Shown here: one piece after another, positions 1-64,000 of the stretch
How the letters are laid out: every line of letters begins with the position of its first letter
Position numbering within the stretch: position 1 is the stretch's first letter
Assembly (NCBI GenBank): GCA_016839555.1
Contig: JAEOUA010000008.1
Location: 64,001-128,000 of the forward strand
Length of the DNA stretch: 64,000 nucleotides
Direction: 5' to 3'
DNA from: Promethearchaeota archaeon
GTDB lineage: Archaea; Asgardarchaeota; Lokiarchaeia; Sigyniarchaeales; SOKP01
Notes under the pieces: model-generated
What the model was told of the DNA's origin: nothing
What the model saw: only the letters and a program-made list of their open reading frames with translations
The model's database searches: none
Program-made: the position numbers and the translations under genes

Positions 1-554
1 TCATCTACAGCATTTTTCACATCCTCTAAATTGTTTAAATTAACCCTTCTTGCTTCAATTCCCATTTGAGGATATATTTTCGTAAATAATCGAAAAGACC
101 CAGTATATTGATTCTTATGAATTACCATATTTGGAATTATTTCAGGCTTTGTTTGAGGATATAATTCTTTAATTTTTTTAGGTCTTATACGCTCTACTCG
201 CTGTTGTAATACACTCATACAAGCTAAATGGATTGAAGCCATACCAGAAGCAACTGATAACCCCGATTCAGCTCCATGTAGTGTGGCAAGCTTTTTATCT
301 AAAGCATATAAAGTAGGATTTTCTGTTCTAGAGTAATAATAATGATTTTTCACAAGCTCAGATAAAGAATCATATACATATGACTTTGTTGCATATATAG
401 GAGTTCGTAGACTATGAGAAGTTTCAGGATAAGGATCTTCCCCGGCAGATATTAATTTCGTATTGAAACGCAGTCTATCCCATTTTTCACGCAATTCTTT
501 TTCTTTTTGGCTTTTTGGTTCATCAATTTCTTTTTTCTCTATAAAAATCACCAT
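1..554 (-). CDS. Cys/Met metabolism PLP-dependent enzyme (methionine gamma-lyase / cystathionine gamma-synthase / sulfhydrylase family), 3' part outside window
   Basis: Not in ORF track; hand translation gives ...FNTKLISAGEDP...LRTPIYATKSY...YSRTENPT...VASGMASI, the typical N-terminus of this family. Confidence 0.85.
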   Translation of the reverse strand, partial: MVIFIEKKEIDEPKSQKEKELREKWDRLRFNTKLISAGEDPYPETSHSLRTPIYATKSYVYDSLSELVKNHYYYSRTENPTLYALDKKLATLHGAESGLSVASGMASIHLACMSVLQQRVERIRPKKIKELYPQTKPEIIPNMVIHKNQYTGSFRLFTKIYPQMGIEARRVNLNNLEDVKNAVD

Positions 555-647
555 TAAAAGTTCAATTTTATTTCAATTTATTAATTTATTTTTTATTTAC
601 AATATAATTTGGTATAATTATTGTAAGTTATTTAGAAGAATTTTAGT

Positions 648-2159
648 CTATAGATCTTTTCCAGGTACATCTAAGGACCCCTCTTCCTCGTCCATTCCTT
701 CTAATTTTCTGTAATCATCCATAGTTCGGGCAGATATGATTTTTAAATATTCTTTAAGCTCCTCATCCACATTATCTGAATAACCTGGTCCTTGTTGAGT
801 ATCAAGGATCTCCTTTACTTTTTCCCCCGCTCTTTCTATAATATCTTTCGAACCTTCTTTTGTCCATTTTCCTCTTCTTTCCCTATCCATTAATTGTGGT
901 ACAAATAACTCTTTTCTCGTATTTTTTGCGGTATGTTTCAACATTAAATAAGCTTTATCAGTATTAGCAACTTCTTTTATTTGTTCGATAGCAAGTGAAT
1001 TTTCATCCACTTTTATTCCCTCTATTCCTCTCTTGACAATACTACATAATTCATCATCTATAACTAATAATTCCAATGCTTCGGAAAGGGATGATTCATA
1101 GGTTCCAGCACAGGTGATATAGTTGATACCCGCCTTTGCAGAACAGAATAATGTTATTAATCTTTCAGCTCCATTTTGGATATCAAAACATTTAGATTCC
1201 GTAACACATCCAGGTCCTCTAGAAGGAATCTTATAATATCTTGCTAATTGTGCATGAGCAGCAGATATCAAACCGGTTTCTATAGAACCCCAAGCTACAT
1301 TTCCAGTCGGAGGATCCATAATACTATTCATTGTGGAATAAAATACAGGTGTATTAGGATTAATTAATTGGGTTAACACAATAGAGGATAAAATTTCCAT
1401 ATTGGATTGAAGCAATAATCCGGCTAGGGTGACTGGAGCAGTAGAACCCGCATTAGCCGCGGGAGCAATAATTATAGGTTGGTTATATTTCGCAAATACA
1501 AAAAGACCATTTAGCATAACCTTTGTAAGCCTAAGGGGACTTGTAGGATTGAAAAAGGAGATTAGTCGAGGTCTCTTTTTTAATTCCTCTTCACCTCCTA
1601 CTATTATTGAGGCAATTTTCATCATGTCTAATGAGGCTGTTCTACCATAACATCCCAGACCATAGGGTTTATAACTATGATTTCCCCATGCATACATTGT
1701 ATGCCAATGGAGTTCGGTAAATTTCACATCATTTGGCCAGACATCTACATGTGAACAATTAATATGTTTTAATGTGTCAACGATCCGTATTTGTTTGATA
1801 GTATCCTCCAGAAGTGATTTTCTTACTTCTTTCTTATGGGACCGATCATAGATTTTGATGGGTGTGCCCACAGTCGCAAAATTGACCGATTTCGTATCGA
1901 TATCTAATCTGAAGGAGCCGTCAGGACCCCATAGAGAAAACGAATCTGGAACTTTCTTTAATTGTTCCATAACTAATTCTTCTGGAAATTTTACAAAATG
2001 CTTATTATTATTTTCAATGATTGCGCCATTTTCTTTCAATAAGGTTCTCGCTTCTTCAGTTTCGACTTTAACTCCAATTTCTTGTAATAAAGTTAACGTA
2101 TTATCATGTATTTGCTCGATCTCATCTAGAGATAATACTTTCATATAGTTTGTTTTCAT
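648..2159 (-). CDS. MttB-superfamily methyltransferase, pyrrolysine-free
   Basis: 503 aa; EIEQIH...LLQEIGVK start, PTSPL, APVTLAG, GSIETGL, ESKCFDIQNG motifs; no in-frame TAG. Confidence 0.9.
   Translation of the reverse strand: MKTNYMKVLSLDEIEQIHDNTLTLLQEIGVKVETEEARTLLKENGAIIENNNKHFVKFPEELVMEQLKKVPDSFSLWGPDGSFRLDIDTKSVNFATVGTPIKIYDRSHKKEVRKSLLEDTIKQIRIVDTLKHINCSHVDVWPNDVKFTELHWHTMYAWGNHSYKPYGLGCYGRTASLDMMKIASIIVGGEEELKKRPRLISFFNPTSPLRLTKVMLNGLFVFAKYNQPIIIAPAANAGSTAPVTLAGLLLQSNMEILSSIVLTQLINPNTPVFYSTMNSIMDPPTGNVAWGSIETGLISAAHAQLARYYKIPSRGPGCVTESKCFDIQNGAERLITLFCSAKAGINYITCAGTYESSLSEALELLVIDDELCSIVKRGIEGIKVDENSLAIEQIKEVANTDKAYLMLKHTAKNTRKELFVPQLMDRERRGKWTKEGSKDIIERAGEKVKEILDTQQGPGYSDNVDEELKEYLKIISARTMDDYRKLEGMDEEEGSLDVPGKDL
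1721..1805 (-). repeat. 85-nt inverted repeat, copy A (partner 3329..3413)
   Basis: Reverse complement matches 3329..3413 at 84/85 positions. Confidence 0.95.
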
Positions 2160-2306
2160 TTTATATCTATTTTTCCTTAAAGAAAAAAAAAGAAAATTTT
2201 TCTTTTCTTATTTAATTTTTATGTTAAAATAGTATTAATTATTAATTTAATTCTTTATTTTATTTTACTACCTAATGATTTAAATAAAAAAGCCTAAAGG
2301 ATATAT

Positions 2307-2954
2307 ATGAGTAGATATCAGGAAGAAATTTATAATGCGATTTTAAATTATGACGAAGAAAGATTAAAAACCATCTGTAAATCCGCTCTTGATAATAATA
2401 AAATAAAACCCATCGAATTGGTAAAAATTATTAGCGATATTATGAGCGAGTATGGAGAAAAATTCGAAAAAGAAGAGATTATGCTTCCAGAACTTATTGT
2501 TGTTGCCAATATTGTAAAAAGCACTATTGATGAAATAATAGACCCTGCCATACGTGCTAGCGGAGAAAAACGTGAAACTAAAGGTAAAATTGTGATTGGA
2601 ACTGTTGAAAGCGATGTTCATTCAATAGGAAAAGATTTAGTAGCTTCTTTTCTTTTTTCCAATGGATATGAAGTCTATAATTTGGGTGTCGATGTCCCGG
2701 CAGCTAAATTCCTTGAAAAAGCAGAAGAAGTAAATGCTGATATTATAGGTCTATCAAGTCTAATTACTTTATCATTAGATTTTCAAAAACAAGTGATTGA
2801 TGTATTAAAAAAGAGAGGAGTACGAGATAAATACAAAGTTATTGTGGGAGGTGCTCCTACATCTGCTGACTGGGCGAAAAAAATAGGAGCAGATGCATGG
2901 GCTGATGATTCTCTTGATGCTGTAAAAAAAGTAAATGAATTATTAAAAAAATAA
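2307..2954 (+). CDS. Corrinoid (B12-binding) protein, MttC/MtbC type
   Basis: Four-helix cap plus DVHSIG (DxHxxG), SSL and VGGAP motifs. Confidence 0.93.
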   Translation: MSRYQEEIYNAILNYDEERLKTICKSALDNNKIKPIELVKIISDIMSEYGEKFEKEEIMLPELIVVANIVKSTIDEIIDPAIRASGEKRETKGKIVIGTVESDVHSIGKDLVASFLFSNGYEVYNLGVDVPAAKFLEKAEEVNADIIGLSSLITLSLDFQKQVIDVLKKRGVRDKYKVIVGGAPTSADWAKKIGADAWADDSLDAVKKVNELLKK

Positions 2955-2977
2955 ATTTATCCGTGTGATGATGTAAA

Positions 2978-4498
2978 ATGAAACTAAACCAAATTAAGAT
3001 CTTAACAAATGATGAAATTGAAACCATTCATAATGCAACCATAGAACTTCTCTCAAAAGTTGGCATTAAAATGGATTGTAAAGATATCCAAAAGCTTATG
3101 CAAGAATACGGAGCAGAGGTAAATAAAGATTCTGATTTTGTGAAAATTCCTGAGTTTTTAGTTAATGAAATGATGAAAAAAGTGCCAGATTCCTTTACGC
3201 TACATGGTCCCGATGGTTCTTTTAACTTTGAGGTAAATACAACTTCTACTCAATACGCGACTATTGGAACTCCGGTGAAAATATACGATCCTAATAAAAA
3301 AAAGGGAGTAAGAAAGACCATCTTGGATGATACTATCAAACAAATTCGGATCGTTGACACATTAAAACATATTAATTGTTCACATGTAGATGTCTGGCCA
3401 AATGATGTGAAATATACCGCCATACATGCTCATGCTATGTATCAATGGGTTAAAAACACTCGAAAGCCATACGGTTTAGGTTGTTTTGGGAAATTACCCT
3501 CTCAGGATATGATGAATATGGCATCTATTGCATGTGGTGGGGATGAGGAATTGAAAAAAAACCCTAGATTGGTTGGTTTTTTTAGTACCACAAGTCCTTT
3601 ACATTTTCCAAAAATTATGACGAATGGATTTGAGGTTTTTGCGAAATACAACCAACCTACAATTATTGCCCCTGAAGCTCTCGCTGGTGCATCGGCACCC
3701 GTCACGTTAGCAGGTCTTCTTACCGAAATTAATGCTGAAAATCTCGGAGGTGCAGTCTTAGCTCAAATATTTAATCCAGGAGCACCATTATTTTATGGAA
3801 ATGTCTCACATATAATGGACATGAAAACGGGTAATTCTGCGATGGGTTCTATAGAAACTGGCTTGATAAGTGCAGCAGTTGCACAATTAGGACAATATTA
3901 TGGATACCCTTCGAGAAGTCCTGGAGCAGTTACAGACTCGAAAGTATTGGATCTTCAAAATGGAATCGAGCGCATGGAGACGCTTCTGTTGGCTACTCAA
4001 GCAGGAATAAATTATATTACTTGTGCAGGAACCTACGAGGCTACTTTAGTTGAAGCTTTAGAATTATTATTAATAGATGATGATTTAGTTGGAATGGTGA
4101 AAAGAGCATTAGAAGGAATTGAAGTGAATGAAGAGACTATTGCATTAGACATAATTGAAAAAGTTGCGACAAGTGATATAAAAGGCGCTTCATTCTTAGG
4201 AGAACTCCATACTATCAAACACATGAAAAAGGAGTTATATATGCCGAACTTAATGGATAGAAAGAGAAGATCTACGTGGTGGAAAGAGGGAGGTAAAAAT
4301 ATTATAGAAAGAGCACGAGAGAAGGTAGAAGAGGTGCTCAAAACTCATAAACGACCCGAAATTTCGCAAGATATTGATAATGAATTTAAAGCTTATATTA
4401 AAGAAGTAGAATCCAGATCTTTACAAGATTATATGAAGGTAGAAGGTTTAGAATCAGCTTCGGCACCTGTCCCTGGAACAGAGATAAAAGAAGATTAA
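2978..4498 (+). CDS. MttB-superfamily methyltransferase, pyrrolysine-free (paralogue 2)
   Basis: 506 aa, collinear with 648..2159; TSPL, APVTLAG, TDSKVLDLQNG motifs. Confidence 0.9.
   Translation: MKLNQIKILTNDEIETIHNATIELLSKVGIKMDCKDIQKLMQEYGAEVNKDSDFVKIPEFLVNEMMKKVPDSFTLHGPDGSFNFEVNTTSTQYATIGTPVKIYDPNKKKGVRKTILDDTIKQIRIVDTLKHINCSHVDVWPNDVKYTAIHAHAMYQWVKNTRKPYGLGCFGKLPSQDMMNMASIACGGDEELKKNPRLVGFFSTTSPLHFPKIMTNGFEVFAKYNQPTIIAPEALAGASAPVTLAGLLTEINAENLGGAVLAQIFNPGAPLFYGNVSHIMDMKTGNSAMGSIETGLISAAVAQLGQYYGYPSRSPGAVTDSKVLDLQNGIERMETLLLATQAGINYITCAGTYEATLVEALELLLIDDDLVGMVKRALEGIEVNEETIALDIIEKVATSDIKGASFLGELHTIKHMKKELYMPNLMDRKRRSTWWKEGGKNIIERAREKVEEVLKTHKRPEISQDIDNEFKAYIKEVESRSLQDYMKVEGLESASAPVPGTEIKED
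3329..3413 (+). repeat. 85-nt inverted repeat, copy B (partner 1721..1805)
   Basis: Single mismatch at 3346, followed by 67 identical nt. Confidence 0.95.
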
Positions 4499-4526
4499 GC
4501 ATATTAAAAATTAAGGTTTTAGTAAA

Positions 4527-5522
4527 ATGATGAGTATTTATGACCATCTTTCACAAGAATCTCCTTGGTCTTGTTTTTTTGCTATAGAATCTTATATAAA
4601 AGCTCTTCACATAGAATTAACCGCAGAGAATCAAATAAAAGCTTTGATAAATTATCAAAAAGATTATAATTTTGATTTAATATTTCCAAGGATGGATTTG
4701 GATGAATATGTAGATTTTATTTCTAAGGTGAAAACAAAAAAAGAGGAAATTTCCAAAAGTAAAGATTGGGTGAATATTAGCCCCGAAAAGATTTTTAATG
4801 TTCCAAATATGCCTCAGATATCGAAATCATCAACCTACCAGATATTAAAAGCAATTAGAGATTATAAAAGTACTGGGAATACATTTAAGTATATAGGTGG
4901 ATTTATTCCGGCTCCATATACTTTAGTATCTTTAGTGCTAGACTTGCAAACAGTTTCAGAATTAGTCATTTTTGAACCAGAATTTATTAGAAAGATGGTA
5001 GAATTTATAACACCGATTATTGAACAATATGCAAAAGTTTTAAGTAGTTTTGTAGACACTTTTTTTATTTTGGCTCCCAGCGAATGTACTATTATGAAAA
5101 AATCGTACATTAATCTTGTCCAAAAAAGTATGAATCAACTAATTCACTATTGCGTTTCTGAATTGAATATCCCAACGATAATGCATATGTGTGCTACAAA
5201 AAACAAAAATATAGTTAATGAAGAGATTATAAAGCCTATGAAAAAAGCAGGAATCTGTGGGTTGAATATTCCTAATATTACTGAAAATATTCCTTTAGCT
5301 CAAAAATATGATTTAATTTTATGCGGAGGGATCGATCCCGTCCAAATTCAATTAGAACCATTTGAGAAGACTTGTAAAATAATTTCATCCTTATTAAATA
5401 AAACTATATCAATGAAATTTATTTTAGCTACCAATTGCCAGATTAAATGGGCTCCTGATCAAATATCTTCTGAGGACTTAATCAATCTTTTCTTTAAATT
5501 GCTGTCTATAGCAAAGAATTAA
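4527..5522 (+). CDS. URO-D / MtaA-CmuA family protein (divergent methylcobamide:thiol methyltransferase-like)
   Basis: GGFIPAPYTL, HMC (HxC), CGGIDP and LATNC motifs; directly downstream of corrinoid and MttB genes. Confidence 0.75.
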   Translation: MMSIYDHLSQESPWSCFFAIESYIKALHIELTAENQIKALINYQKDYNFDLIFPRMDLDEYVDFISKVKTKKEEISKSKDWVNISPEKIFNVPNMPQISKSSTYQILKAIRDYKSTGNTFKYIGGFIPAPYTLVSLVLDLQTVSELVIFEPEFIRKMVEFITPIIEQYAKVLSSFVDTFFILAPSECTIMKKSYINLVQKSMNQLIHYCVSELNIPTIMHMCATKNKNIVNEEIIKPMKKAGICGLNIPNITENIPLAQKYDLILCGGIDPVQIQLEPFEKTCKIISSLLNKTISMKFILATNCQIKWAPDQISSEDLINLFFKLLSIAKN

Positions 5523-5648
5523 TTTCTTTATTAAAGCTTGAAATAAATAATTTTGGAATATTTTATAGCAATAAAAATATTTTGAGTTAAAATGAAGTTC
5601 CAGCTTAATAAAAAAGCTATGTTTTTGTCATGCCAAAAAAATAATAGG

Positions 5649-6617
5649 TTATTCAGTTAATAATTCGACTAAATCTTTTAGTTGAGGCTTTATACGGGCT
5701 CTTTTACCGAATACCTTTATAAACCAATAACAATCGGGGCAATAATACGTAACATAATCTCCTTTATAATCTTCTACTCTAAGCTTAGCTATTTTTTCAG
5801 CAACATCTTTTCGTAATTGATGACCAACCCCTCCTCCACAACAAAAAAGTGGAATATCCATAATTTCATATCCTGAATCATTTAAAAGATGTTCAATTTC
5901 AGTTTTAATCTCTGGCATACAATCATATATTAAAGGACATGCATGTTGAATACTTACTTTTCCCGATTTTTTATTCAATAGTGGCGTTAAATATTTAGTA
6001 TAATATTCAATTTCAATACCTAAATTATTATAATGTTTTTCAAATACCATGTAACAACTAGGACAGACAGTGATAATTTTTTTAAAGCCCTTCTCCATGA
6101 AAATCTTCTTATTTCTCGCAACAAGTTTATCATACGTGCTTATATCTCCTGTTACTAGAATAGGATAAGCGCAACATATTTCCTTTTCTAAAGTAGTAAA
6201 TCTAATTCCTTTTTTAAAGAGATAATTTGCTATATGAGCTCCGTATTGAGGTGTTTTAACGCTTACAAAACAACCAAAATATAATAAGGTATCAGATTTT
6301 TTTGGGAGTGCTTTTGGAAATTTGATTCTGCTTTTTGCGTCTTTATAAGGACTTCCATATTCTTCAAATATTTTTTTGGTTTTCTTTAAACCTTCTATTT
6401 TATTTCCATCTTTCAAAAATTTTTGTTTGAGTAAGATTCGCTCGTCAGAAGTCCCACATTCCCTGCAATGAATACAACTATAGAGTTTATAATAATCTTC
6501 TTGAGTAAATTTATATTCATCCTTTTTACAGAGAAGCTCGTGAACCTCTTCATTCGTAATAAAGTTTTCAGGTTCAACCTCTTGCGCAGGATAAGCCCTT
6601 TCCTTCTTTTCTTCCAT
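5649..6617 (-). CDS. CCG-domain Fe-S protein (HdrD/GlpC-like)
   Basis: CIHCREC, YFGC, EICCA, CPSC, HAC, CCGGG, CPDC. Confidence 0.85.
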   Translation of the reverse strand: MEEKKERAYPAQEVEPENFITNEEVHELLCKKDEYKFTQEDYYKLYSCIHCRECGTSDERILLKQKFLKDGNKIEGLKKTKKIFEEYGSPYKDAKSRIKFPKALPKKSDTLLYFGCFVSVKTPQYGAHIANYLFKKGIRFTTLEKEICCAYPILVTGDISTYDKLVARNKKIFMEKGFKKIITVCPSCYMVFEKHYNNLGIEIEYYTKYLTPLLNKKSGKVSIQHACPLIYDCMPEIKTEIEHLLNDSGYEIMDIPLFCCGGGVGHQLRKDVAEKIAKLRVEDYKGDYVTYYCPDCYWFIKVFGKRARIKPQLKDLVELLTE

Positions 6618-6638
6618 ATGGGATCAACAGCATACAAA

Positions 6639-7622
6639 TTACATTAATAATTCAAACACATCTTTAGCTTGAGGGTGTATACTATATTTTCTTGAGAAGC
6701 GATAAAGCCACCACCAGCAACTGACGCAGTAGGTTGTTACGTAATCAATATTTTCTTTATCAAAATCTTTTATTCTCTTTTCCCCTATAGCATCAATAAT
6801 GTCAATTCTATGCATACGACCTAATCCATGACCACAACACCACATAGGTACATGGATTACGTTATATCCACTTTTTTCGAAAATATTTTCGACAAATTTA
6901 TCTACATTTTCTCGCCCACGATACATAAGCTGACAGAGATGTTGAAACGCAACATTTCCAGACTTTTTTTCCTTAGCAGGTTTTAAATAATCCGAAATAT
7001 ACACAAATTTAATATCTTTATTCATAGCCTCAGCATAATCATTTCTAAAAAGATGATAACATGCGGGGCATAAACAAATTATTTTTTCATAATTCTTAAA
7101 GATTTCAATATTTTCTTTCATACATATCTGGAGTTCTGTTGTAGATCCTGAGACATACCAAGGCCATCCACAACAAATTTCTTCATCCAGAATGGTAAAA
7201 TCAATATTAGTTTTCAATAAATATTCTAAAGCGTGTTCTGTATAATGAGGAATTCGCATTGTGGAAAGACAGCCCATAAAGAAAAGCGTATCAGAATCTT
7301 CAGGTATACCTTCGGGAACCTTTATTCTCATCTTCTTCATGGGATAGGGCGTTCTATATTCTTTAAAATTAGTAAGCATTTCATCCCATCCTTCAAAGGT
7401 ATATCCTTGTTCTAAATATTTCTGTTTTAAAAGTATTCTTTCTCGTTCGGTTTCACATTCTCCACAATCAACACAATTATAAATCCTATAATAATCTTGT
7501 TGCTCAAATTCGAGTTGATTTAGATTCTTAACCATCTCTTTAACTTCATTATCTTCAATAAAATTTTTGGGATCCACCTCTTTTGTAGGATAATTCTTTC
7601 TTCCTTTAATTCTCTCTTTCAT
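6639..7622 (-). CDS. CCG-domain Fe-S protein (HdrD/GlpC-like), tandem paralogue
   Basis: CVDCGEC, FMGC, EICCG, CPAC, CCGHG, CVSC; collinear with 5649..6617. Confidence 0.85.
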   Translation of the reverse strand: MKERIKGRKNYPTKEVDPKNFIEDNEVKEMVKNLNQLEFEQQDYYRIYNCVDCGECETERERILLKQKYLEQGYTFEGWDEMLTNFKEYRTPYPMKKMRIKVPEGIPEDSDTLFFMGCLSTMRIPHYTEHALEYLLKTNIDFTILDEEICCGWPWYVSGSTTELQICMKENIEIFKNYEKIICLCPACYHLFRNDYAEAMNKDIKFVYISDYLKPAKEKKSGNVAFQHLCQLMYRGRENVDKFVENIFEKSGYNVIHVPMWCCGHGLGRMHRIDIIDAIGEKRIKDFDKENIDYVTTYCVSCWWWLYRFSRKYSIHPQAKDVFELLM

Positions 7623-7772
7623 AATAAAAACCTATATAGTTAGAATTTACATTATTCTTTAAATACATACATTCTAAATTATAAGAAATTTCCTTATATT
7701 TATGTTATTTTAAGAGGAATAAAAAGAATATAAAGTAAATATAAAAAAAATAAAATAAAATATTAAAAATTC

Positions 7773-7967
7773 TTACTCTTCCTTAGTACGAATCCAAATA
7801 TACACTATAAAGAGAATCGCAGTAATAACTGATGTGATCTTATGAAGGGCATATAAAATATCATAAGCTAATCCATTAATTAGGATTGCTGATGCACCGC
7901 CAGATATAAGTGATAGAAGAAGAAACACTCCAGTTATTATAATTATTTTTTTTTCTTTTGTTCTCAT
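7773..7967 (-). CDS. Small membrane protein, 2 predicted TM helices
   Basis: 64 aa, two hydrophobic stretches with a central His; 5 nt downstream of the ferredoxin gene. Confidence 0.65.
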   Translation of the reverse strand: MRTKEKKIIIITGVFLLLSLISGGASAILINGLAYDILYALHKITSVITAILFIVYIWIRTKEE

Positions 7968-7972
7968 TTTTT

Positions 7973-8887
7973 TTAGCTCCTTTTTATTATTTTATTGTTT
8001 ACCATATCGGAAATTTTTACATCTGGGTGGTGATATCGCTCATTATAAGATACGATTTCACCATTAATTGCCTTTTGTGGACACCACACATAACACGCGA
8101 AACAATTTTCACAATTATGTTGCCATATAGGTTTATTATTAATAATTTTAATATTATTTACAGGACAGATTTTGGCACATATCCCACAACCATTACAGTT
8201 TTCATTAATCTGAAAGCTTTTATCTGCTAATGGTATCATTTCTTTAAATTTAAGATTTGATGAATTGGATAATTTTCTATATCTTCGGGAGAATACAGGT
8301 TTTATTAATAAATGAAGTAGGAGAGCAGATAGAAATTTAGCAAATTTAGATCGTGTTTCAATCAAACCTTTTTTTTTATGAGAAATATAACCATAAATTA
8401 TGTCAAGCTTATTTTTCGAATTCTCAATAAGCTCTTTTTGTCTTTCTTGAATTTCATGATTACTCTGATTTTCTAATTCTTTACGCAATATTGCCGTTTT
8501 TAATTTATAAAAGACAGAAGGAGGATTAAATAACTTTAAGGTAAAACCAGCAGCTAGTTCACCACCACGATTATTAATTATTTCTTGTAGATTTTCAACG
8601 GTATCCCCGGGATTTCCACTATGGGTACAAACTGAAAAAATATATTTTGAATCAAGGTCTTTTAATTTATTGAGAAATCTTTCAACAATAAGCGGAATAC
8701 CACTAAAACCATTTGTCGCATAGTAGACAGGGAACACAAAACCAATCATATTTGCATCTATCGTTATATTTTCTTTTTCCATCATAGAAGGTATTGATAT
8801 TATTTTTCCATTTATCTTATTCGCAAGGTCTCTTGCTACAGCTAGTGAGTTTCCGGTACCTGTAAAGTAATAAATTTCTTTAGTCAT
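7973..8887 (-). CDS. EFR1-family flavodoxin-like/4Fe-4S ferredoxin fusion
   Basis: YFTGTGNS start, FPVY, CNGCGICAKICP and CENCFACYVWCP. Confidence 0.9.
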   Translation of the reverse strand: MTKEIYYFTGTGNSLAVARDLANKINGKIISIPSMMEKENITIDANMIGFVFPVYYATNGFSGIPLIVERFLNKLKDLDSKYIFSVCTHSGNPGDTVENLQEIINNRGGELAAGFTLKLFNPPSVFYKLKTAILRKELENQSNHEIQERQKELIENSKNKLDIIYGYISHKKKGLIETRSKFAKFLSALLLHLLIKPVFSRRYRKLSNSSNLKFKEMIPLADKSFQINENCNGCGICAKICPVNNIKIINNKPIWQHNCENCFACYVWCPQKAINGEIVSYNERYHHPDVKISDMVNNKIIKRS

Positions 8888-8908
8888 TTTCTGAACGCCT
8901 TAATTTTC

Positions 8909-9565
8909 TTATTCTCTCTTTCTTATAAGATCAAACAAAAACTTGATATGTATAGATAATTTGTTTATTAAGTTATCAATTAATGTTTCATAGGAAGTCT
9001 CGTTATATTCAACAAGAAAACATTCAAAGAATAGGAAAAGGCAATAATTAAAGAATTCTTTAGCTAGAAGATTAGCATCAAATTTTAGTATATATTCTTT
9101 TTCAATCATTTTTTGGAAAACTTGAGTCCAAAGGGAATAAGAAGGTTCCATAAATTGGTTTTTAAAAAAATCTAAGAATTTATCGTTTCGGTAAAGTTCA
9201 ATACACATCAGTCTTAAGACCTTTCTTATTTGGGGCTTTTTTAATTGTTCCAGCATTGGTTTAGTAGCATTATTTAGAACGATTTCAGGATCATATTTAT
9301 CAAGCAAGCTTTCTATTGATATTTCTTCAGGTTGATATCTAAATTCATTAAGAAGATAATCAATAATAGTATCTATGATATCTTCTTTTCCTTTATAATG
9401 GCTATAAATAGTACTTTCACTAATATCTACTAAACGAGCTATATCTCGTATGGACACAGCATTATAGCCTTTTTGTGAAAAAAGATCGATTGCTACATCC
9501 CTAATACGTTCTTTAGTTCCTTTTTTTTCCTTTTTAATATCTTTTTGCTTCATTATGTTTGGCAA
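8909..9565 (-). CDS. TetR/AcrR family transcriptional regulator
   Basis: TKERIRDVAIDLFSQKGYNAVSIRDIA...STIYSHYKGKE HTH; start may be the ATG at 9553. Confidence 0.93.
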   Translation of the reverse strand: MPNIMKQKDIKKEKKGTKERIRDVAIDLFSQKGYNAVSIRDIARLVDISESTIYSHYKGKEDIIDTIIDYLLNEFRYQPEEISIESLLDKYDPEIVLNNATKPMLEQLKKPQIRKVLRLMCIELYRNDKFLDFFKNQFMEPSYSLWTQVFQKMIEKEYILKFDANLLAKEFFNYCLFLFFECFLVEYNETSYETLIDNLINKLSIHIKFLFDLIRKRE

Positions 9566-9656
9566 ATCTTTCCTAATATCCTTTACTAATAATAAACAAA
9601 TTTTATTTCATTCTTAATATCTTAAAATAAATTTTGATATTTAAAGTTACCTAGCG

Positions 9657-9666
9657 AACGATCGTT
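9657..9666. promoter_or_regulatory. Palindrome AACGATCGTT, candidate TetR operator
   Basis: Perfect 10-bp dyad about 90 nt upstream of tetR, between two outward-facing CTTTAAATA TATA-like boxes (9638-9646 minus, 9680-9688 plus). Confidence 0.55.
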
Positions 9667-9960
9667 GGGAGAAATGATCTTTAAATAAAATAATTAAGAG
9701 TTATTTCCAAAATAAGTTAACACAAATAAAATAATAACCCACATATAACGGTTTAGATATGTGAGGTATAGTATCTGGTTTTAATTAGAGAAATATTATT
9801 TCCCAAGTTCTCTTTAAATTATAATGGAATTAAACAAAATATTTCTGGATGTATTAATTAAGAAGTTGATTATCTATGTTGAATATAATAAAAAAATTAA
9901 AAAACAATAACTTTATTAATTTTAAAAAAGCAAGAAAGGAATATAATAAAAAATAAAAAA

Positions 9961-10122
9961 TTAGTCTTCATCTTCTTTAAGTTTCACAAGGTCTCTCTGT
10001 ATTCCAACTTCCCTGTTGTAAGGCAAGGGTGTACCGCAATTATCTCGCTTACGTTCGTTTTCTCGAAAAGCTTCATCTATCATTTCATCTAATTCTTCAT
10101 CCGAAATTTCTTTTTCACTCAT
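9961..10122 (-). CDS. Small acidic hypothetical protein (53 aa), not in ORF track
   Basis: MSEKEISDEELDEMIDEAFRENERKRDNCGTPLPYNREVGIQRDLVKLKEDED*; GC higher than flanks; followed by T-rich tract. Confidence 0.65.
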   Translation of the reverse strand: MSEKEISDEELDEMIDEAFRENERKRDNCGTPLPYNREVGIQRDLVKLKEDED

Positions 10123-10343
10123 ATTTATTAAAACATCAAGAAAGAATTTAAAAATTTAGATTATGAAATATTTATTTCTTAGAGTAGATTGCTTTTCTTA
10201 AAAAGTAAATTGTTTTAATAATTTATTTCTTATTGAACTTTTTGTTTATTACCATAAGGCATTTTAAAATTAACAATTTAAGAGATTATTATAGAAAAGT
10301 AATTGAATTAGAAAAAAAAGAAATAAAATAAATACTATAGTTT

Positions 10344-10724
10344 TTAATCATAAAATTTATTCATATATTCCAATACGGCTTCTTCTTTTTCGACCGGGCG
10401 TCTTTCGGGAATTTGAAGGAACTTTTCTTCATGCATTTCATAGAAATCTGGATTTAAAAATAAATTGCAATAACAAGTACCATATTCTTTTATATCAGGA
10501 GGAGCATACTCACAGGGGCAAATAAGATCTCTTTCTAATTCCCTTTTACCGCATGCAAATCTACAAGGACATGATTGATACCCATAGCGTTTTTTATTTT
10601 TCACAAGACCTTCAATTAAATCATTTAAGGTTTGTTTATCCTTTTGTAGGATCCAATTATTCCTTTCACAGATCTTTTTACAATACTCCATCATTCCTTC
10701 TTTAGTTTCCATATCTAAAGTCAT
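10344..10724 (-). CDS. Ferredoxin:thioredoxin reductase catalytic subunit family
   Basis: CPC...CPC...CYC motifs; likely start ATG at 10724, just after the glutaredoxin stop. Confidence 0.92.
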   Translation of the reverse strand: MTLDMETKEGMMEYCKKICERNNWILQKDKQTLNDLIEGLVKNKKRYGYQSCPCRFACGKRELERDLICPCEYAPPDIKEYGTCYCNLFLNPDFYEMHEEKFLQIPERRPVEKEEAVLEYMNKFYD

Positions 10725-10725
10725 T

Positions 10726-11049
10726 TTAATCATCCTCCCTAAATATCTCATCATATTTGTTAGGATCATACCCAACTATAAATTTATCATCACAAATTAA
10801 AAAGGGATAAGATATTCTTTCTTGATAATTTTCTTTTAGAAAATTTAAAATTTTCATTTTTTCTTGAGGATCTATTTGATCTACATCGATATATCTATAT
10901 TTCACATTTTTATCCTTTAAATATCTCTTACATTTCTTACACCATTGACATGTACTAAGAGTAAATGCCATCACATCTACACTTTCATTTTGACCTTCTT
11001 CTAATTTGGCAATTTTTTCTATAAATTCAGGGAATTTTTTTTTAGTCAT
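10726..11049 (-). CDS. Glutaredoxin family protein
   Basis: LSTCQWCKK, SYP and VGYD motifs; GTG at 11058 looks like part of the SD site, ATG at 11049 likelier. Confidence 0.9.
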   Translation of the reverse strand: MTKKKFPEFIEKIAKLEEGQNESVDVMAFTLSTCQWCKKCKRYLKDKNVKYRYIDVDQIDPQEKMKILNFLKENYQERISYPFLICDDKFIVGYDPNKYDEIFREDD

Positions 11050-11130
11050 TTTTTTCACTTTAAAATCAATTTATCCTTATATTTTTTTAAAAAGTAGGAT
11101 TTGATATTATAAAACAAAATAATTAGATCA

Positions 11131-11139
11131 TCTAATAAG
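11131..11139. promoter_or_regulatory. TCTAATAAG motif copy, upstream of Grx-FTR
   Basis: Same 9-mer at 16989, 18627 (reverse strand) and 23143; here part of the dyad ATTAGA-TCA-TCTAAT. Confidence 0.45.
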
Positions 11140-11239
11140 GTAAAACACATAAATTAATTATATCTACCATTTATAATTTATATATAATTTTTAATAGCTT
11201 ATTATAATAAGATTGCTTTCAAATTTCTAATAATAAACT

Positions 11240-12277
11240 ATGCCTCAAGAACAAGCATTATGTATAATATACTTTGATGCAATTATAGGTCCCAATATTT
11301 TTTATTGTAATAAAAATTTATCTGAAGAGGGAAAGCGTCCAAATTTCGAGCGACTTCTTGAATTCAGTGATGGAGAAGGTACCTTTATCTATGCGTTTCA
11401 AAAATATCAAACAATAAACCATACTTTTTATCTGACAAGTCCTTATGCACGAGGAGGAAAAGAAATCCTTATGATTTCTTATTTAATTAAGGCGGCTTCC
11501 TTTAAAAATGAAATTTCAGATGTTTTTAATTATTTACAATCTAAAACGCCTATTTTATTAGAGTTTGCGAATAAATTAAAAACTCTGGAAGATTTCCCAG
11601 AAGTTTTACATAAGAATATTAAAATGCATTTAAAGGAAAATCTTTTTAAATTGGGAAATTCAGAATTTCAAAAAAACTTTTTTTCATTATTTAATACTAT
11701 TTTTAATAAATTAGCTCAAATTATTCAATCGGATCTTATTCATCCTGATGAATCTATTAAAAAAGTGTTTATATTTGGAGCCGACCATGTCGGAAAAAAC
11801 AATTTTTTAAAAAATATTGAAATGATTCAATTAAATTTACAAAAAAATAAGGATATTCCAACTAAGATTTTTCAAGTGGTAATTGATAATCTGGAAATTT
11901 TGAAGGAAGAGTGTATAAAAGCCGGCTTAAAATGTGATCAATGTGAATTAAATAATCGATGTATTAATTATGCTGAAGGATTTATAGTTATATTTGATAT
12001 CTCTAATAAATCATCAATTATTGAAGCTAAAGAACGATTTAATATTATTATCAGTAAATTATGCCAGCGAACACCAATAACTAAAATCCCGATGTTACTA
12101 ATTGGGAATAAATTCAATTACCATGAAGAGTTCTCTTCTAAAATCATCTATAAGACTTTTCAAACAAAACAAGCAAAAAAATGTGCTATTGATATTCAAT
12201 ATTTTACTATGGATCTCTCAAAAGATAATGAGAAAGTTCTCGATTCTTTACGATGGTTAATTAGAAAAATGATATAA
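11240..12277 (+). CDS. Longin/uDENN-like domain fused to a degenerate Ras-superfamily small GTPase domain
   Basis: N-terminal IIYFDAIIGPNIFY; C-terminal KVFIFGADHVGKN (G1-like), GFIVIFDIS, LLIGNKFN (G4-like). Confidence 0.7.
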   Translation: MPQEQALCIIYFDAIIGPNIFYCNKNLSEEGKRPNFERLLEFSDGEGTFIYAFQKYQTINHTFYLTSPYARGGKEILMISYLIKAASFKNEISDVFNYLQSKTPILLEFANKLKTLEDFPEVLHKNIKMHLKENLFKLGNSEFQKNFFSLFNTIFNKLAQIIQSDLIHPDESIKKVFIFGADHVGKNNFLKNIEMIQLNLQKNKDIPTKIFQVVIDNLEILKEECIKAGLKCDQCELNNRCINYAEGFIVIFDISNKSSIIEAKERFNIIISKLCQRTPITKIPMLLIGNKFNYHEEFSSKIIYKTFQTKQAKKCAIDIQYFTMDLSKDNEKVLDSLRWLIRKMI

Positions 12278-12373
12278 CTTCAATTTAATGGAATTTTGTA
12301 AATATCAAACCTTTAAATGCATATAAATAGCAATTTAATGATATATATAAAGCATTAGAGAATAAAAAAAAGC

Positions 12374-13165
12374 ATGAGAGAATCCAATACTTTACTAGCT
12401 AAAGGAGAGGTTGAAAAAGATGTGATACTTATTGGGGGTGAAGATCATCCTTTAGTAAAAAAATTAAGTAAAGAGATAATGAATTTTTCCCTTATCCGTA
12501 AAAATAAGGGGTTTTACTCTTTTAAATGTATATCTGATAATGCAAAGCTCCAATTTACAATGGTTATAACAGGAATAGGATCATCTTGTACAGAAATAGC
12601 TTTCAATGAATTAGCAAAATGTGGAGCACGTGTTTTTATTCGTGCCGGAACAAGCGGCGCGCTTAAGAAGGATCTTGATTTAGAAAGCGTCGTTATCACT
12701 AAGAACGCTTTGCGTTTAGATGGTGTGAGTGATTTATATGTTGATACTAAATTTAGAGCTGAAGCTAATAATTCTATTATTAACGCATTAATAGAAGCTG
12801 CAAACATATTAAATATTAAATATAGAATAGGTATTACTTTAACTAGCTCTAGCTTTTATGCTGTTGGAGGTAAATTTTTAGAAGATAAAGTAAAATTTGA
12901 CGGTTATTCTGCCAATTCTCTTTTTAAACCGCCAGGATTTGAGGTTCTTGAAAAAGTATTAACACTAAAAAATGTTTTAAACATTGATATGGAAACAGCT
13001 ACCTTATTAGTCCTTTCAAGATTAAATGAAATCAAAAGTGGGTCTGTTTGTGGTATTTCTAATTATATACCTTGGAAAAAAGAAGAGCAAATAAAACATA
13101 CAGAAAAGAGCCTAAATAATGCAATATCAATTGCAGTTAAAGCTATTGAACTAATTAACACATGA
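12374..13165 (+). CDS. Nucleoside phosphorylase (uridine phosphorylase / PNP_UDP_1 family)
   Basis: TGIG, EL..CGA..FIRAGTSG, R.DG.S, NIDMETATL. Confidence 0.85.
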   Translation: MRESNTLLAKGEVEKDVILIGGEDHPLVKKLSKEIMNFSLIRKNKGFYSFKCISDNAKLQFTMVITGIGSSCTEIAFNELAKCGARVFIRAGTSGALKKDLDLESVVITKNALRLDGVSDLYVDTKFRAEANNSIINALIEAANILNIKYRIGITLTSSSFYAVGGKFLEDKVKFDGYSANSLFKPPGFEVLEKVLTLKNVLNIDMETATLLVLSRLNEIKSGSVCGISNYIPWKKEEQIKHTEKSLNNAISIAVKAIELINT

Positions 13166-13187
13166 TTTAGTTTATAAATTTTATTGA

Positions 13188-13532
13188 ATGAAAACACTTA
13201 AAAGGACATTTATCATTTTACTTTTTACACCTGAAAATAGTAATTTCTTCCAATACGATATAAATTCATGGTTTTGGATATTATTTTTAGGAGTTATATC
13301 TACAGGCTTTGGGCAATATATTTTTTTTGTGGGTGTAAAAGATATTGAAGTCTCAAAAGGGATATCATTAGCCTTTCTAAAACCAATTTTTACCACATTA
13401 CTCGCATTCTTAATTTTACAAGAAAAACCTACTATAGCGCTTTTTATATCAATTGGGATGGTTGCTTCTTCAGTCTTATTAATAAATAAAAACTCAGCAA
13501 ATTTAAAGAAATCTTTTCTACTTAAAAAATGA
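13188..13532 (+). pseudogene. C-terminal fragment of an EamA/DMT transporter
   Basis: LFLGVISTGFGQ...FLKPIFTTLLAFLILQEKPT is the end of an EamA repeat; only about 3 TM helices present. Confidence 0.6.
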
Positions 13533-13621
13533 ATATAGGATTTAATGAGTAAAAATTTACTATTCATTTATATTTCAAAAACCAAATATTTTTTATTTGT
13601 TTATATAATTATGTATTAATC

Positions 13622-13915
13622 ATGACCGAAATGAAATTACCGATAATTATCACAAAAAAAGGTTGCCATCGCTGCGCTGAATTGAAAGAATGGTTAAATG
13701 AGAATAACGTCAAACATGTTGAAGAAGATATTGAAAATGAGGAATTTGTGGAACAGCTAGTGCAAGATGAAAATTTCCTTCAAACGTTTTGCGATGTAGA
13801 TGGCTGTATTGTAAATACTCCTGTAGTAATTAAAAATGGAAAATATTATTTTAAAGAGCTCTGGGGCATCTCTGGCTTACGAAAAGAAGAAGCAAAAGAA
13901 TTATTTTTAAATTAA
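13622..13915 (+). CDS. Glutaredoxin-like protein
   Basis: GCHRC active site, NTP cis-Pro motif, extra CDVDGC pair. Confidence 0.8.
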   Translation: MTEMKLPIIITKKGCHRCAELKEWLNENNVKHVEEDIENEEFVEQLVQDENFLQTFCDVDGCIVNTPVVIKNGKYYFKELWGISGLRKEEAKELFLN

Positions 13916-13946
13916 GCTTTTTTTTATTTTAATTCTATACTATTTT

Positions 13947-14690
13947 TTAGATTTCTTCCTCTTTTATCAGTAAATTTTCTAACCATTTTGGGAGTATAAA
14001 TCCTAAATAATATGATACTGCACTTGCTATCAAGATTGATCTTACGATTACAAGAAGAATTGGATTGAGTGGAAAAACGGCATCCATAATGGCACCCACT
14101 GTAAATAATATGAATGCTAATAATAGCAATTTTCCCTTCCAACGTACTTTTTCTTTTTCTGATAGCATAGATTCTTTAGCAAAGAGAATTCCTGTAATTA
14201 AGGCAGTGATAATAGCAAATACTTGAAAAATTAAAATAAATATGCTGGGTTGAAAAAAGAAGATTCCTTTAATTTCCCCAACTAGATTATAATCCGTGAA
14301 AAGAAAACCTAACAATAGGATCTCAAAGAGGATGTAAATTAAAATATATATTATTATAATTATTTTGCTCTTTCTCGGTAATATCATTGGAATTGTAAAC
14401 CACACCCAACATACAATTGCGATTGGAATAAACGCATTTCCAATAAAAAAATAAGTAAATGTATCTAAGGGATTTTTAAATAAGAGAATTGATAAAAATG
14501 AAAACCCAGAGCCAAACCACCCACTACTCATAAATATCCAAGTAAATCCAACAAGTAGAAAACTTATATCCTTAACCTGAAAATATCTTAATAAAATTCT
14601 AATACCTAAAAAAATTGAAAAAAGTATAAAAATTAAGGTAAATGTGCCATGGAGTATTTCTATAGGGGATAAATCATTTAAAGTTATCAT
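13947..14690 (-). CDS. Hypothetical integral membrane protein, about 7 TM helices
   Basis: Seven hydrophobic segments by eye; no soluble domain. Confidence 0.75.
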   Translation of the reverse strand: MITLNDLSPIEILHGTFTLIFILFSIFLGIRILLRYFQVKDISFLLVGFTWIFMSSGWFGSGFSFLSILLFKNPLDTFTYFFIGNAFIPIAIVCWVWFTIPMILPRKSKIIIIIYILIYILFEILLLGFLFTDYNLVGEIKGIFFFQPSIFILIFQVFAIITALITGILFAKESMLSEKEKVRWKGKLLLLAFILFTVGAIMDAVFPLNPILLVIVRSILIASAVSYYLGFILPKWLENLLIKEEEI

Positions 14691-14933
14691 TTTCTTTTAT
14701 CACATTAAAATAATATTTTTAATTATATATGAAGGGATGGAGATATATAAAATTAAGGTTTGAATATGAGGATTGAAATAAGGATTTGATTGTTTTATAT
14801 TTTAACAAAACAAAAAATTTATAGATATTATTTTACTGAGAATGAATAAATAGTGGCTAAATATTTGAAAGGCATTCTAAATTATTCTTTTTTTAGAATT
14901 TAAATTCTTGAAATAGTTTTAATACATAATTAT

Positions 14934-15548
14934 TCATTTGAAATCCATACTATTTTTTAAATCTCCCATTCTTTTTATTACTTTTCTTATCGCTCTTAGG
15001 CCTTCTCCATCCTTTTCCACACCCTCTTTACCCTCATCCTTGCTCCATAAGGCCGCGCCAAGATTGGCCCCAAAAGCACCACCGGAAACAGAAATAACAT
15101 GGTTTTGTTGATAAAAGTCTAAGATACTTCTTATTGCAATTTCCTGACCACCATTTCTATCTCCGCCCACTGCTAATGCCATCCCGATTTTATTCATGAA
15201 TACAGTTGGATTTTTTGCCACTAAAGCTCGACATCTATCCATTACCGCTTTAATTTGAGCTGAAAGCGTTCCTTGAAACACCGGAGTTCCGAAAATAAGG
15301 AGTTGAGCTTGTTCTAATTTTGGATATAATTCCTGTAAATCATCCTTATGAATACAACCTTTTTTTTCTCTAATACAATAATCGCAGTGAATACAAAATT
15401 TAATTTCTTTTGCTCGAACCGTCCAAAATTCCGTTTCAAAATTAAATTTTTCAGCAGCATAGTTAAGGGCATATTTTACCGCAAATTCGGTCCCTTGATT
15501 TCTAGGGCTCCCGCAAATACCTAACAATAAATTCTTATTTATACTCAT
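14934..15548 (-). CDS. Iron-sulfur flavoprotein (Isf) / NADPH-dependent FMN reductase family
   Basis: GSPR, CIHCDYC-x5-C, GTPVF, MDR, RNGGQE. Confidence 0.92.
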   Translation of the reverse strand: MSINKNLLLGICGSPRNQGTEFAVKYALNYAAEKFNFETEFWTVRAKEIKFCIHCDYCIREKKGCIHKDDLQELYPKLEQAQLLIFGTPVFQGTLSAQIKAVMDRCRALVAKNPTVFMNKIGMALAVGGDRNGGQEIAIRSILDFYQQNHVISVSGGAFGANLGAALWSKDEGKEGVEKDGEGLRAIRKVIKRMGDLKNSMDFK

Positions 15549-15647
15549 AAAACCTAATAATATATGTTTTTTATTATATTAATCCTAATTAGAATTATAA
15601 ACTTTAAATTAAATAATTATTAATACCTATAATTCTCTTTAATAACT

Positions 15648-16301
15648 TTGAGCTCCGAAATCTCTACAATTGCAACCGTTAAAATAAAATTTCCAGATGA
15701 TATCTGGATTTCAGCAATTTTTAGAAAATTTTATGATATTAAAATGGAAATTTTATATTTTTTACCTTATGATTTTGAGGAATCTATTGGAAATGCCATT
15801 ATTGAATTAATGCATTACGATCTTGATTCTATAATTGAAGAAATAGAAAAACATCCCTCAGTTTATGAATTTCATTTAGTTGATAAGGGAGATAATAAGA
15901 TTAAATTTAACGTGAAAACAAAAGATCCCTATTTGCTTTATGCTGTGATTAAATGCGGAGTACTTGTAGATTTTCCAGTTAAAATCGAAGATGGCTATGC
16001 TTACTGGGATTTAATATCTACTCGTAAAAGCATTGATCAGCTGCTATCCTTATTTGATGAAGAGGGCGTCAAGTATGAACTATTAAGAATTGGAAACTCA
16101 GACCTTAATTTAGAGGATGGTAAATATGAGCTTAGTTTGGATGAAATAAAGTTATTAGAGACTGCGATTAGGAGAGGATTTTTTGATGTGCCACGAAAAA
16201 TATCGCTTGAAGAATTAGGATTTTTACTAAATAAATCAAAATCAACGTTATCTGTTCAGCTAAGAAAAATAATCAAAAAAAAAGTATTGGCAAATCCTTA
16301 A
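15648..16301 (+). CDS. Bat-type (HTH_10) transcriptional regulator
   Basis: C-terminal LETAIRRGFFDVPRKISLEELG...KSTLSVQLRK. Confidence 0.88.
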   Translation: MSSEISTIATVKIKFPDDIWISAIFRKFYDIKMEILYFLPYDFEESIGNAIIELMHYDLDSIIEEIEKHPSVYEFHLVDKGDNKIKFNVKTKDPYLLYAVIKCGVLVDFPVKIEDGYAYWDLISTRKSIDQLLSLFDEEGVKYELLRIGNSDLNLEDGKYELSLDEIKLLETAIRRGFFDVPRKISLEELGFLLNKSKSTLSVQLRKIIKKKVLANP

Positions 16302-16361
16302 ACTTTGTTAGAAAAAAATAAAATTATCTATATGTTAATTATACCTTATTGAACTCTCTAA

Positions 16362-16907
16362 TTAATTGTTTAAAATTATTTCTTGAGAAAAAAAATTAGA
16401 TCTTTCAATAGTTCCTCTAATAGGACACATTTTTTCAGCTCGCTTTATTATTTTTTTTATTTTAGAAAGAGGTACTTCTGTTTTAATAAACCACTTAAAA
16501 TGAAAATCGTTTAATCCAGGAGGTTCCCTATTTTTAGGATTAATTATACCACGCATGTCAAATTTAGCAGAAAGTTCTAACTTGACATGCTCTACATTTA
16601 ATTTCATTACCGTAAAAAACATAACAACTGAGAGTAAAGAACAAGTTGCTAGAGAAGAAATAAGCATTTGCATGGGATTAGGCGCCTTATTGGATCCACC
16701 TAATTCCTCTCCCTCATCACATTCGAGCTGAAAACCTTCAATTTTGTTTTTTACGTGTAAATTATCAATTTGTTCTGTTTCTACGATAAGTTGCTTAATA
16801 AAAAATTGGTCTCCCTCCTTACTATTACCTAATTCTTTAAATTTTTTCATTTGACCTAAATATGCTTTAATGGTTCCTTTTGAAATTAATAAATTCTCTT
16901 CTTTCAT
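16362..16907 (-). CDS. OsmC family protein
   Basis: DEGEELGGSNKAPNP, LATC, MCPI. Confidence 0.9.
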   Translation of the reverse strand: MKEENLLISKGTIKAYLGQMKKFKELGNSKEGDQFFIKQLIVETEQIDNLHVKNKIEGFQLECDEGEELGGSNKAPNPMQMLISSLATCSLLSVVMFFTVMKLNVEHVKLELSAKFDMRGIINPKNREPPGLNDFHFKWFIKTEVPLSKIKKIIKRAEKMCPIRGTIERSNFFSQEIILNN

Positions 16908-16988
16908 AAAAAATCCACTCCAATGAATTTCCTCTGAGAATAATTAATAATATGCATATTTCTTATTTAAATCTATTTATATTCTCGT

Positions 16989-16997
16989 TCTAATAAG
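16989..16997. promoter_or_regulatory. TCTAATAAG motif copy in the osmC / oxidoreductase divergent spacer
   Basis: Within near-palindrome TTCTAATAAGAA, 7 nt upstream of a minus-strand TATAAATA. Confidence 0.45.
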
Positions 16998-17193
16998 AAT
17001 TAAGGATAAATTAGTCAGATTATCAAAATTCAGCTCTAAAATTCCTTAATTTTTTTTCCTTTTAATTAATTCACTCATATTTATTGAAAACACTACATCC
17101 CCTATTTTTTATTTCAAATGTCTTTAGTTAAGTAAATGCTATTCATAAAATATTATGATAAGTTTAAAATAATAATAATCTATTAAAAAAAAT

Positions 17194-18534
17194 ATGGAGA
17201 TTCATATAATCGGTAATAATGTAGCGGGCACTTTTACTGCACAGAATATTCGAAAACAAAATAAAGACGTAGAAATTCATATTTATTCGGAAGAGAATTA
17301 TAATTATTACACTAGGGTTAAACTCCCCGAAATAATCTCCGAAAAAAGGGATATTGACGATTTAATAGTTTTTAAGGAGGAATGGTACGAAAATAATCAG
17401 ATTAAAACTCATTTGAATACTAAAATAAAAAGTATCAATCCTGATATAAAATATATGGTAGTTAATGAGTCCGAAGAGCAAATTTCTTATAATAAGTTGA
17501 TTCTTGCAGTTGGTTCTCACCCAAACGAGCCTCCTATAAATAATGCAAGAGAGCGGTTGGGTAATGGAGTTTTTACCTTAAGAAATATTAATGATGCATT
17601 AAAAATTCGCCGATTTATAAAAGAGAATAATTGTAAAAAAGCAATTATAATCGGAGGAGGCCTCTTAGGATTAGAATTATCAAAACAAATAAAAAATTGC
17701 GGTTTAGATACAAGAGTAGTCGAATTTTTTCCACGATTACTGCCTCGACAATTAGATATCGATTGTGCAAATATGCTTAAAAAAGAGGTAGAGGATATGG
17801 GGATAGAAATAGAATTAGATGCAAAAACTGAAAAAATTTTGGCTAATAATACAATAGAAGGTATATTATTAAAAAATGGCGATAAATATGAAGCAGACAT
17901 CATTTTTATACAAGCGGGTGTAAGGTCTAATATTGAACTCGCTAAAGAGGCGGAAATTAGCGTAAACAATGGGATAATAGTGAATAAATATCTGGAAACT
18001 AGTAAAAAAGATATATATGCTGTGGGGGATTGCATTGAATTTAATAATCAAACGTGGGGAATTATTCCAGCATGTATAGAACAAGCGGAAATTGTTGCCT
18101 CTTCAGTTTTAGGCAAAAATAAAAAAGAATATAAAGGAACTACTCCTAAAACAACCTTAAAAATTGTGGGAATTGATCTTACCTCCGTGGGAGTTTATGA
18201 TCCTGAAGAAGTCGGGGGAGGCTGGGAAATTTTAAAAAAAGCTGATAAATCGAGCAATTGTTATCAAAAAATTGTTTTAAAAGATAATAAACTCAAGGGG
18301 GCGATTCTTTTTGGGAAAAAAGATGGGGTGTCTTTTGTAAATAAAAATATTGAATCAGAAGTATCCATAGAAGATATTAGAAAAGCTATTGATGCTTATA
18401 TTTATAAATGTGAAAATTGCGGTGCGGAGTATGATGAGGTTAAAAAAGGTATTGCTTTTCAAGATTTACCAGAAAATTGGAAATGTCCTCAGTGCGGATC
18501 TCCCAAAAAGGAATTTAAAAAGATAGAGCAATAA
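17194..18534 (+). CDS. FAD-dependent NAD(P)H oxidoreductase (NROR/NirB-like) with C-terminal rubredoxin domain
   Basis: [22 protein letters not shown]; C-terminal YKCENCG..YD...[14 protein letters not shown]. Confidence 0.92.
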
Positions 18535-18815
18535 TAGAGTAATTTAATTATTCTATATTTATGAATAACGCTGTATTCTATTTGTAATCTAAAAAAAGAA
18601 TTTATTTTTTATTTTATTCTATTTTTCTTATTAGAGCGATATCAATCAGAAGATAAAATAAATAGATCGTTTGTTTTTCATTTCTTATTAAAATATGATA
18701 ATCTTTTATTTTTTATTATGAATAAATTTAAAACATTTACAAAAAAATTACATATATAGATTGAAATTTCAATATTCATATAATATAAAAAAAATCAAAA
18801 GAGATTGTAATAAAC

Positions 18816-20054
18816 ATGAAGGCTATACAATTAGCTGAGGGTATTCATTGGATAGGAGCCAATATTTCAACAAATGATCTTTTTGAAGGAATATGGCCGA
18901 TCCCAGATGGAGTGACTCTTAATTCTTATCTTGTTCAAGGTGATAAACTTGCTGTAATTGATTTAGTAAGAGATTGGGGTGGTGCGCCCACTTATCTACT
19001 ATCTCAAATGGAATCTGTAGGTGTTAAACCAAAGGACATTGATTATGTGATTTTAAATCATTTAGAACCGGATCATACAGGTTGGTTGGATATGATCCAC
19101 TTGATTTCAGGAGAAGCGAAAATCCTTACTACCGAAAAAGGAGCGGAAATGGCGAAAGCATTGTATAAAGTAAAAGATGAAGATATTAATATCGTGAAGT
19201 CAGGGGATACGTTGGATTTGGGTCAAGGAAAAATACTGGCTTTCGAAGAGATTCCTCATGTGCATTGGCCGGAAACAATGGTCACATATGAGACGAGCTC
19301 AAAGACTTTATTTTCTTGTGATGCATTTGGTTCTTTTGGCGCTCTGAAAGGCTCAATCTTCGATGATGAGGTTCCAAAAGCTGATTTTAAATATTATGAA
19401 GAAGAAACGCTCAGATATTATGCAAACATAGTAGGTCCCTTTTCTGGTCCAGTTTTAAAGGCATTAGAAAAAGTAGATTCACTAGAAATCAATACAATTG
19501 CGCCCTCCCACGGACTCATCTGGCGCAAAGAACCCCAATATATTATTGAACAATACCGTGCGTATGCAAATTATAGCAAAAATTATGCGGAGCCAGAAAT
19601 AACTTTTATATGGGGAAGTATGTATGGAAATACAGAACATATGGTCCGTGCTGTATTAAAAGGTATAGCGAAAGAAGAAGTTCCAGTACATATTTTCCAT
19701 GTTCCCGAAGATGATGTGTCTTATATTTTAGGTCAAGCGTGGAAAAGCGCGGGTTTAGTGTTTGGAATGCCCACCTATGAATATAAAATGTTTCCGCCTA
19801 TGCGATATGTGGTCGACCTATTGGCTCAAAAACAAGCTCGGTATAAAAAAGTTCTTAGATTCGGCTCATTTGGATGGAGTGGAGGTGCGGAACGGGAGTT
19901 TACAGAGAAGATTGAACGGTTAAATTGGGACTTGCTTGAGTCTTTCGATTTTAAAGGCGCACCCACTGAAGAGGATTTAAATAAAGGAATTCAATTAGGT
20001 CAAGAATTAGCAAAACAAGTAAAAACAATCCCAAGAAAATTTAATCCAAAATAA
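18816..20054 (+). CDS. fprA: Flavodiiron protein (A-type flavoprotein; O2/NO reductase)
   Basis: HLEPDH, HWPE, SCDAFG, PSHG, SMYGNT, SFGWSGG. Confidence 0.95.
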   Translation: MKAIQLAEGIHWIGANISTNDLFEGIWPIPDGVTLNSYLVQGDKLAVIDLVRDWGGAPTYLLSQMESVGVKPKDIDYVILNHLEPDHTGWLDMIHLISGEAKILTTEKGAEMAKALYKVKDEDINIVKSGDTLDLGQGKILAFEEIPHVHWPETMVTYETSSKTLFSCDAFGSFGALKGSIFDDEVPKADFKYYEEETLRYYANIVGPFSGPVLKALEKVDSLEINTIAPSHGLIWRKEPQYIIEQYRAYANYSKNYAEPEITFIWGSMYGNTEHMVRAVLKGIAKEEVPVHIFHVPEDDVSYILGQAWKSAGLVFGMPTYEYKMFPPMRYVVDLLAQKQARYKKVLRFGSFGWSGGAEREFTEKIERLNWDLLESFDFKGAPTEEDLNKGIQLGQELAKQVKTIPRKFNPK

Positions 20055-20112
20055 AAAATCTACCTAAATAGTTAAATTTATACTGATTTATTCTTTTTTT
20101 ATTTTTTTTCAA

Positions 20113-20577
20113 TTAGCTTAGCTTCATAGTAGAATTGTTTAATTCTCTATTAAATTTGCGACGGCAAATTGAGTTACAGAATATTTCTATTTTTGTATCT
20201 AACCAAAGTAGCTTCAACTCATCAATTTTCAGATAATTATGTATTTTAGCATAAGAATAGATATCAATTTCTTTTTTGCAGTAATTGCATTGTCGAGTTT
20301 TCAGCTGCAATTCAATCTCATGTAGCTCATTATTTTTTAACGATTTAAAGCAATCACAGCAGTGAAATTCTAAGATGGGAGACTCCCATAAGATAAAAAT
20401 TTGTTGAGCGGAATATTCAATATTATCGCTTAAAAAATCATAAACATTCAGCTCTTTTCCGCATTGCCAGCACGTTCGCTTCTTAAAATTTTTTGTAGAT
20501 TTAATAAATTCTCTTAATTGATGGATTTTATCCCACAGTTCATGGTTATTTAATTTTCGGAAAAAAATATTTTGCCA
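20113..20577 (-). CDS. Tandem Cys-motif (putative Zn-binding) protein; start uncertain or frameshifted
   Basis: Frame is open from 20577; two units, CWQC...LWESPILEFHCCDC and CNYC...LWLDTKIEIFCNSIC; the ORF track shows only the second. Confidence 0.7.
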   Translation of the reverse strand, partial: WQNIFFRKLNNHELWDKIHQLREFIKSTKNFKKRTCWQCGKELNVYDFLSDNIEYSAQQIFILWESPILEFHCCDCFKSLKNNELHEIELQLKTRQCNYCKKEIDIYSYAKIHNYLKIDELKLLWLDTKIEIFCNSICRRKFNRELNNSTMKLS

Positions 20578-20666
20578 TCACTTCTTAACCCTTTTATATC
20601 ATATAAAAATATATAAGATTATTTTTACTAACCCATTAATTTTAGTTTGGAAACTGTTTTAAAGCA

Positions 20667-21218
20667 TTATTTACTGTGAGATTTTATATATCTTGCCGCG
20701 TCTAAAAAATTATTAGCAACAAAAGTGGGCTTTATCTTTTTCTCCTTCAATTCTTTTGCATGCTTATTTCCATGCCCCGTGAGTAGATAGATTGTTTTTA
20801 ATCCCCCATTAACACCCAAGAGAATATCTGATGGATGATCCCCAATTACCCATGAGTTATTCAAGTCAATAATATAGAGAGAAAGAATTTCTTTAATAAA
20901 TTTTGTTTTAGGCTTCCTACAGTCGCAATTATCCTCCTTTTTATGGGGACAAAAATAGGTTTTTTCAATCGTTATGCCTTTTTTTTTAAGTACTGAAGTG
21001 AGATGGTTATTGAATTTCCAGAAATCTTCAATGCTGTAATAGTCTTTTCCAATCCCAGATTGATTTGTAATAATAAAAAATAAGTAATCATTTTTTAAGA
21101 GAGTCAACCCTTCAATGATTCCAGGTAAAAGTTCAAAATCATCAATTTTATGTACATAACCTCTATCTTTATTTAAGGTACCATCTCTATCGAGAATAAT
21201 TGCTTTGTATTTGCTCAT
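20667..21218 (-). CDS. HAD-IIIA phosphatase, GmhB / histidinol-phosphatase family
   Basis: LDRDGTLN, TNQSG, CPH...CDCRKP, IGD..SD. Confidence 0.92.
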   Translation of the reverse strand: MSKYKAIILDRDGTLNKDRGYVHKIDDFELLPGIIEGLTLLKNDYLFFIITNQSGIGKDYYSIEDFWKFNNHLTSVLKKKGITIEKTYFCPHKKEDNCDCRKPKTKFIKEILSLYIIDLNNSWVIGDHPSDILLGVNGGLKTIYLLTGHGNKHAKELKEKKIKPTFVANNFLDAARYIKSHSK

Positions 21219-21396
21219 ATTTATAAAATCTTTGAAAGAATTCTAATATTAGTTTTATGTTAGTTTCATTAAAGAAGGAAGGTAATTAGAAAAAATTTGC
21301 TATTAATTTATCAAGATAAAGATAACCGTATATAAATTTAAATAAATGAAAATAATAATATGAAATATAAAAACAAAAACAAATTAAAATATAAAA

Positions 21397-22578
21397 TTGG
21401 TAGAGATTAATCCAGTAGATTTTCCTTTTTATGATGAGGAAATTTTTAACTTTATGGTTAGACATTTCATTCCAATACAAAAATTTGACATTTTATACAG
21501 TATTACTCCAAATAATGATAAGATATTGTGTACTTTTCTTGCTAAAGGAAAATATGCACAACAAGAGGTTGATAGAATAATCAAGTATCAATGGATCACT
21601 CCAGTCTATATTACAAGATTTGGTATAGCTTACAGAAATCATTTAATGAATTATAATTTTTTTTATTGGAATGAAATTCCAAGAATTAAATTCAAGAAAA
21701 AGAAAATAATCATAAAACGGGAAAAATTTAGACCTATTTACAAAATTAAGAGAATTTCTTCCACTATAGAAGAGTTTGAAAAAATAAAGTATTATTTTAG
21801 TAATTTTTGCAAACTTCTTTATAATAGTTTTGACAAATTAATACTAATTATGAATAGATGTACTAAAGATCTTGATTTAATTCAACAAATACTTGATAAG
21901 AAATCACTTAATGGATTTCTTGAAGATTGCCGTATTTATTATAATGCTGGCAATAAAGTTAATGCTTTAACAATCTTAAAAAATTCCTACCAATTTATAT
22001 CAGACGAAAATGAAAAAATAGATTTACTATTCTTAATTGCTCTACTTCATAAAACAGATCGGAATTATAAAAGTGCAATAACTGCTTATGATAATATTTT
22101 AAAGCTTAATCCCCATAATCAGAAAGCAATAGAAGAAAGAAGTTATAATTATTATGCTCAATTATACTATCAAATAGAACCAAAAATAAGGAAAAGAGCA
22201 AAAAATTCTCATAAAGATGCATTAAAAAATGTGATAAAGGGAGCAGATTTAGAAAAAAAAGGGAAAAAGGCTAAAGCTAAGAAGATTTATGATAAATCTC
22301 TTGAATATTTCAATACAGCTAGTGATTATGATCCATATAATATTAATATATGGGAAGATAAAAAAGATTTTTTAGAATTTTTGGGAAAATCTGATGAAGC
22401 TAAAAAATGCCAAGAAGAGAAAAGAAAATATGAACCTCCTGAAGGCTATTCATTTTTAAACTTTATCCCTGAAGATTTTGATCAAAATAAATATGAAAGT
22501 GATTTAAGAGAGTACAAAATATTGAAATATACGTTTCAGAAAGCAATTCTTCTCATCTCTGAAGAGGATTCAATTTAA
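21397..22578 (+). CDS. TPR-containing hypothetical protein
   Basis: AITAYDNILKLNP and DPYNINIWEDK...LGKSDEAKKC TPR-like units. Confidence 0.7.
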   Translation: MVEINPVDFPFYDEEIFNFMVRHFIPIQKFDILYSITPNNDKILCTFLAKGKYAQQEVDRIIKYQWITPVYITRFGIAYRNHLMNYNFFYWNEIPRIKFKKKKIIIKREKFRPIYKIKRISSTIEEFEKIKYYFSNFCKLLYNSFDKLILIMNRCTKDLDLIQQILDKKSLNGFLEDCRIYYNAGNKVNALTILKNSYQFISDENEKIDLLFLIALLHKTDRNYKSAITAYDNILKLNPHNQKAIEERSYNYYAQLYYQIEPKIRKRAKNSHKDALKNVIKGADLEKKGKKAKAKKIYDKSLEYFNTASDYDPYNINIWEDKKDFLEFLGKSDEAKKCQEEKRKYEPPEGYSFLNFIPEDFDQNKYESDLREYKILKYTFQKAILLISEEDSI

Positions 22579-22662
22579 AGATAATTGAATATTAAAAATA
22601 AAAAAAAATAAGTATTAAAAAAAAATTTTAAAGATTTATTAAAAATTAAGGATATTATAAAA

Positions 22663-22950
22663 TTAGTCTCCGATAAGTTCTTTAACTTCCTTGCCGCCAT
22701 CTTCTAATTCTTCCTTTTGTTGTTTGTCTAGCTTTAGCAAGAGATATTGAAACTCTCCTACATGTTCTTTTTCTTCTTTTGCTACAGCCAATAACACCAT
22801 TTTTAGGTGTTTATTGTCTGTCATATCAGCCATTTGTTCATAAAGGTTAATAGCATCAAGTTCGGCAAGGAGTCCTGCCCTTAAAATCTGTTTATCCAAA
22901 TTTTCTTTTTTCACATTTTTTAGATCTATAGGAATTTGTGCTAATGTCAT
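22663..22950 (-). CDS. Short ferritin-like protein (encapsulated-ferritin/rubrerythrin-like)
   Basis: ELDAINLYEQ...EEKEHVGEF; ATG at 22950 lies 8 nt after GGTGA. Confidence 0.85.
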   Translation of the reverse strand: MTLAQIPIDLKNVKKENLDKQILRAGLLAELDAINLYEQMADMTDNKHLKMVLLAVAKEEKEHVGEFQYLLLKLDKQQKEELEDGGKEVKELIGD

Positions 22951-23142
22951 TTTAAATTTCACCAATATTTTAATTATTCATTTATAACTATAAATAGAAA
23001 TTATTTAGTTATTTAAAAAATTGTTGATTGAAATTTATTTACTATGGTTTGAAAACTCTTATATTCATATTAAATTCATATATCATTTCCTCACTGATTC
23101 CCTTGAATACAAATAAATTATTACAAATATTTTTAAAAAGAA

Positions 23143-23151
23143 TCTAATAAG
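23143..23151. promoter_or_regulatory. TCTAATAAG motif copy, upstream of SOR
   Basis: Directly 5' of a CTTAAATA TATA-like box. Confidence 0.45.
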
Positions 23152-23232
23152 TTCTTAAATACGAGAGAATTTCTTTTATTTAATTCTATCTCAAAAAATA
23201 ATAGAATAAAAAATTAGAGGTTTCGAAAAAAA

Positions 23233-23616
23233 ATGTTAGATTATAACGAACTATATCAAACTGCAGATTGGAAAAAAGAAAAACACGTGCCAGTAATTGA
23301 TGTGGCAACTAAAGGTGATATTGTTACAATAAGACTTCATGTAGGAGAGCAAATCGGTCATCCTAACACAACTGAACATCATATAAGATGGATTAAAGCC
23401 TTATTTTTACCTGATGGAGAAAAATACCCTTATGAAGTTGGAAAATGCGAATTTAATGCTCACGGAGAATCTATTGAAGGTCCTAATACATCAACGGTAT
23501 ATTGCGAGCCAGAAGCAACCCTAAGATTCAAAACAGAAAAATCTGGAACAATAATAGCATTAAGCTACTGCAATATCCACGGATTATGGCGAAATGAAAA
23601 AACTATTAAAATGTAA
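23233..23616 (+). CDS. sor: Superoxide reductase (neelaredoxin type, 1Fe)
   Basis: EKHVP, HPNTTEHHIRWI, CNIHGLW. Confidence 0.95.
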   Translation: MLDYNELYQTADWKKEKHVPVIDVATKGDIVTIRLHVGEQIGHPNTTEHHIRWIKALFLPDGEKYPYEVGKCEFNAHGESIEGPNTSTVYCEPEATLRFKTEKSGTIIALSYCNIHGLWRNEKTIKM

Positions 23617-23761
23617 TTATATTATTTCCAATCTATTATCCTTTTTTTTTAATTTATTCTTTTTTGATTTTTTTAAATATTAAGCTTGCTTCTGAAGGAG
23701 ATAAGTTTAATTTATCTCTGAATAATTGTAAATAAAGAATAAAAAATTAAAATTATTAATT

Positions 23762-24400
23762 TTAACTTACTTCTTCTGCTAATTTTTTAATGTGTTTAAC
23801 ACCATCTACCGCATCTTCAGCAAAATCGTCTGCCCCTAATTGTTTCGCTAATTGCATATTTAAAGGAGCACCTCCCACAATTAATTTCACCTTATCCCTT
23901 AATCCTTCTTTTTTTAAGGCTTCATGGACTGCTTGAATTTGCTCCACAGTCATAGTTAGTAAAGAACTTAGGGCTACGATGCGTGCCCCGGACTCCTTTA
24001 CTTCCTTGATTATTTTATCTTCATCTACATCCATTCCTAAGTCATGAATCTCAAAACCAGAACTTAAAAGTAGAGAGGCTAAGATATTTTTTCCAATATC
24101 GTGATTATCTCCCTTTACCGTCGCAACGATTATCTTTGTTTTATTTTCTGCCTTTTCCGTGGCAGCTAGAGCAGGTTGAAGTATCTCGAAGGCTTCCTTC
24201 ATTGTTTCTCCCGCTAATACTAATTCGGTTAGATAATATTCTTTTTCCTCATACCGTCGACCAACCTCATCCATCCCTTTAGTCAAGGCATTCAATACCT
24301 CAAAAGGATCCTTGTCCTCATTTAACGCCTCTCGAACGGCATCTTGAATATCATCAACTTCAAGTTCAATAACTAACTCTGTTAATTTTTCAAACTCCAT
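23762..24400 (-). CDS. Corrinoid (B12-binding) protein, stand-alone
   Basis: GDNHDIGKN, SSLLT, VGGAP. Confidence 0.93.
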   Translation of the reverse strand: MEFEKLTELVIELEVDDIQDAVREALNEDKDPFEVLNALTKGMDEVGRRYEEKEYYLTELVLAGETMKEAFEILQPALAATEKAENKTKIIVATVKGDNHDIGKNILASLLLSSGFEIHDLGMDVDEDKIIKEVKESGARIVALSSLLTMTVEQIQAVHEALKKEGLRDKVKLIVGGAPLNMQLAKQLGADDFAEDAVDGVKHIKKLAEEVS

Positions 24401-24585
24401 AAAAATGTCTATCTCAATTTTTCATTATAAAATAAATTTTCATTAATTAATTTAATTAATTTAGTCTAATTAATTAATAAATCTTATTTTCTCTTCTCCT
24501 AATATTGAAATTATAAAATAGATTGATCCGTAATTTATTCTTAATATTAGGATAATAATATGTCTGTTCTTATGAGTCAATATTC

Positions 24586-24716
24586 AAAAAAAAAAGAAAG
24601 AGAAAAACGGGAATCGCAAAATAAGTTAAGATCATACGATAAAATTAGGTTTTACCATATTTTAATTAGGAATTAGGGGATATTAAACAATCACGATTCC
24701 ACGACTTTCTCTCTAT
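24586..24716 (-). ncRNA. Candidate structured small RNA (unrecognised)
   Basis: TTTAAATA box at 24739-24746, 20-bp closing stem (24691-24712 with 24599-24619) whose three G-U pairs work only on the minus strand, then a U10 run. Confidence 0.45.
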
Positions 24717-25031
24717 GTAAATACTATAGTGACTCTTTTATTTAAATGCTTCGTATTAAAACTATTAAATTCTGAAAACTATAGAGAAGTGAGAGAATAG
24801 AAAGGAGGCATTTTTCGCTAACATCATAGCTGAACAAAAAATGGGAGTCTTTATTTTCCTATATAGAGGGAGTAAAATTTAATAAGCAAGAGGGTTCTAA
24901 TTCAAATTTAACTCACATTGAATATATATTGGAAAAAGGTGAAAATTTTCATTCAAGCATAGAAATTTTCCCATACATATTTGAAAATGAGATTTATTTG
25001 GAGGAGATATTTATGAATCTATTTTTACTAC

Positions 25032-26012
25032 TTATTCTATTTTAATAGTCATTAAATCTTGAGCCAAAAATGTATTAGGAAAGATAGCTCTCGCCTCTTC
25101 CAAAAGTTTTTGAGCTTCTTCTTGATATCGAGCGGAAATATGGGTTAATATCAGCTTTTTCGCATTCATCTTTACAGCATCATGGGCAGCATCAACAGAA
25201 GTAGAGTGTAGTTTTTCATTGGCTATATCAGATAGCTTTTTTGCGAAGGTAGATTCATGAATAAGAAGATCTGAGTCTTTTCCAAGTTCGATAAGTGATT
25301 GACAAGGTGCAGTGTCTCCAGAATAGGTGATTTTCCTTCCAGGACGTTCATTATCAACGATGCCCTCTTTAATTGGATTAATTATTCTACCTTGATATTT
25401 AATTGATTTGCCGGTCTGAAGAGTTTTCCAAAGATTACTTTCAGGAATTCCGAGGTCCTGAGCCCTTTCAGGATGAAACTTTCCATAACGAGGTTTTTCT
25501 ACGAAAGCATATCCATAGGTAGTAATAGAATGTTTCATAAGTGCATATTTTAAAAAATAACGATTTTTTTCAAATATAACACCATTTTCAATATCTATTT
25601 TGTCTATAGGAGGTTCTGATTCTAGGCCATGATATTGAATTAATTGGTTGTTTTCATGGTCAATTTCATAAATAATTAAATTGTAATCGGTTCTCAAGCC
25701 CAGAATTTTTTTATGAAGATAGAGATAAAGAAATAAATTCCTTGGTCCAAAAATTCTTAATGATGCATTCCTCTCTATTAAAGCAAAGCGAAATAAGAGT
25801 CCAGGAAGTCCAATAATATGGTCTGCATGAAAATGAGTAATACAGATGATTAGAGATTTATTTAATTTTAATCCCGCCTCAATAAATCGACGTTGCGTAT
25901 CTTCTCCACAATCAAAAAGAATTAAATCGCCACGATATCTTAAACCTATAGCTGATAGATTTCTTTCACGGATAGGCGTGGCAGCTGAACTGCCCAAAAT
26001 CACTAATTCCAT
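25032..26012 (-). CDS. rnz: Ribonuclease Z
   Basis: LFDCGE, THFHADH, exosite arm, YSGDT, HEST, HST, THISARY. Confidence 0.96.
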   Translation of the reverse strand: MELVILGSSAATPIRERNLSAIGLRYRGDLILFDCGEDTQRRFIEAGLKLNKSLIICITHFHADHIIGLPGLLFRFALIERNASLRIFGPRNLFLYLYLHKKILGLRTDYNLIIYEIDHENNQLIQYHGLESEPPIDKIDIENGVIFEKNRYFLKYALMKHSITTYGYAFVEKPRYGKFHPERAQDLGIPESNLWKTLQTGKSIKYQGRIINPIKEGIVDNERPGRKITYSGDTAPCQSLIELGKDSDLLIHESTFAKKLSDIANEKLHSTSVDAAHDAVKMNAKKLILTHISARYQEEAQKLLEEARAIFPNTFLAQDLMTIKIE

Positions 26013-26032
26013 TGGATTATCGGTACACTTTC

Positions 26033-27211
26033 TTATTTTTTTAACTCATAAATTTCAGTTCTCTGCTGATTAGTCAGTTTCTCGAGTTCTTTTATCATTC
26101 TTTTCAGTTCATTTAATCTTAGAGAATCCAATTTTGATATATCTGCTTCTTTAATAATTTTTTCTCGTTCATCTATCTGACTTTTCAATTGCTTCATTTT
26201 TTCGGATTTTGATTGTAATTCCTCCTTTAATTGAGCGATGCTATCATCTTGAGTGGTTTTAGTAGATACTGTTTCTTTTAACCTTTTAATTTCTGTCTGC
26301 AATTTATTAATTATTTGTTTACGTTTATTTAATTTATCTTGTAATTCTTTTGTAAGTTCCGTTATTCCAGGTGCTGGCAGGATCCTTTCCACAGGTTTAG
26401 GGGGGACTTCTGACAATTTTGCATCTAAGGTTGAAATTTTTTCTATGAGATTTTGAATTTGGTTATTTTTTTCTTCAATTTGTTCTTTAAGATCGGCATT
26501 TTCAGTTTTTAATTCATTAAGCTCTTTATTTTCAGTAGATTCTTTTACAGGAACTTCAGCTGCTTTATATTTATTAAGTGTTTCTTGTAAAGTTTTTACT
26601 TGCTGACGAGTTCGGTTTAATTTCATTTGTAATTCTTCAGTAAGGCTTTTAGTTATAACATTGGAAGAAGGTTCCATCTTGTTCTTACTCTCGATTTGTG
26701 CTTCTAATCCTTCTATTTTTTTATCTTTTTCTTTTAACTGCGCCTCATATTTTGTACTTGAAGCATAAGCACCTCCTTCTTGTTGCAATTGATTGATTAA
26801 TTGTTTTTGTTTATTAATTTTGTTCTGTAACTCCTTTATTAAAGCATCCATGGAGGGCATATCTTTCTTCAAATCTATTGTAGATTTCGAGGCTTCTTTT
26901 TCATTTTCCTTTTCTAATTCCTCTATTTTTTTTCGAAAAGATATATTTTCCTTTCGAAGAAAACCCATTTTGTCTTTTAATTCTCTATTTTTTTTTTCTC
27001 TATCTGCTAATTCAATTGATAATTTGGTTTCCTGGACTTTTTCAGAGTCAAATGAACCTTTTGATTCAGCCTCATCAATAAGTGATTCTAATTTTAAGAT
27101 ATTATCCTCAAGCAATTCAATACGATCTAAATAATTATTTATGGTTTCATCTTTTTCTTGTAATTTTTCTTTTAATTCTTTTAAATCTTTTTCTAAGGGG
27201 TTCTCTGCCAT
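26033..27211 (-). CDS. Long coiled-coil protein with internal repeats
   Basis: Heptad-rich and K/E/L/Q-rich; three copies of LxxELQxKxN. Confidence 0.8.
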   Translation of the reverse strand: MAENPLEKDLKELKEKLQEKDETINNYLDRIELLEDNILKLESLIDEAESKGSFDSEKVQETKLSIELADREKKNRELKDKMGFLRKENISFRKKIEELEKENEKEASKSTIDLKKDMPSMDALIKELQNKINKQKQLINQLQQEGGAYASSTKYEAQLKEKDKKIEGLEAQIESKNKMEPSSNVITKSLTEELQMKLNRTRQQVKTLQETLNKYKAAEVPVKESTENKELNELKTENADLKEQIEEKNNQIQNLIEKISTLDAKLSEVPPKPVERILPAPGITELTKELQDKLNKRKQIINKLQTEIKRLKETVSTKTTQDDSIAQLKEELQSKSEKMKQLKSQIDEREKIIKEADISKLDSLRLNELKRMIKELEKLTNQQRTEIYELKK

Positions 27212-27306
27212 TTTATTTTATTATTGATTTGATTTGATTAAATGATTTAAATTCTTCAAAAATTTTAAACTTTGATAATTTAAATAATTTTAACTTTTTA
27301 TTGTAA

Positions 27307-29217
27307 TTAAAAAGTCGTGATTTCCCTAATTGGAAGAGTTTTAATTTTTTTTAATATGGGGATAAGGCTTATATAATTTAAAACAATAAAAAAGCCCAAA
27401 ATTAATCCAGCCAATAAAATTGGTATATATAAGGGTGGTAAAATTACATTATCAAATAAAAATAAGGAATTGATTATCATGCCTCCCGCTAGAGTTAAAA
27501 TAATTGCCGAAATTAATATAAAAACCCCTTCGAAAAATAGAATTCTTCTTAAATTTTTCAATTTGGATCCAATTGCTCGCATCACTAGAAAGTCCTTAAT
27601 TTTATCAGTTAAATCCCCTTTTTGAAAATTATAGAGAGAAAAAATTGAGACAATTGCCATTAAACCAATTAAAATCAAGTTATTCCATGTTAAATTATCG
27701 ATGAATTTAATGTTTTCAGTAAAAAAATAGTTTAAGCTAATACACATAAAATTTTCTCCTAAGGTATTAATAAGTGGAGCTATTTGACTTATTGTATATT
27801 CAAATGTATTTGGAACTATTTTTATAATGGCGATATTTATATCCTCAGAATTCAAATTTAACATGCTTTGAAATTTGTTTAAATCCATATAAGCAGCAAA
27901 TCCGGAATAAAATGTATCTATAAAAACTCCTGAAATGAAAAATTGCTCTCCGAAATTAATAAAGTTTACTTTCTGTTTTAACGGATCCTCAAAAAAATTA
28001 TTAGCTAAGCCATCACCTACAGTTAGAGTATAATTTGCATTTTCTTGTGTAAAAATATATCCATTAAGTTCATAGAATTGGACGAGTGTGCTAAAACTTA
28101 AGCCAATTACCGGAAAATTTCCAAACCTATTCTGACCAATAGTTATAATCTCACCGTTTTCGGCTGTTGAAATCCCTTGAATTTCTTGAAGATCACAGAA
28201 TTTTATAAGTCTTTTATCCACTCGAAGAATAGAGTTAATATTTTGTAAACCTTCGATTTGGGTTGAATTAAATATATATTTTTCATCTGTAAAATCAATA
28301 AGATATTTATGGATTAAGAGATCTGGGTTCGAAAACATCGAATACATATTTGCATATGCAATAAGTACGTCTCTATGACCTATCATTATAATATCCTCTC
28401 CTTGAGCTTTATTGATCCATGTCTTTGAGGTTTTTCGAAGGACGAATGCTCCCAAACTAACCGTAAAAATGATCATTAAAATAATAAGAAAAACCACAAA
28501 ATATTGTTTAAATTTGCCTTTTCTTCTTTTTATATTTAAAAGAGATAATTTAACATTTCGACCAAAATAGGATAACCATTTTGGGATATATTTCAATCTC
28601 TCTGCTGTAAAATGATAAGGAATGTCCCTTGAAATCATTTGAACAATGGTTTTTTTAGCGATTCGTTCTATGTATATCGCAGATACAGTTAAGCATCCTA
28701 ATGAGCTTAAAATAAATAATATAAGGGGGAGTAATATATTAAATTCAAAAATAATTAAAAAATCAAAAAAATTGATTATATATAGGAATATGAAATAAAA
28801 TATTATACCTAAACCTAATCCTAAAGCAAAAGCAATTAAAAAAATCAAATATGCTTCCATAAGATAAAATTTATAAATCCTTCCGGGCAATGTCCCAAAT
28901 GCTTTCATAATAGAAATATCTTTTTTTTTACTTGAAATAAACGCGAAAGAAATAATCATTACAAACACTACTGATAAAATAAAGATTAATACAATTAGGA
29001 TAGACGATAATTCGGAATAATTATTATATATCTCCCCCGAAAAAAAATAGATATTCATATATGCTCGCTGTTGATTGATAAACACACTTAAATCCAGTGA
29101 GGTTGAAAAAAGAATTAAAAAAATGCTTACCGCTATAATTAAACTAATAGTTAAAATATATGGAAAATTGACTCTCCGTTTGCGATAAAAATCTTTGAGG
29201 GTAAAATCAAAACTCAA
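27307..29217 (-). CDS. ABC transporter permease, FtsX/MacB-like
   Basis: Two FtsX-type segments (DISIMKAFG, DFLVMRAIG) and a large extracytoplasmic loop. Confidence 0.85.
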   Translation of the reverse strand: MSFDFTLKDFYRKRRVNFPYILTISLIIAVSIFLILFSTSLDLSVFINQQRAYMNIYFFSGEIYNNYSELSSILIVLIFILSVVFVMIISFAFISSKKKDISIMKAFGTLPGRIYKFYLMEAYLIFLIAFALGLGLGIIFYFIFLYIINFFDFLIIFEFNILLPLILFILSSLGCLTVSAIYIERIAKKTIVQMISRDIPYHFTAERLKYIPKWLSYFGRNVKLSLLNIKRRKGKFKQYFVVFLIILMIIFTVSLGAFVLRKTSKTWINKAQGEDIIMIGHRDVLIAYANMYSMFSNPDLLIHKYLIDFTDEKYIFNSTQIEGLQNINSILRVDKRLIKFCDLQEIQGISTAENGEIITIGQNRFGNFPVIGLSFSTLVQFYELNGYIFTQENANYTLTVGDGLANNFFEDPLKQKVNFINFGEQFFISGVFIDTFYSGFAAYMDLNKFQSMLNLNSEDINIAIIKIVPNTFEYTISQIAPLINTLGENFMCISLNYFFTENIKFIDNLTWNNLILIGLMAIVSIFSLYNFQKGDLTDKIKDFLVMRAIGSKLKNLRRILFFEGVFILISAIILTLAGGMIINSLFLFDNVILPPLYIPILLAGLILGFFIVLNYISLIPILKKIKTLPIREITTF

Positions 29218-29226
29218 GTTTAGTAT

Positions 29227-29970
29227 TCACTCTTCTTTTTTTATTTTTCCATCATCAAAAAAGATAACTCTATCTGCTAACTCAATCAAAAGATCGTCAT
29301 GAGTAGCTATAATTACTGTTTTTTTTGTATTTTTTAAATTTGAAAAGAATTTTCGTATGAGATTTACTGTATCCTGATCTAAATTAGCTGTTGGCTCATC
29401 CGCAAGAATTAAAGGAGGATCATTAGAAATTGCTCTAGCTATTGCCACTCTCTGCTGTTCTCCCGCCGACAGTTGGAAAGGTAAATGCTCCCTTCTCTCT
29501 TCTAGCCCCACATCCTTTAACAGTTTTACTGCAACTTTTCTCTGTTTTTCTAAAGGGACTTCCGAAAGATTCATGGGAAACATTACATTTTCCTCTGCAG
29601 TCAAGGTACTAATTAAATTATAATTCTGGAAAATAAAACCTATATGGACCAATCTAAAGATTGCTAATGATTCTTCTTTCATTTCTGAAATTTTTAATCC
29701 AAAACAAACGATATCTCCTTCTGTTGGTCGATCTAATCCACCGATTAAGTTTAAAAGTGTAGTTTTCCCAGCACCAGAGGGGCCTTTAATTGCTATGACC
29801 GATGCAATGGATATATCCAAACTCACATTATCTACTGCTCTTACTATATACTCTCCAATTTCGTAGTCCTTTGTTACATTAGATAAAGTTATAAGATTAG
29901 TTATATTGTCTTTTTGATCATTTTTATTGTCATCAGAGGGGATATTCTTTTGTTGCTTTTTCTTTTTCAT
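29227..29970 (-). CDS. ABC transporter ATP-binding protein, LolD/MacB-like
   Basis: [33 protein letters not shown]. Confidence 0.95.
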
Positions 29971-30120
29971 TACCTTTTGAAAAACTTCAATGAAAAATAA
30001 AATTTACTCTAACACACTTTTTAATAAGATTGAAGCTGAAAAGAAGAATTATACGTTAGAAACCTAGACTTGTGGCACTCCTTATAAACTAAAAAAAATA
30101 AAAATAAAAAAAATGATATA

Positions 30121-30312
30121 TTACCTTCCGCCGGCAATATAAGGCAAGATAACAATTTCGTCTTCTGGACTTAAAGCAGTATCAGGGTCTGCTTTCTTAC
30201 CATTCACCAGAATACCGAAATATTTATCTTCCAAGTCCAGTTCCTTGAGAAGATCTCCTACAGTCATACACTTGTCAGGTGTAAGGGTCTCGTAAATACC
30301 AGATTCTAACAA
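30121..30312 (-). CDS. MoaD/ThiS/SAMP-like beta-grasp protein ending GGR
   Basis: TVGDLLKEL...ILVNG...DEIVILPYIAGGR*; frame stays open upstream. Confidence 0.85.
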   Translation of the reverse strand: MLESGIYETLTPDKCMTVGDLLKELDLEDKYFGILVNGKKADPDTALSPEDEIVILPYIAGGR

Positions 30313-30685
30313 TTCGGAAATTTGTTTCAGTTTTATAAACCTCTTTTATTATAATATTTTTTTACTTATTATATAGATAAATTCATTTATATTTATAACT
30401 TTTTATTATTGGAAAAAAGTCTAATTGTTTTTAATAATAATTAATAGTTTTTAAGAATATATTTAAGAAGAGTAAATATGCGTGATTGCGTTTTTGAATC
30501 TTTTCTTTAGTTAAAAATTTTTGGTTTTTTTAAAATTTTCATTCAATTTATATATTTTTTATAATTCTCCTTTTTAGAACTAGCATAATAATTTACTTAA
30601 CTAACTTTATAGAACGAAAAATAATTACCTTTTAGAATTAAAATTAATTAGCATATATAGAAAACCTCAAGTTCGTTTGAGTTGA

Positions 30686-32350
30686 TCTTCAATTATCGAA
30701 GAAATTACGGATTATTCTGATTATTATCAGAATATAAGGGATGAGATAGCTGAAATTTCTAAAATTTCAAATTCAGAGGAAAGGCGTAAGCAAATCGAAA
30801 AAATAATATCTTCGGTGAATAGCTACATAAAAGAAATGTGTGAATCAGGGAATCGTTTAGAAGCCGGAGAATTACTCTATTCTATAGGAGGATTAATGAA
30901 AAAATATGAGAAATCTCGCGCTTTAGAGTTATATGATAAAACTATTGTACTGTGGGAAGAAGAGATTGAAGATTATAAAACGCAAGGAAAGCTTCATGAA
31001 ATTAGTGAATTATTTCTAAGGATTGCAGAACTATACAGAGAACAATATAATAATGCGGAGTTAGAAAAAAGTTACATACTAAAGAGTATAGAATTTTTGA
31101 TCCAAGAGAGTGATCTTTTAGAAGGGTTTAATGAAGGTAGAAAGCTTGCTCAAATATATCAAAATATTGCTGAATTATATTTAAAGCTTTCAGATATTAA
31201 ACATGCGATTGAGTATTATACAAAAGTCATAAAATTTGCGAAAGAAAATCATTTATTTGATATTCTTCCTTATTCTTATCGTCAAATCTCCTTTTGCTAT
31301 AAGAAACTGAATGATCCTCATAAAGCAAAAGAGATTCTAGTAAAAGCAATTGAATTTTTTCTCAAATTATATCAGAAATTAAGTAAAAAAAATGAGAATT
31401 TAGCAGTTGCCCAAATATGTCAGATTTTAAAAAATCTCTACAGAACATTAAGGGAATGGAAATCATATAGCTATTATTCAAAAAAGGAAGCGGGAGCATA
31501 TATCAGTTTAGCGGAAGGACTCAAAGGAAAAGAGGATGGCTTCTATAAAATCGCCCGGTATTATCGGGGTGCAGCTTTATGTTATAAAGATACTAATGAT
31601 AATCTACTTGAATCTGCCTCTTGTTTTTTGCTGGCTGGGAATTATTGTGAAAAAATAGAAGATTATAATCAAACTGCTATAAACTATTTCGACTCTGCGA
31701 TGATATTTAAAAAAATAAAAAATTACGAATTAGCATATAAGTTATTTATGAAAGCGGGAGATAATTATTCGAAAATAAAGGATCATAATGGTTCAAGTAA
31801 AAGTTATCTTTATGCTTATGAGGTAGCACTGGAAGGAAATTTAGAATTTAATAGTTTTGGCTTATTCAATCAAATAATTCGAGAATTACATATTATGGCG
31901 AAAGAAGGGCTTAAAAATAAGCAATTTTTTAAGGCGGCAACATTAATTCTTGAAAGTATAAAATTTTATGAACAATTAGATAACGCAGAAGAATTTTTAT
32001 TAAAAGAAATGATAAAAAATACCTATAAATACTATTATAGGGCAGCCAATTTAAAAAAGATAGGAACATCTCATATATTAGAATCCTATGCTATTGCCTC
32101 TCTCTCTTTAATTCTTATTGGAAAATTAGAAAAAGCTCGTGAAGTCATTGATGAGATAGATTTAAAAGAGCGAAAAATAGCCACTATTAAAGAAATGATT
32201 AATATAATAATCGAAAGGGTTTTAGATGCTAAACCTGTTGATAAAGATTGCTTTCCGGATCATATTATAAAATTAATTGAAGACTCAGTGGATATTTCAT
32301 ATTTAATTAGCCTTTTTGGAAAAATACATCCTTTCAAATCAAAGAAATAG
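30686..32350 (+). CDS. SNAP/TPR-like helical repeat protein
   Basis: Repeats such as SASCFLLAGNYCEK, AINYFDSAMIFKK, AYKLFMKAGDNYSK; frame is open 43 codons upstream of the GTG at 30815. Confidence 0.75.
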   Translation, partial: SSIIEEITDYSDYYQNIRDEIAEISKISNSEERRKQIEKIISSVNSYIKEMCESGNRLEAGELLYSIGGLMKKYEKSRALELYDKTIVLWEEEIEDYKTQGKLHEISELFLRIAELYREQYNNAELEKSYILKSIEFLIQESDLLEGFNEGRKLAQIYQNIAELYLKLSDIKHAIEYYTKVIKFAKENHLFDILPYSYRQISFCYKKLNDPHKAKEILVKAIEFFLKLYQKLSKKNENLAVAQICQILKNLYRTLREWKSYSYYSKKEAGAYISLAEGLKGKEDGFYKIARYYRGAALCYKDTNDNLLESASCFLLAGNYCEKIEDYNQTAINYFDSAMIFKKIKNYELAYKLFMKAGDNYSKIKDHNGSSKSYLYAYEVALEGNLEFNSFGLFNQIIRELHIMAKEGLKNKQFFKAATLILESIKFYEQLDNAEEFLLKEMIKNTYKYYYRAANLKKIGTSHILESYAIASLSLILIGKLEKAREVIDEIDLKERKIATIKEMINIIIERVLDAKPVDKDCFPDHIIKLIEDSVDISYLISLFGKIHPFKSKK

Positions 32351-32415
32351 ACAAACAGCAATAAATTCAAATTCTGCAATTTAATAATAGAGTTATTATT
32401 TCTTTTTATAGTAAA

Positions 32416-33069
32416 ATGGTTAAAAATTTATTAATTGTTTTTGACTTAGACTTTACCCTTATTAATAACAAGCAAGGAATTATAAATTCTTTTCATTATG
32501 CCTTTTCCAAATATCAGATTCCTTTAATTAAAGAAGAATTATTGGAAAAGACTATTGGGACCCCTTTGGAGGATGTTTTTAAATCTAATACTCATATAAA
32601 TCCTTCCGAATTAGTAAAAGCTTTCCGTGAATATTATGGAAAAAAAGGACTTTATCAGGTAAAATTATATGATGGAGTAATTGAAAAACTTAAGTCTTTT
32701 AAGAAAGCTCAAATAAAAATGGGAGTCGTGACCTCAAAGAAAAGGGAAATGGCCATCAAATTGCTAAGATATTTAAATATTTTCCATTATTTTGATTTTG
32801 TTATTGGAGAAACAGACACTATAAAAAAGAAAACAGATATCCGAGTTAAGCAATTTTTTTATAATAATTTTCCTCATTATCACTATATAATTGTAGGGGA
32901 TCACTTAACGGACAGATCCCTCGCAGAAATGCTTAATTGTCCATTTATAGGACTATTGACGGGATATTTTAAGGAACAAGAATTAAAAACAAACGCACTG
33001 GTTGATGTTGTAATTTTAAACAATATTTCTGAATTAAATCTAAAAACGATTCGTAGTATAATACATTAA
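32416..33069 (+). CDS. HAD family hydrolase (phosphoglycolate phosphatase-like)
   Basis: FDLDFTL, VTSK, VGD..TD. Confidence 0.9.
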   Translation: MVKNLLIVFDLDFTLINNKQGIINSFHYAFSKYQIPLIKEELLEKTIGTPLEDVFKSNTHINPSELVKAFREYYGKKGLYQVKLYDGVIEKLKSFKKAQIKMGVVTSKKREMAIKLLRYLNIFHYFDFVIGETDTIKKKTDIRVKQFFYNNFPHYHYIIVGDHLTDRSLAEMLNCPFIGLLTGYFKEQELKTNALVDVVILNNISELNLKTIRSIIH

Positions 33070-33114
33070 TACGAATCGGGCAATAATACTACTAATTCTT
33101 GATTAAAAAAATTT

Positions 33115-33137
33115 GAAAAGAAAAAAAAGAAAAAAAT
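33115..33137 (-). terminator. Oligo-T terminator-like tract after cdhE
   Basis: Long A runs on the plus strand immediately past the stop codon. Confidence 0.5.
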
Positions 33138-33141
33138 CTGA

Positions 33142-34596
33142 TTAACGATCTGCGTATTCTTTCATATACTCTTCAGGAGTCCACATTTTATTCATATAGT
33201 CGCCAATTCCGGAACTATCTCTTGGTCCAACAAGTACAACACAATCAGCTTCATCCTCTAATGTTCCACTCAACCTTGCTGCCATTCCAGGTATGATTAA
33301 AATACGATGGTTTACTTTATCAAAAATGTTAAATTTTTTGACGGTTTCCGCTATGGATTCAGCATTAAATTGGCCTCCGGCCACGGAAGACTCAATTCCG
33401 ATGCCCTCACTATCCGAGACTAATAAATATGCATCCAAATTCGCCGCTTTAATATCAAGTTCAACAGGTATCTTTGTTAGCCGGTAATTACTCGTAACAA
33501 ATATCGGTGAATTCTCATTTGGTTCTCCCACCTCATATATTCCCTCTTCAACAGAAGGATATATTCTCGGATCAGAGTAAATAGATTGTCGAAGTGTCAT
33601 TAAAGCTAGTAAGGCCCAAATATCCTCCTTCTTTTGACCAGTGTTGAGTACGAGGAGAGATGCTGCCTCTGAAACCATTATAGCACCCATAATTACTTCT
33701 TGATATTTTGCCTTCCAGAGATCTTCCTCCTTAACATCAACTATTTGAGTCCAATAAGCTGCTGGGACTCCCATAATGGGCCATCCTGCATTCTTATTTT
33801 CATTATTAATTCCCGCTATTCGTAATTGGGCTATATTATCATATGTGACTGAGATTCCCCCCTGACCAAAGAAGGTTCCCGGGTCTAAAATAATTTCATT
33901 ACTCCCTAATTTCTGCAATGTCGCGCTAAGAGACATCAATTCGTCTAAATCACTTGTAGGAGTGGATAGCACTATGGGTAAATTATTTTGAACTGCAAAT
34001 GTCCCTAATTGTTCCCACGTATCCTTTGTGGCAGCATATAAGGCTGGCTTTTTATCTTTAATTTCTGTAGCAGCTCCTATTAAAAATTCCGGCTCCATAC
34101 AACATAACATAATCGGTAAGTCCGTATTTTCCGCAGCTTTTTTTGCAGCATTCTTAAACACTTCTCCATCTTTAGACACACAGCGTAATGCAATACCTTG
34201 AATTTTTAATATGTCCCCTATTCTTTCGATTGTCAAATCATCCAAATATTTAATTGCTTCCACTAAATCCTCTTGATTATCGGCTAATTGCAGGAAAAAA
34301 GCGGTTTGATTATAATATGTCAGCTGGTGGCGCATAAGAACTTCTTCACCACCAATAATTACCTCTTTTTCTCCCACACCAATCCTCACGGGTCTCTGAG
34401 GAGGCATGAGCATCTCTTTCAACTTATTGTACTTTTTCTTTTGTTTAGGGTCCTGCATTAAGTGTGTGCAATCTTCTAATCTGAGTTTTCGCTCTAGTAA
34501 GTCTGCAGCGTAAGCCATACAAGTTTCTACTCCACATTCTCCGCAATTAGACTTATCCAGCAAAGCGTATACGTCTAAAGGGCTTGGTCTTGGCAT
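33142..34596 (-). CDS. cdhE: Acetyl-CoA decarbonylase/synthase gamma subunit (corrinoid Fe-S protein large subunit)
   Basis: NCGECGVETCMAYA...C, IGGEEVLMRH, LRQSIYSDP, VTSNY, IIPGMAARL, VGPRDSS. Confidence 0.93.
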   Translation of the reverse strand: MPRPSPLDVYALLDKSNCGECGVETCMAYAADLLERKLRLEDCTHLMQDPKQKKKYNKLKEMLMPPQRPVRIGVGEKEVIIGGEEVLMRHQLTYYNQTAFFLQLADNQEDLVEAIKYLDDLTIERIGDILKIQGIALRCVSKDGEVFKNAAKKAAENTDLPIMLCCMEPEFLIGAATEIKDKKPALYAATKDTWEQLGTFAVQNNLPIVLSTPTSDLDELMSLSATLQKLGSNEIILDPGTFFGQGGISVTYDNIAQLRIAGINNENKNAGWPIMGVPAAYWTQIVDVKEEDLWKAKYQEVIMGAIMVSEAASLLVLNTGQKKEDIWALLALMTLRQSIYSDPRIYPSVEEGIYEVGEPNENSPIFVTSNYRLTKIPVELDIKAANLDAYLLVSDSEGIGIESSVAGGQFNAESIAETVKKFNIFDKVNHRILIIPGMAARLSGTLEDEADCVVLVGPRDSSGIGDYMNKMWTPEEYMKEYADR

Positions 34597-35208
34597 GGTT
34601 ATTAATTCCTATGTTTATTAATTTTAATTATTATAGTTTTATGATTAAATATCAAATTTACTAATATGATTAGGAATATTAAATATTAATTAATAAATTT
34701 GCTTTTTTTTACATTGATTTGAATTTTTTTGATCTTTTGGTCGATGATTTCTCCCTCTTTTAACAGAAATCAATTTTGCTCATACTTTTTTTTATGAAAA
34801 TGATCAGTTTTTTTATTTTTTGTAGTGTTTTGTAAATTAAAGTATATAAAGAAATTTATGTGAAAAATAGGAAAGATAACCTATTAATGTGAAAAAGAAA
34901 CCTCTAAAGCTTATATTGTGTATCTTGTAATGGTGAAATCTCACTATATAAACATTCTCTAAGAAAGGAAATAGAAAGCATCATAAATAGATAAAAAATC
35001 TTTATTTAGTGAAGCTAGAATGATTTTGATTACTTAAAATTTCTAATGTTTTTATTGCTTTTTCTACAATTGAATAATAATTGAAAGCTTCTTTTTTATA
35101 TGTTTAAACAAAGAATAAACAAAGATTAAAAATTTATATAATTAAGATTGATATAATTTTATAGAATTAATTTATTTTTAATTAGAAAATTTTCATTAAA
35201 GAAATAAA

Positions 35209-35409
35209 ATGTCTCAGTCAGAAGTAAAGAACGGTACCGATTTAATTCGGAGATCACCCCATAAACGAAGGAAGTATTGGGCATGGGCAATGGGAGGCCC
35301 AGTTGGATTAATACTAGTAGGGATGTGGGGAAGACTTCAATATTTTAGTGCTCACATTTTATTAATCCCCCAGACTACTATTTTTATAATATATCTTATA
35401 TATTCATAA
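35209..35409 (+). pseudogene. N-terminal fragment of a membrane transporter (MFS/GPH-like)
   Basis: Basic N-tail plus two TM helices ending abruptly at IYLIYS*. Confidence 0.5.
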
Positions 35410-36328
35410 TTGGACAATTACATCCGAATTTGAGAGTGAAAGTGTTTTACCATTAGATCGCATTCCAAAAAAGCTATTAAACAAAGTTGATTTAGATAAA
35501 ATCATTACCTATGAAAAATTAGATGAGTTAATTACAAGTGGAGAATTAAAACCTTTTATATTAACTCAACCCGATGCAAGTCTCCATATTCCTAATATAA
35601 ACCGCACAAATAATTTACGCGGTGTGCCTGCAACAAAAGGGAGCTATTATATTAATTCTCCCTTCTCTGGAAATTACTTGGATTATATTGCTAAAGATGT
35701 TTTAGAATACATGGATTTACATTTTAGAACTATTTCTGATAATCACCATAGAGCTTTGATAGGAGGTTCAATGGGCGGAGCGGGAACCCTGAGAATATGC
35801 CTTGCTTTTCCTGAGAAATTCATAGCTGCGGCTGCTTTAAGCCCGGGAAATTTAGTTCCTGAATTATTAGATTGGAAACTAATGGTTCCTCTCATTAAAG
35901 AACTTTTTGGAGAGAAAATAAGCAAAAGAATGGGAGCGAAAACATGGACGGACATTTTAGACACATGTGATCTTATCTTCTCAAAAGATAATCCTTTACT
36001 CCCATCAATTAAACGAGATAAAAATGGAAAAATTATAAATTTGAACGAGAAAGCGTTAAATAACTGGCTGAAATATGATATAAACAATTTAATTAAAGAA
36101 CACCCAGATGCACTGAAAAAAATTAATTTATTGATTAATTGTGCATATAACGACGAGATGGGCTCAGCAATTGCAGCAAAAGGAATCAATGAAACATTAA
36201 ATGAATTTGAAATTCCTCATCAATTTGAGCTTTATGATGATCCTAAAGCAACATTAAGTCCACACATATTAGGAATTGCTTATCATATTATTCCTGCAAT
36301 ATGCTTTTGCCTCTCTTTTATAAGTTGA
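35390..36328 (+). pseudogene. Alpha/beta-hydrolase (putative esterase), N-terminus apparently missing
   Basis: GGSMGG nucleophile motif, GSYYINS, QPD; frame opens at 35390 with no ATG/GTG/TTG until 35624. Confidence 0.7.
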
Positions 36329-36428
36329 GTTGATATTTTAAGAAAAATTTATACATTCATCTAAATTAAAAAACCTAATATAATAATCAATGCATTTATC
36401 TTAAAAGTAAAATTAATGAGTAATCATT

Positions 36429-37700
36429 ATGAAATTAACTGAAAAATATAGAAAATTGCTATTTGGTTTATATCCTCCTAAATCTTTCGCAAATGGTAAG
36501 TTCAACAAAATTAGTGCTTTTTCAAATATGGGAGTTGTTGAAACGAGCAAAGGTTTAGTTTTATTCGATATATCCTCAAGGTTAAATGGTCCACGAATAT
36601 TTAATTCTCTTAGGGAAATTACAGACAAACCTATTAAATTTATCATATTTTCTCATGGTCATTTTGATCATTGTTTCGGTTACGCGCCTATAATTGATGA
36701 AATTAAGGAGAATGGCTGGGAAATGCCTCAAGTAATTGCTCATGAAAATTGCATGAATCGATTTGAAAAATATAAAATGCTAGATAAATACCTTCATTGG
36801 TTGCATGATCAACAATTCGGTTCTGTCTTAGGAAAGGATAAACAATATAATTCTGCTCACGAGATTCTTAATCCAACAATATTAGTTCGCGGAAATGAAA
36901 ATTACACGTTTAAATTAGGGGAATATACCTTTGAATTATATCATGACAAGGGTGAAACAGATGATCACATATGGATGTTCGTACCTGAAGAAAGGGTTCT
37001 TTTCACAGGAGATTTCATAATATCCTGTTTTCCTAATGTGGGCAACCCATATAAAGTTCAGAGATACCCTAAAGACTGGGCTCGTGCATTAGAAAAAATG
37101 AGAGAAAAGGAGCCTGAGTATCTAATTCCAGGACAAGGACCTCTCATTGAAGGAAAAGAAAAAATCAAAGAGATACTTACAATCACAGCTGAAGTATTAC
37201 ATTTCGTTCATGATGAAGTTGTGAAAAGATTGAATGAAGGAAAGTGGTTTGAACAAATATATCACGAGATGCTAGAAATATTTCCTGAAAAGTTTAATCA
37301 CGAAATCTTAGCACAAGTATATGGATGCTATAGGTTTGCAATACACGCGGTTTATAGACTATATCATGGGTGGTACAATACTGGTAATCCCACAGACCTT
37401 TTTCCCGCGAAAAATAGTGAAATAGCAAACGAATTCTTAAAAATTTGCGATGAAAAAGAGTATTTTATACGAGCTAAAAACCTTTTTGAAGAAGGAAAAC
37501 TGCAGCTTGCCCTTCATATTCTTGATGTAATTATTAATGCTACTAATAGACTCAATATAGAAATTCTTCGAAAAGCTTATGAACTAAAAATCAAAATTTT
37601 GCAACAAAAAGAAGAAAAAGAATCATCATTTATTGCTTCAAATATATTTCTTAATGAAGTTAACAGACTTAAATTGAAGGTATCAAATCTTAGCAAATAA
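36429..37700 (+). CDS. MBL-fold hydrolase, alkyl-sulfatase-like with dimerisation domain
   Basis: SHGHFDH, GETDDH, FPNVGNP, YHGWY.TGNP. Confidence 0.9.
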   Translation: MKLTEKYRKLLFGLYPPKSFANGKFNKISAFSNMGVVETSKGLVLFDISSRLNGPRIFNSLREITDKPIKFIIFSHGHFDHCFGYAPIIDEIKENGWEMPQVIAHENCMNRFEKYKMLDKYLHWLHDQQFGSVLGKDKQYNSAHEILNPTILVRGNENYTFKLGEYTFELYHDKGETDDHIWMFVPEERVLFTGDFIISCFPNVGNPYKVQRYPKDWARALEKMREKEPEYLIPGQGPLIEGKEKIKEILTITAEVLHFVHDEVVKRLNEGKWFEQIYHEMLEIFPEKFNHEILAQVYGCYRFAIHAVYRLYHGWYNTGNPTDLFPAKNSEIANEFLKICDEKEYFIRAKNLFEEGKLQLALHILDVIINATNRLNIEILRKAYELKIKILQQKEEKESSFIASNIFLNEVNRLKLKVSNLSK

Positions 37701-37714
37701 TTCTTTTTTTTTTT
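37701..37714 (+). terminator. Oligo-T terminator-like tract after the MBL hydrolase
   Basis: T10 run right after TAA. Confidence 0.5.
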
Positions 37715-37917
37715 GAGATATTAAACTTTAATTTTGTTTACCTTCGATTTAATATTTGAATAATAGAAATATTTTCTAATTTCGAAGGTAAAAGTTAGAT
37801 ATTTTCAAAATTAAAAAATAAAGATAAAAAAACATTAACCATTCCAAATACAAAATGAAATTTTTTTTAACGACTAATTGTTCTAGAGAATTATAAAATT
37901 TGATAAATTTTTAATTT

Positions 37918-38949
37918 ATGAAACGCAGATATTCTATAGGAAAATTAAAACATCGGGAATTAGAATCACTTATAAAAGACTATATTTCTGATCTTGAACT
38001 TAGAGATGATCAAATTATTTCAGGATCCAAAGTGGGAGAGGATGCTGCAGTAATTAATACTGAAGAAGATTATTATTTAGTAGTGAAAACAGACCCAATA
38101 ACATTCGCAACTGATGAAATTGGCTATTATGTGGTAAATGTGAATGTAAATGATGTTGTATGTACAGGAGCAACCCCTAAATGGTTTCAATCTACAATTC
38201 TTTTACCCGAAAAAAATACCACTGAGAAATTAATCAAATCCATTTTTAAGGGAATCCATGATACTTGTGAATCTATGGGAATTTCTGTAGTTGGGGGACA
38301 TACGGAAATTACAAGCGGAATTGGACGTCCTATCGTAATAGGTTCTTTAATAGGTAAGGTTAAGAAAAATAAATTAGTCTTAAATTCTGGAGTAGAATCT
38401 GGAGACTCATTAATTCTAACAAAAGGTGTTTTTATAGAAGGAACTTCTATTATTGCTAGAGAGAAAAAAGATTTATTAAACAAAAAAGGATTTGACTCTC
38501 GATTTATTACAAAATGTAAGAATTTCTTGTATAATCCTGGCATTAGTGTATATAAAGAAGCTCTTTTAGCAAATAATAATTTTAAAATTAAAGGGATGCA
38601 TGACCCAACAGAAGGTGGATTAACGTGCGGGATCGCAGAGATGGGAATTGCTTCTAACTCAGGAGTAATAATAGAAAGAAACAAAATCAATATTTTACCT
38701 GAACCTAAGAAATTGAGTGAATTTTTCAATCTAAATCCTCTTGGTACTATTTCTTCTGGTTCCTTATTAATTGCGATTGATAAAAAAGATACAAATGATT
38801 TAATCCACTTATTAAAAGAAAATAAAATTAAGGCAATGAAAATAGGGGAATTCACCGAGAAAGAAAAAGGTTTTCTAATAAAGAATAAGAATGGCAAAAT
38901 AAATCCATTAAAATATTCAGAAATAGATGAAATAACTAAATTATTTTAA
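37918..38949 (+). CDS. AIR synthase-related protein (HypE/ThiL/PurM superfamily)
   Basis: GEDAAV, TDPIT, NVND, GGHTE, MHDPTEGG. Confidence 0.9.
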   Translation: MKRRYSIGKLKHRELESLIKDYISDLELRDDQIISGSKVGEDAAVINTEEDYYLVVKTDPITFATDEIGYYVVNVNVNDVVCTGATPKWFQSTILLPEKNTTEKLIKSIFKGIHDTCESMGISVVGGHTEITSGIGRPIVIGSLIGKVKKNKLVLNSGVESGDSLILTKGVFIEGTSIIAREKKDLLNKKGFDSRFITKCKNFLYNPGISVYKEALLANNNFKIKGMHDPTEGGLTCGIAEMGIASNSGVIIERNKINILPEPKKLSEFFNLNPLGTISSGSLLIAIDKKDTNDLIHLLKENKIKAMKIGEFTEKEKGFLIKNKNGKINPLKYSEIDEITKLF

Positions 38950-39488
38950 TAAAACTCTTGATATAAACTCTTTCCGTTTATTTGGGATACTATTAAAGGC
39001 CCAAAATTAACTACATCTAAAAAATATACAGCTTCACATATTCCTAAATCACTCCATAAAATCTTCTCGATCTTCTTAATTTTTTTATTAATAATGGCTC
39101 CACAGCCTCCGGTATAACTTAAATAAACTACTCGATAATCTTCGGTATTTAAATTCCTCATACCTCCTTTTCCAATAATAAATCTGACTTTTAAAATATC
39201 AACTACTTCATTCTGTAATGAATCCATCCGCTGACTTGTAGTCGGACCCCCAGAAACGATTTGATATGAATTTCCTTTTTCTTGAATAATTGGTCCACAA
39301 TGATATATTGCTGAATTTTTTAAAGTTTCAAAAATAGAGGGCAGAGATTTGTTTCTGTATTGCTCAATAATTCTTTTATGAGCTTGGTCTCGAGCGGTGA
39401 TTAGTTTACCGTTTAAAAAAACAATATCGCCTAATTCTAATTCTTTTAATTTATCTGGGCTAACCGGTAATTCAATATTATGATTCAT
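38946..39488 (-). CDS. Class I fumarate/tartrate hydratase beta subunit
   Basis: TARDQAH, HCGP, GPTTSQRM, IGKGGM. Confidence 0.93.
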   Translation of the reverse strand: MNHNIELPVSPDKLKELELGDIVFLNGKLITARDQAHKRIIEQYRNKSLPSIFETLKNSAIYHCGPIIQEKGNSYQIVSGGPTTSQRMDSLQNEVVDILKVRFIIGKGGMRNLNTEDYRVVYLSYTGGCGAIINKKIKKIEKILWSDLGICEAVYFLDVVNFGPLIVSQINGKSLYQEFY

Positions 39489-40374
39489 TTATAATTTCAC
39501 CTCTATTATTCATTGTAAAGGAGGCCCATCGATGAGAATAGCATTGAACGATCAAACCTACTGGAAATGAAGCAGGATGACGCATTGCAACTTCAATATG
39601 AACATCAATGCATGTTAATTTACCACCCAATCCCATGGGTCCAATCTGTAATCTATTAATTTTTTCTAATAGCTCTCTTTCTAATTGAGCGATATCCTTT
39701 CTAGGATGTCTCACATTAATAGGACGTAATAAAGCTTCTTTAGCTAACTTCATTGATAATACAGCATCTCCTCCAATTCCAATCCCTAAAATAATCGGAG
39801 GGCAAGGCATACCTCCTGCTTTTTTAAGAAGATTAATTATTTTTTCTTGAAATATCTGCAATCCATTTAAGGGTTTAAGTTGGAACAGTTGAGATACATT
39901 TTCTGCGCCTCCTCCCTTCGGAAATACAGTTATTTTTAAGGTATCTTTATTATCAAGAATCTTTAAATATATTGGAGGAACATTAATCCCTAGATTTGTT
40001 TCCGGGTTTTCATTGCTAATTGGATCCACAGAATTTCCACGTAAGGGAATAAGCTCGGTTGCGATTTTCACTGCCTTTTCGATAATTTTTCGATAATTTG
40101 AAATTAAAGGAAAATTACTGCCTAATTCTACAAAAAAGTTTAATATACCTGTGTCTTGACACACTGGTATCTTATTATCTCTGCCATAATTAAAATTTTC
40201 TATCATCAAATTTAATTGAGCTTTTGCAATCTCAGATTCTTCAGATTGGAGTGCATCTTTCAATATTTTGATAATTTTTGGACGAGGTTTAATTGAAGCT
40301 CTTCTTATAGCCTCAATTAACGCATTTTCGATATTTTCACTCAATATAGCTAAATTTTCTTGATGGTCAGCCAC
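39478..40374 (-). CDS. Class I fumarate/tartrate hydratase alpha subunit
   Basis: CQDTG, KGGGAEN, CPP, GPMGLGG, HPAS, C-terminal QC. Confidence 0.93.
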   Translation of the reverse strand: MADHQENLAILSENIENALIEAIRRASIKPRPKIIKILKDALQSEESEIAKAQLNLMIENFNYGRDNKIPVCQDTGILNFFVELGSNFPLISNYRKIIEKAVKIATELIPLRGNSVDPISNENPETNLGINVPPIYLKILDNKDTLKITVFPKGGGAENVSQLFQLKPLNGLQIFQEKIINLLKKAGGMPCPPIILGIGIGGDAVLSMKLAKEALLRPINVRHPRKDIAQLERELLEKINRLQIGPMGLGGKLTCIDVHIEVAMRHPASFPVGLIVQCYSHRWASFTMNNRGEIINES

Positions 40375-40493
40375 AATTTGTTCCCTAATATTTTTATTAC
40401 TTTAATTAAATTTAAAAATATAATATTATTATTCTTGATAAATTATTATTCTTGATAATATTGATAAGATAATTAATTTTAATCTGGTAAATA

Positions 40494-42428
40494 TTGAGCA
40501 TTAAAGGGTTAGAGGATACTTTAGATTTTTTGGAAAGAAAGATAATAGGGAAAAGGTTCAATTTAAAAACCAGTGATAAGTTATTTTTTGAAATCATTAA
40601 TAGAAAAAAACAGTTCTTTAATCAATTTCAAAATAAAATAAAAATAAAATGGCAAGAATTTGAAAATAAAAATAGAAAAAATTTCTTAAAAAAAACCTAT
40701 ACCGACTTTTTTAATGAAAGATTTAATGAATTTTTTATTGAATTTCTAGAACAATTTTTTTCTTTAGACTCCCCAAAATCATTAAAATTAATTTCTAAAG
40801 AGAAATTATCGTCAGAACTCTTATTAATTGAGTACAAGTATAATTTATCTACAAAAGAAGCACATTTATTTCAAGAATATCGCGAAAAATTGAAACTTAA
40901 AGAACAAGGATTATTTTTTCATATTACCTACTTATACCAAATTCTTAAATCCCTAAACATAATTTATAAACAAATTATTCAAAAACCTTTTGAAATAACT
41001 TTAGAGGGAGCTATTTTAGATCAAGATACAGACAATGAGTTTGTACATTTTTTAGTAATCATTAAGAGTAATAGATTAAAATTGCACGAATATTATTATC
41101 AAATGATCTTGTTTAATTATTTTAAACAACTCAAGGGAATTCCTGATAATATTTTAGAAAGATTCGAACAGGGAAGGGAAGATCTATTTCATTTTGCAGT
41201 CAAATATTACTCAAAACCTGAAATGAGAGAAAAATTAATTGATTTATTATATTTCTTTTATAAGAAATGTACCTTATTAAAATCAATTCGCCCCTTATTA
41301 GATTTTTTTAATTTTGTATGTTCACGTGTCGAAGATTCTGTATTTTCTAAGATAGAAATTATAAAAAAAGATTATTTGAGTAATTTCGACTATGACATAG
41401 AAACAAAAAACAACTTGATTAATATATTCAATTTTTTAGATAGATCATCTACATTAAGCAGTACTTTTCTTGCAAATAATTTACCTTCAAGAGAATCACA
41501 GTTAAATCTATTCTCTTTATATAGAAAGTATTATCTAGCAGCGGGATTAGAAACATTGGAAAGTGAAAATTTATTATTCATGCCAGATCTTTTTAGAAAA
41601 AAATTAAATAATTACAATTTAACCATTAAAAATAAAAATATTATTGATTCATATTCTATAAAGACTATTAATAGTTTTTTAGATTTTTTATTACCAATAA
41701 TAAATTCAGAGAATAAGGATATATTTTTTCAAATAATCTTTAATAAAACTGTTTCTGTTCTTAACTATGAATTTTTTAAGACATTTTTAAGGAGCTTGAA
41801 TAAAAAATTATTTAAATTAATAGGAGAAGATAAAAAAAACAAATTAAATTCTTCTAAGAAACATTTTTCTTTCGAATTTCTAGTAGCCCATATTTCTCAT
41901 ATGTTGTATGTGTTAATTGATAAATTATTCTTACACAAAAATTTAGAAAAAGCTTCAAAGAATTTTATTGACACGAAAGGAAGGTATATCGCGAAAAATA
42001 TCGCCCTAAGAATATTCGAATTGTTGATGTTTCAAGATATGAATTTTTCTGATGATTTATGGCCAAACTTTCTCCTTAGTATTAATAAAGAAAAGGTTCT
42101 TAAAATAATTAAAGAACAACAGATAAAAATTCAAGATAAATCTTTTTATAATGATAATGATTTAACGCGATTGCTCATTACTTATAATTTTCAATCTTCT
42201 TCACATGGAATACTGCTTGAAGAATGGCTCTTAAAAGATTTGATCATTCCGTGTAATAAATTTATAATAACCATTCGAAATTCTATCTCTAATATAAATA
42301 ATAGGAATGAGATTTTTGAAACACTTAATCAATATTTTTCAAAAGGAGTAGAAGATAAGACAGCTATTATGGAAATTAATAATATCTGCCTAAAATTAAC
42401 AAATTTTTGGATTGAAACCATTGTTTAG
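40494..42428 (+). CDS. Large hypothetical protein
   Basis: 644-aa open frame; no motif recognised. Confidence 0.7.
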   Translation: MSIKGLEDTLDFLERKIIGKRFNLKTSDKLFFEIINRKKQFFNQFQNKIKIKWQEFENKNRKNFLKKTYTDFFNERFNEFFIEFLEQFFSLDSPKSLKLISKEKLSSELLLIEYKYNLSTKEAHLFQEYREKLKLKEQGLFFHITYLYQILKSLNIIYKQIIQKPFEITLEGAILDQDTDNEFVHFLVIIKSNRLKLHEYYYQMILFNYFKQLKGIPDNILERFEQGREDLFHFAVKYYSKPEMREKLIDLLYFFYKKCTLLKSIRPLLDFFNFVCSRVEDSVFSKIEIIKKDYLSNFDYDIETKNNLINIFNFLDRSSTLSSTFLANNLPSRESQLNLFSLYRKYYLAAGLETLESENLLFMPDLFRKKLNNYNLTIKNKNIIDSYSIKTINSFLDFLLPIINSENKDIFFQIIFNKTVSVLNYEFFKTFLRSLNKKLFKLIGEDKKNKLNSSKKHFSFEFLVAHISHMLYVLIDKLFLHKNLEKASKNFIDTKGRYIAKNIALRIFELLMFQDMNFSDDLWPNFLLSINKEKVLKIIKEQQIKIQDKSFYNDNDLTRLLITYNFQSSSHGILLEEWLLKDLIIPCNKFIITIRNSISNINNRNEIFETLNQYFSKGVEDKTAIMEINNICLKLTNFWIETIV

Positions 42429-42433
42429 AATTT

Positions 42434-42940
42434 TTATTTGATATTGAAGATCTTTAAAAAGTGGTCGAAATCCTCTTTTATATTTATTATAGGTGTTTTT
42501 AAATTAATCCTCTCCATTTCATCTTGGCTTAAAACTATTTGGGATAAAACCATTTTCACATTGCTATTTAATTGTTCTTCAATTTCTTCTATATTTCTAA
42601 CACATAAAACTGTTGGAGCTTTTAGGCTTCTAAATCCTTCTGTAAATACAATGTCAATTTTAAATGGTCCTAATTCCATCCATTCTATGAGATTTTTTAT
42701 TGAAATGTTTTTTTTAATGAAAATTGTACTTTCATCATAAATATTTTTAGCAACCGTATAATTTGATCCAGCTTCAGCAAAAAGAGATGTATCCTTTCCT
42801 TCTTCATCAATTTGATGTTTATGAATGTTTTTTATTACGGCAGATTCCATATTATATTTTTCTCTAAGCAATTTTATTGTTTTTGTTATAAAATAAGTTT
42901 TTGAACTTCCAGAATAGCCAATGAAATTTATTATCTTCAT
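42434..42940 (-). CDS. mobB: Molybdopterin-guanine dinucleotide biosynthesis protein B
   Basis: GYSGSSKT, IK..H, D.EGKDT, EGFR. Confidence 0.88.
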   Translation of the reverse strand: MKIINFIGYSGSSKTYFITKTIKLLREKYNMESAVIKNIHKHQIDEEGKDTSLFAEAGSNYTVAKNIYDESTIFIKKNISIKNLIEWMELGPFKIDIVFTEGFRSLKAPTVLCVRNIEEIEEQLNSNVKMVLSQIVLSQDEMERINLKTPIINIKEDFDHFLKIFNIK

Positions 42941-43036
42941 ATTATATCATTTTCTTTAATTTATCTTATGTATAAATAAACATTAAAATAATTAGTACAT
43001 TTTTATAAATCAAATTATAAATAACTTAATCTTTAT

Positions 43037-45031
43037 ATGTCAGAAAAAAGAAGAGAAGCTCTTATTTTTGATGCGAATTTCTTTATTTGTATGCTTTCTA
43101 TTAAAGTAAAAAAGATCTTACAGAAATTAGAAGATGTCGCTTCTGAATTAGGATTTCAATATTATATTACAGAAAATGTTTTTAATGAAATAAAAACTTC
43201 TTCTGATTTTAAAGAGGAACTCAAAAGAATTATAAATATTGAAAAAATAGATGATAAAGAAATTAATACATTAAAAGAAAATTTAAAAAAAAGAAATATA
43301 AGATTTCCTGCTCAAGATCCAGATTTATCTTTAATAATTTTAGCTGAAAGACTCACAAAGAATAAAAGATTCAAAAAAGTACACATAATAACTGATGATT
43401 TCAAGTTAGCAAAAAATACGGCTATTTTACATCCCAAAAAGATAAATATTTTATCACTTTCCAGTTTTCTATTAAAAATCCATAGGGGTATATCAAAATC
43501 TCAGATGAGAAACTATTTTAAAAATGTATGGCAACAATCGCTTAATTATACTTTAGGATATATGCTGGATTCCGAGCGATTAAAATTGTATAAAGCAGAA
43601 AAAAAAATCACGTGGCTTATTGAGCGAGCAATAAGCGTTACACAAGATTCCATCTTAACCCAAGATTCATGTTTAGAAGAAAATCAAATGGAATTTGGGA
43701 TATGTACACCAAAACATGAAAAGGAGTTGGCAGTTGCCGAAAGATATATCGAAGGGCAAAAAATTCCTCAAAGTGATGAAGAAAAAGTATATAATATTAT
43801 TAATTTCTTAGAAAATCTTAAGATTTCTCGGGAATATATTAAAAAATCTCGAAATGCGATCATAAAAAATGATTCGAAAAGCGCAGTAAAGTATTTAAAG
43901 AAAGGAAATGGATTTCTCGTCTCATTATTGCAATTAGCATCCGGAAAAATTAATAACTTGAGTGACTATGAAATTGTGGAGCAATTGATTTGTTCTGAAA
44001 TTTCAAAAATGGAATTTTTACGAGCGTTTTTATTAGTATCTTTAGGTCATATCAATTCCGCTATCGATTCACTTGAGCGAGCTGCTTTATTTTCTACAAT
44101 AATTCATAATTATCAAACATGTCTTACTTTAAATTATATTAAAGCGTTAATCCTTTTATTTCACGGCTTTTATCAAAATTCTATATTAGCATACAATTTT
44201 ACAGAAGAATTGGCAGAAGTCTATAAAAATGAAAAATTAAAGTTGAAATGCGCTATAGGGAAGGCGATTGCTTTACACATACAAGGGGGAGAAGATGATA
44301 AAGAAGCCGCAATGGGAATTATGAGTGAAATTTCTGATATCAATCTTAAAGAAAATATAGTGGATGCGATTATTGTTTTTAGTGAGCTCGGGGATTATTT
44401 TCTCGCATTAGGTCATTCTCAAATTGCAACAAATTTATATAATGAAAGTATGGAGATGGCGATAGATGCGGGATTGAATTGGAAGGTGGATATTTTAATA
44501 GAAAAATTAAAACGAGCTTACATAGCAACAGTAATCAATGGATATCAGGCTCAAGAAATCGTGGATAATTTAGATTTATTACTCAATAGAGCCTATAAAG
44601 TTAAAAATATTGAGGAATATAATGAACAAATAAAAAAAATAGCGAGTTTTAATAAATTATTTTATACTCCATTTGAGTATATAAAAGGAAAGAAAAAATT
44701 TATTAAATACAATGCCCTTCCTGATGCATTAAAAGATACATATTTAGAAGCTGTTCATTTTATTAAAGAAAGGGATAATCAAATACTTTTTATTGTATCT
44801 CATTATGAATTAGGCTTATTAGGTATTAGATTAAAAACAGACCAGAATATAACAGGTATTGCTGAAAATTATAGTCTTAGAATAAAACCCCATACACATA
44901 TAAAAATCTATGATGCGGAAAATGAATTAAAAGAACTTTATCTAATACGAGCTGTCATAGAAATTAAAGAAGTTGATGGTGTAGAAATATTATACAGTTT
45001 ACCTTCCTTTTTCAAGCAATTAAATCTTTAA
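43037..45031 (+). CDS. PIN-domain + TPR-like protein
   Basis: LIFDANFF, VFNEI, DPDLSLI, ITDDFKL followed by helical repeats. Confidence 0.75.
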   Translation: MSEKRREALIFDANFFICMLSIKVKKILQKLEDVASELGFQYYITENVFNEIKTSSDFKEELKRIINIEKIDDKEINTLKENLKKRNIRFPAQDPDLSLIILAERLTKNKRFKKVHIITDDFKLAKNTAILHPKKINILSLSSFLLKIHRGISKSQMRNYFKNVWQQSLNYTLGYMLDSERLKLYKAEKKITWLIERAISVTQDSILTQDSCLEENQMEFGICTPKHEKELAVAERYIEGQKIPQSDEEKVYNIINFLENLKISREYIKKSRNAIIKNDSKSAVKYLKKGNGFLVSLLQLASGKINNLSDYEIVEQLICSEISKMEFLRAFLLVSLGHINSAIDSLERAALFSTIIHNYQTCLTLNYIKALILLFHGFYQNSILAYNFTEELAEVYKNEKLKLKCAIGKAIALHIQGGEDDKEAAMGIMSEISDINLKENIVDAIIVFSELGDYFLALGHSQIATNLYNESMEMAIDAGLNWKVDILIEKLKRAYIATVINGYQAQEIVDNLDLLLNRAYKVKNIEEYNEQIKKIASFNKLFYTPFEYIKGKKKFIKYNALPDALKDTYLEAVHFIKERDNQILFIVSHYELGLLGIRLKTDQNITGIAENYSLRIKPHTHIKIYDAENELKELYLIRAVIEIKEVDGVEILYSLPSFFKQLNL

Positions 45032-45074
45032 ATTAGGTAAGAGTTAAAAAAATGTAAGACAACTAAAGGATAAT

Positions 45075-45350
45075 TTACTCTTTTTTTCTTTTATCTTTTG
45101 CTCGCTGAGACACAACCCCAGAATGAACCGCACAGCTGATGCAGAGGTACTTCCTATTCTGACCACCTAGAATGATAGTGCCGTCTTTTTTAAGCTCCTT
45201 ATACATTCTTCCATCTACTAATCTTGTTGTACCAGTAACTACTTTAGCTTTCGCCCGAGGGACACTTCGACCACATTTAGAACATTGAACACTCTTATAT
45301 CTTCCCTTTGATGAACCAGATTTACCTCCTGACTTTCTTTTTCGCGCCAC
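45075..45350 (-). CDS. rps26e: Small-subunit ribosomal protein eS26
   Basis: VQCSKCGRSVPRAKA...LCISCAVH. Confidence 0.95.
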   Translation of the reverse strand: MARKRKSGGKSGSSKGRYKSVQCSKCGRSVPRAKAKVVTGTTRLVDGRMYKELKKDGTIILGGQNRKYLCISCAVHSGVVSQRAKDKRKKE

Positions 45351-45449
45351 CTTTCATATCACCTCATTTTTTATTATTATCCTTTAATATCTAAATATTT
45401 TGAGAATTATAAGATTTTTTATTTTATTAGAAAATTTTTTAAAAGAGAA

Positions 45450-46124
45450 TTATTTCTTCGGAACTTTTTTAAGAGATTTTCGAATATGAATAATTCTCTG
45501 CCCTAAAGTAAAGATAAGTGTAATTATAAAACATTTTATAAAAATTGGGAAGAAATACTCAAATGGATTTCCCGTTAGCCATAAAGTAATGGCATACACA
45601 TATATTTCAATAATTATCGCTACTATTAAAATGATTAATCTTTCCGCTCTTTCAAGAAACCCAACTCCCTTCATATTGACCTCCTCTACTTCTGCTCGAG
45701 ATCTGGTATAAGATATCATTATAACTAAAAATAACATAAGAAATCCTTCAATAAAACCTACTAAATTTCCATATATTAATCCGAAAATAATTACAGAATC
45801 TGAAATTCTATCAATATTAGAATCTAAAAAGGAACCTTCTGGACTCACTTGTCCCGTTTGCCTAGCAACTTCTCCATCGAAAACATCTAAAACCCCCGAA
45901 ACAATTATTAAAATAGGGGGTATCCAGGCCAAGAAAAAGTTTCTATGAATAAAACCTAATCCAATTAAAATACCCCCAGCTAAAGAGCTTAAAAATCCTC
46001 CAAATGATAGAAAATTTGGAGATATATTGTATTTAATTAAGTAGGATACAGGTTTATCAATAATCTTATTTAAAAATTTTTTTTGTATTTTTCTTTTTTG
46101 AGTGGGTTCATCGATATCTGACAT
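45450..46124 (-). CDS. CDP-alcohol phosphatidyltransferase (archaetidylinositol-phosphate synthase-like)
   Basis: DVFDGEVAR...GSFLDSNIDRISD, SYTRSRAE, ERAER. Confidence 0.93.
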   Translation of the reverse strand: MSDIDEPTQKRKIQKKFLNKIIDKPVSYLIKYNISPNFLSFGGFLSSLAGGILIGLGFIHRNFFLAWIPPILIIVSGVLDVFDGEVARQTGQVSPEGSFLDSNIDRISDSVIIFGLIYGNLVGFIEGFLMLFLVIMISYTRSRAEVEEVNMKGVGFLERAERLIILIVAIIIEIYVYAITLWLTGNPFEYFFPIFIKCFIITLIFTLGQRIIHIRKSLKKVPKK

Positions 46125-46181
46125 ATATAATTCACATTTTAATAAAATAGATTGATGATTGGATATACTAAAGAAAAATAT

Positions 46182-46778
46182 CTAAAGGAAAAAAGCCAAT
46201 TTGAGTTTCACCAAGCGTATTACCGTAGAGGCCAATAAAGACTTAGTTCCTAAACTTATTTCGGGAATATTTAGTTTTAAAAATTCTAAAGACCTAATAA
46301 AATCTTCGCTTTGATTGCCGATAATCAAAAATAATTCTTTTTTTAGCTTGATTTTACCTAATAATTTAGTAAAAGAACAGCCTGATTCTTTTAAAAGAAA
46401 AACATTTTTTCCTTGTTCTTGTAGTTTTTTTAAGCATCCAATAAGAGAGATGCTTTCTTTCTTAATTGAATTTAATGGGTTTTGTTGGTTTTTATTTGTT
46501 CCAGAAATTTTTATTAATTTATAAATATAATCTGAAAGTAAGAGTTCATCCTTTGGAAATATAGAATAATTTAATTCAACTGTATTAAATATATAGGTGC
46601 CATATTTCTTAAAAAAGATCATAAATAGTATATTGTTATCAAATTTATCTTTATTCAAAAGAGCTGACAGGATACAACGCGAGATTACATCTAATCTCCC
46701 AGATGACCCAGGAATATCTTTTATAGTGTAATTATCTAAATTAATTGTATCGGATTTCATTAAAAAAATTATTTTCAA
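46182..46778 (-). CDS. trmY: tRNA (pseudouridine54-N1)-methyltransferase-like SPOUT protein
   Basis: DIPGSSGRLDVISRC, LKESG, ISLG..SLLAS. Confidence 0.75.
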   Translation of the reverse strand: MKIIFLMKSDTINLDNYTIKDIPGSSGRLDVISRCILSALLNKDKFDNNILFMIFFKKYGTYIFNTVELNYSIFPKDELLLSDYIYKLIKISGTNKNQQNPLNSIKKESISLIGCLKKLQEQGKNVFLLKESGCSFTKLLGKIKLKKELFLIIGNQSEDFIRSLEFLKLNIPEISLGTKSLLASTVIRLVKLKLAFFL

Positions 46779-47015
46779 GATACTAAAGACTTTATTTTAA
46801 TTTTATAATTATTAATCTAATTTAATATGAAAATAATAATTGAATCATTTTAATAATAATTATTAAAAAGATAATTGGAAAAAAAATAAGATTTGAATTT
46901 TTTATTAAAAGATTTCTTAACCATGAATATTTAAAAACATATATTATCCACATTCTTGAAATTGAATAGAATTTATTTAAAATAAGTGTAAAAAAAATAA
47001 AAAAAAATAAAGAAT

Positions 47016-47867
47016 TTAATAGAATGCAGCTCTTCTTGCTCCTAATGCAAATAATCCATAAAAAATTCCATTTATTCCTGCTGTTATCGAAACATTTATG
47101 ATTATTGAAATTAAATCAGGTGTCGGCGGGGAGTATGCTACATTAAAAGTGCCTACAGCCATAAATGTCCCATGAATAGTCCAGCCTAGTGTATTATTAA
47201 TAATCAAATACTGAGTAATAAAGTCTTTATTATTTATTTCTAACAATAGAAACGAATTTAGAATTGTTTGATCGGGAGTCCATCCCAATACTAAATCGAA
47301 AGCAACAATAAGATTCCCAACACTTTCTAGACCACCTAATTCTGTTATCATATATTGATAGAGAATAATAGTACTGGGGAGTTGAGGTAATCCTAATAGA
47401 TTAAGGATTAAAGATGTTTCGAGAGTTGATGGTCCTTTCTCTTCATAAGTTCCAATAATAGACATAAATATATTTGAGGTTCCACCAGATAAAGATTGTA
47501 CAATAGGTAAAGCAATAAAAGCTAGTATTAATACCATGATATAAGCTGTAAGTACGGTTAAACCCCAGCCTCCGAAGCAAGCACCTTTTGATTCTCCAAA
47601 ATAACCAGATAGTACTGCTGCGATTACGCAAGCTACAATTGCGCCTATTGCAAGAAGAATTAAACCAAGATTTCCACCAGAACCAATTATATTAGTTATT
47701 AAATAGCTTGGTAAGAAGAAAATAGACTGAACAAGAAGCCCTATTATTGATAAAGGATTAAATTCTTCAAATCCATATGTTAATGTAGTATATATTAGTC
47801 CGAATGTTATATTTATCCCAAAAAATGCCGCTAAACTTATCAAATAACTCTTATGTATAGAAGCCAT
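47016..47867 (-). CDS. Hypothetical membrane protein
   Basis: Multiple hydrophobic helices; ATG start; downstream T-rich tract. Confidence 0.7.
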   Translation of the reverse strand: MASIHKSYLISLAAFFGINITFGLIYTTLTYGFEEFNPLSIIGLLVQSIFFLPSYLITNIIGSGGNLGLILLAIGAIVACVIAAVLSGYFGESKGACFGGWGLTVLTAYIMVLILAFIALPIVQSLSGGTSNIFMSIIGTYEEKGPSTLETSLILNLLGLPQLPSTIILYQYMITELGGLESVGNLIVAFDLVLGWTPDQTILNSFLLLEINNKDFITQYLIINNTLGWTIHGTFMAVGTFNVAYSPPTPDLISIIINVSITAGINGIFYGLFALGARRAAFY

Positions 47868-48070
47868 TTTTAATTTTTCCTCTATTTTATTGGATAATAA
47901 TTAATAATTGATTATTTAATTATAAAAATATAATTATTTATAAATTTTGACAATAAATCTATATAAAGAGAAGAAGGAATTCATACGACCTCTAATATGA
48001 AAACTAATTATTTTTTTAAGTTTTAGAATTATTTATCTAAAAAATATGATAATATAAGGTTTTAATCTTC

Positions 48071-51000
48071 TTAATAAGTTTTTTCTACCCAACTCTCAAG
48101 GTCGAGATATAATTTTTTCAATTGTTCGATTTGATTTTCGTTCGCCTCCCAATAACCTCTTTGTTCCGCTTGTAGCATATTTTTAATGATATCCATCATT
48201 GCAAATCTATTATTCTCTGTTAATGCATTTCTAATCTCTTCATTCTCAATATATTGATTATATGCTTTATTCCAAATCCAATTATCAACTTTATGAGTAG
48301 TTGCAGCAAGTCCAAGGATATTTTCTACTCTCTCTGCTACCTTCTGTCCTCCATGATAATTATGTTCTAAAAGAGCTTTAATCCATTTCGGGTTTAAGAT
48401 ACGGGTTATAGTTCCTTCTTTGATACTATTTTCTAATGTCTCAACTCTAATATTTTTGGAAGTTGAGTCGGCAATGTAAACATTTGACTTTTTTCCACTT
48501 AATTCTTCATAAGTTCTTACCAAACCACCAGTGAATTCATAATAATGGTCTAAATCAGTAATTTGATACTCAGAAGAATCTCGGATTTGACTCATTAAAT
48601 TAATTTTACTTACTGCTTTAGAAAATGTATTAAAACTTCTTTTTACCTTCTGATTTTTCATATATGCGAAACACATATTATTTAGATAATCTTTAACTAA
48701 TTCTTTCTCTTCACCCCATTTTCCTGCAGATATAATATCAGTGAGATTAGTATTATATTTTCCAGGAGGGGGTCCAAAAATTCTAGCCTCCGGCTCCTCA
48801 ATTCCTTCCGATTTTAATTCTTCAACAGATTTTTTAATATAATTTTGATCTAGAGGTTCATCTAACTCATTTACTAACTCGAAAGCTTTATTTATAAGTT
48901 CTAAAAGATAAGGAAAGGTATCTCTAAAAATTCCCGCGATGGTTACAATTACATTTATTCTTGGATGAGTCATTTCTTCAAGTGGAATAATTTCAAGTTC
49001 CGTGGTCCAAATTGATTTGTTTTTAACAGCCCTCACGCCAAGGTAATTAAAAATTTGTCCAATTGTTTCTCCACCGGTTTTCATTGTTTCAAAAGCCCAT
49101 AAGACGACACTTGTTGTTTCTGGATATTGCCCATTTTGTACTTTATAATTTTGAATTAGTTTTTCGGCGATCTCAGAACCTCTTCTATATGCAGTTGTAT
49201 TTGGTATTAATCTTGGATCAAATCCGAAGGAATTTCTCCCTGTTGGAAAGATTTGAGGGGATCTAATAGGATCTCCGCCTAACCCTGGGATAATATATCC
49301 TCCTTCCATAGCATGTATGATGTTCTCCATTTCCATTGAACTATCTAATCGCTGGAGAAAAGGAATTATCCAATTCTTAAGAACTTCTATTTCTTCTTTA
49401 GAGAAATTGAATTTATCTAAAATATCTTTATGTAATTGGTCTATTAAAGCATTATCAATATTTTTTGGTGATATTAATGATGCTAAAAAGTTTTTTAAAT
49501 AAGATTCTATATTTTTAGCTCGTTCTTCTTCATCTTTACCAAATTTTTTTATGCCTTCTTCTATTTCATGAGGTATTTCCGCGGAATTAAGTAAAATCAT
49601 TTGAATAAGATCTATTTTTTCTTGTAGATTATAATTTTTTCCCAATATATGTAATCCCATCGGGATTACCGACGTTTTATATCTATATAAAAGATCCTCT
49701 AATTCAGAAATATTATTAAATTCAAGATTTAAAGAATTTGCCAATTCATTTATTTCTTTTTCAAGATCCTTTATTCTTTCCGATTTAACATTATTAATCG
49801 AATCGGTAGCGCTTAATTCTACTTTAGATTGATATTCTTCTATTAAAAGTTCTAAATTCTCAATTTCTTGATATAATTCTGAATGTTTAAATGAAGGTCC
49901 AGCATGGTTTATAATTAATGCATTTGCCCTTCTTTTTGCAATAGCCGATTCACTGGTATTTGTTACATGATAATAATAAATATTTGGTAAATTTCCAATT
50001 AAATATATATTAAAATCATTGATTTCTCCAGCGCATTCTTTTCCAGGCAAAAATTCTTCAGTTCCATGGGTTCCTATGTGAATAAATGCATCAACATTAG
50101 CAATTTGATCGAGATATTTATAAAATGCTAAATATTCATGATGAGGTGGAAGATTTCGATCATGATATTCATTAGGATCTCCAGATACAGTGCTTCTTGC
50201 TGGTTGTAAACATAGATAAATATTACCATATTGAATTATTGGTAATTTTAAACCTGAATTTTGGGTCATAATTTCTCCTGGAGGGGCTCCCCAAAATTCT
50301 TTTATTTCATTCTTCAGAGTATCTGGTAATTGTTCAAAAAGTTTTAAATATTGTTCATTCTCTAAGAAAATACCATTGAATTCCTCAATATTTGTCATTT
50401 TTGGGCAATTAACTGAACCCCCTCTAATAAAAATATCTCCAAGTGTCTTATCTTCAGGAAAGTCTCCTATAAAATATCCTTCTTTTTTAAGCTTTTCAAA
50501 TAAATTTGAAACTGATTCCGTCACATCTAAGTATGCAGCATTTCCTATTTTATCTTCACCAGGAGGATAATTATATATTATAATGGCTATTTTCTTTTCG
50601 TTATTTAATTTTTGACGTAAATTTAACCATTTTCTAATTCTATTTGAAATTAATTTTATATTTTCTTCTAATGGAACGGTTTCCAATATATCAGAGTTTA
50701 TCAATTCGGAATAGCCAAGATTTTTCATGCAACCCACGGTCATCATCTCAAGCCTTCCATCCAATTCTGGCATGACTATTGCAATAATTTGGTTTATTGG
50801 AATAATTCCTTCTTGAGAAGCTCTATACTCTTCTATAGTCATACTGAATTGAATTATTGGATTGAAATGAGGAACATCTAATTTTTGATAAAGTTCCAAA
50901 GTTGTTGTGGAGTCTCCCCCATATGGTCCTCCATTTAATTGAAAATATTGCAAATTTATAATAGCACTTACAATCTGTTGTTCATTATGAAAAAAAAATT

Positions 51001-51883
51001 CTTTATGAGCTTCTATATTAGTAAAGACTTCAGAAAAAACAGGAATTACATTAAAATCATCCAAATATTCCATAAATTTTTCGACGATCGGAAGGGATTG
51101 TTCAAAATAAAGCCCTCCATAGAAAAACAGACCAATTGTTTGTTTCGCTGGATCATAATTAATTTTTTCTAAATAATTATCGAGATTATTGAAATATTGA
51201 TTTAATTTAACATCATATATTCCATAAGAAGGGATTTTTTCAGGTTTATGTACATCAAGTTCATCATACCCTAAGTAATTTTTCAATAAAAATAGGATCA
51301 TATTTTTATGATTCACACCAATTCCTCCTAAACCATACACATAATAATCCATCATAAGACCCCAATATCTTGCATGTTTGATGGCTCTAACGGGAAAGAT
51401 TTTTCCAATAACTTTGATTAATTTTGTCATTCGTTGCCCAAATCTTACAGCATCCGTGAGGTCTGGAATTTCATCTAATCCATAATCATTTTGACTAGAA
51501 GAGGGAATTTTTTTTGCTTTAAAAGGACCCATTTTGGTAAGTTTTCTAATTTCACTATTACCCCCTACTAATGCGATTATATTTTTTTCTTCATAAAGGT
51601 CTGGCTGGTTTTCCTCCATTTGATTATAAGTTTTTACTAAAATTTCTGCCGTGGGACAGTTTCCTCTAATATCTATTAACATAATATCTGAGTTATATAT
51701 TTCGTCTATGAATTCTTTCTCAGGTATCTTTCCAGAGTCAATATCCTTTAAAAATAGCATTTTAAAATCGAAAATATGACCAAATTCATCATAAATTTCT
51801 CTTATCCCTTCTGTGAGCCATTTTACAAAAATAGAGGTGGAAACTAACGTTATTTTGGGTATTGACTCCTTAGCTTTATTAAT
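48071..51883 (-). CDS. cobN: CobN/BchH-family chelatase large subunit
   Basis: MPELDG, YNYPP, HIGTHGTEEFLPGK, AKRR, PTGRN, DLDHYYE; frame extends 41 codons beyond the ATG at 51760 to an ATT placed 7 nt after AGGTGA. Confidence 0.92.
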   Translation of the reverse strand: MNKAKESIPKITLVSTSIFVKWLTEGIREIYDEFGHIFDFKMLFLKDIDSGKIPEKEFIDEIYNSDIMLIDIRGNCPTAEILVKTYNQMEENQPDLYEEKNIIALVGGNSEIRKLTKMGPFKAKKIPSSSQNDYGLDEIPDLTDAVRFGQRMTKLIKVIGKIFPVRAIKHARYWGLMMDYYVYGLGGIGVNHKNMILFLLKNYLGYDELDVHKPEKIPSYGIYDVKLNQYFNNLDNYLEKINYDPAKQTIGLFFYGGLYFEQSLPIVEKFMEYLDDFNVIPVFSEVFTNIEAHKEFFFHNEQQIVSAIINLQYFQLNGGPYGGDSTTTLELYQKLDVPHFNPIIQFSMTIEEYRASQEGIIPINQIIAIVMPELDGRLEMMTVGCMKNLGYSELINSDILETVPLEENIKLISNRIRKWLNLRQKLNNEKKIAIIIYNYPPGEDKIGNAAYLDVTESVSNLFEKLKKEGYFIGDFPEDKTLGDIFIRGGSVNCPKMTNIEEFNGIFLENEQYLKLFEQLPDTLKNEIKEFWGAPPGEIMTQNSGLKLPIIQYGNIYLCLQPARSTVSGDPNEYHDRNLPPHHEYLAFYKYLDQIANVDAFIHIGTHGTEEFLPGKECAGEINDFNIYLIGNLPNIYYYHVTNTSESAIAKRRANALIINHAGPSFKHSELYQEIENLELLIEEYQSKVELSATDSINNVKSERIKDLEKEINELANSLNLEFNNISELEDLLYRYKTSVIPMGLHILGKNYNLQEKIDLIQMILLNSAEIPHEIEEGIKKFGKDEEERAKNIESYLKNFLASLISPKNIDNALIDQLHKDILDKFNFSKEEIEVLKNWIIPFLQRLDSSMEMENIIHAMEGGYIIPGLGGDPIRSPQIFPTGRNSFGFDPRLIPNTTAYRRGSEIAEKLIQNYKVQNGQYPETTSVVLWAFETMKTGGETIGQIFNYLGVRAVKNKSIWTTELEIIPLEEMTHPRINVIVTIAGIFRDTFPYLLELINKAFELVNELDEPLDQNYIKKSVEELKSEGIEEPEARIFGPPPGKYNTNLTDIISAGKWGEEKELVKDYLNNMCFAYMKNQKVKRSFNTFSKAVSKINLMSQIRDSSEYQITDLDHYYEFTGGLVRTYEELSGKKSNVYIADSTSKNIRVETLENSIKEGTITRILNPKWIKALLEHNYHGGQKVAERVENILGLAATTHKVDNWIWNKAYNQYIENEEIRNALTENNRFAMMDIIKNMLQAEQRGYWEANENQIEQLKKLYLDLESWVEKTY

Positions 51884-51901
51884 AATATTTTCACCTAAAA
51901 A

Positions 51902-53875
51902 TTATGAATGTTCTAATATTCCTTTTTCTTTTAGGAGATTATTTAGATTTTCTGTATCTAAATTATCAATATGATAATAGATAGCATCTGTCGCTTCAGC
52001 CAATTTTTTATTAATTCCCAATGAAACTTCAGAACTTTCGGTATCAACTATAATAAAATCTATATTATGTTTTGCTATAGATTCTCCTGTTTTAAGTACA
52101 TCTTTAATTGAATCATTATAATAAACATTACCCCGAGCATCTGATAATAAAATAATTAAGGGTATATATCCAGACTGTCTTCTTCTTTCTTCTAAAGCTA
52201 AATCTAAAGCTTTACTCAAACCCTTCACTAAAGGAGTTGTTCCTCCCGTTGGAATATCTTTCAAAAGTTTATATGCTAAATCAGTGCTTCTTGTAGGAGG
52301 TAATAAAACTTCCGCTTCTTCTTTTCTAAATATTATTAAAGCAACTTTATCTCGATATACATAATTTGTTTGTAAAATCGAAAAAATAGCCCCTTTCACA
52401 GATTCCATACGATTTTTAACTCCCATTGAACCTGATGCATCAACACAAAATATAATTAAATAACTTGATTTTCCCATTCTACTTTTTATGTAAATATGAT
52501 CCTCTAAAATGGTTAAAGTTTCTCCATTTTCAAGCGCAATTTTATTCTGAGGTTCTAATGCCGCTTTATTTAAAGTTTCATTTATGGCAATATCCTCTGC
52601 ATTAGAAAAATTAAATTTTTTTGGTTTTTCTCCTCCAATATATTTGCCTCTGGAGCTTTCAGTTGGATGAAGGACTCGCTTTCCAGAAGTATTCATCATT
52701 TCCCTTACTCTTTTCTTTTCTATTATTTTTTCAGCATTAGTATCTTTACCAATATCAAAGATTTCTTCTCGTGTATTTAGGATTTGTTGCTGATTCTCCT
52801 CCTTATCAAGATTTAGATCTGCGGTTTCCTCTGGTTTTTCGTAATTATTATCAATAATTTCGTCAACTTTCTCTTCGTCTAATTCTTGTTCCTCAAACGG
52901 TAGACGTCTCATCCGATGATTTAATGATAATTTAGCTGCTATCTTTATATCTTCATCACTTACTTTTTTTCTTCCATGAAAAGCAGCAATAGTTTTTGCA
53001 GTTCTTGCAATAGTAATATCAGCTCTATGCCCGTCAGTTTGAAATTGAATACAGAGTTGGGCAATTCTCTTTAATTGTTCATCAGAAATTTTAACTTTAT
53101 TGAGTATATTTTGAGCTTCTATTAACTTTTCTCTTAAATTGTTCTGTTTTGATTTATGATCCTCATAAAATTTATTCGGATTTGTCTGAAAGGCTTCAAC
53201 CTTTTTGATAATTTCTACTCTTTTATCTATATCTTCAATCCTTTCTACATTAACACTTAATCCAAATCTATCTAATAATTGAGGTCTTATATGCCCCTCT
53301 TCAGGGTTCATCGTCCCGACTAGAATAAAATTTGAGGGGTGATGAAAACTTATTCCCTCTCGTTCGATTATATTAACACCCATCGCGGCACTGTCTAGTA
53401 ATACATCAGCGACATTATCAGCTAGCAAGTTCACCTCATCAATATATAAAATATTTCTATTTGCTTCTGCTAAAATCCCTGGTTCTAATGCCTTAATACC
53501 TTCCTTTAATGCTTGCTTTATATCTATGGTCCCTACAACACGATCTTCTGTGGCATTTATGGGAAGATTTATTACATCCATTTTTTTCTCCATAATTTCT
53601 TCATCGCTAAATCCACCGCTTTCATGACGTTCTTTGCATGCAGTACACATTTCACTTTCATCATGAGGATTACAGTTAAATGGACAATCTTTTACGATTT
53701 TTATTTCTGGAAGTATATCTGCTAATGCTCTTACGGCTGTTGATTTTGCGGTGCCTTTAGTGCCTTGAATTAGAACACCGCCAATTTTAGGATTTATTGC
53801 ATTCAAAAATAGGGCTAATTTCATCATATCTTGCCCTATAATTGCAGTAAATGGATAAACTTTATGACATGTCAT
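51902..53875 (-). CDS. ChlI/ChlD-type chelatase ATPase with C-terminal vWA domain
   Basis: [38 protein letters not shown]; DASGSM MIDAS, GGTTPL. Confidence 0.93.
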
Positions 53876-54063
53876 TGTTAGTTGAGTATGAAAATATTAT
53901 AGTTTAGTATGATCATCATGCTACTAAATAATTTAGTTAGTTATACTATTAAAATATGTTCTTTTTGAATTATAAAAGAGAGTATATAAAAATAGGGTAT
54001 TTATAAAATATTAAAAAGAATATAACAGTGTAATTGAATTAATTTTTTTATTAACAAATTTTT

Positions 54064-54732
54064 TTATTCAGGATCGAAGATTAAATCAAGATAATAAAAC
54101 CGATCTTTCTCGAATTTGACTTCTCCAGTTTTAAAAACAACAATCTTATTGAAGGTTGGTCCATCAAATACAAATGAATGATATTCTCCATTCTCTCCCA
54201 TTAAATCGACATCTTTTGGTAAGTCCCTTATAAAGTTAGAGTTGAAAATTCTTCCTAAAAATGATTTATCTAAAAAATTGGAATCGACAGAGGTTATAAT
54301 AGCTTTATAACCGAGGTTAATAAATTTTTTGGCTAAATTTTTGGTATTTTTATTCCAAAGTGGAAATATTGCTTCCATTTTTACATTAGACAAATTTTTT
54401 TCTCGATATGCTCGAATATCTTCCAGAAAAATATCTCCGAAAATAATAGTAGATATCCCTTTTTTACGGAGTTTTTTCATCTCTCCTTTCATTATGAGAT
54501 TATATTGTTCATTTGTACAATCTACTGGTAATTCTATTATTCTTAAAGGCAGATTTATACTCTTAGCTTGTTCATTTAATAAACTTCTTCTAATACCATG
54601 CATACTTACCCTTTCATATTTTTTAGAAACGGTTGTTAAAAGAAGTTCAATGGTTATCTCTTTATTTTGCTTCATTTCATAAAGTGCCAATGCTGAATCC
54701 TTTCCTCCGCTCCAAGATAATGCTGCTTTCAT
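54064..54732 (-). CDS. PP-loop ATPase, diphthine-ammonia ligase (Dph6)-related family
   Basis: SWSGGKDS, RVSMHG, FGDI, GENGEYHSFV.DGP. Confidence 0.88.
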   Translation of the reverse strand: MKAALSWSGGKDSALALYEMKQNKEITIELLLTTVSKKYERVSMHGIRRSLLNEQAKSINLPLRIIELPVDCTNEQYNLIMKGEMKKLRKKGISTIIFGDIFLEDIRAYREKNLSNVKMEAIFPLWNKNTKNLAKKFINLGYKAIITSVDSNFLDKSFLGRIFNSNFIRDLPKDVDLMGENGEYHSFVFDGPTFNKIVVFKTGEVKFEKDRFYYLDLIFDPE

Positions 54733-54835
54733 AGTTGAAAAATTATATCTCTATAAAATAATTAATATGCTTTATTAAAACTTTATTTAATTTCTCAAGT
54801 GAAAAATGGCAACAAAAATAAGATATGTAAATTAA

Positions 54836-55303
54836 TTAAAAAGTAATTGTGTCGGAAGAGTTAAATAATCCTTTAAGTTCTTCTTTTATTAGTTCCTGAT
54901 CTACTTCTAAATAGGAGTTTAAAACTTTCTCCAATTTTGGTCCCCATTTTTTAATAATAGCACGAATAAAACCAATATTAACGTTCAAATCGGTTGCAAT
55001 GCAAAGAGTTCCTTTTCCTATTTTCATTGAAAAAAGTATACCTCTTTCATATTCTGTGATTTGTAGATGAATATTTCCATAGCCCAATATTTGTCCTTGC
55101 TCCTCGCCAGCCATTAAGACTGCACCCCCAATGGCGCCTATTTTTTCTACTGAAGCTTCATCTTTATTAATTCTAAATTTGGACTGACTCAAAACAGAAA
55201 TTCCCGAATTATCAATAATAATGGCATATTTAACTCCTGCAGTACTGTTAATAATCGAATTTAATATTTGTTTAAGTATTTTTTCGTCTTCTATAAAACT
55301 CAT
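54836..55303 (-). CDS. Roadblock/LC7 domain protein
   Basis: GVKYAIIIDNSGISV...IGAIGGAV...ITEYERG...NIGFIR. Confidence 0.85.
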   Translation of the reverse strand: MSFIEDEKILKQILNSIINSTAGVKYAIIIDNSGISVLSQSKFRINKDEASVEKIGAIGGAVLMAGEEQGQILGYGNIHLQITEYERGILFSMKIGKGTLCIATDLNVNIGFIRAIIKKWGPKLEKVLNSYLEVDQELIKEELKGLFNSSDTITF

Positions 55304-55655
55304 AGGGCTACACTCACTTTATTTCAATTTAGTGATTTTTCTTATATTTTTTTTATTATAAGTATTTAAACTATGTCTTTTTCCTAAGGAATAGAAACCC
55401 TTATATAGAGTTAAAAAAAACGTTCTCGAGTTGACTAATATTAGATCTAATATAATTTTTTTGACACCATAATAATAATAGTTTTTGTATTTATTTTTAC
55501 GCATATTCATAATTTATCTAATAAAACAATTATAAAGGAATGAGCTCTATTAAATCTAAAAGTATTATAAAAATCCATAGATCAACAAAAAAATTTCTTG
55601 CAATAGGGTAATATCGTTTCAATGACTCGAAAAAGCTTTTTTATATGATATAAAT

Positions 55656-56003
55656 TTAAAAAAGTGATTGTCGTTTGATAATTTTTTTCAAATCTTTATA
55701 AGCATACACATGAATATTAGGTTTTCTAAGAATTAATAAAAGCCGTATATATTCATCCTTATTTAGGTTTCGCTTTACCTTTATATATTTGGAATGATTT
55801 ATAAAAGGTTTTTTTCTTGAAATTGCTTCTAAAGCAAGTATATTTTCATTATATGGGAATTCATCAGAAATTTCAGAAACAATGGGAAATCCATGTTTAT
55901 CAGTGATAATTCCTGCTATAAAATTGGGAAACCTTTGAGTTATCTTATTTAAAAATTGTGAAACTTGGTCGTGACTTACTATAGCTTTCACTTTTAACTC
56001 CAT
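55656..56003 (-). CDS. Divergent roadblock-like protein
   Basis: FIAGIITDKHGFPIVS matches the roadblock beta-hairpin; the rest is diverged. Confidence 0.55.
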   Translation of the reverse strand: MELKVKAIVSHDQVSQFLNKITQRFPNFIAGIITDKHGFPIVSEISDEFPYNENILALEAISRKKPFINHSKYIKVKRNLNKDEYIRLLLILRKPNIHVYAYKDLKKIIKRQSLF

Positions 56004-56257
56004 TTTGCTTCAATTTATATAGATAAATGAAAGAGATTCAATATAATAAATAAAAATATTATTTGGATATCTTCTTAATATTATGAAGTAAAAACTAACT
56101 AGTAATTTCTGTATGTCTCTATATAGTATTAATTAATTAAAAGATTGAAATAAAAAGAGTTAAGAGCTGTAGAAAATAATTCTTTTTTTTACAACTTCTA
56201 GAAAAAAATAAAGAAATTAAAATAAAAAAAATTATTATATTTGATTTACCGAGAGAT

Positions 56258-57217
56258 TTATTCTGCCTTATCCAGTGAAAGATTCTCTTGCAGCTCGCAA
56301 TAACGATTTCTGATGGTAACTTCTGTAACTTGAGAAGTTTTTGCAATTTTCCGCTGTGTAACCTTTTCTTTTGCTAAAATAGACGCGGCATATATGGCTG
56401 CACCGCAAACTCCTGTGGGCCCACGCCCAGAAGTCAGACCTCTTTTTTCAGCTTCTTGTAAGATTTTTATCGCAATTTTTTGACATTGATTAGAGAGATC
56501 CAACTCTGATATAAACCTTGTTAGAAAATCTGATGGCTTGGTAGGATTTAAATTTAGATTAAGTTTTTCTAAAATAAATCGATAGGACCTTCCTATTTCC
56601 TTTTTATCAACACGTGCAATCTCAGCAATTTCTGTTAATGTGATGGGTATTTTGAAGGTTCGACATGCCGCGTATAAGCTTGCAGCAGCTACTCCTTCAA
56701 TACTTCTTCCTCTTATAAGATGCTTTTCTACCGCATCCCTGTAAATTTTTGCAGAGCATTCCCGTAAATTTTTTTTTAAATCTAAATTCGAAGCCATTCG
56801 ATCTAGCTCACTTAAAGCGAAAGTTAAGTTTCTTTCTGTTGCATTACTTACTCTGATTCGGCTTTGCCATTTTCTTAATCGGTATATTTGTCCTCGTAAT
56901 TTTGCGGGTATTTTTTTCCCATATATATCTCGGTTTTTCCAATCTATCATAGTACTCAAGCCTTTATCATGAATCATATATGTATTTGGAGGACCTGTTC
57001 GGGTTCTATTTTTCTTTTGTTCTGCATCGAAAGCTCTCCATTCAGGGCCGCTATCAATATGATTTTCTGAATGTACTAGTCCGCAATTTTCACATACTAA
57101 AGCTCCTCTGTTTTCATCATAAAAAATATTTTCTCCACATTCAGAACATGTATTTTTATCAACAATGAGCTTATCAATATTAGATTTTGATTCTTTCCAA
57201 CTTGAAATAATTAACAC
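56258..57217 (-). CDS. tfb: Transcription initiation factor IIB
   Basis: CSEC...CENCG Zn ribbon, GPEWRAF, two cyclin repeats, [13 protein letters not shown]. Confidence 0.97.
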
Positions 57218-57261
57218 CTTCCTTAATAAAAGGTTATAAATAATATAAGATCCCTAAAATA

Positions 57262-57537
57262 TTACGTCAATTTTATATAATAGTTATTACTTAATTCTAT
57301 TTTTTGAATGAGCGTAATTTGATCGGGATTTGCTTTTACTGAGATGAAGGGACTGGATATCGGACCAAAGATATCTTTAATCACACCAAATTTCTTGTAT
57401 TCTTGATTATAAATTGGTTTTTTAATGAAATTTTGTATATCTTTCTTATTTTCTGCATTCCATTGGGGAGCTCGAAATATTGCGTGATTTTTGGTTGAAA
57501 AACCCAAATGATAAAGTGTTAGTTTAAACCAGTTCAA
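57262..57537 (-). CDS. gar1: H/ACA RNP component Gar1/Naf1 family
   Basis: GVIKDIFGPISSPFISVK; upstream of tfb as in many archaea. Confidence 0.85.
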   Translation of the reverse strand: MNWFKLTLYHLGFSTKNHAIFRAPQWNAENKKDIQNFIKKPIYNQEYKKFGVIKDIFGPISSPFISVKANPDQITLIQKIELSNNYYIKLT

Positions 57538-57629
57538 TTAATAACCCGTAAATAATTATTTACCATTAACCTTCTATAAACTCCAAAATTGATTCTTCAT
57601 ATTTAAATTTAATCATTACTTTGAGTATT

Positions 57630-58724
57630 TTATATATAAGGAAATTTTAATTGGTACTCAATTCTACATATACAATCATATTCTATTTGCTCTAATCTTG
57701 ATAAATCTTGATGAAGAATAAAATCTCTTAAGTGTGTTTTCATTTTATCATTGCAGGAACTCCTTAGACAATTATGAATACCTCTGTTAGTACCAGCACC
57801 AGAAGGATCACATAGTATTCGTATTTTTTTTAAGTCCTTCTCATTTAATGCTTTATTAAAACAATCAAATAAAGAATAAAACCAAGGAGGTCTGTATCGA
57901 TGTGAATGCCATAAATATTCTACAAGAGTTCCTTTTTGGACATTACAGGGGTTTATTGAGATGGTTTGAACATTTAATTTTATCATCTCTTTAATGGAAT
58001 GAGCACAGTCATCAATTGCAGCTTTTTCATTAAGAAAAGGTGGTTTAAACAATAGATAGACTTTACTTCCAATGTTATTATTATGACATAATTGTAACTT
58101 TTCTAGAAAATCTTTAAATTTTAATCCTTTATTGATGTATCTATTCCGAATATGATCATTAACCGATTCAAGACCCATTCCAATTTCTATATATTTATTT
58201 GGAAGATATTTCTGGAGCTCATCTAGCTTTTCTTGAGTTATAAAATCTAAACGAGATTCAATTGAAAACTCCAAAATTTGTGGTATTTCTGCTATTTTTT
58301 TATAAATATATTCTCTTACCGGTTTTGATATTTCAGACTCATCAAGAAAGCTTCCCGAATTAAATATTTTTAAAATATAGTTATTCGTATCATTCTTGAT
58401 GAATTGAATTGTTTTAGATACAGCATAATCAAACTGATTCATAATCTGTTCGGAATCAACATCCTTTATATTGGCATCTTCTATATAACCGCACATGGAA
58501 CAGCCGCCTTGTTCTAATGCCCATTTACACCCTTTAGTTCTTAAAATAATTGTGAATTCTTTACCAATTTGATCTTTTAATCGTTCTTTTTTAGTCCAAT
58601 AACTTATAGGCTTATTTAACTTATCCTTAGAATAAGCTTTCTTATTTTTTAATGATTTTTCTCTTAATCTCTTAATCTTTTCCGCTACAAAGTCGTGTTC
58701 CATCATTTTATTATTTTGTTTCAT
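57630..58724 (-). CDS. Archaeosine biosynthesis radical SAM protein (RaSEA)
   Basis: LRTKGCKWA...GCSMCGY, KIFNSGSF, ESR, KPPFL, YRPPW; overlaps the arcS-like gene. Confidence 0.9.
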   Translation of the reverse strand: MKQNNKMMEHDFVAEKIKRLREKSLKNKKAYSKDKLNKPISYWTKKERLKDQIGKEFTIILRTKGCKWALEQGGCSMCGYIEDANIKDVDSEQIMNQFDYAVSKTIQFIKNDTNNYILKIFNSGSFLDESEISKPVREYIYKKIAEIPQILEFSIESRLDFITQEKLDELQKYLPNKYIEIGMGLESVNDHIRNRYINKGLKFKDFLEKLQLCHNNNIGSKVYLLFKPPFLNEKAAIDDCAHSIKEMIKLNVQTISINPCNVQKGTLVEYLWHSHRYRPPWFYSLFDCFNKALNEKDLKKIRILCDPSGAGTNRGIHNCLRSSCNDKMKTHLRDFILHQDLSRLEQIEYDCICRIEYQLKFPYI

Positions 58725-60783
58725 AAAGTTTTACAATTCTTCCTGAATTTGAATTTTTGATAATATTACTGGAGACAATCATATTTCCCATCGCAATTAT
58801 GTCTGTTTTGTCTTGATCAAAAATACAGACATTTTCTGTTGGTAATAGATTTGCAGGATAATTCTTTATACCAGGTCTAAATAAAGTATTTCCTTTGATT
58901 TTATTCCCATCAAAGACCAGGAATTTGGAAAAATTAGGATCATATGCAATATTTTTTGCACCTTCAATCGTAAGCTTTATTTTTCCAGTAGAAAAATTAA
59001 ATGTCGCGATTTTATTATTAGATTGTTTATTAAATATATGTATTTTAGTATTAGTGCGATTTCTTTCATAAAAAATACCATCCGAAAATAGTTGTTGTCC
59101 AAAATTGTTACCAAATTGATAATCTATAATTTTCGAGAATTTTCTTGGCCAACTCTTTGTAAAAATACTTTTATCTTGGAGAGTTTTCTCAGAGGCGTAA
59201 TCATCCTTATGTTCTCCGATTAATATTTGGAGATTATTTAATGAGGCTTCTGAAGTGATACTCTCTTGTATTTTTGAATAGTAGAATTTATGATCTAATT
59301 TTTTTTCTGCTTGTTGTGCAATTAATAGATATCCTCCTTCGAGATGACAAATAACCGGTATTTTTTGATCATATTTGCTCAATAAATCTATTAACATTTT
59401 TGAGGAGATTTCAAGTTCTTCACTAGACCAATCACCGGTTACAGAAATATCATAAGAGTTAATAGGATAAATATTTTCTAATTGACGAGGTATCGCTCCC
59501 AAGGGAGAAGTGAGGATTATTTCTTGAAAATTTGGAAATTCTGGAAATCTTCTGATTGCTTTATAAAAATATTGATGAGATTTTGATTTAGAATATGGCT
59601 TTTTAGCTGAGCAGGGTAATAACAAGATTAAAGTGGTTCCATCTTCCGGTCTAAAAGTTTTTATTGTTTGTTTTCGGAAATATACAAAATCGGGTCTATA
59701 GGAAGATGATGGTCCTAAACAATTCACTGTTTTATTTTTTTGGGTTAGAAGTGTATATTGTTTAATTGTTTCAAAATACTCTCTATCTAAAATTCTCAAC
59801 AATGAAATAAAATTTAAATCATTTAAAGAAGACTTTTCCACAAATTGTCTAAAATCTTCTGTATGAAGATATTGAATAATTTTGTTCATATAAATTTTTG
59901 AAGTAATAAGATTATGATAACATAATAGACTAATTTTTTCTTCTGAATATTTTTCTTGTAATAAATTTTTTAAATTATTTTTACAAGCTAAACAATTACA
60001 TGGTAGAAATTTTAATTTATAGGAGGGAATTAGTAAATCAATAGTATCATAATAGTTTTCGGTGGATAAATAAGTTAGATATGAAGAATTGATTAAATCA
60101 AATCCAAGATATACCAAAATAGGAAAATATTTTGAGATTAAACTCCCAGAGGCCATTAATACAAGATTATTATCCAATCCTGTTTTAATTTTAGTGATAT
60201 CTTCAAGAATATTACGAAAATGACTGAGATTATTAAAAATGTCAATAAAATTTAAAATTTTAATATTTTTATACTTTTTGATGATAGGAATATAATAATT
60301 AATTAAATTATAATATTCAAATAATTTAATAGAAAGTCCAAAACGATTTTTAAGGTTTTTATTTAGAAAATCATCTATTATAGCTAAATAATGTTCTATT
60401 TCTTGTTCCATAAACTCTAAATTAATCGCTGTTGTAGGAATATTAAAGGGAATAATAGGGCATACATTATAATCTAAAAAAGTTTCTTTTTTTTGATTAA
60501 AAATCTCAATAAATTTCTCTAATGTCCCATAATGAATGTATAAAAAGCCAGAATCTTTAAACATCCCATTAAGAAATTGCTCTTCTATATACTTTTCATC
60601 GGAAATCAAAAATATTTTATGATCTCCAAAAGATTCTATAAAATTTAGATTTTTCATTAAACATTGGTTAAGAGGAATTATTATATTCGGTGTTTTTATT
60701 GGTTTCTGGGATCCTAATAGATTAATTCTCCCAATTCGAGAAAAACCGCAACGATTTTTTAATAATTCAAAAAAGAAATCCAT
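58711..60783 (-). CDS. arcS: Archaeosine synthase ArcS/TgtA2-like (TGT-like, DUF5591-like and PUA regions)
   Basis: LLPCSAKKPYSKSKSH, TSPLGAIPRQLE, YDISVTGDW, CNCLAC...HN, C-terminal PUA-like region. Confidence 0.88.
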   Translation of the reverse strand: MDFFFELLKNRCGFSRIGRINLLGSQKPIKTPNIIIPLNQCLMKNLNFIESFGDHKIFLISDEKYIEEQFLNGMFKDSGFLYIHYGTLEKFIEIFNQKKETFLDYNVCPIIPFNIPTTAINLEFMEQEIEHYLAIIDDFLNKNLKNRFGLSIKLFEYYNLINYYIPIIKKYKNIKILNFIDIFNNLSHFRNILEDITKIKTGLDNNLVLMASGSLISKYFPILVYLGFDLINSSYLTYLSTENYYDTIDLLIPSYKLKFLPCNCLACKNNLKNLLQEKYSEEKISLLCYHNLITSKIYMNKIIQYLHTEDFRQFVEKSSLNDLNFISLLRILDREYFETIKQYTLLTQKNKTVNCLGPSSSYRPDFVYFRKQTIKTFRPEDGTTLILLLPCSAKKPYSKSKSHQYFYKAIRRFPEFPNFQEIILTSPLGAIPRQLENIYPINSYDISVTGDWSSEELEISSKMLIDLLSKYDQKIPVICHLEGGYLLIAQQAEKKLDHKFYYSKIQESITSEASLNNLQILIGEHKDDYASEKTLQDKSIFTKSWPRKFSKIIDYQFGNNFGQQLFSDGIFYERNRTNTKIHIFNKQSNNKIATFNFSTGKIKLTIEGAKNIAYDPNFSKFLVFDGNKIKGNTLFRPGIKNYPANLLPTENVCIFDQDKTDIIAMGNMIVSSNIIKNSNSGRIVKLYETK

Positions 60784-60909
60784 TCTTTAACTGAAAAATT
60801 CGAATAATCTGATATTTAATATAAAATAGCAATGAAAAAATAATTAACCTTATCAAACTTAGCAGATGAAAGCAAAAGAAGAAATTAAAACGAGATGTGA
60901 AAAGCGAAA

Positions 60910-61860
60910 TTAAAATGAAAAATTTGTAAAGGGAATTCGCTCATCTAATATGAAATTACTGAATGTATCCTCGATTTCTCCCGAACTATAAAGATTTTTT
61001 AAAATTTCACCATAATCATTTATTGCTTTTACCCGAATTATTGCAAATAAACCGAATTCAGAACCCATCCTATAAAGGTGAGTAATTTCACTTAATCGTT
61101 CCAATTTTAAAGCAATTTTATCATAATTCGATGGATTCTTAGGTTTTATGCGTATTATAAATTTTCCCTGAAAGCCTAATTTTTTGGGAGAGAAATTTAT
61201 TGTATAATTCAAAATTATTCCTGAGTTTTCCATATATTTTATTCTATTATAAATAGTTGATTGTGAAATCTCTATTGAATACTTATTTTTTAAAATTCTC
61301 TTTATATCATAAGTAGAAATTAATTTATCTTGTTGGAAAATTTGAAGGGTTTCCAAAATAGCCATATCTATTTCATCTATTGTATCTTCTTTTAAATTAA
61401 TTTCAGAAAGTTTTATTCCATTGGTTTTATAAATCTTAATGGGTTCTGAAAATTGATATTTTTTAAAATAGGAATCAGCCATAATGTTGTCAATTTTAGT
61501 TAAGGTTTTATTAAATTCATCAGGATTTTTAAAAATAAACAATGTAATCAAAGAAAATTCTCCAAAAATACCATCTAACATTTTAAGCTGTGGAATATGT
61601 AAAAACTTATTTATTAGGGCAGGTTCATTCGGATTAGTTTTGATTTCCATTACAACATACTCCAAATTTGGTTGAATATTGGGATTAATATTAATAGTGA
61701 AATTGTTAATTATTTTTTGCTCTTTCAATTTGTTAAAATAATTTTGAATTGTTTGTCTTGAGATTGATAAATTCTCTGAAATTTCTGTAATATTAGGTTT
61801 GGATTTGGAATCAAAACTTTTAATTATTTTATGAGCAATCTTATTATCTATTTTATTCAA
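60910..61860 (-). CDS. Lrp/AsnC family regulator with duplicated HTH + RAM domains
   Basis: Two HTH units (ISRQTIQNY; ISQSTIYNRI), each followed by an AsnC-type domain. Confidence 0.85.
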   Translation of the reverse strand: MNKIDNKIAHKIIKSFDSKSKPNITEISENLSISRQTIQNYFNKLKEQKIINNFTININPNIQPNLEYVVMEIKTNPNEPALINKFLHIPQLKMLDGIFGEFSLITLFIFKNPDEFNKTLTKIDNIMADSYFKKYQFSEPIKIYKTNGIKLSEINLKEDTIDEIDMAILETLQIFQQDKLISTYDIKRILKNKYSIEISQSTIYNRIKYMENSGIILNYTINFSPKKLGFQGKFIIRIKPKNPSNYDKIALKLERLSEITHLYRMGSEFGLFAIIRVKAINDYGEILKNLYSSGEIEDTFSNFILDERIPFTNFSF

Positions 61861-61994
61861 ATTAGGTTCACTTTAGAATTTTTTAATTAATTGTAAAAAA
61901 ATAAGATATTATTTTTAGCACTTTATTGAACATAAATTTAAGTATTTTACTTAAATTTGTTAATTAAGCAAACCAAAAAAATAATATGAAATAA

Positions 61995-63272
61995 GTGAAA
62001 AAAATGGTAGATTATAAAGTTGCTGATGAAACTTTAGCGGATCAAGGTGAAGAAGCACTATATATTGCTGAAAATAAAATGACAGTCACGGCGGGAATAA
62101 TTCGAGAGAGATTTAAAAAAGAAAAACCACTAGAAGGGATTACAATTGCGGGATGTCTTCATGTCACAAAAGAAACGGGAAATTTGGCTCTTACTCTACA
62201 AGCTGGAGGAGCAGAAGTGTATTTATGTGGTAGTAATCCCCTCTCCACTCAAGATGAGGTGGCTGCTGCACTTGTGAAAAAAGATATAAATGTTTTTGCG
62301 TGGCACGGAAATACAACTGAGGAGTTTTATTGGTGTATAAGACAATGCTTAAAAGGGAAACCAAATATTATGATTGATGATGGTGGAGATATGATTGTAA
62401 CAGCACATCAAGAATTTCCAGAATTAATCTCCTCCGGTAAAGTTTATGGTTGTCAAGAAGAGACCACTACTGGTGTGAAAAGATTTAAAGCTATGGAAAG
62501 ACAAGGAAAATTAAAAGTGCCCTTATTTCCTGTGAATGACGCACGATGTAAAAATCAGTTTGATAATGAATTAGGAACAGGTCAAGGTGTTATCTCTGCG
62601 ATATATGGTATGCATATTCTTTTTGCTGGAAAGAATGTTGTAATTGCTGGGTTTGGTCATTGTAGCTCTGGAATGGCATTACGAGCAAGAGGATTAGGAG
62701 CGAATGTAACTGTTACTGAAGTTGACCCAATTAATGCCTTAAAAGCAAGATTCACGGGTTATAATGTAAAACCAATTATAGAGACTTTACCTGAAGCAGA
62801 CGTAATATTGACTGCTACTGGATGTAAACACGTGATACCACCAGATCCCGAAGTCTTTAATAAGCTTAAGGATGGAGTAATTCTGGGTAATTTGGGACAC
62901 TTTGATATAGAGATTCCAACTAAAGAATTATATGAGTACGCAGAAGAAATAAAGCCTATTAGAAAGTATGTTGAAGAATTAATCTTTCCGAATGGGAAAA
63001 AGGTCTATCTTCTAGCTAAAGGACGATTAGCTAATTTAGTCTTAGCAGAAGGCCATCCGAGTGAAGTAATGGACATGTCTTTTTCGCTTCAATCATTAAT
63101 GTCAGAATGGATCGTCAAAAATCATGCCGCTTTTAAGCCAGGAATAATCGATGTTCCGAAAGAAATTGATGATAAGGTAGGTTACTTAAAGCTAGATGCA
63201 ATGGGAATTGAAATAGATAAATTAACTGAGGAACAATACAATTATATTCATGGATTTGAAGAAGGAACTTAA
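61995..63272 (+). CDS. ahcY: Adenosylhomocysteinase
   Basis: CLHVT, SNPLSTQD, DDGGD, EETTTG, GRLANL, GHPSEVMDMSF; start probably ATG at 62004. Confidence 0.97.
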   Translation: MKKMVDYKVADETLADQGEEALYIAENKMTVTAGIIRERFKKEKPLEGITIAGCLHVTKETGNLALTLQAGGAEVYLCGSNPLSTQDEVAAALVKKDINVFAWHGNTTEEFYWCIRQCLKGKPNIMIDDGGDMIVTAHQEFPELISSGKVYGCQEETTTGVKRFKAMERQGKLKVPLFPVNDARCKNQFDNELGTGQGVISAIYGMHILFAGKNVVIAGFGHCSSGMALRARGLGANVTVTEVDPINALKARFTGYNVKPIIETLPEADVILTATGCKHVIPPDPEVFNKLKDGVILGNLGHFDIEIPTKELYEYAEEIKPIRKYVEELIFPNGKKVYLLAKGRLANLVLAEGHPSEVMDMSFSLQSLMSEWIVKNHAAFKPGIIDVPKEIDDKVGYLKLDAMGIEIDKLTEEQYNYIHGFEEGT

Positions 63273-63447
63273 ATTAAAATATTATTTTTTATATTATTTC
63301 ATTTTTTTCTATAACTTTTTTTAACAATCAATATCAAATTTTTCTTTAAGAACCATAAAAAAAAGAAAAAATAAGGATATTGAAAAAATCTATAAATATC
63401 ACTTTAACATATTATTATTTTGATAAAATTATTAAAAGTGATGAACT

Positions 63448-64000
63448 ATGGAATCTTTCAAAAAAATATATGATAAAATCCATGCGAGTTATTTTTCATT
63501 CATCGGACTTGCGATATTTTTTATTGGAATAATACCCGCCATGATAGTTCAAGAGAATTTTAATATTTTTACTTATACTATCAGTGATTTGGGATCTCCA
63601 ATAAACAGTTTATACATTTTCTTTGATATATGTTGGTTTATTACGGGGATTTTCATGATATTCTTTCTTTTGGGTTTTACTTTTTACTTACAAGAAAAGG
63701 GGGTAGAAAGCAAAATGACATGGATTACTTTTTTATTTACATTTCTTTCAGCTGTAGGCCTTCTAGGATTAGCAGCATTTAATAAAATAAATGCCCCTGG
63801 GCTGCATGAATTAAGCCAATATCTTTTCTTCTTTACGGGAATCGTTTATTTGATTCTATATTTTGTTATAGAATTAAAGAATACAGAATTTTCAAAATTA
63901 CAGGCGTGGTTCAATTTAATAGTGGCCTTCTTTTTTATGTTATATTTGCTCTTATTTATTATTAGTAAAATTATAAAAACCTTTCCTACAGGAGTTCGAA
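63448..64000 (+). CDS. DUF998-like membrane protein, runs off the window
   Basis: Hand translation MESFKK...YTISDLGSP..., several TM helices, LH motif. Confidence 0.7.
   Translation, partial: MESFKKIYDKIHASYFSFIGLAIFFIGIIPAMIVQENFNIFTYTISDLGSPINSLYIFFDICWFITGIFMIFFLLGFTFYLQEKGVESKMTWITFLFTFLSAVGLLGLAAFNKINAPGLHELSQYLFFFTGIVYLILYFVIELKNTEFSKLQAWFNLIVAFFFMLYLLLFIISKIIKTFPTGVR

Follow-up and report, generated by a model that had tools for sequence, protein, structure and literature searches.

A corrinoid methyl-transfer module with non-pyrrolysine MttB enzymes and a Cys/Met-family PLP enzyme in Loki-type Asgard archaea

Results and discussion

In Loki-type (Promethearchaeota) Asgard archaea, the locus described here appears to form part of an accessory module for catabolism that is organised around a B12 protein; the mechanism is one that we infer, and it is, as a whole, the explanation towards which we lean without strong confidence. 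Its methyl donor is most likely an onium compound that bears a carboxylate and belongs to the methionine family. The locus lies at the start of the window, i.e. the whole 64,000-nucleotide stretch of Promethearchaeota archaeon DNA that was analysed, and the compared relatives also bear the name Promethearchaeota. The host is a Loki-type Asgard archaeon incapable of methane production: no mcrA turned up anywhere in the genome (92% complete, 6% contamination), nor did ComA. A preliminary description of the window had suggested a corrinoid methyl-transfer locus in a non-methanogen and had pointed out the absence of mcr from the window. The first suggestion is supported, and the absence now extends to the genome.

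Gene content of the locus

Every gene listed in the preliminary description was found at its position by domain matches and open reading frames. The features are as follows (window positions).

1-554 (3-554), minus strand: 5' part of the Cys/Met-family PLP enzyme (PF01053); the full protein has 431 aa, and its gene runs past the window start to G000:C7:63259
648-2159, minus strand: MttB1, non-Pyl MttB superfamily (PF06253, 329 bits), co-oriented with the PLP gene
2307-2954, plus strand: corrinoid protein, MtgC/MtbC-like (PF02310 and PF02607)
2978-4498, plus strand: MttB2, non-Pyl MttB superfamily (PF06253, 338 bits)
4527-5522, plus strand: MtaA/CmuA-like URO-D-fold protein, highly divergent (PF01208, 55.8 bits)
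5649-6617, minus strand: CCG1, HdrD/GlpC/TfrB-like (PF02754, two domains)
6639-7622, minus strand: CCG2 (PF02754, two domains)
7973-8887, minus strand: EFR1-family flavodoxin/ferredoxin (NF038196, 192 bits, above the cut-off)
8909-9565, minus strand: TetR regulator (PF00440)
33142-34596: CdhD/E-family gene, described earlier as cdhE

The genes for the corrinoid protein, MttB2 and the URO-D-fold protein lie on one strand with gaps of 23 bp and 28 bp, respectively, and have the classical MT1/corrinoid protein/MT2-like operon layout. None of the RNA runs contained the locus.

Conservation among relatives

The core of the module consists of a GPH-family importer, the Cys/Met-family PLP enzyme, one or two non-Pyl MttB proteins and the corrinoid protein. 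It was present in 21 of the 22 compared loci (genera g1, g2, g4, g7, g11, g12 and g13 and family f3), as was the corrinoid protein considered singly; the compared genomes all belong to one class, so that relatives do not count as independent samples and part of the synteny inside one family reflects inheritance. In about half of the genomes of the family these genes occur as a set, and the set holds despite a swap of the PLP/MttB1 order in three loci and the loss of MttB1 in three (L068, L071 and L078). The neighbourhood is thus conserved as far as the importer, PLP, MttB and corrinoid genes are concerned, but this does not extend to the MtaA-like gene and the CCG pair.

CCG1 and CCG2 are paralogues with 40% identity, and the two PF02754 stretches in each give them the two-domain arrangement of HdrD/GlpC-type proteins, in agreement with their earlier annotation. 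CCG1 scored 81 bits with the TfrB model, below the cut-off, and the surroundings of the CCG genes revealed neither a partner dehydrogenase nor an Hdr subunit. The pair neighbours the module in two genera only (genus g1 and G029), is absent from most loci, and in two relatives (L018 and L020) lies 3-4 kb away from the module, with unrelated genes in between. The CCG proteins, which had been taken as part of the pathway, are probably outside it. The EFR1-family gene and the TetR gene that follow the pair, and stay beside it in L020, are probably a separate unit.

The MttB paralogues and the corrinoid protein

Both PF06253 matches were full-length (cut-off, 25 bits), and MttB1 and MttB2 share 57% identity. 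When the two proteins were aligned with the solved M. barkeri MttB (7xcl) using HMMER, the Val of GAVTDSK in MttB2 paired with X (= pyrrolysine), and the Val of GCVTESK in MttB1 likewise aligned to the Pyl position, which bears out the earlier reading of two non-Pyl paralogues. Both open reading frames were uninterrupted, with no in-frame stop or UAG. The Pyl position is occupied by Val in all 18 MttB1 orthologues and by Val, Ile or Gly among the 22 MttB2 orthologues. Neither protein is a true trimethylamine methyltransferase MttB: with TIGR02369 they scored 383 (MttB1) and 424 bits (MttB2) against a cut-off of 525, and Pyl is lacking. MttB2 orthologues occur throughout family f1, and MttB2 is the module's invariable MT1. 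The corrinoid protein was confirmed by its B12-binding and B12-binding_2 domains together with the DxHxxG-type motif DVHSIG, which place it in its family. Among NCBIfam models, its best match was MtgC (183 bits), with MtbC also at 183 bits, both under the cut-off; TIGR02370 gave 171 bits against a cut-off of 215.

MttB2 matched MtgB (2qne/9yce) at 1e-72. MtgB binds betaine through Y97, R312, H348 and F356 (PMC13080624), and a single residue of these four, the equivalent of R312, is kept, in all 22 MttB2 orthologues. Ile or Val stands at the position of Y97 and Thr or Ser at that of F356, while H348 aligns to a gap. Across 40 MttB orthologues, the carboxylate-binding Arg is invariant, whereas other residues take the place of the aromatic box and the His. 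Since only one of the four betaine-binding residues is kept, the proteins do not look like MtgB glycine betaine methyltransferases, and their substrate is probably, as judged from these residues, other than glycine betaine.

The same residues bear on whether the locus encodes an ordinary glycine-betaine-type MtgB/MtgC system, in which the PLP enzyme, transporter, MtaA-like protein and CCG pair would be unrelated neighbours kept together by shared ancestry. The match of MttB2 to MtgB, the rank of MtgC as the best model for the corrinoid protein, and the possibility that synteny among genomes of one class is inherited would suit such a system. We nevertheless judge it quite improbable, given the loss of three of the four betaine residues, the survival of PLP-MttB adjacency through the order change and the loss of MttB1, a presence or absence of the PLP gene that follows the module, and the start of the MtaA-like gene just behind MttB2 on the same strand.

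The PLP enzyme

The PF01053 match confirmed the Cys/Met PLP enzyme at the window start. The full-length protein scored below every NCBIfam cut-off (cystathionine gamma-synthase, 368 bits; Met gamma-lyase TIGR01328, 345 bits with the cut-off at 550), and among solved structures it comes closest to Met gamma-lyases (1y4i, 3e-94). Met gamma-lyases carry the signatures YGC (Tyr114-Gly-Cys116) and Lys240-Asp241 (criteria in PMC11568061). In the Asgard enzyme, QYTGS replaces YGC, and Glu with a one-residue gap replaces Lys-Asp, so that it is not a canonical Met gamma-lyase; 19 orthologues share these differences as well as an insert of ~20 residues. The enzyme retains the PLP lysine (SLTKY) and, near its C-terminus, the carboxylate Arg. 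Because the YGC and Lys-Asp signatures are missing, the reaction of the enzyme is uncertain.

The PLP gene is the sole member of its family in the genome. In 65 of ~70 related genomes, it lies within ~2.2 kb of an MttB orthologue on the same contig despite local rearrangements, and at 1e-40 no homologue of the PLP gene was detected in genomes that lack the module (e.g. G152 of the same genus). These observations support the earlier proposal that the enzyme is tied to the methyl-transfer system. Since the gene is found only alongside the MttB module, it suggests catabolism or salvage rather than methionine biosynthesis. Genes for homocysteine and methionine synthesis are present elsewhere in the genome (two copies of HcyBio and a short MetE-like gene), and no MetH-type Hcy domain (PF02574) was found in the genome. 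Of the links suggested earlier, to methionine synthesis or breakdown, the former is weakened by these separate synthesis genes and by the accessory nature of the PLP gene.

The MtaA-like protein and the thiol question

Methanogens use zinc enzymes of the MtaA type for thiol methylation. The URO-D-fold protein passed only the Pfam URO-D model (cut-off, 23.9 bits); it scored 30.4 bits with TIGR01463 (MtaA/CmuA family; cut-off, 235) and ~30 bits with MtaA/MtbA-type NCBIfam models, whose cut-offs are 235-600, and it is ~20% identical to the nearest MtaA-like proteins. HemE was rejected as a candidate, since TIGR01464 gave 16 bits against a cut-off of 303 and the family profile reached 3.5e-23 with the best HemE vs 2.8e-43 with MtaA. 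Profile comparison thus places the protein on the MtaA/CmuA side of the family and not with the decarboxylases on the HemE side. The AF2 model (pLDDT 95) has a URO-D fold (TM 0.72), and the fold search by itself did not separate MtaA from HemE. The HxC...C pattern noted previously corresponds to His220-x-Cys222...Cys304, which is invariant across 7 orthologues and 29 family members and aligns with the LHICGN and PGC stretches of MtaA (4ay7); these residues are predicted zinc ligands.

Among 400 genomes of the phylum, 7 carry the MtaA-like gene (five of six in this genus), and its family is tiny: at E<1e-30, 1.84e9 representatives yielded 5 clusters. Within the genus, the protein shows 50-60% identity, compared with 72-85% for the PLP, MttB and corrinoid proteins, and this faster divergence could mean relaxed constraint. 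The divergence, the very narrow distribution and the wide miss of all curated cut-offs except that of Pfam URO-D would fit a decaying or functionless recent acquisition of this genus. However, 7 genomes and 4 metagenome contigs preserve an intact reading frame, 38 columns including the H/C/C residues and an APSEC block are invariant over 12 members down to 31% identity, and the structure model is confident, which makes decay highly improbable.

In a proposal built on the preliminary description, a betaine-like donor gives up methyl groups that reach a thiol (homocysteine, sulfide or a CoM-like compound) by way of the corrinoid protein, with the URO-D-fold protein as MT2, the PLP enzyme serving methionine synthesis and the CCG pair acting on a disulfide. 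The order of the corrinoid protein, MttB2 and MtaA-like genes resembles mttC/mttB/mtbA, and the invariant zinc ligands and the lack of a MetH-type Hcy domain also favour this proposal. There is, moreover, a bacterial precedent for one corrinoid protein serving both betaine demethylation and methionine synthesis (PMC12478193), and sulfide or thiols have been proposed as acceptors of MtaA-like proteins (PMC10418091). However, ~60 genomes retain the PLP, MttB and corrinoid core without the MtaA-like gene. Since it is found in so few genomes of the phylum, this thiol-handling candidate lies outside the conserved system. The failure to find ComA or mcrA makes CoM an unlikely acceptor. The HcyBio and MetE-like genes elsewhere, the accessory PLP gene that is lost with the module, and a CCG pair split off in two relatives and missing at most loci also count against the proposal, which we therefore regard as unlikely. 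The corrinoid/non-Pyl MttB locus, the zinc ligands and the PLP linkage are retained from it, but the conserved thiol step and the roles given to the CCG pair, CoM and methionine synthesis are not.

Proposed mechanism

In the catabolic module that we favour, the importer would take up a cationic, carboxylate-bearing methyl donor (quaternary ammonium or sulfonium) other than glycine betaine. MttB2, with MttB1 where present, would transfer a single methyl group onto the corrinoid protein's Co(I), and the PLP enzyme may degrade the amino-acid skeleton left by demethylation, or supply it, via gamma-carbon chemistry. Since the conserved core contains no MT2 gene, we infer the route to the Wood-Ljungdahl pathway from genes elsewhere: in most genomes, MtrH-type methyltransferases (8 copies in this genome) would unload the methyl-corrinoid into that pathway. 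A search for RamA-type activases yielded two RACo/RamA-type genes, on C8 and C4 outside the locus, whose products would maintain the cobalt in its reduced state. Only this genus seems to have added a very divergent zinc-type MtaA-like enzyme to the corrinoid-MttB2 operon. The enzyme would most likely link the operon's corrinoid protein with a sulfur compound, in either direction: with a methyl group taken from a methyl-thioether or methanethiol, or placed onto a thiol. As this rare MtaA-type enzyme was added only in this genus, a methyl-to-sulfur link limited to the genus is plausible from the sequences. Non-Pyl MttB proteins in Asgard archaea have already been published (PMC11291895), and MtaA-like proteins of non-methanogens have been proposed as S/Se (de)methylases (PMC10418091).

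Comparison with known systems

The MtgB/MtgC/MtgA glycine betaine:tetrahydrofolate system of Desulfitobacterium hafniense (MtgB also in Methanolobus) resembles the Asgard module in its non-Pyl MT1 with a cognate corrinoid protein, its separately encoded activase and the kept carboxylate-binding Arg312. In contrast, the Asgard MttB proteins have Y97, H348 and F356 replaced, and their cluster lacks an MtgA/MtrH-type MT2 and has the Cys/Met-family PLP enzyme and the GPH importer as constant partners. The MttB/MttC/MtbA trimethylamine:CoM system of Methanosarcina follows the same logic of MT1, corrinoid protein and zinc-dependent URO-D-fold MT2, with His-x-Cys...Cys aligned, whereas the Asgard proteins have Val in place of pyrrolysine, the genome has no mcr or ComA, and the MT2-like protein falls far below the cut-offs of the MtaA/MtbA models.

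Corrinoid-linked zinc enzymes of the MtaA family that exchange methyl groups with S/Se are found in the MtsA/MtsB methylthiol:CoM methyltransferase of Methanosarcina barkeri and the Mlp clusters of non-methanogens, for which a tie to methionine-related metabolites has been proposed (PMC10418091). The Asgard locus differs in having a single, far more divergent MtaA-like gene behind MttB. A type I Mlp cluster comprises several MtaA-like genes (>25% identical to SCMT), a corrinoid protein and a RACE/Ram activase (PMC10418091), and the locus, with one divergent MtaA-like gene and no activase within it, is not of this type. MtgBCDE of Ruegeria pomeroyi (PMC12478193) similarly joins an MttB-family enzyme and sulfur-amino-acid metabolism on one corrinoid protein, but does so through MtgD, which binds pterin, and through a homocysteine module of the MetH type (PF02574); the Asgard locus has neither. 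Finally, the Met gamma-lyase of Citrobacter freundii (1y4i), the best solved match to the Asgard PLP enzyme, has the PLP lysine and the C-terminal carboxylate Arg in common with it, while the Asgard enzyme is set apart by QYTGS for YGC, Glu for Lys-Asp and its conserved insert.

Gene organisation of the locus

The genes of the locus occupy approximately 5 kb upstream of the window and its initial 9.6 kb.

Features of the locus (window coordinates unless another handle is given; G000:C7 is the contig of the window, L010 a locus fetched from it)
upstream of the window: GPH-family (MelB-like) transporter; TIGR00792, 173 bits (cut-off 231, not reached)
L010:6354-7176 = G000:C7:62354-63176, just upstream of the window: MntA/HepT type VII toxin-antitoxin pair
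end at 554, (-): Cys/Met-family PLP enzyme, 431 aa
648-2159, (-): MttB1
2307-2954, (+): corrinoid protein
2978-4498, (+): MttB2
4527-5522, (+): URO-D-fold (MtaA-like) protein
5649-6617 and 6639-7622, (-): two CCG proteins
beyond the CCG pair: EFR1-type flavodoxin/ferredoxin
beyond EFR1: TetR regulator

The preliminary description had read this region as a corrinoid methyl-transfer locus in a probable non-methanogen, and its gene calls, the Val at the pyrrolysine (Pyl) position and the absence of mcrA were all confirmed. Neither mcrA nor ComA was found in the genome, G000 (3.74 Mb, 12 contigs, 29% G+C, 92% complete, 6% contaminated), and a CdhD/E-family gene is located inside the window at 33142-34596. 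The nearest relatives of G000 in public records carry the label Promethearchaeota (Loki-type Asgard archaea). CoM was rejected as a likely methyl acceptor from a search for ComA and mcrA, which found neither. In G000 only, the MntA/HepT pair is inserted so that it separates the PLP gene from the GPH transporter gene, two genes that adjoin each other in relatives. When sequencing runs were searched, the marsh metagenome shares were 0.30 or less and the conclusion on habitat is confined to marine sediment; no RNA runs containing the locus were listed in this search.

Distribution and linkage of the module

The GPH transporter, PLP enzyme, MttB1 (where present), corrinoid protein and MttB2, hereafter the module, occurred together in 21 of the 22 fetched loci. 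MttB1 was missing from three loci, and the order of the PLP and MttB1 genes was inverted in three. Orthologues of MttB2 (59-81% identity) were present in most genera of the family. When the positions from the MttB2 search were compared with those from the PLP search, a PLP orthologue (at least 63% identity) was located on the contig of an MttB1/2 orthologue, within ca. 2.2 kb, in 65 of approximately 70 genomes, the exceptions lying on short contigs; genomes from a single family are not independent samples. No PLP homologue was found at E ≤ 1e-40 in the family genomes that have no MttB module, including G152, a genome of the same genus that is 93% complete.

The MtaA-like gene was far more restricted, being present in 7 of the 400 phylum genomes (five of the six of the same genus and one in a neighbouring genus), and was located directly 3' of the corrinoid protein and MttB2 genes in each genome carrying it. 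No substitute MT2 was found 3' of MttB2 in other genera; the genes seen there encode a VTT-domain protein, a hydrolase, a P-type ATPase and hypothetical proteins. The CCG pair adjoined the module only in the window's genus and in the related genome G029; in two relatives the CCG pair and the MtaA-like gene were 3-4 kb apart, with unrelated genes for a glycosidase-like protein, a histidine kinase and regulators in between. Besides, two thioredoxin-fold (PDO-like) genes adjoined the module's GPH transporter in genus g1 (L018:3360-4697, L019:15366-16730 and further loci).

Substrate site of MttB1 and MttB2

The Val of the MttB2 motif GAVTDSK aligned with the residue that is Pyl in the solved MttB of M. 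barkeri, the Val of MttB1 fell in the same column, and the residue of MtgB at this position is Leu. MttB1 and MttB2 were almost equidistant from MtgB (1e-72) and TMA-MttB (1e-70). Glycine betaine is bound in MtgB by four residues, Y97, R312, H348 and F356 (PMC13080624). Among these, the carboxylate-binding Arg alone was kept in 40 of 40 MttB orthologues, while the two aromatic residues were replaced by Ile/Val and Thr/Ser and the position of the His was in a gap. Since only this Arg is kept, a different methyl-onium compound that carries a carboxylate is the probable substrate, and glycine betaine was rejected as the likely one on the same comparison.

Codons 112-150 of MttB1 and MttB2 (1710-1826 (-) and 3311-3428 (+)) were 91-93% identical at the nucleotide level as compared to ca. 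60% elsewhere in the genes, and because the genes are divergent, the two tracts form a near-perfect inverted repeat. This pattern resembles the result of a short gene conversion between MttB1 and MttB2. In three relatives, an otherwise full-length MttB or PLP match was reported with a single in-frame stop, TAA or TAG (G155:C65:25169-26680, G154:C176:6163-7674 and G120:C65:50055-51314, the last a TAG in the PLP gene); these stops may fall within extended flanks or stem from assembly errors.

The PLP enzyme is tied to the module

The best solved relatives of the PLP enzyme were methionine gamma-lyases (MGLs), Citrobacter MGL scoring 320 bits, ca. 45 bits more than the best-scoring gamma-lyase or gamma-synthase that is not an MGL. 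MGLs are recognised by a YGC motif and Lys240-Asp241 (PMC11568061). The PLP enzyme has QYTGS in place of YGC, Glu and a one-residue gap in place of Lys240-Asp241, and an insert of ca. 20 residues, and keeps the PLP Lys and the carboxylate Arg; all of these features were conserved in 19 orthologues. Judging from these residues, the enzyme is a distinct subfamily.

The PLP gene is the sole member of its family in G000, and two HcyBio genes for homocysteine synthesis lie elsewhere in the genome. The only methionine synthase candidate found was a MetE-like protein of 343 aa with an HVC motif (G000:C11:124952-125983, fetched as L084:1953-2984, (-)), which scored 118 bits against the archaeal methionine synthase model (cut-off 258, not reached); a MetH-type homocysteine domain was absent from G000. 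The location of the homocysteine and methionine synthesis genes elsewhere, together with the accessory distribution of the PLP gene, argues that the enzyme serves the module's pathway, in breakdown or salvage, rather than general methionine biosynthesis. A housekeeping role was rejected in view of the module-bound distribution, the sole family copy and the separate HcyBio and MetE-like genes.

The MtaA-like protein has the Zn-site residues of MtaA

The MtaA-like protein passed the Pfam URO-D threshold alone, reaching ca. 30 bits against the MtaA, MtbA and CmuA models (cut-offs 235-600) and 16 bits against hemE, and it has diverged faster than its neighbours. HMMER, run exhaustively over 1.84 billion representatives, returned only five clusters at E < 1e-30 with 31-59% identity, of which P0002, a distant family member, is labelled as Promethearchaeota (NCBI MHA1731196.1) and the others carry no taxon. 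Past these five, ordinary MtaA/CmuA-like proteins with ca. 20% identity appeared. Scans of genome contigs and metagenome contigs with the family alignment matched only close relatives.

PDB searches with the single sequence or a 7-sequence profile gave no meaningful match. MtaA was reached only with the wider profile of 29 sequences, which matched the M. mazei enzyme (4ay7) at 2.8e-43, as compared to 3.5e-23 for the best HemE hit. His220, Cys222 and Cys304 were invariant in 29 of 29 aligned sequences, and their columns coincided with the LHICGN and PGC stretches of MtaA, which, as Hoeppner et al. reportedly described in 2012, hold its Zn ligands. The refuting outcome named in the preliminary description, that the protein would group with decarboxylases or lack a Zn site, did not arise in these comparisons. 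An AlphaFold model built from the 29-sequence alignment (pLDDT 95, pTM 0.93) had the URO-D fold, with a TM of ca. 0.72 to both HemE and MtaA (Foldseek); the fold alone therefore does not separate them. An APSEC block (Glu186, Cys187) was also invariant in the subfamily and could, by inference, supply a fourth Zn ligand.

Other methyl-transfer genes in the genome

G000 has a very large corrinoid repertoire for a non-methanogen, with 21 hits to the URO-D family, nine corrinoid proteins and three MttB genes, as well as eight stand-alone MtrH genes and two RACo activases. A complete system of MttB3, corrinoid protein, MtrH and RACo is encoded on contig 8. Several of the URO-D paralogues have no HxC motif at all. 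There are 28 GPH transporters, several of which adjoin URO-D genes, and five lie at most 5 kb from a methyltransferase gene.

Within the window, the stretch 23762-27211 (-) encodes another corrinoid protein, which has 212 aa and shares 38% identity with the first. Its neighbours are a 392-aa protein that lacks any Pfam match and a protein of the metallo-beta-lactamase fold; no recognisable methyltransferase was seen beside it. The most G+C-rich stretch of the window (34%), at 17194-20054 (+), encodes a pyridine-nucleotide disulfide oxidoreductase fused to rubredoxin and, after it, a flavodiiron-type protein (metallo-beta-lactamase and flavodoxin), a pair that looks like oxygen or NO detoxification.

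Proposed pathway

The analysis showed which genes and residues are present, that their linkage is conserved and that mcr and ComA are absent; the steps of the mechanism below are what we infer. A carboxylate-bearing methyl-onium compound would be taken up by the importer, and the Co(I) corrinoid protein would be methylated by MttB2, and by MttB1 where present. Either ahead of demethylation or following it, the PLP enzyme would act on the amino-acid skeleton at its gamma carbon. Methyl groups would be unloaded into the Wood-Ljungdahl pathway by MtrH-type enzymes encoded elsewhere, a route already put forward for other non-Pyl MttB systems of Asgard archaea (PMC11291895), and cobalt would be reactivated by RACo enzymes.

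The Zn MtaA-like enzyme of the window's genus most likely links the same corrinoid protein to a sulfur compound, and because of the spacing, its gene is taken to be transcriptionally coupled to the corrinoid protein and MttB2 genes. Zn sites of the MtaA type serve reactions of thiolates both ways: CoM is methylated by MtaA and MtbA, and methylthiols are demethylated by MtsA. For the MtaA-like enzyme, a methanethiol or thioether donor is at least as likely as the thiol acceptor that the preliminary description had envisaged. The neighbouring PLP enzyme resembles methionine gamma-lyase, the product of which is methanethiol.

A more specific version, which we regard as improbable, is that the module degrades a sulfonium amino acid of the S-methylmethionine type, with both S-methyl groups ending on the corrinoid protein. 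MttB would remove one methyl group by SN2 attack of Co(I) on the onium centre, as with betaines, leaving methionine; the PLP enzyme, with Glu for Lys-Asp, would split this thioether amino acid into 2-oxobutyrate, ammonia and methanethiol; and in this genus the Zn MtaA-like enzyme would act like MtsA, passing the methyl group of methanethiol to the same corrinoid protein and releasing sulfide. If true, this would be the first MttB-family enzyme for sulfur-bound methyl groups, and an Asgard archaeon would have a complete route by which a sulfonium compound from plants or algae feeds both of its methyl groups into the Wood-Ljungdahl pathway. No report of an MttB-family enzyme with a sulfonium donor was found in the literature searched (MttB and S-methylmethionine).

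Significance and comparison with known systems

Non-Pyl MttB systems have already been noted in Asgard archaea, with their substrates unknown (PMC11291895). The literature searched held no earlier report of a fixed partnership of MttB, a methionine-lyase-like PLP enzyme and a GPH-type importer, seen here in dozens of Loki-type genomes, or of the genus-specific gain of a very rare Zn MtaA-like enzyme. This partnership narrows the candidate substrates to onium compounds with a gamma-substituted amino-acid skeleton, and thus gives a concrete, testable handle on the methylated compounds consumed by sediment and marsh Asgard archaea, a matter of relevance to the cycling of sulfur volatiles and to how methylotrophic methanogens are competed with. 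The genomes with and without the MtaA-like gene form a natural comparison that could show the role of Zn-type MtaA homologues without coenzyme M.

The proposed pathway would work like the MtgB/MtgC and MttB/MttC/MtbA systems. However, the MttBs of the locus fall outside MtgB by their binding residues and outside true MttB by Pyl and the cut-off, and the MtaA-like protein falls outside the curated MtaA/CmuA, MtaA and MtbA models. Bacterial MtgBCDE, in which betaine demethylation is coupled to methionine synthesis, has pterin and MetH-type modules, both of which are missing from the locus (PMC12478193). Unlike the Mlp clusters of non-methanogens, the locus has no activase and carries a single, very divergent MtaA-like gene behind MttB (PMC10418091).
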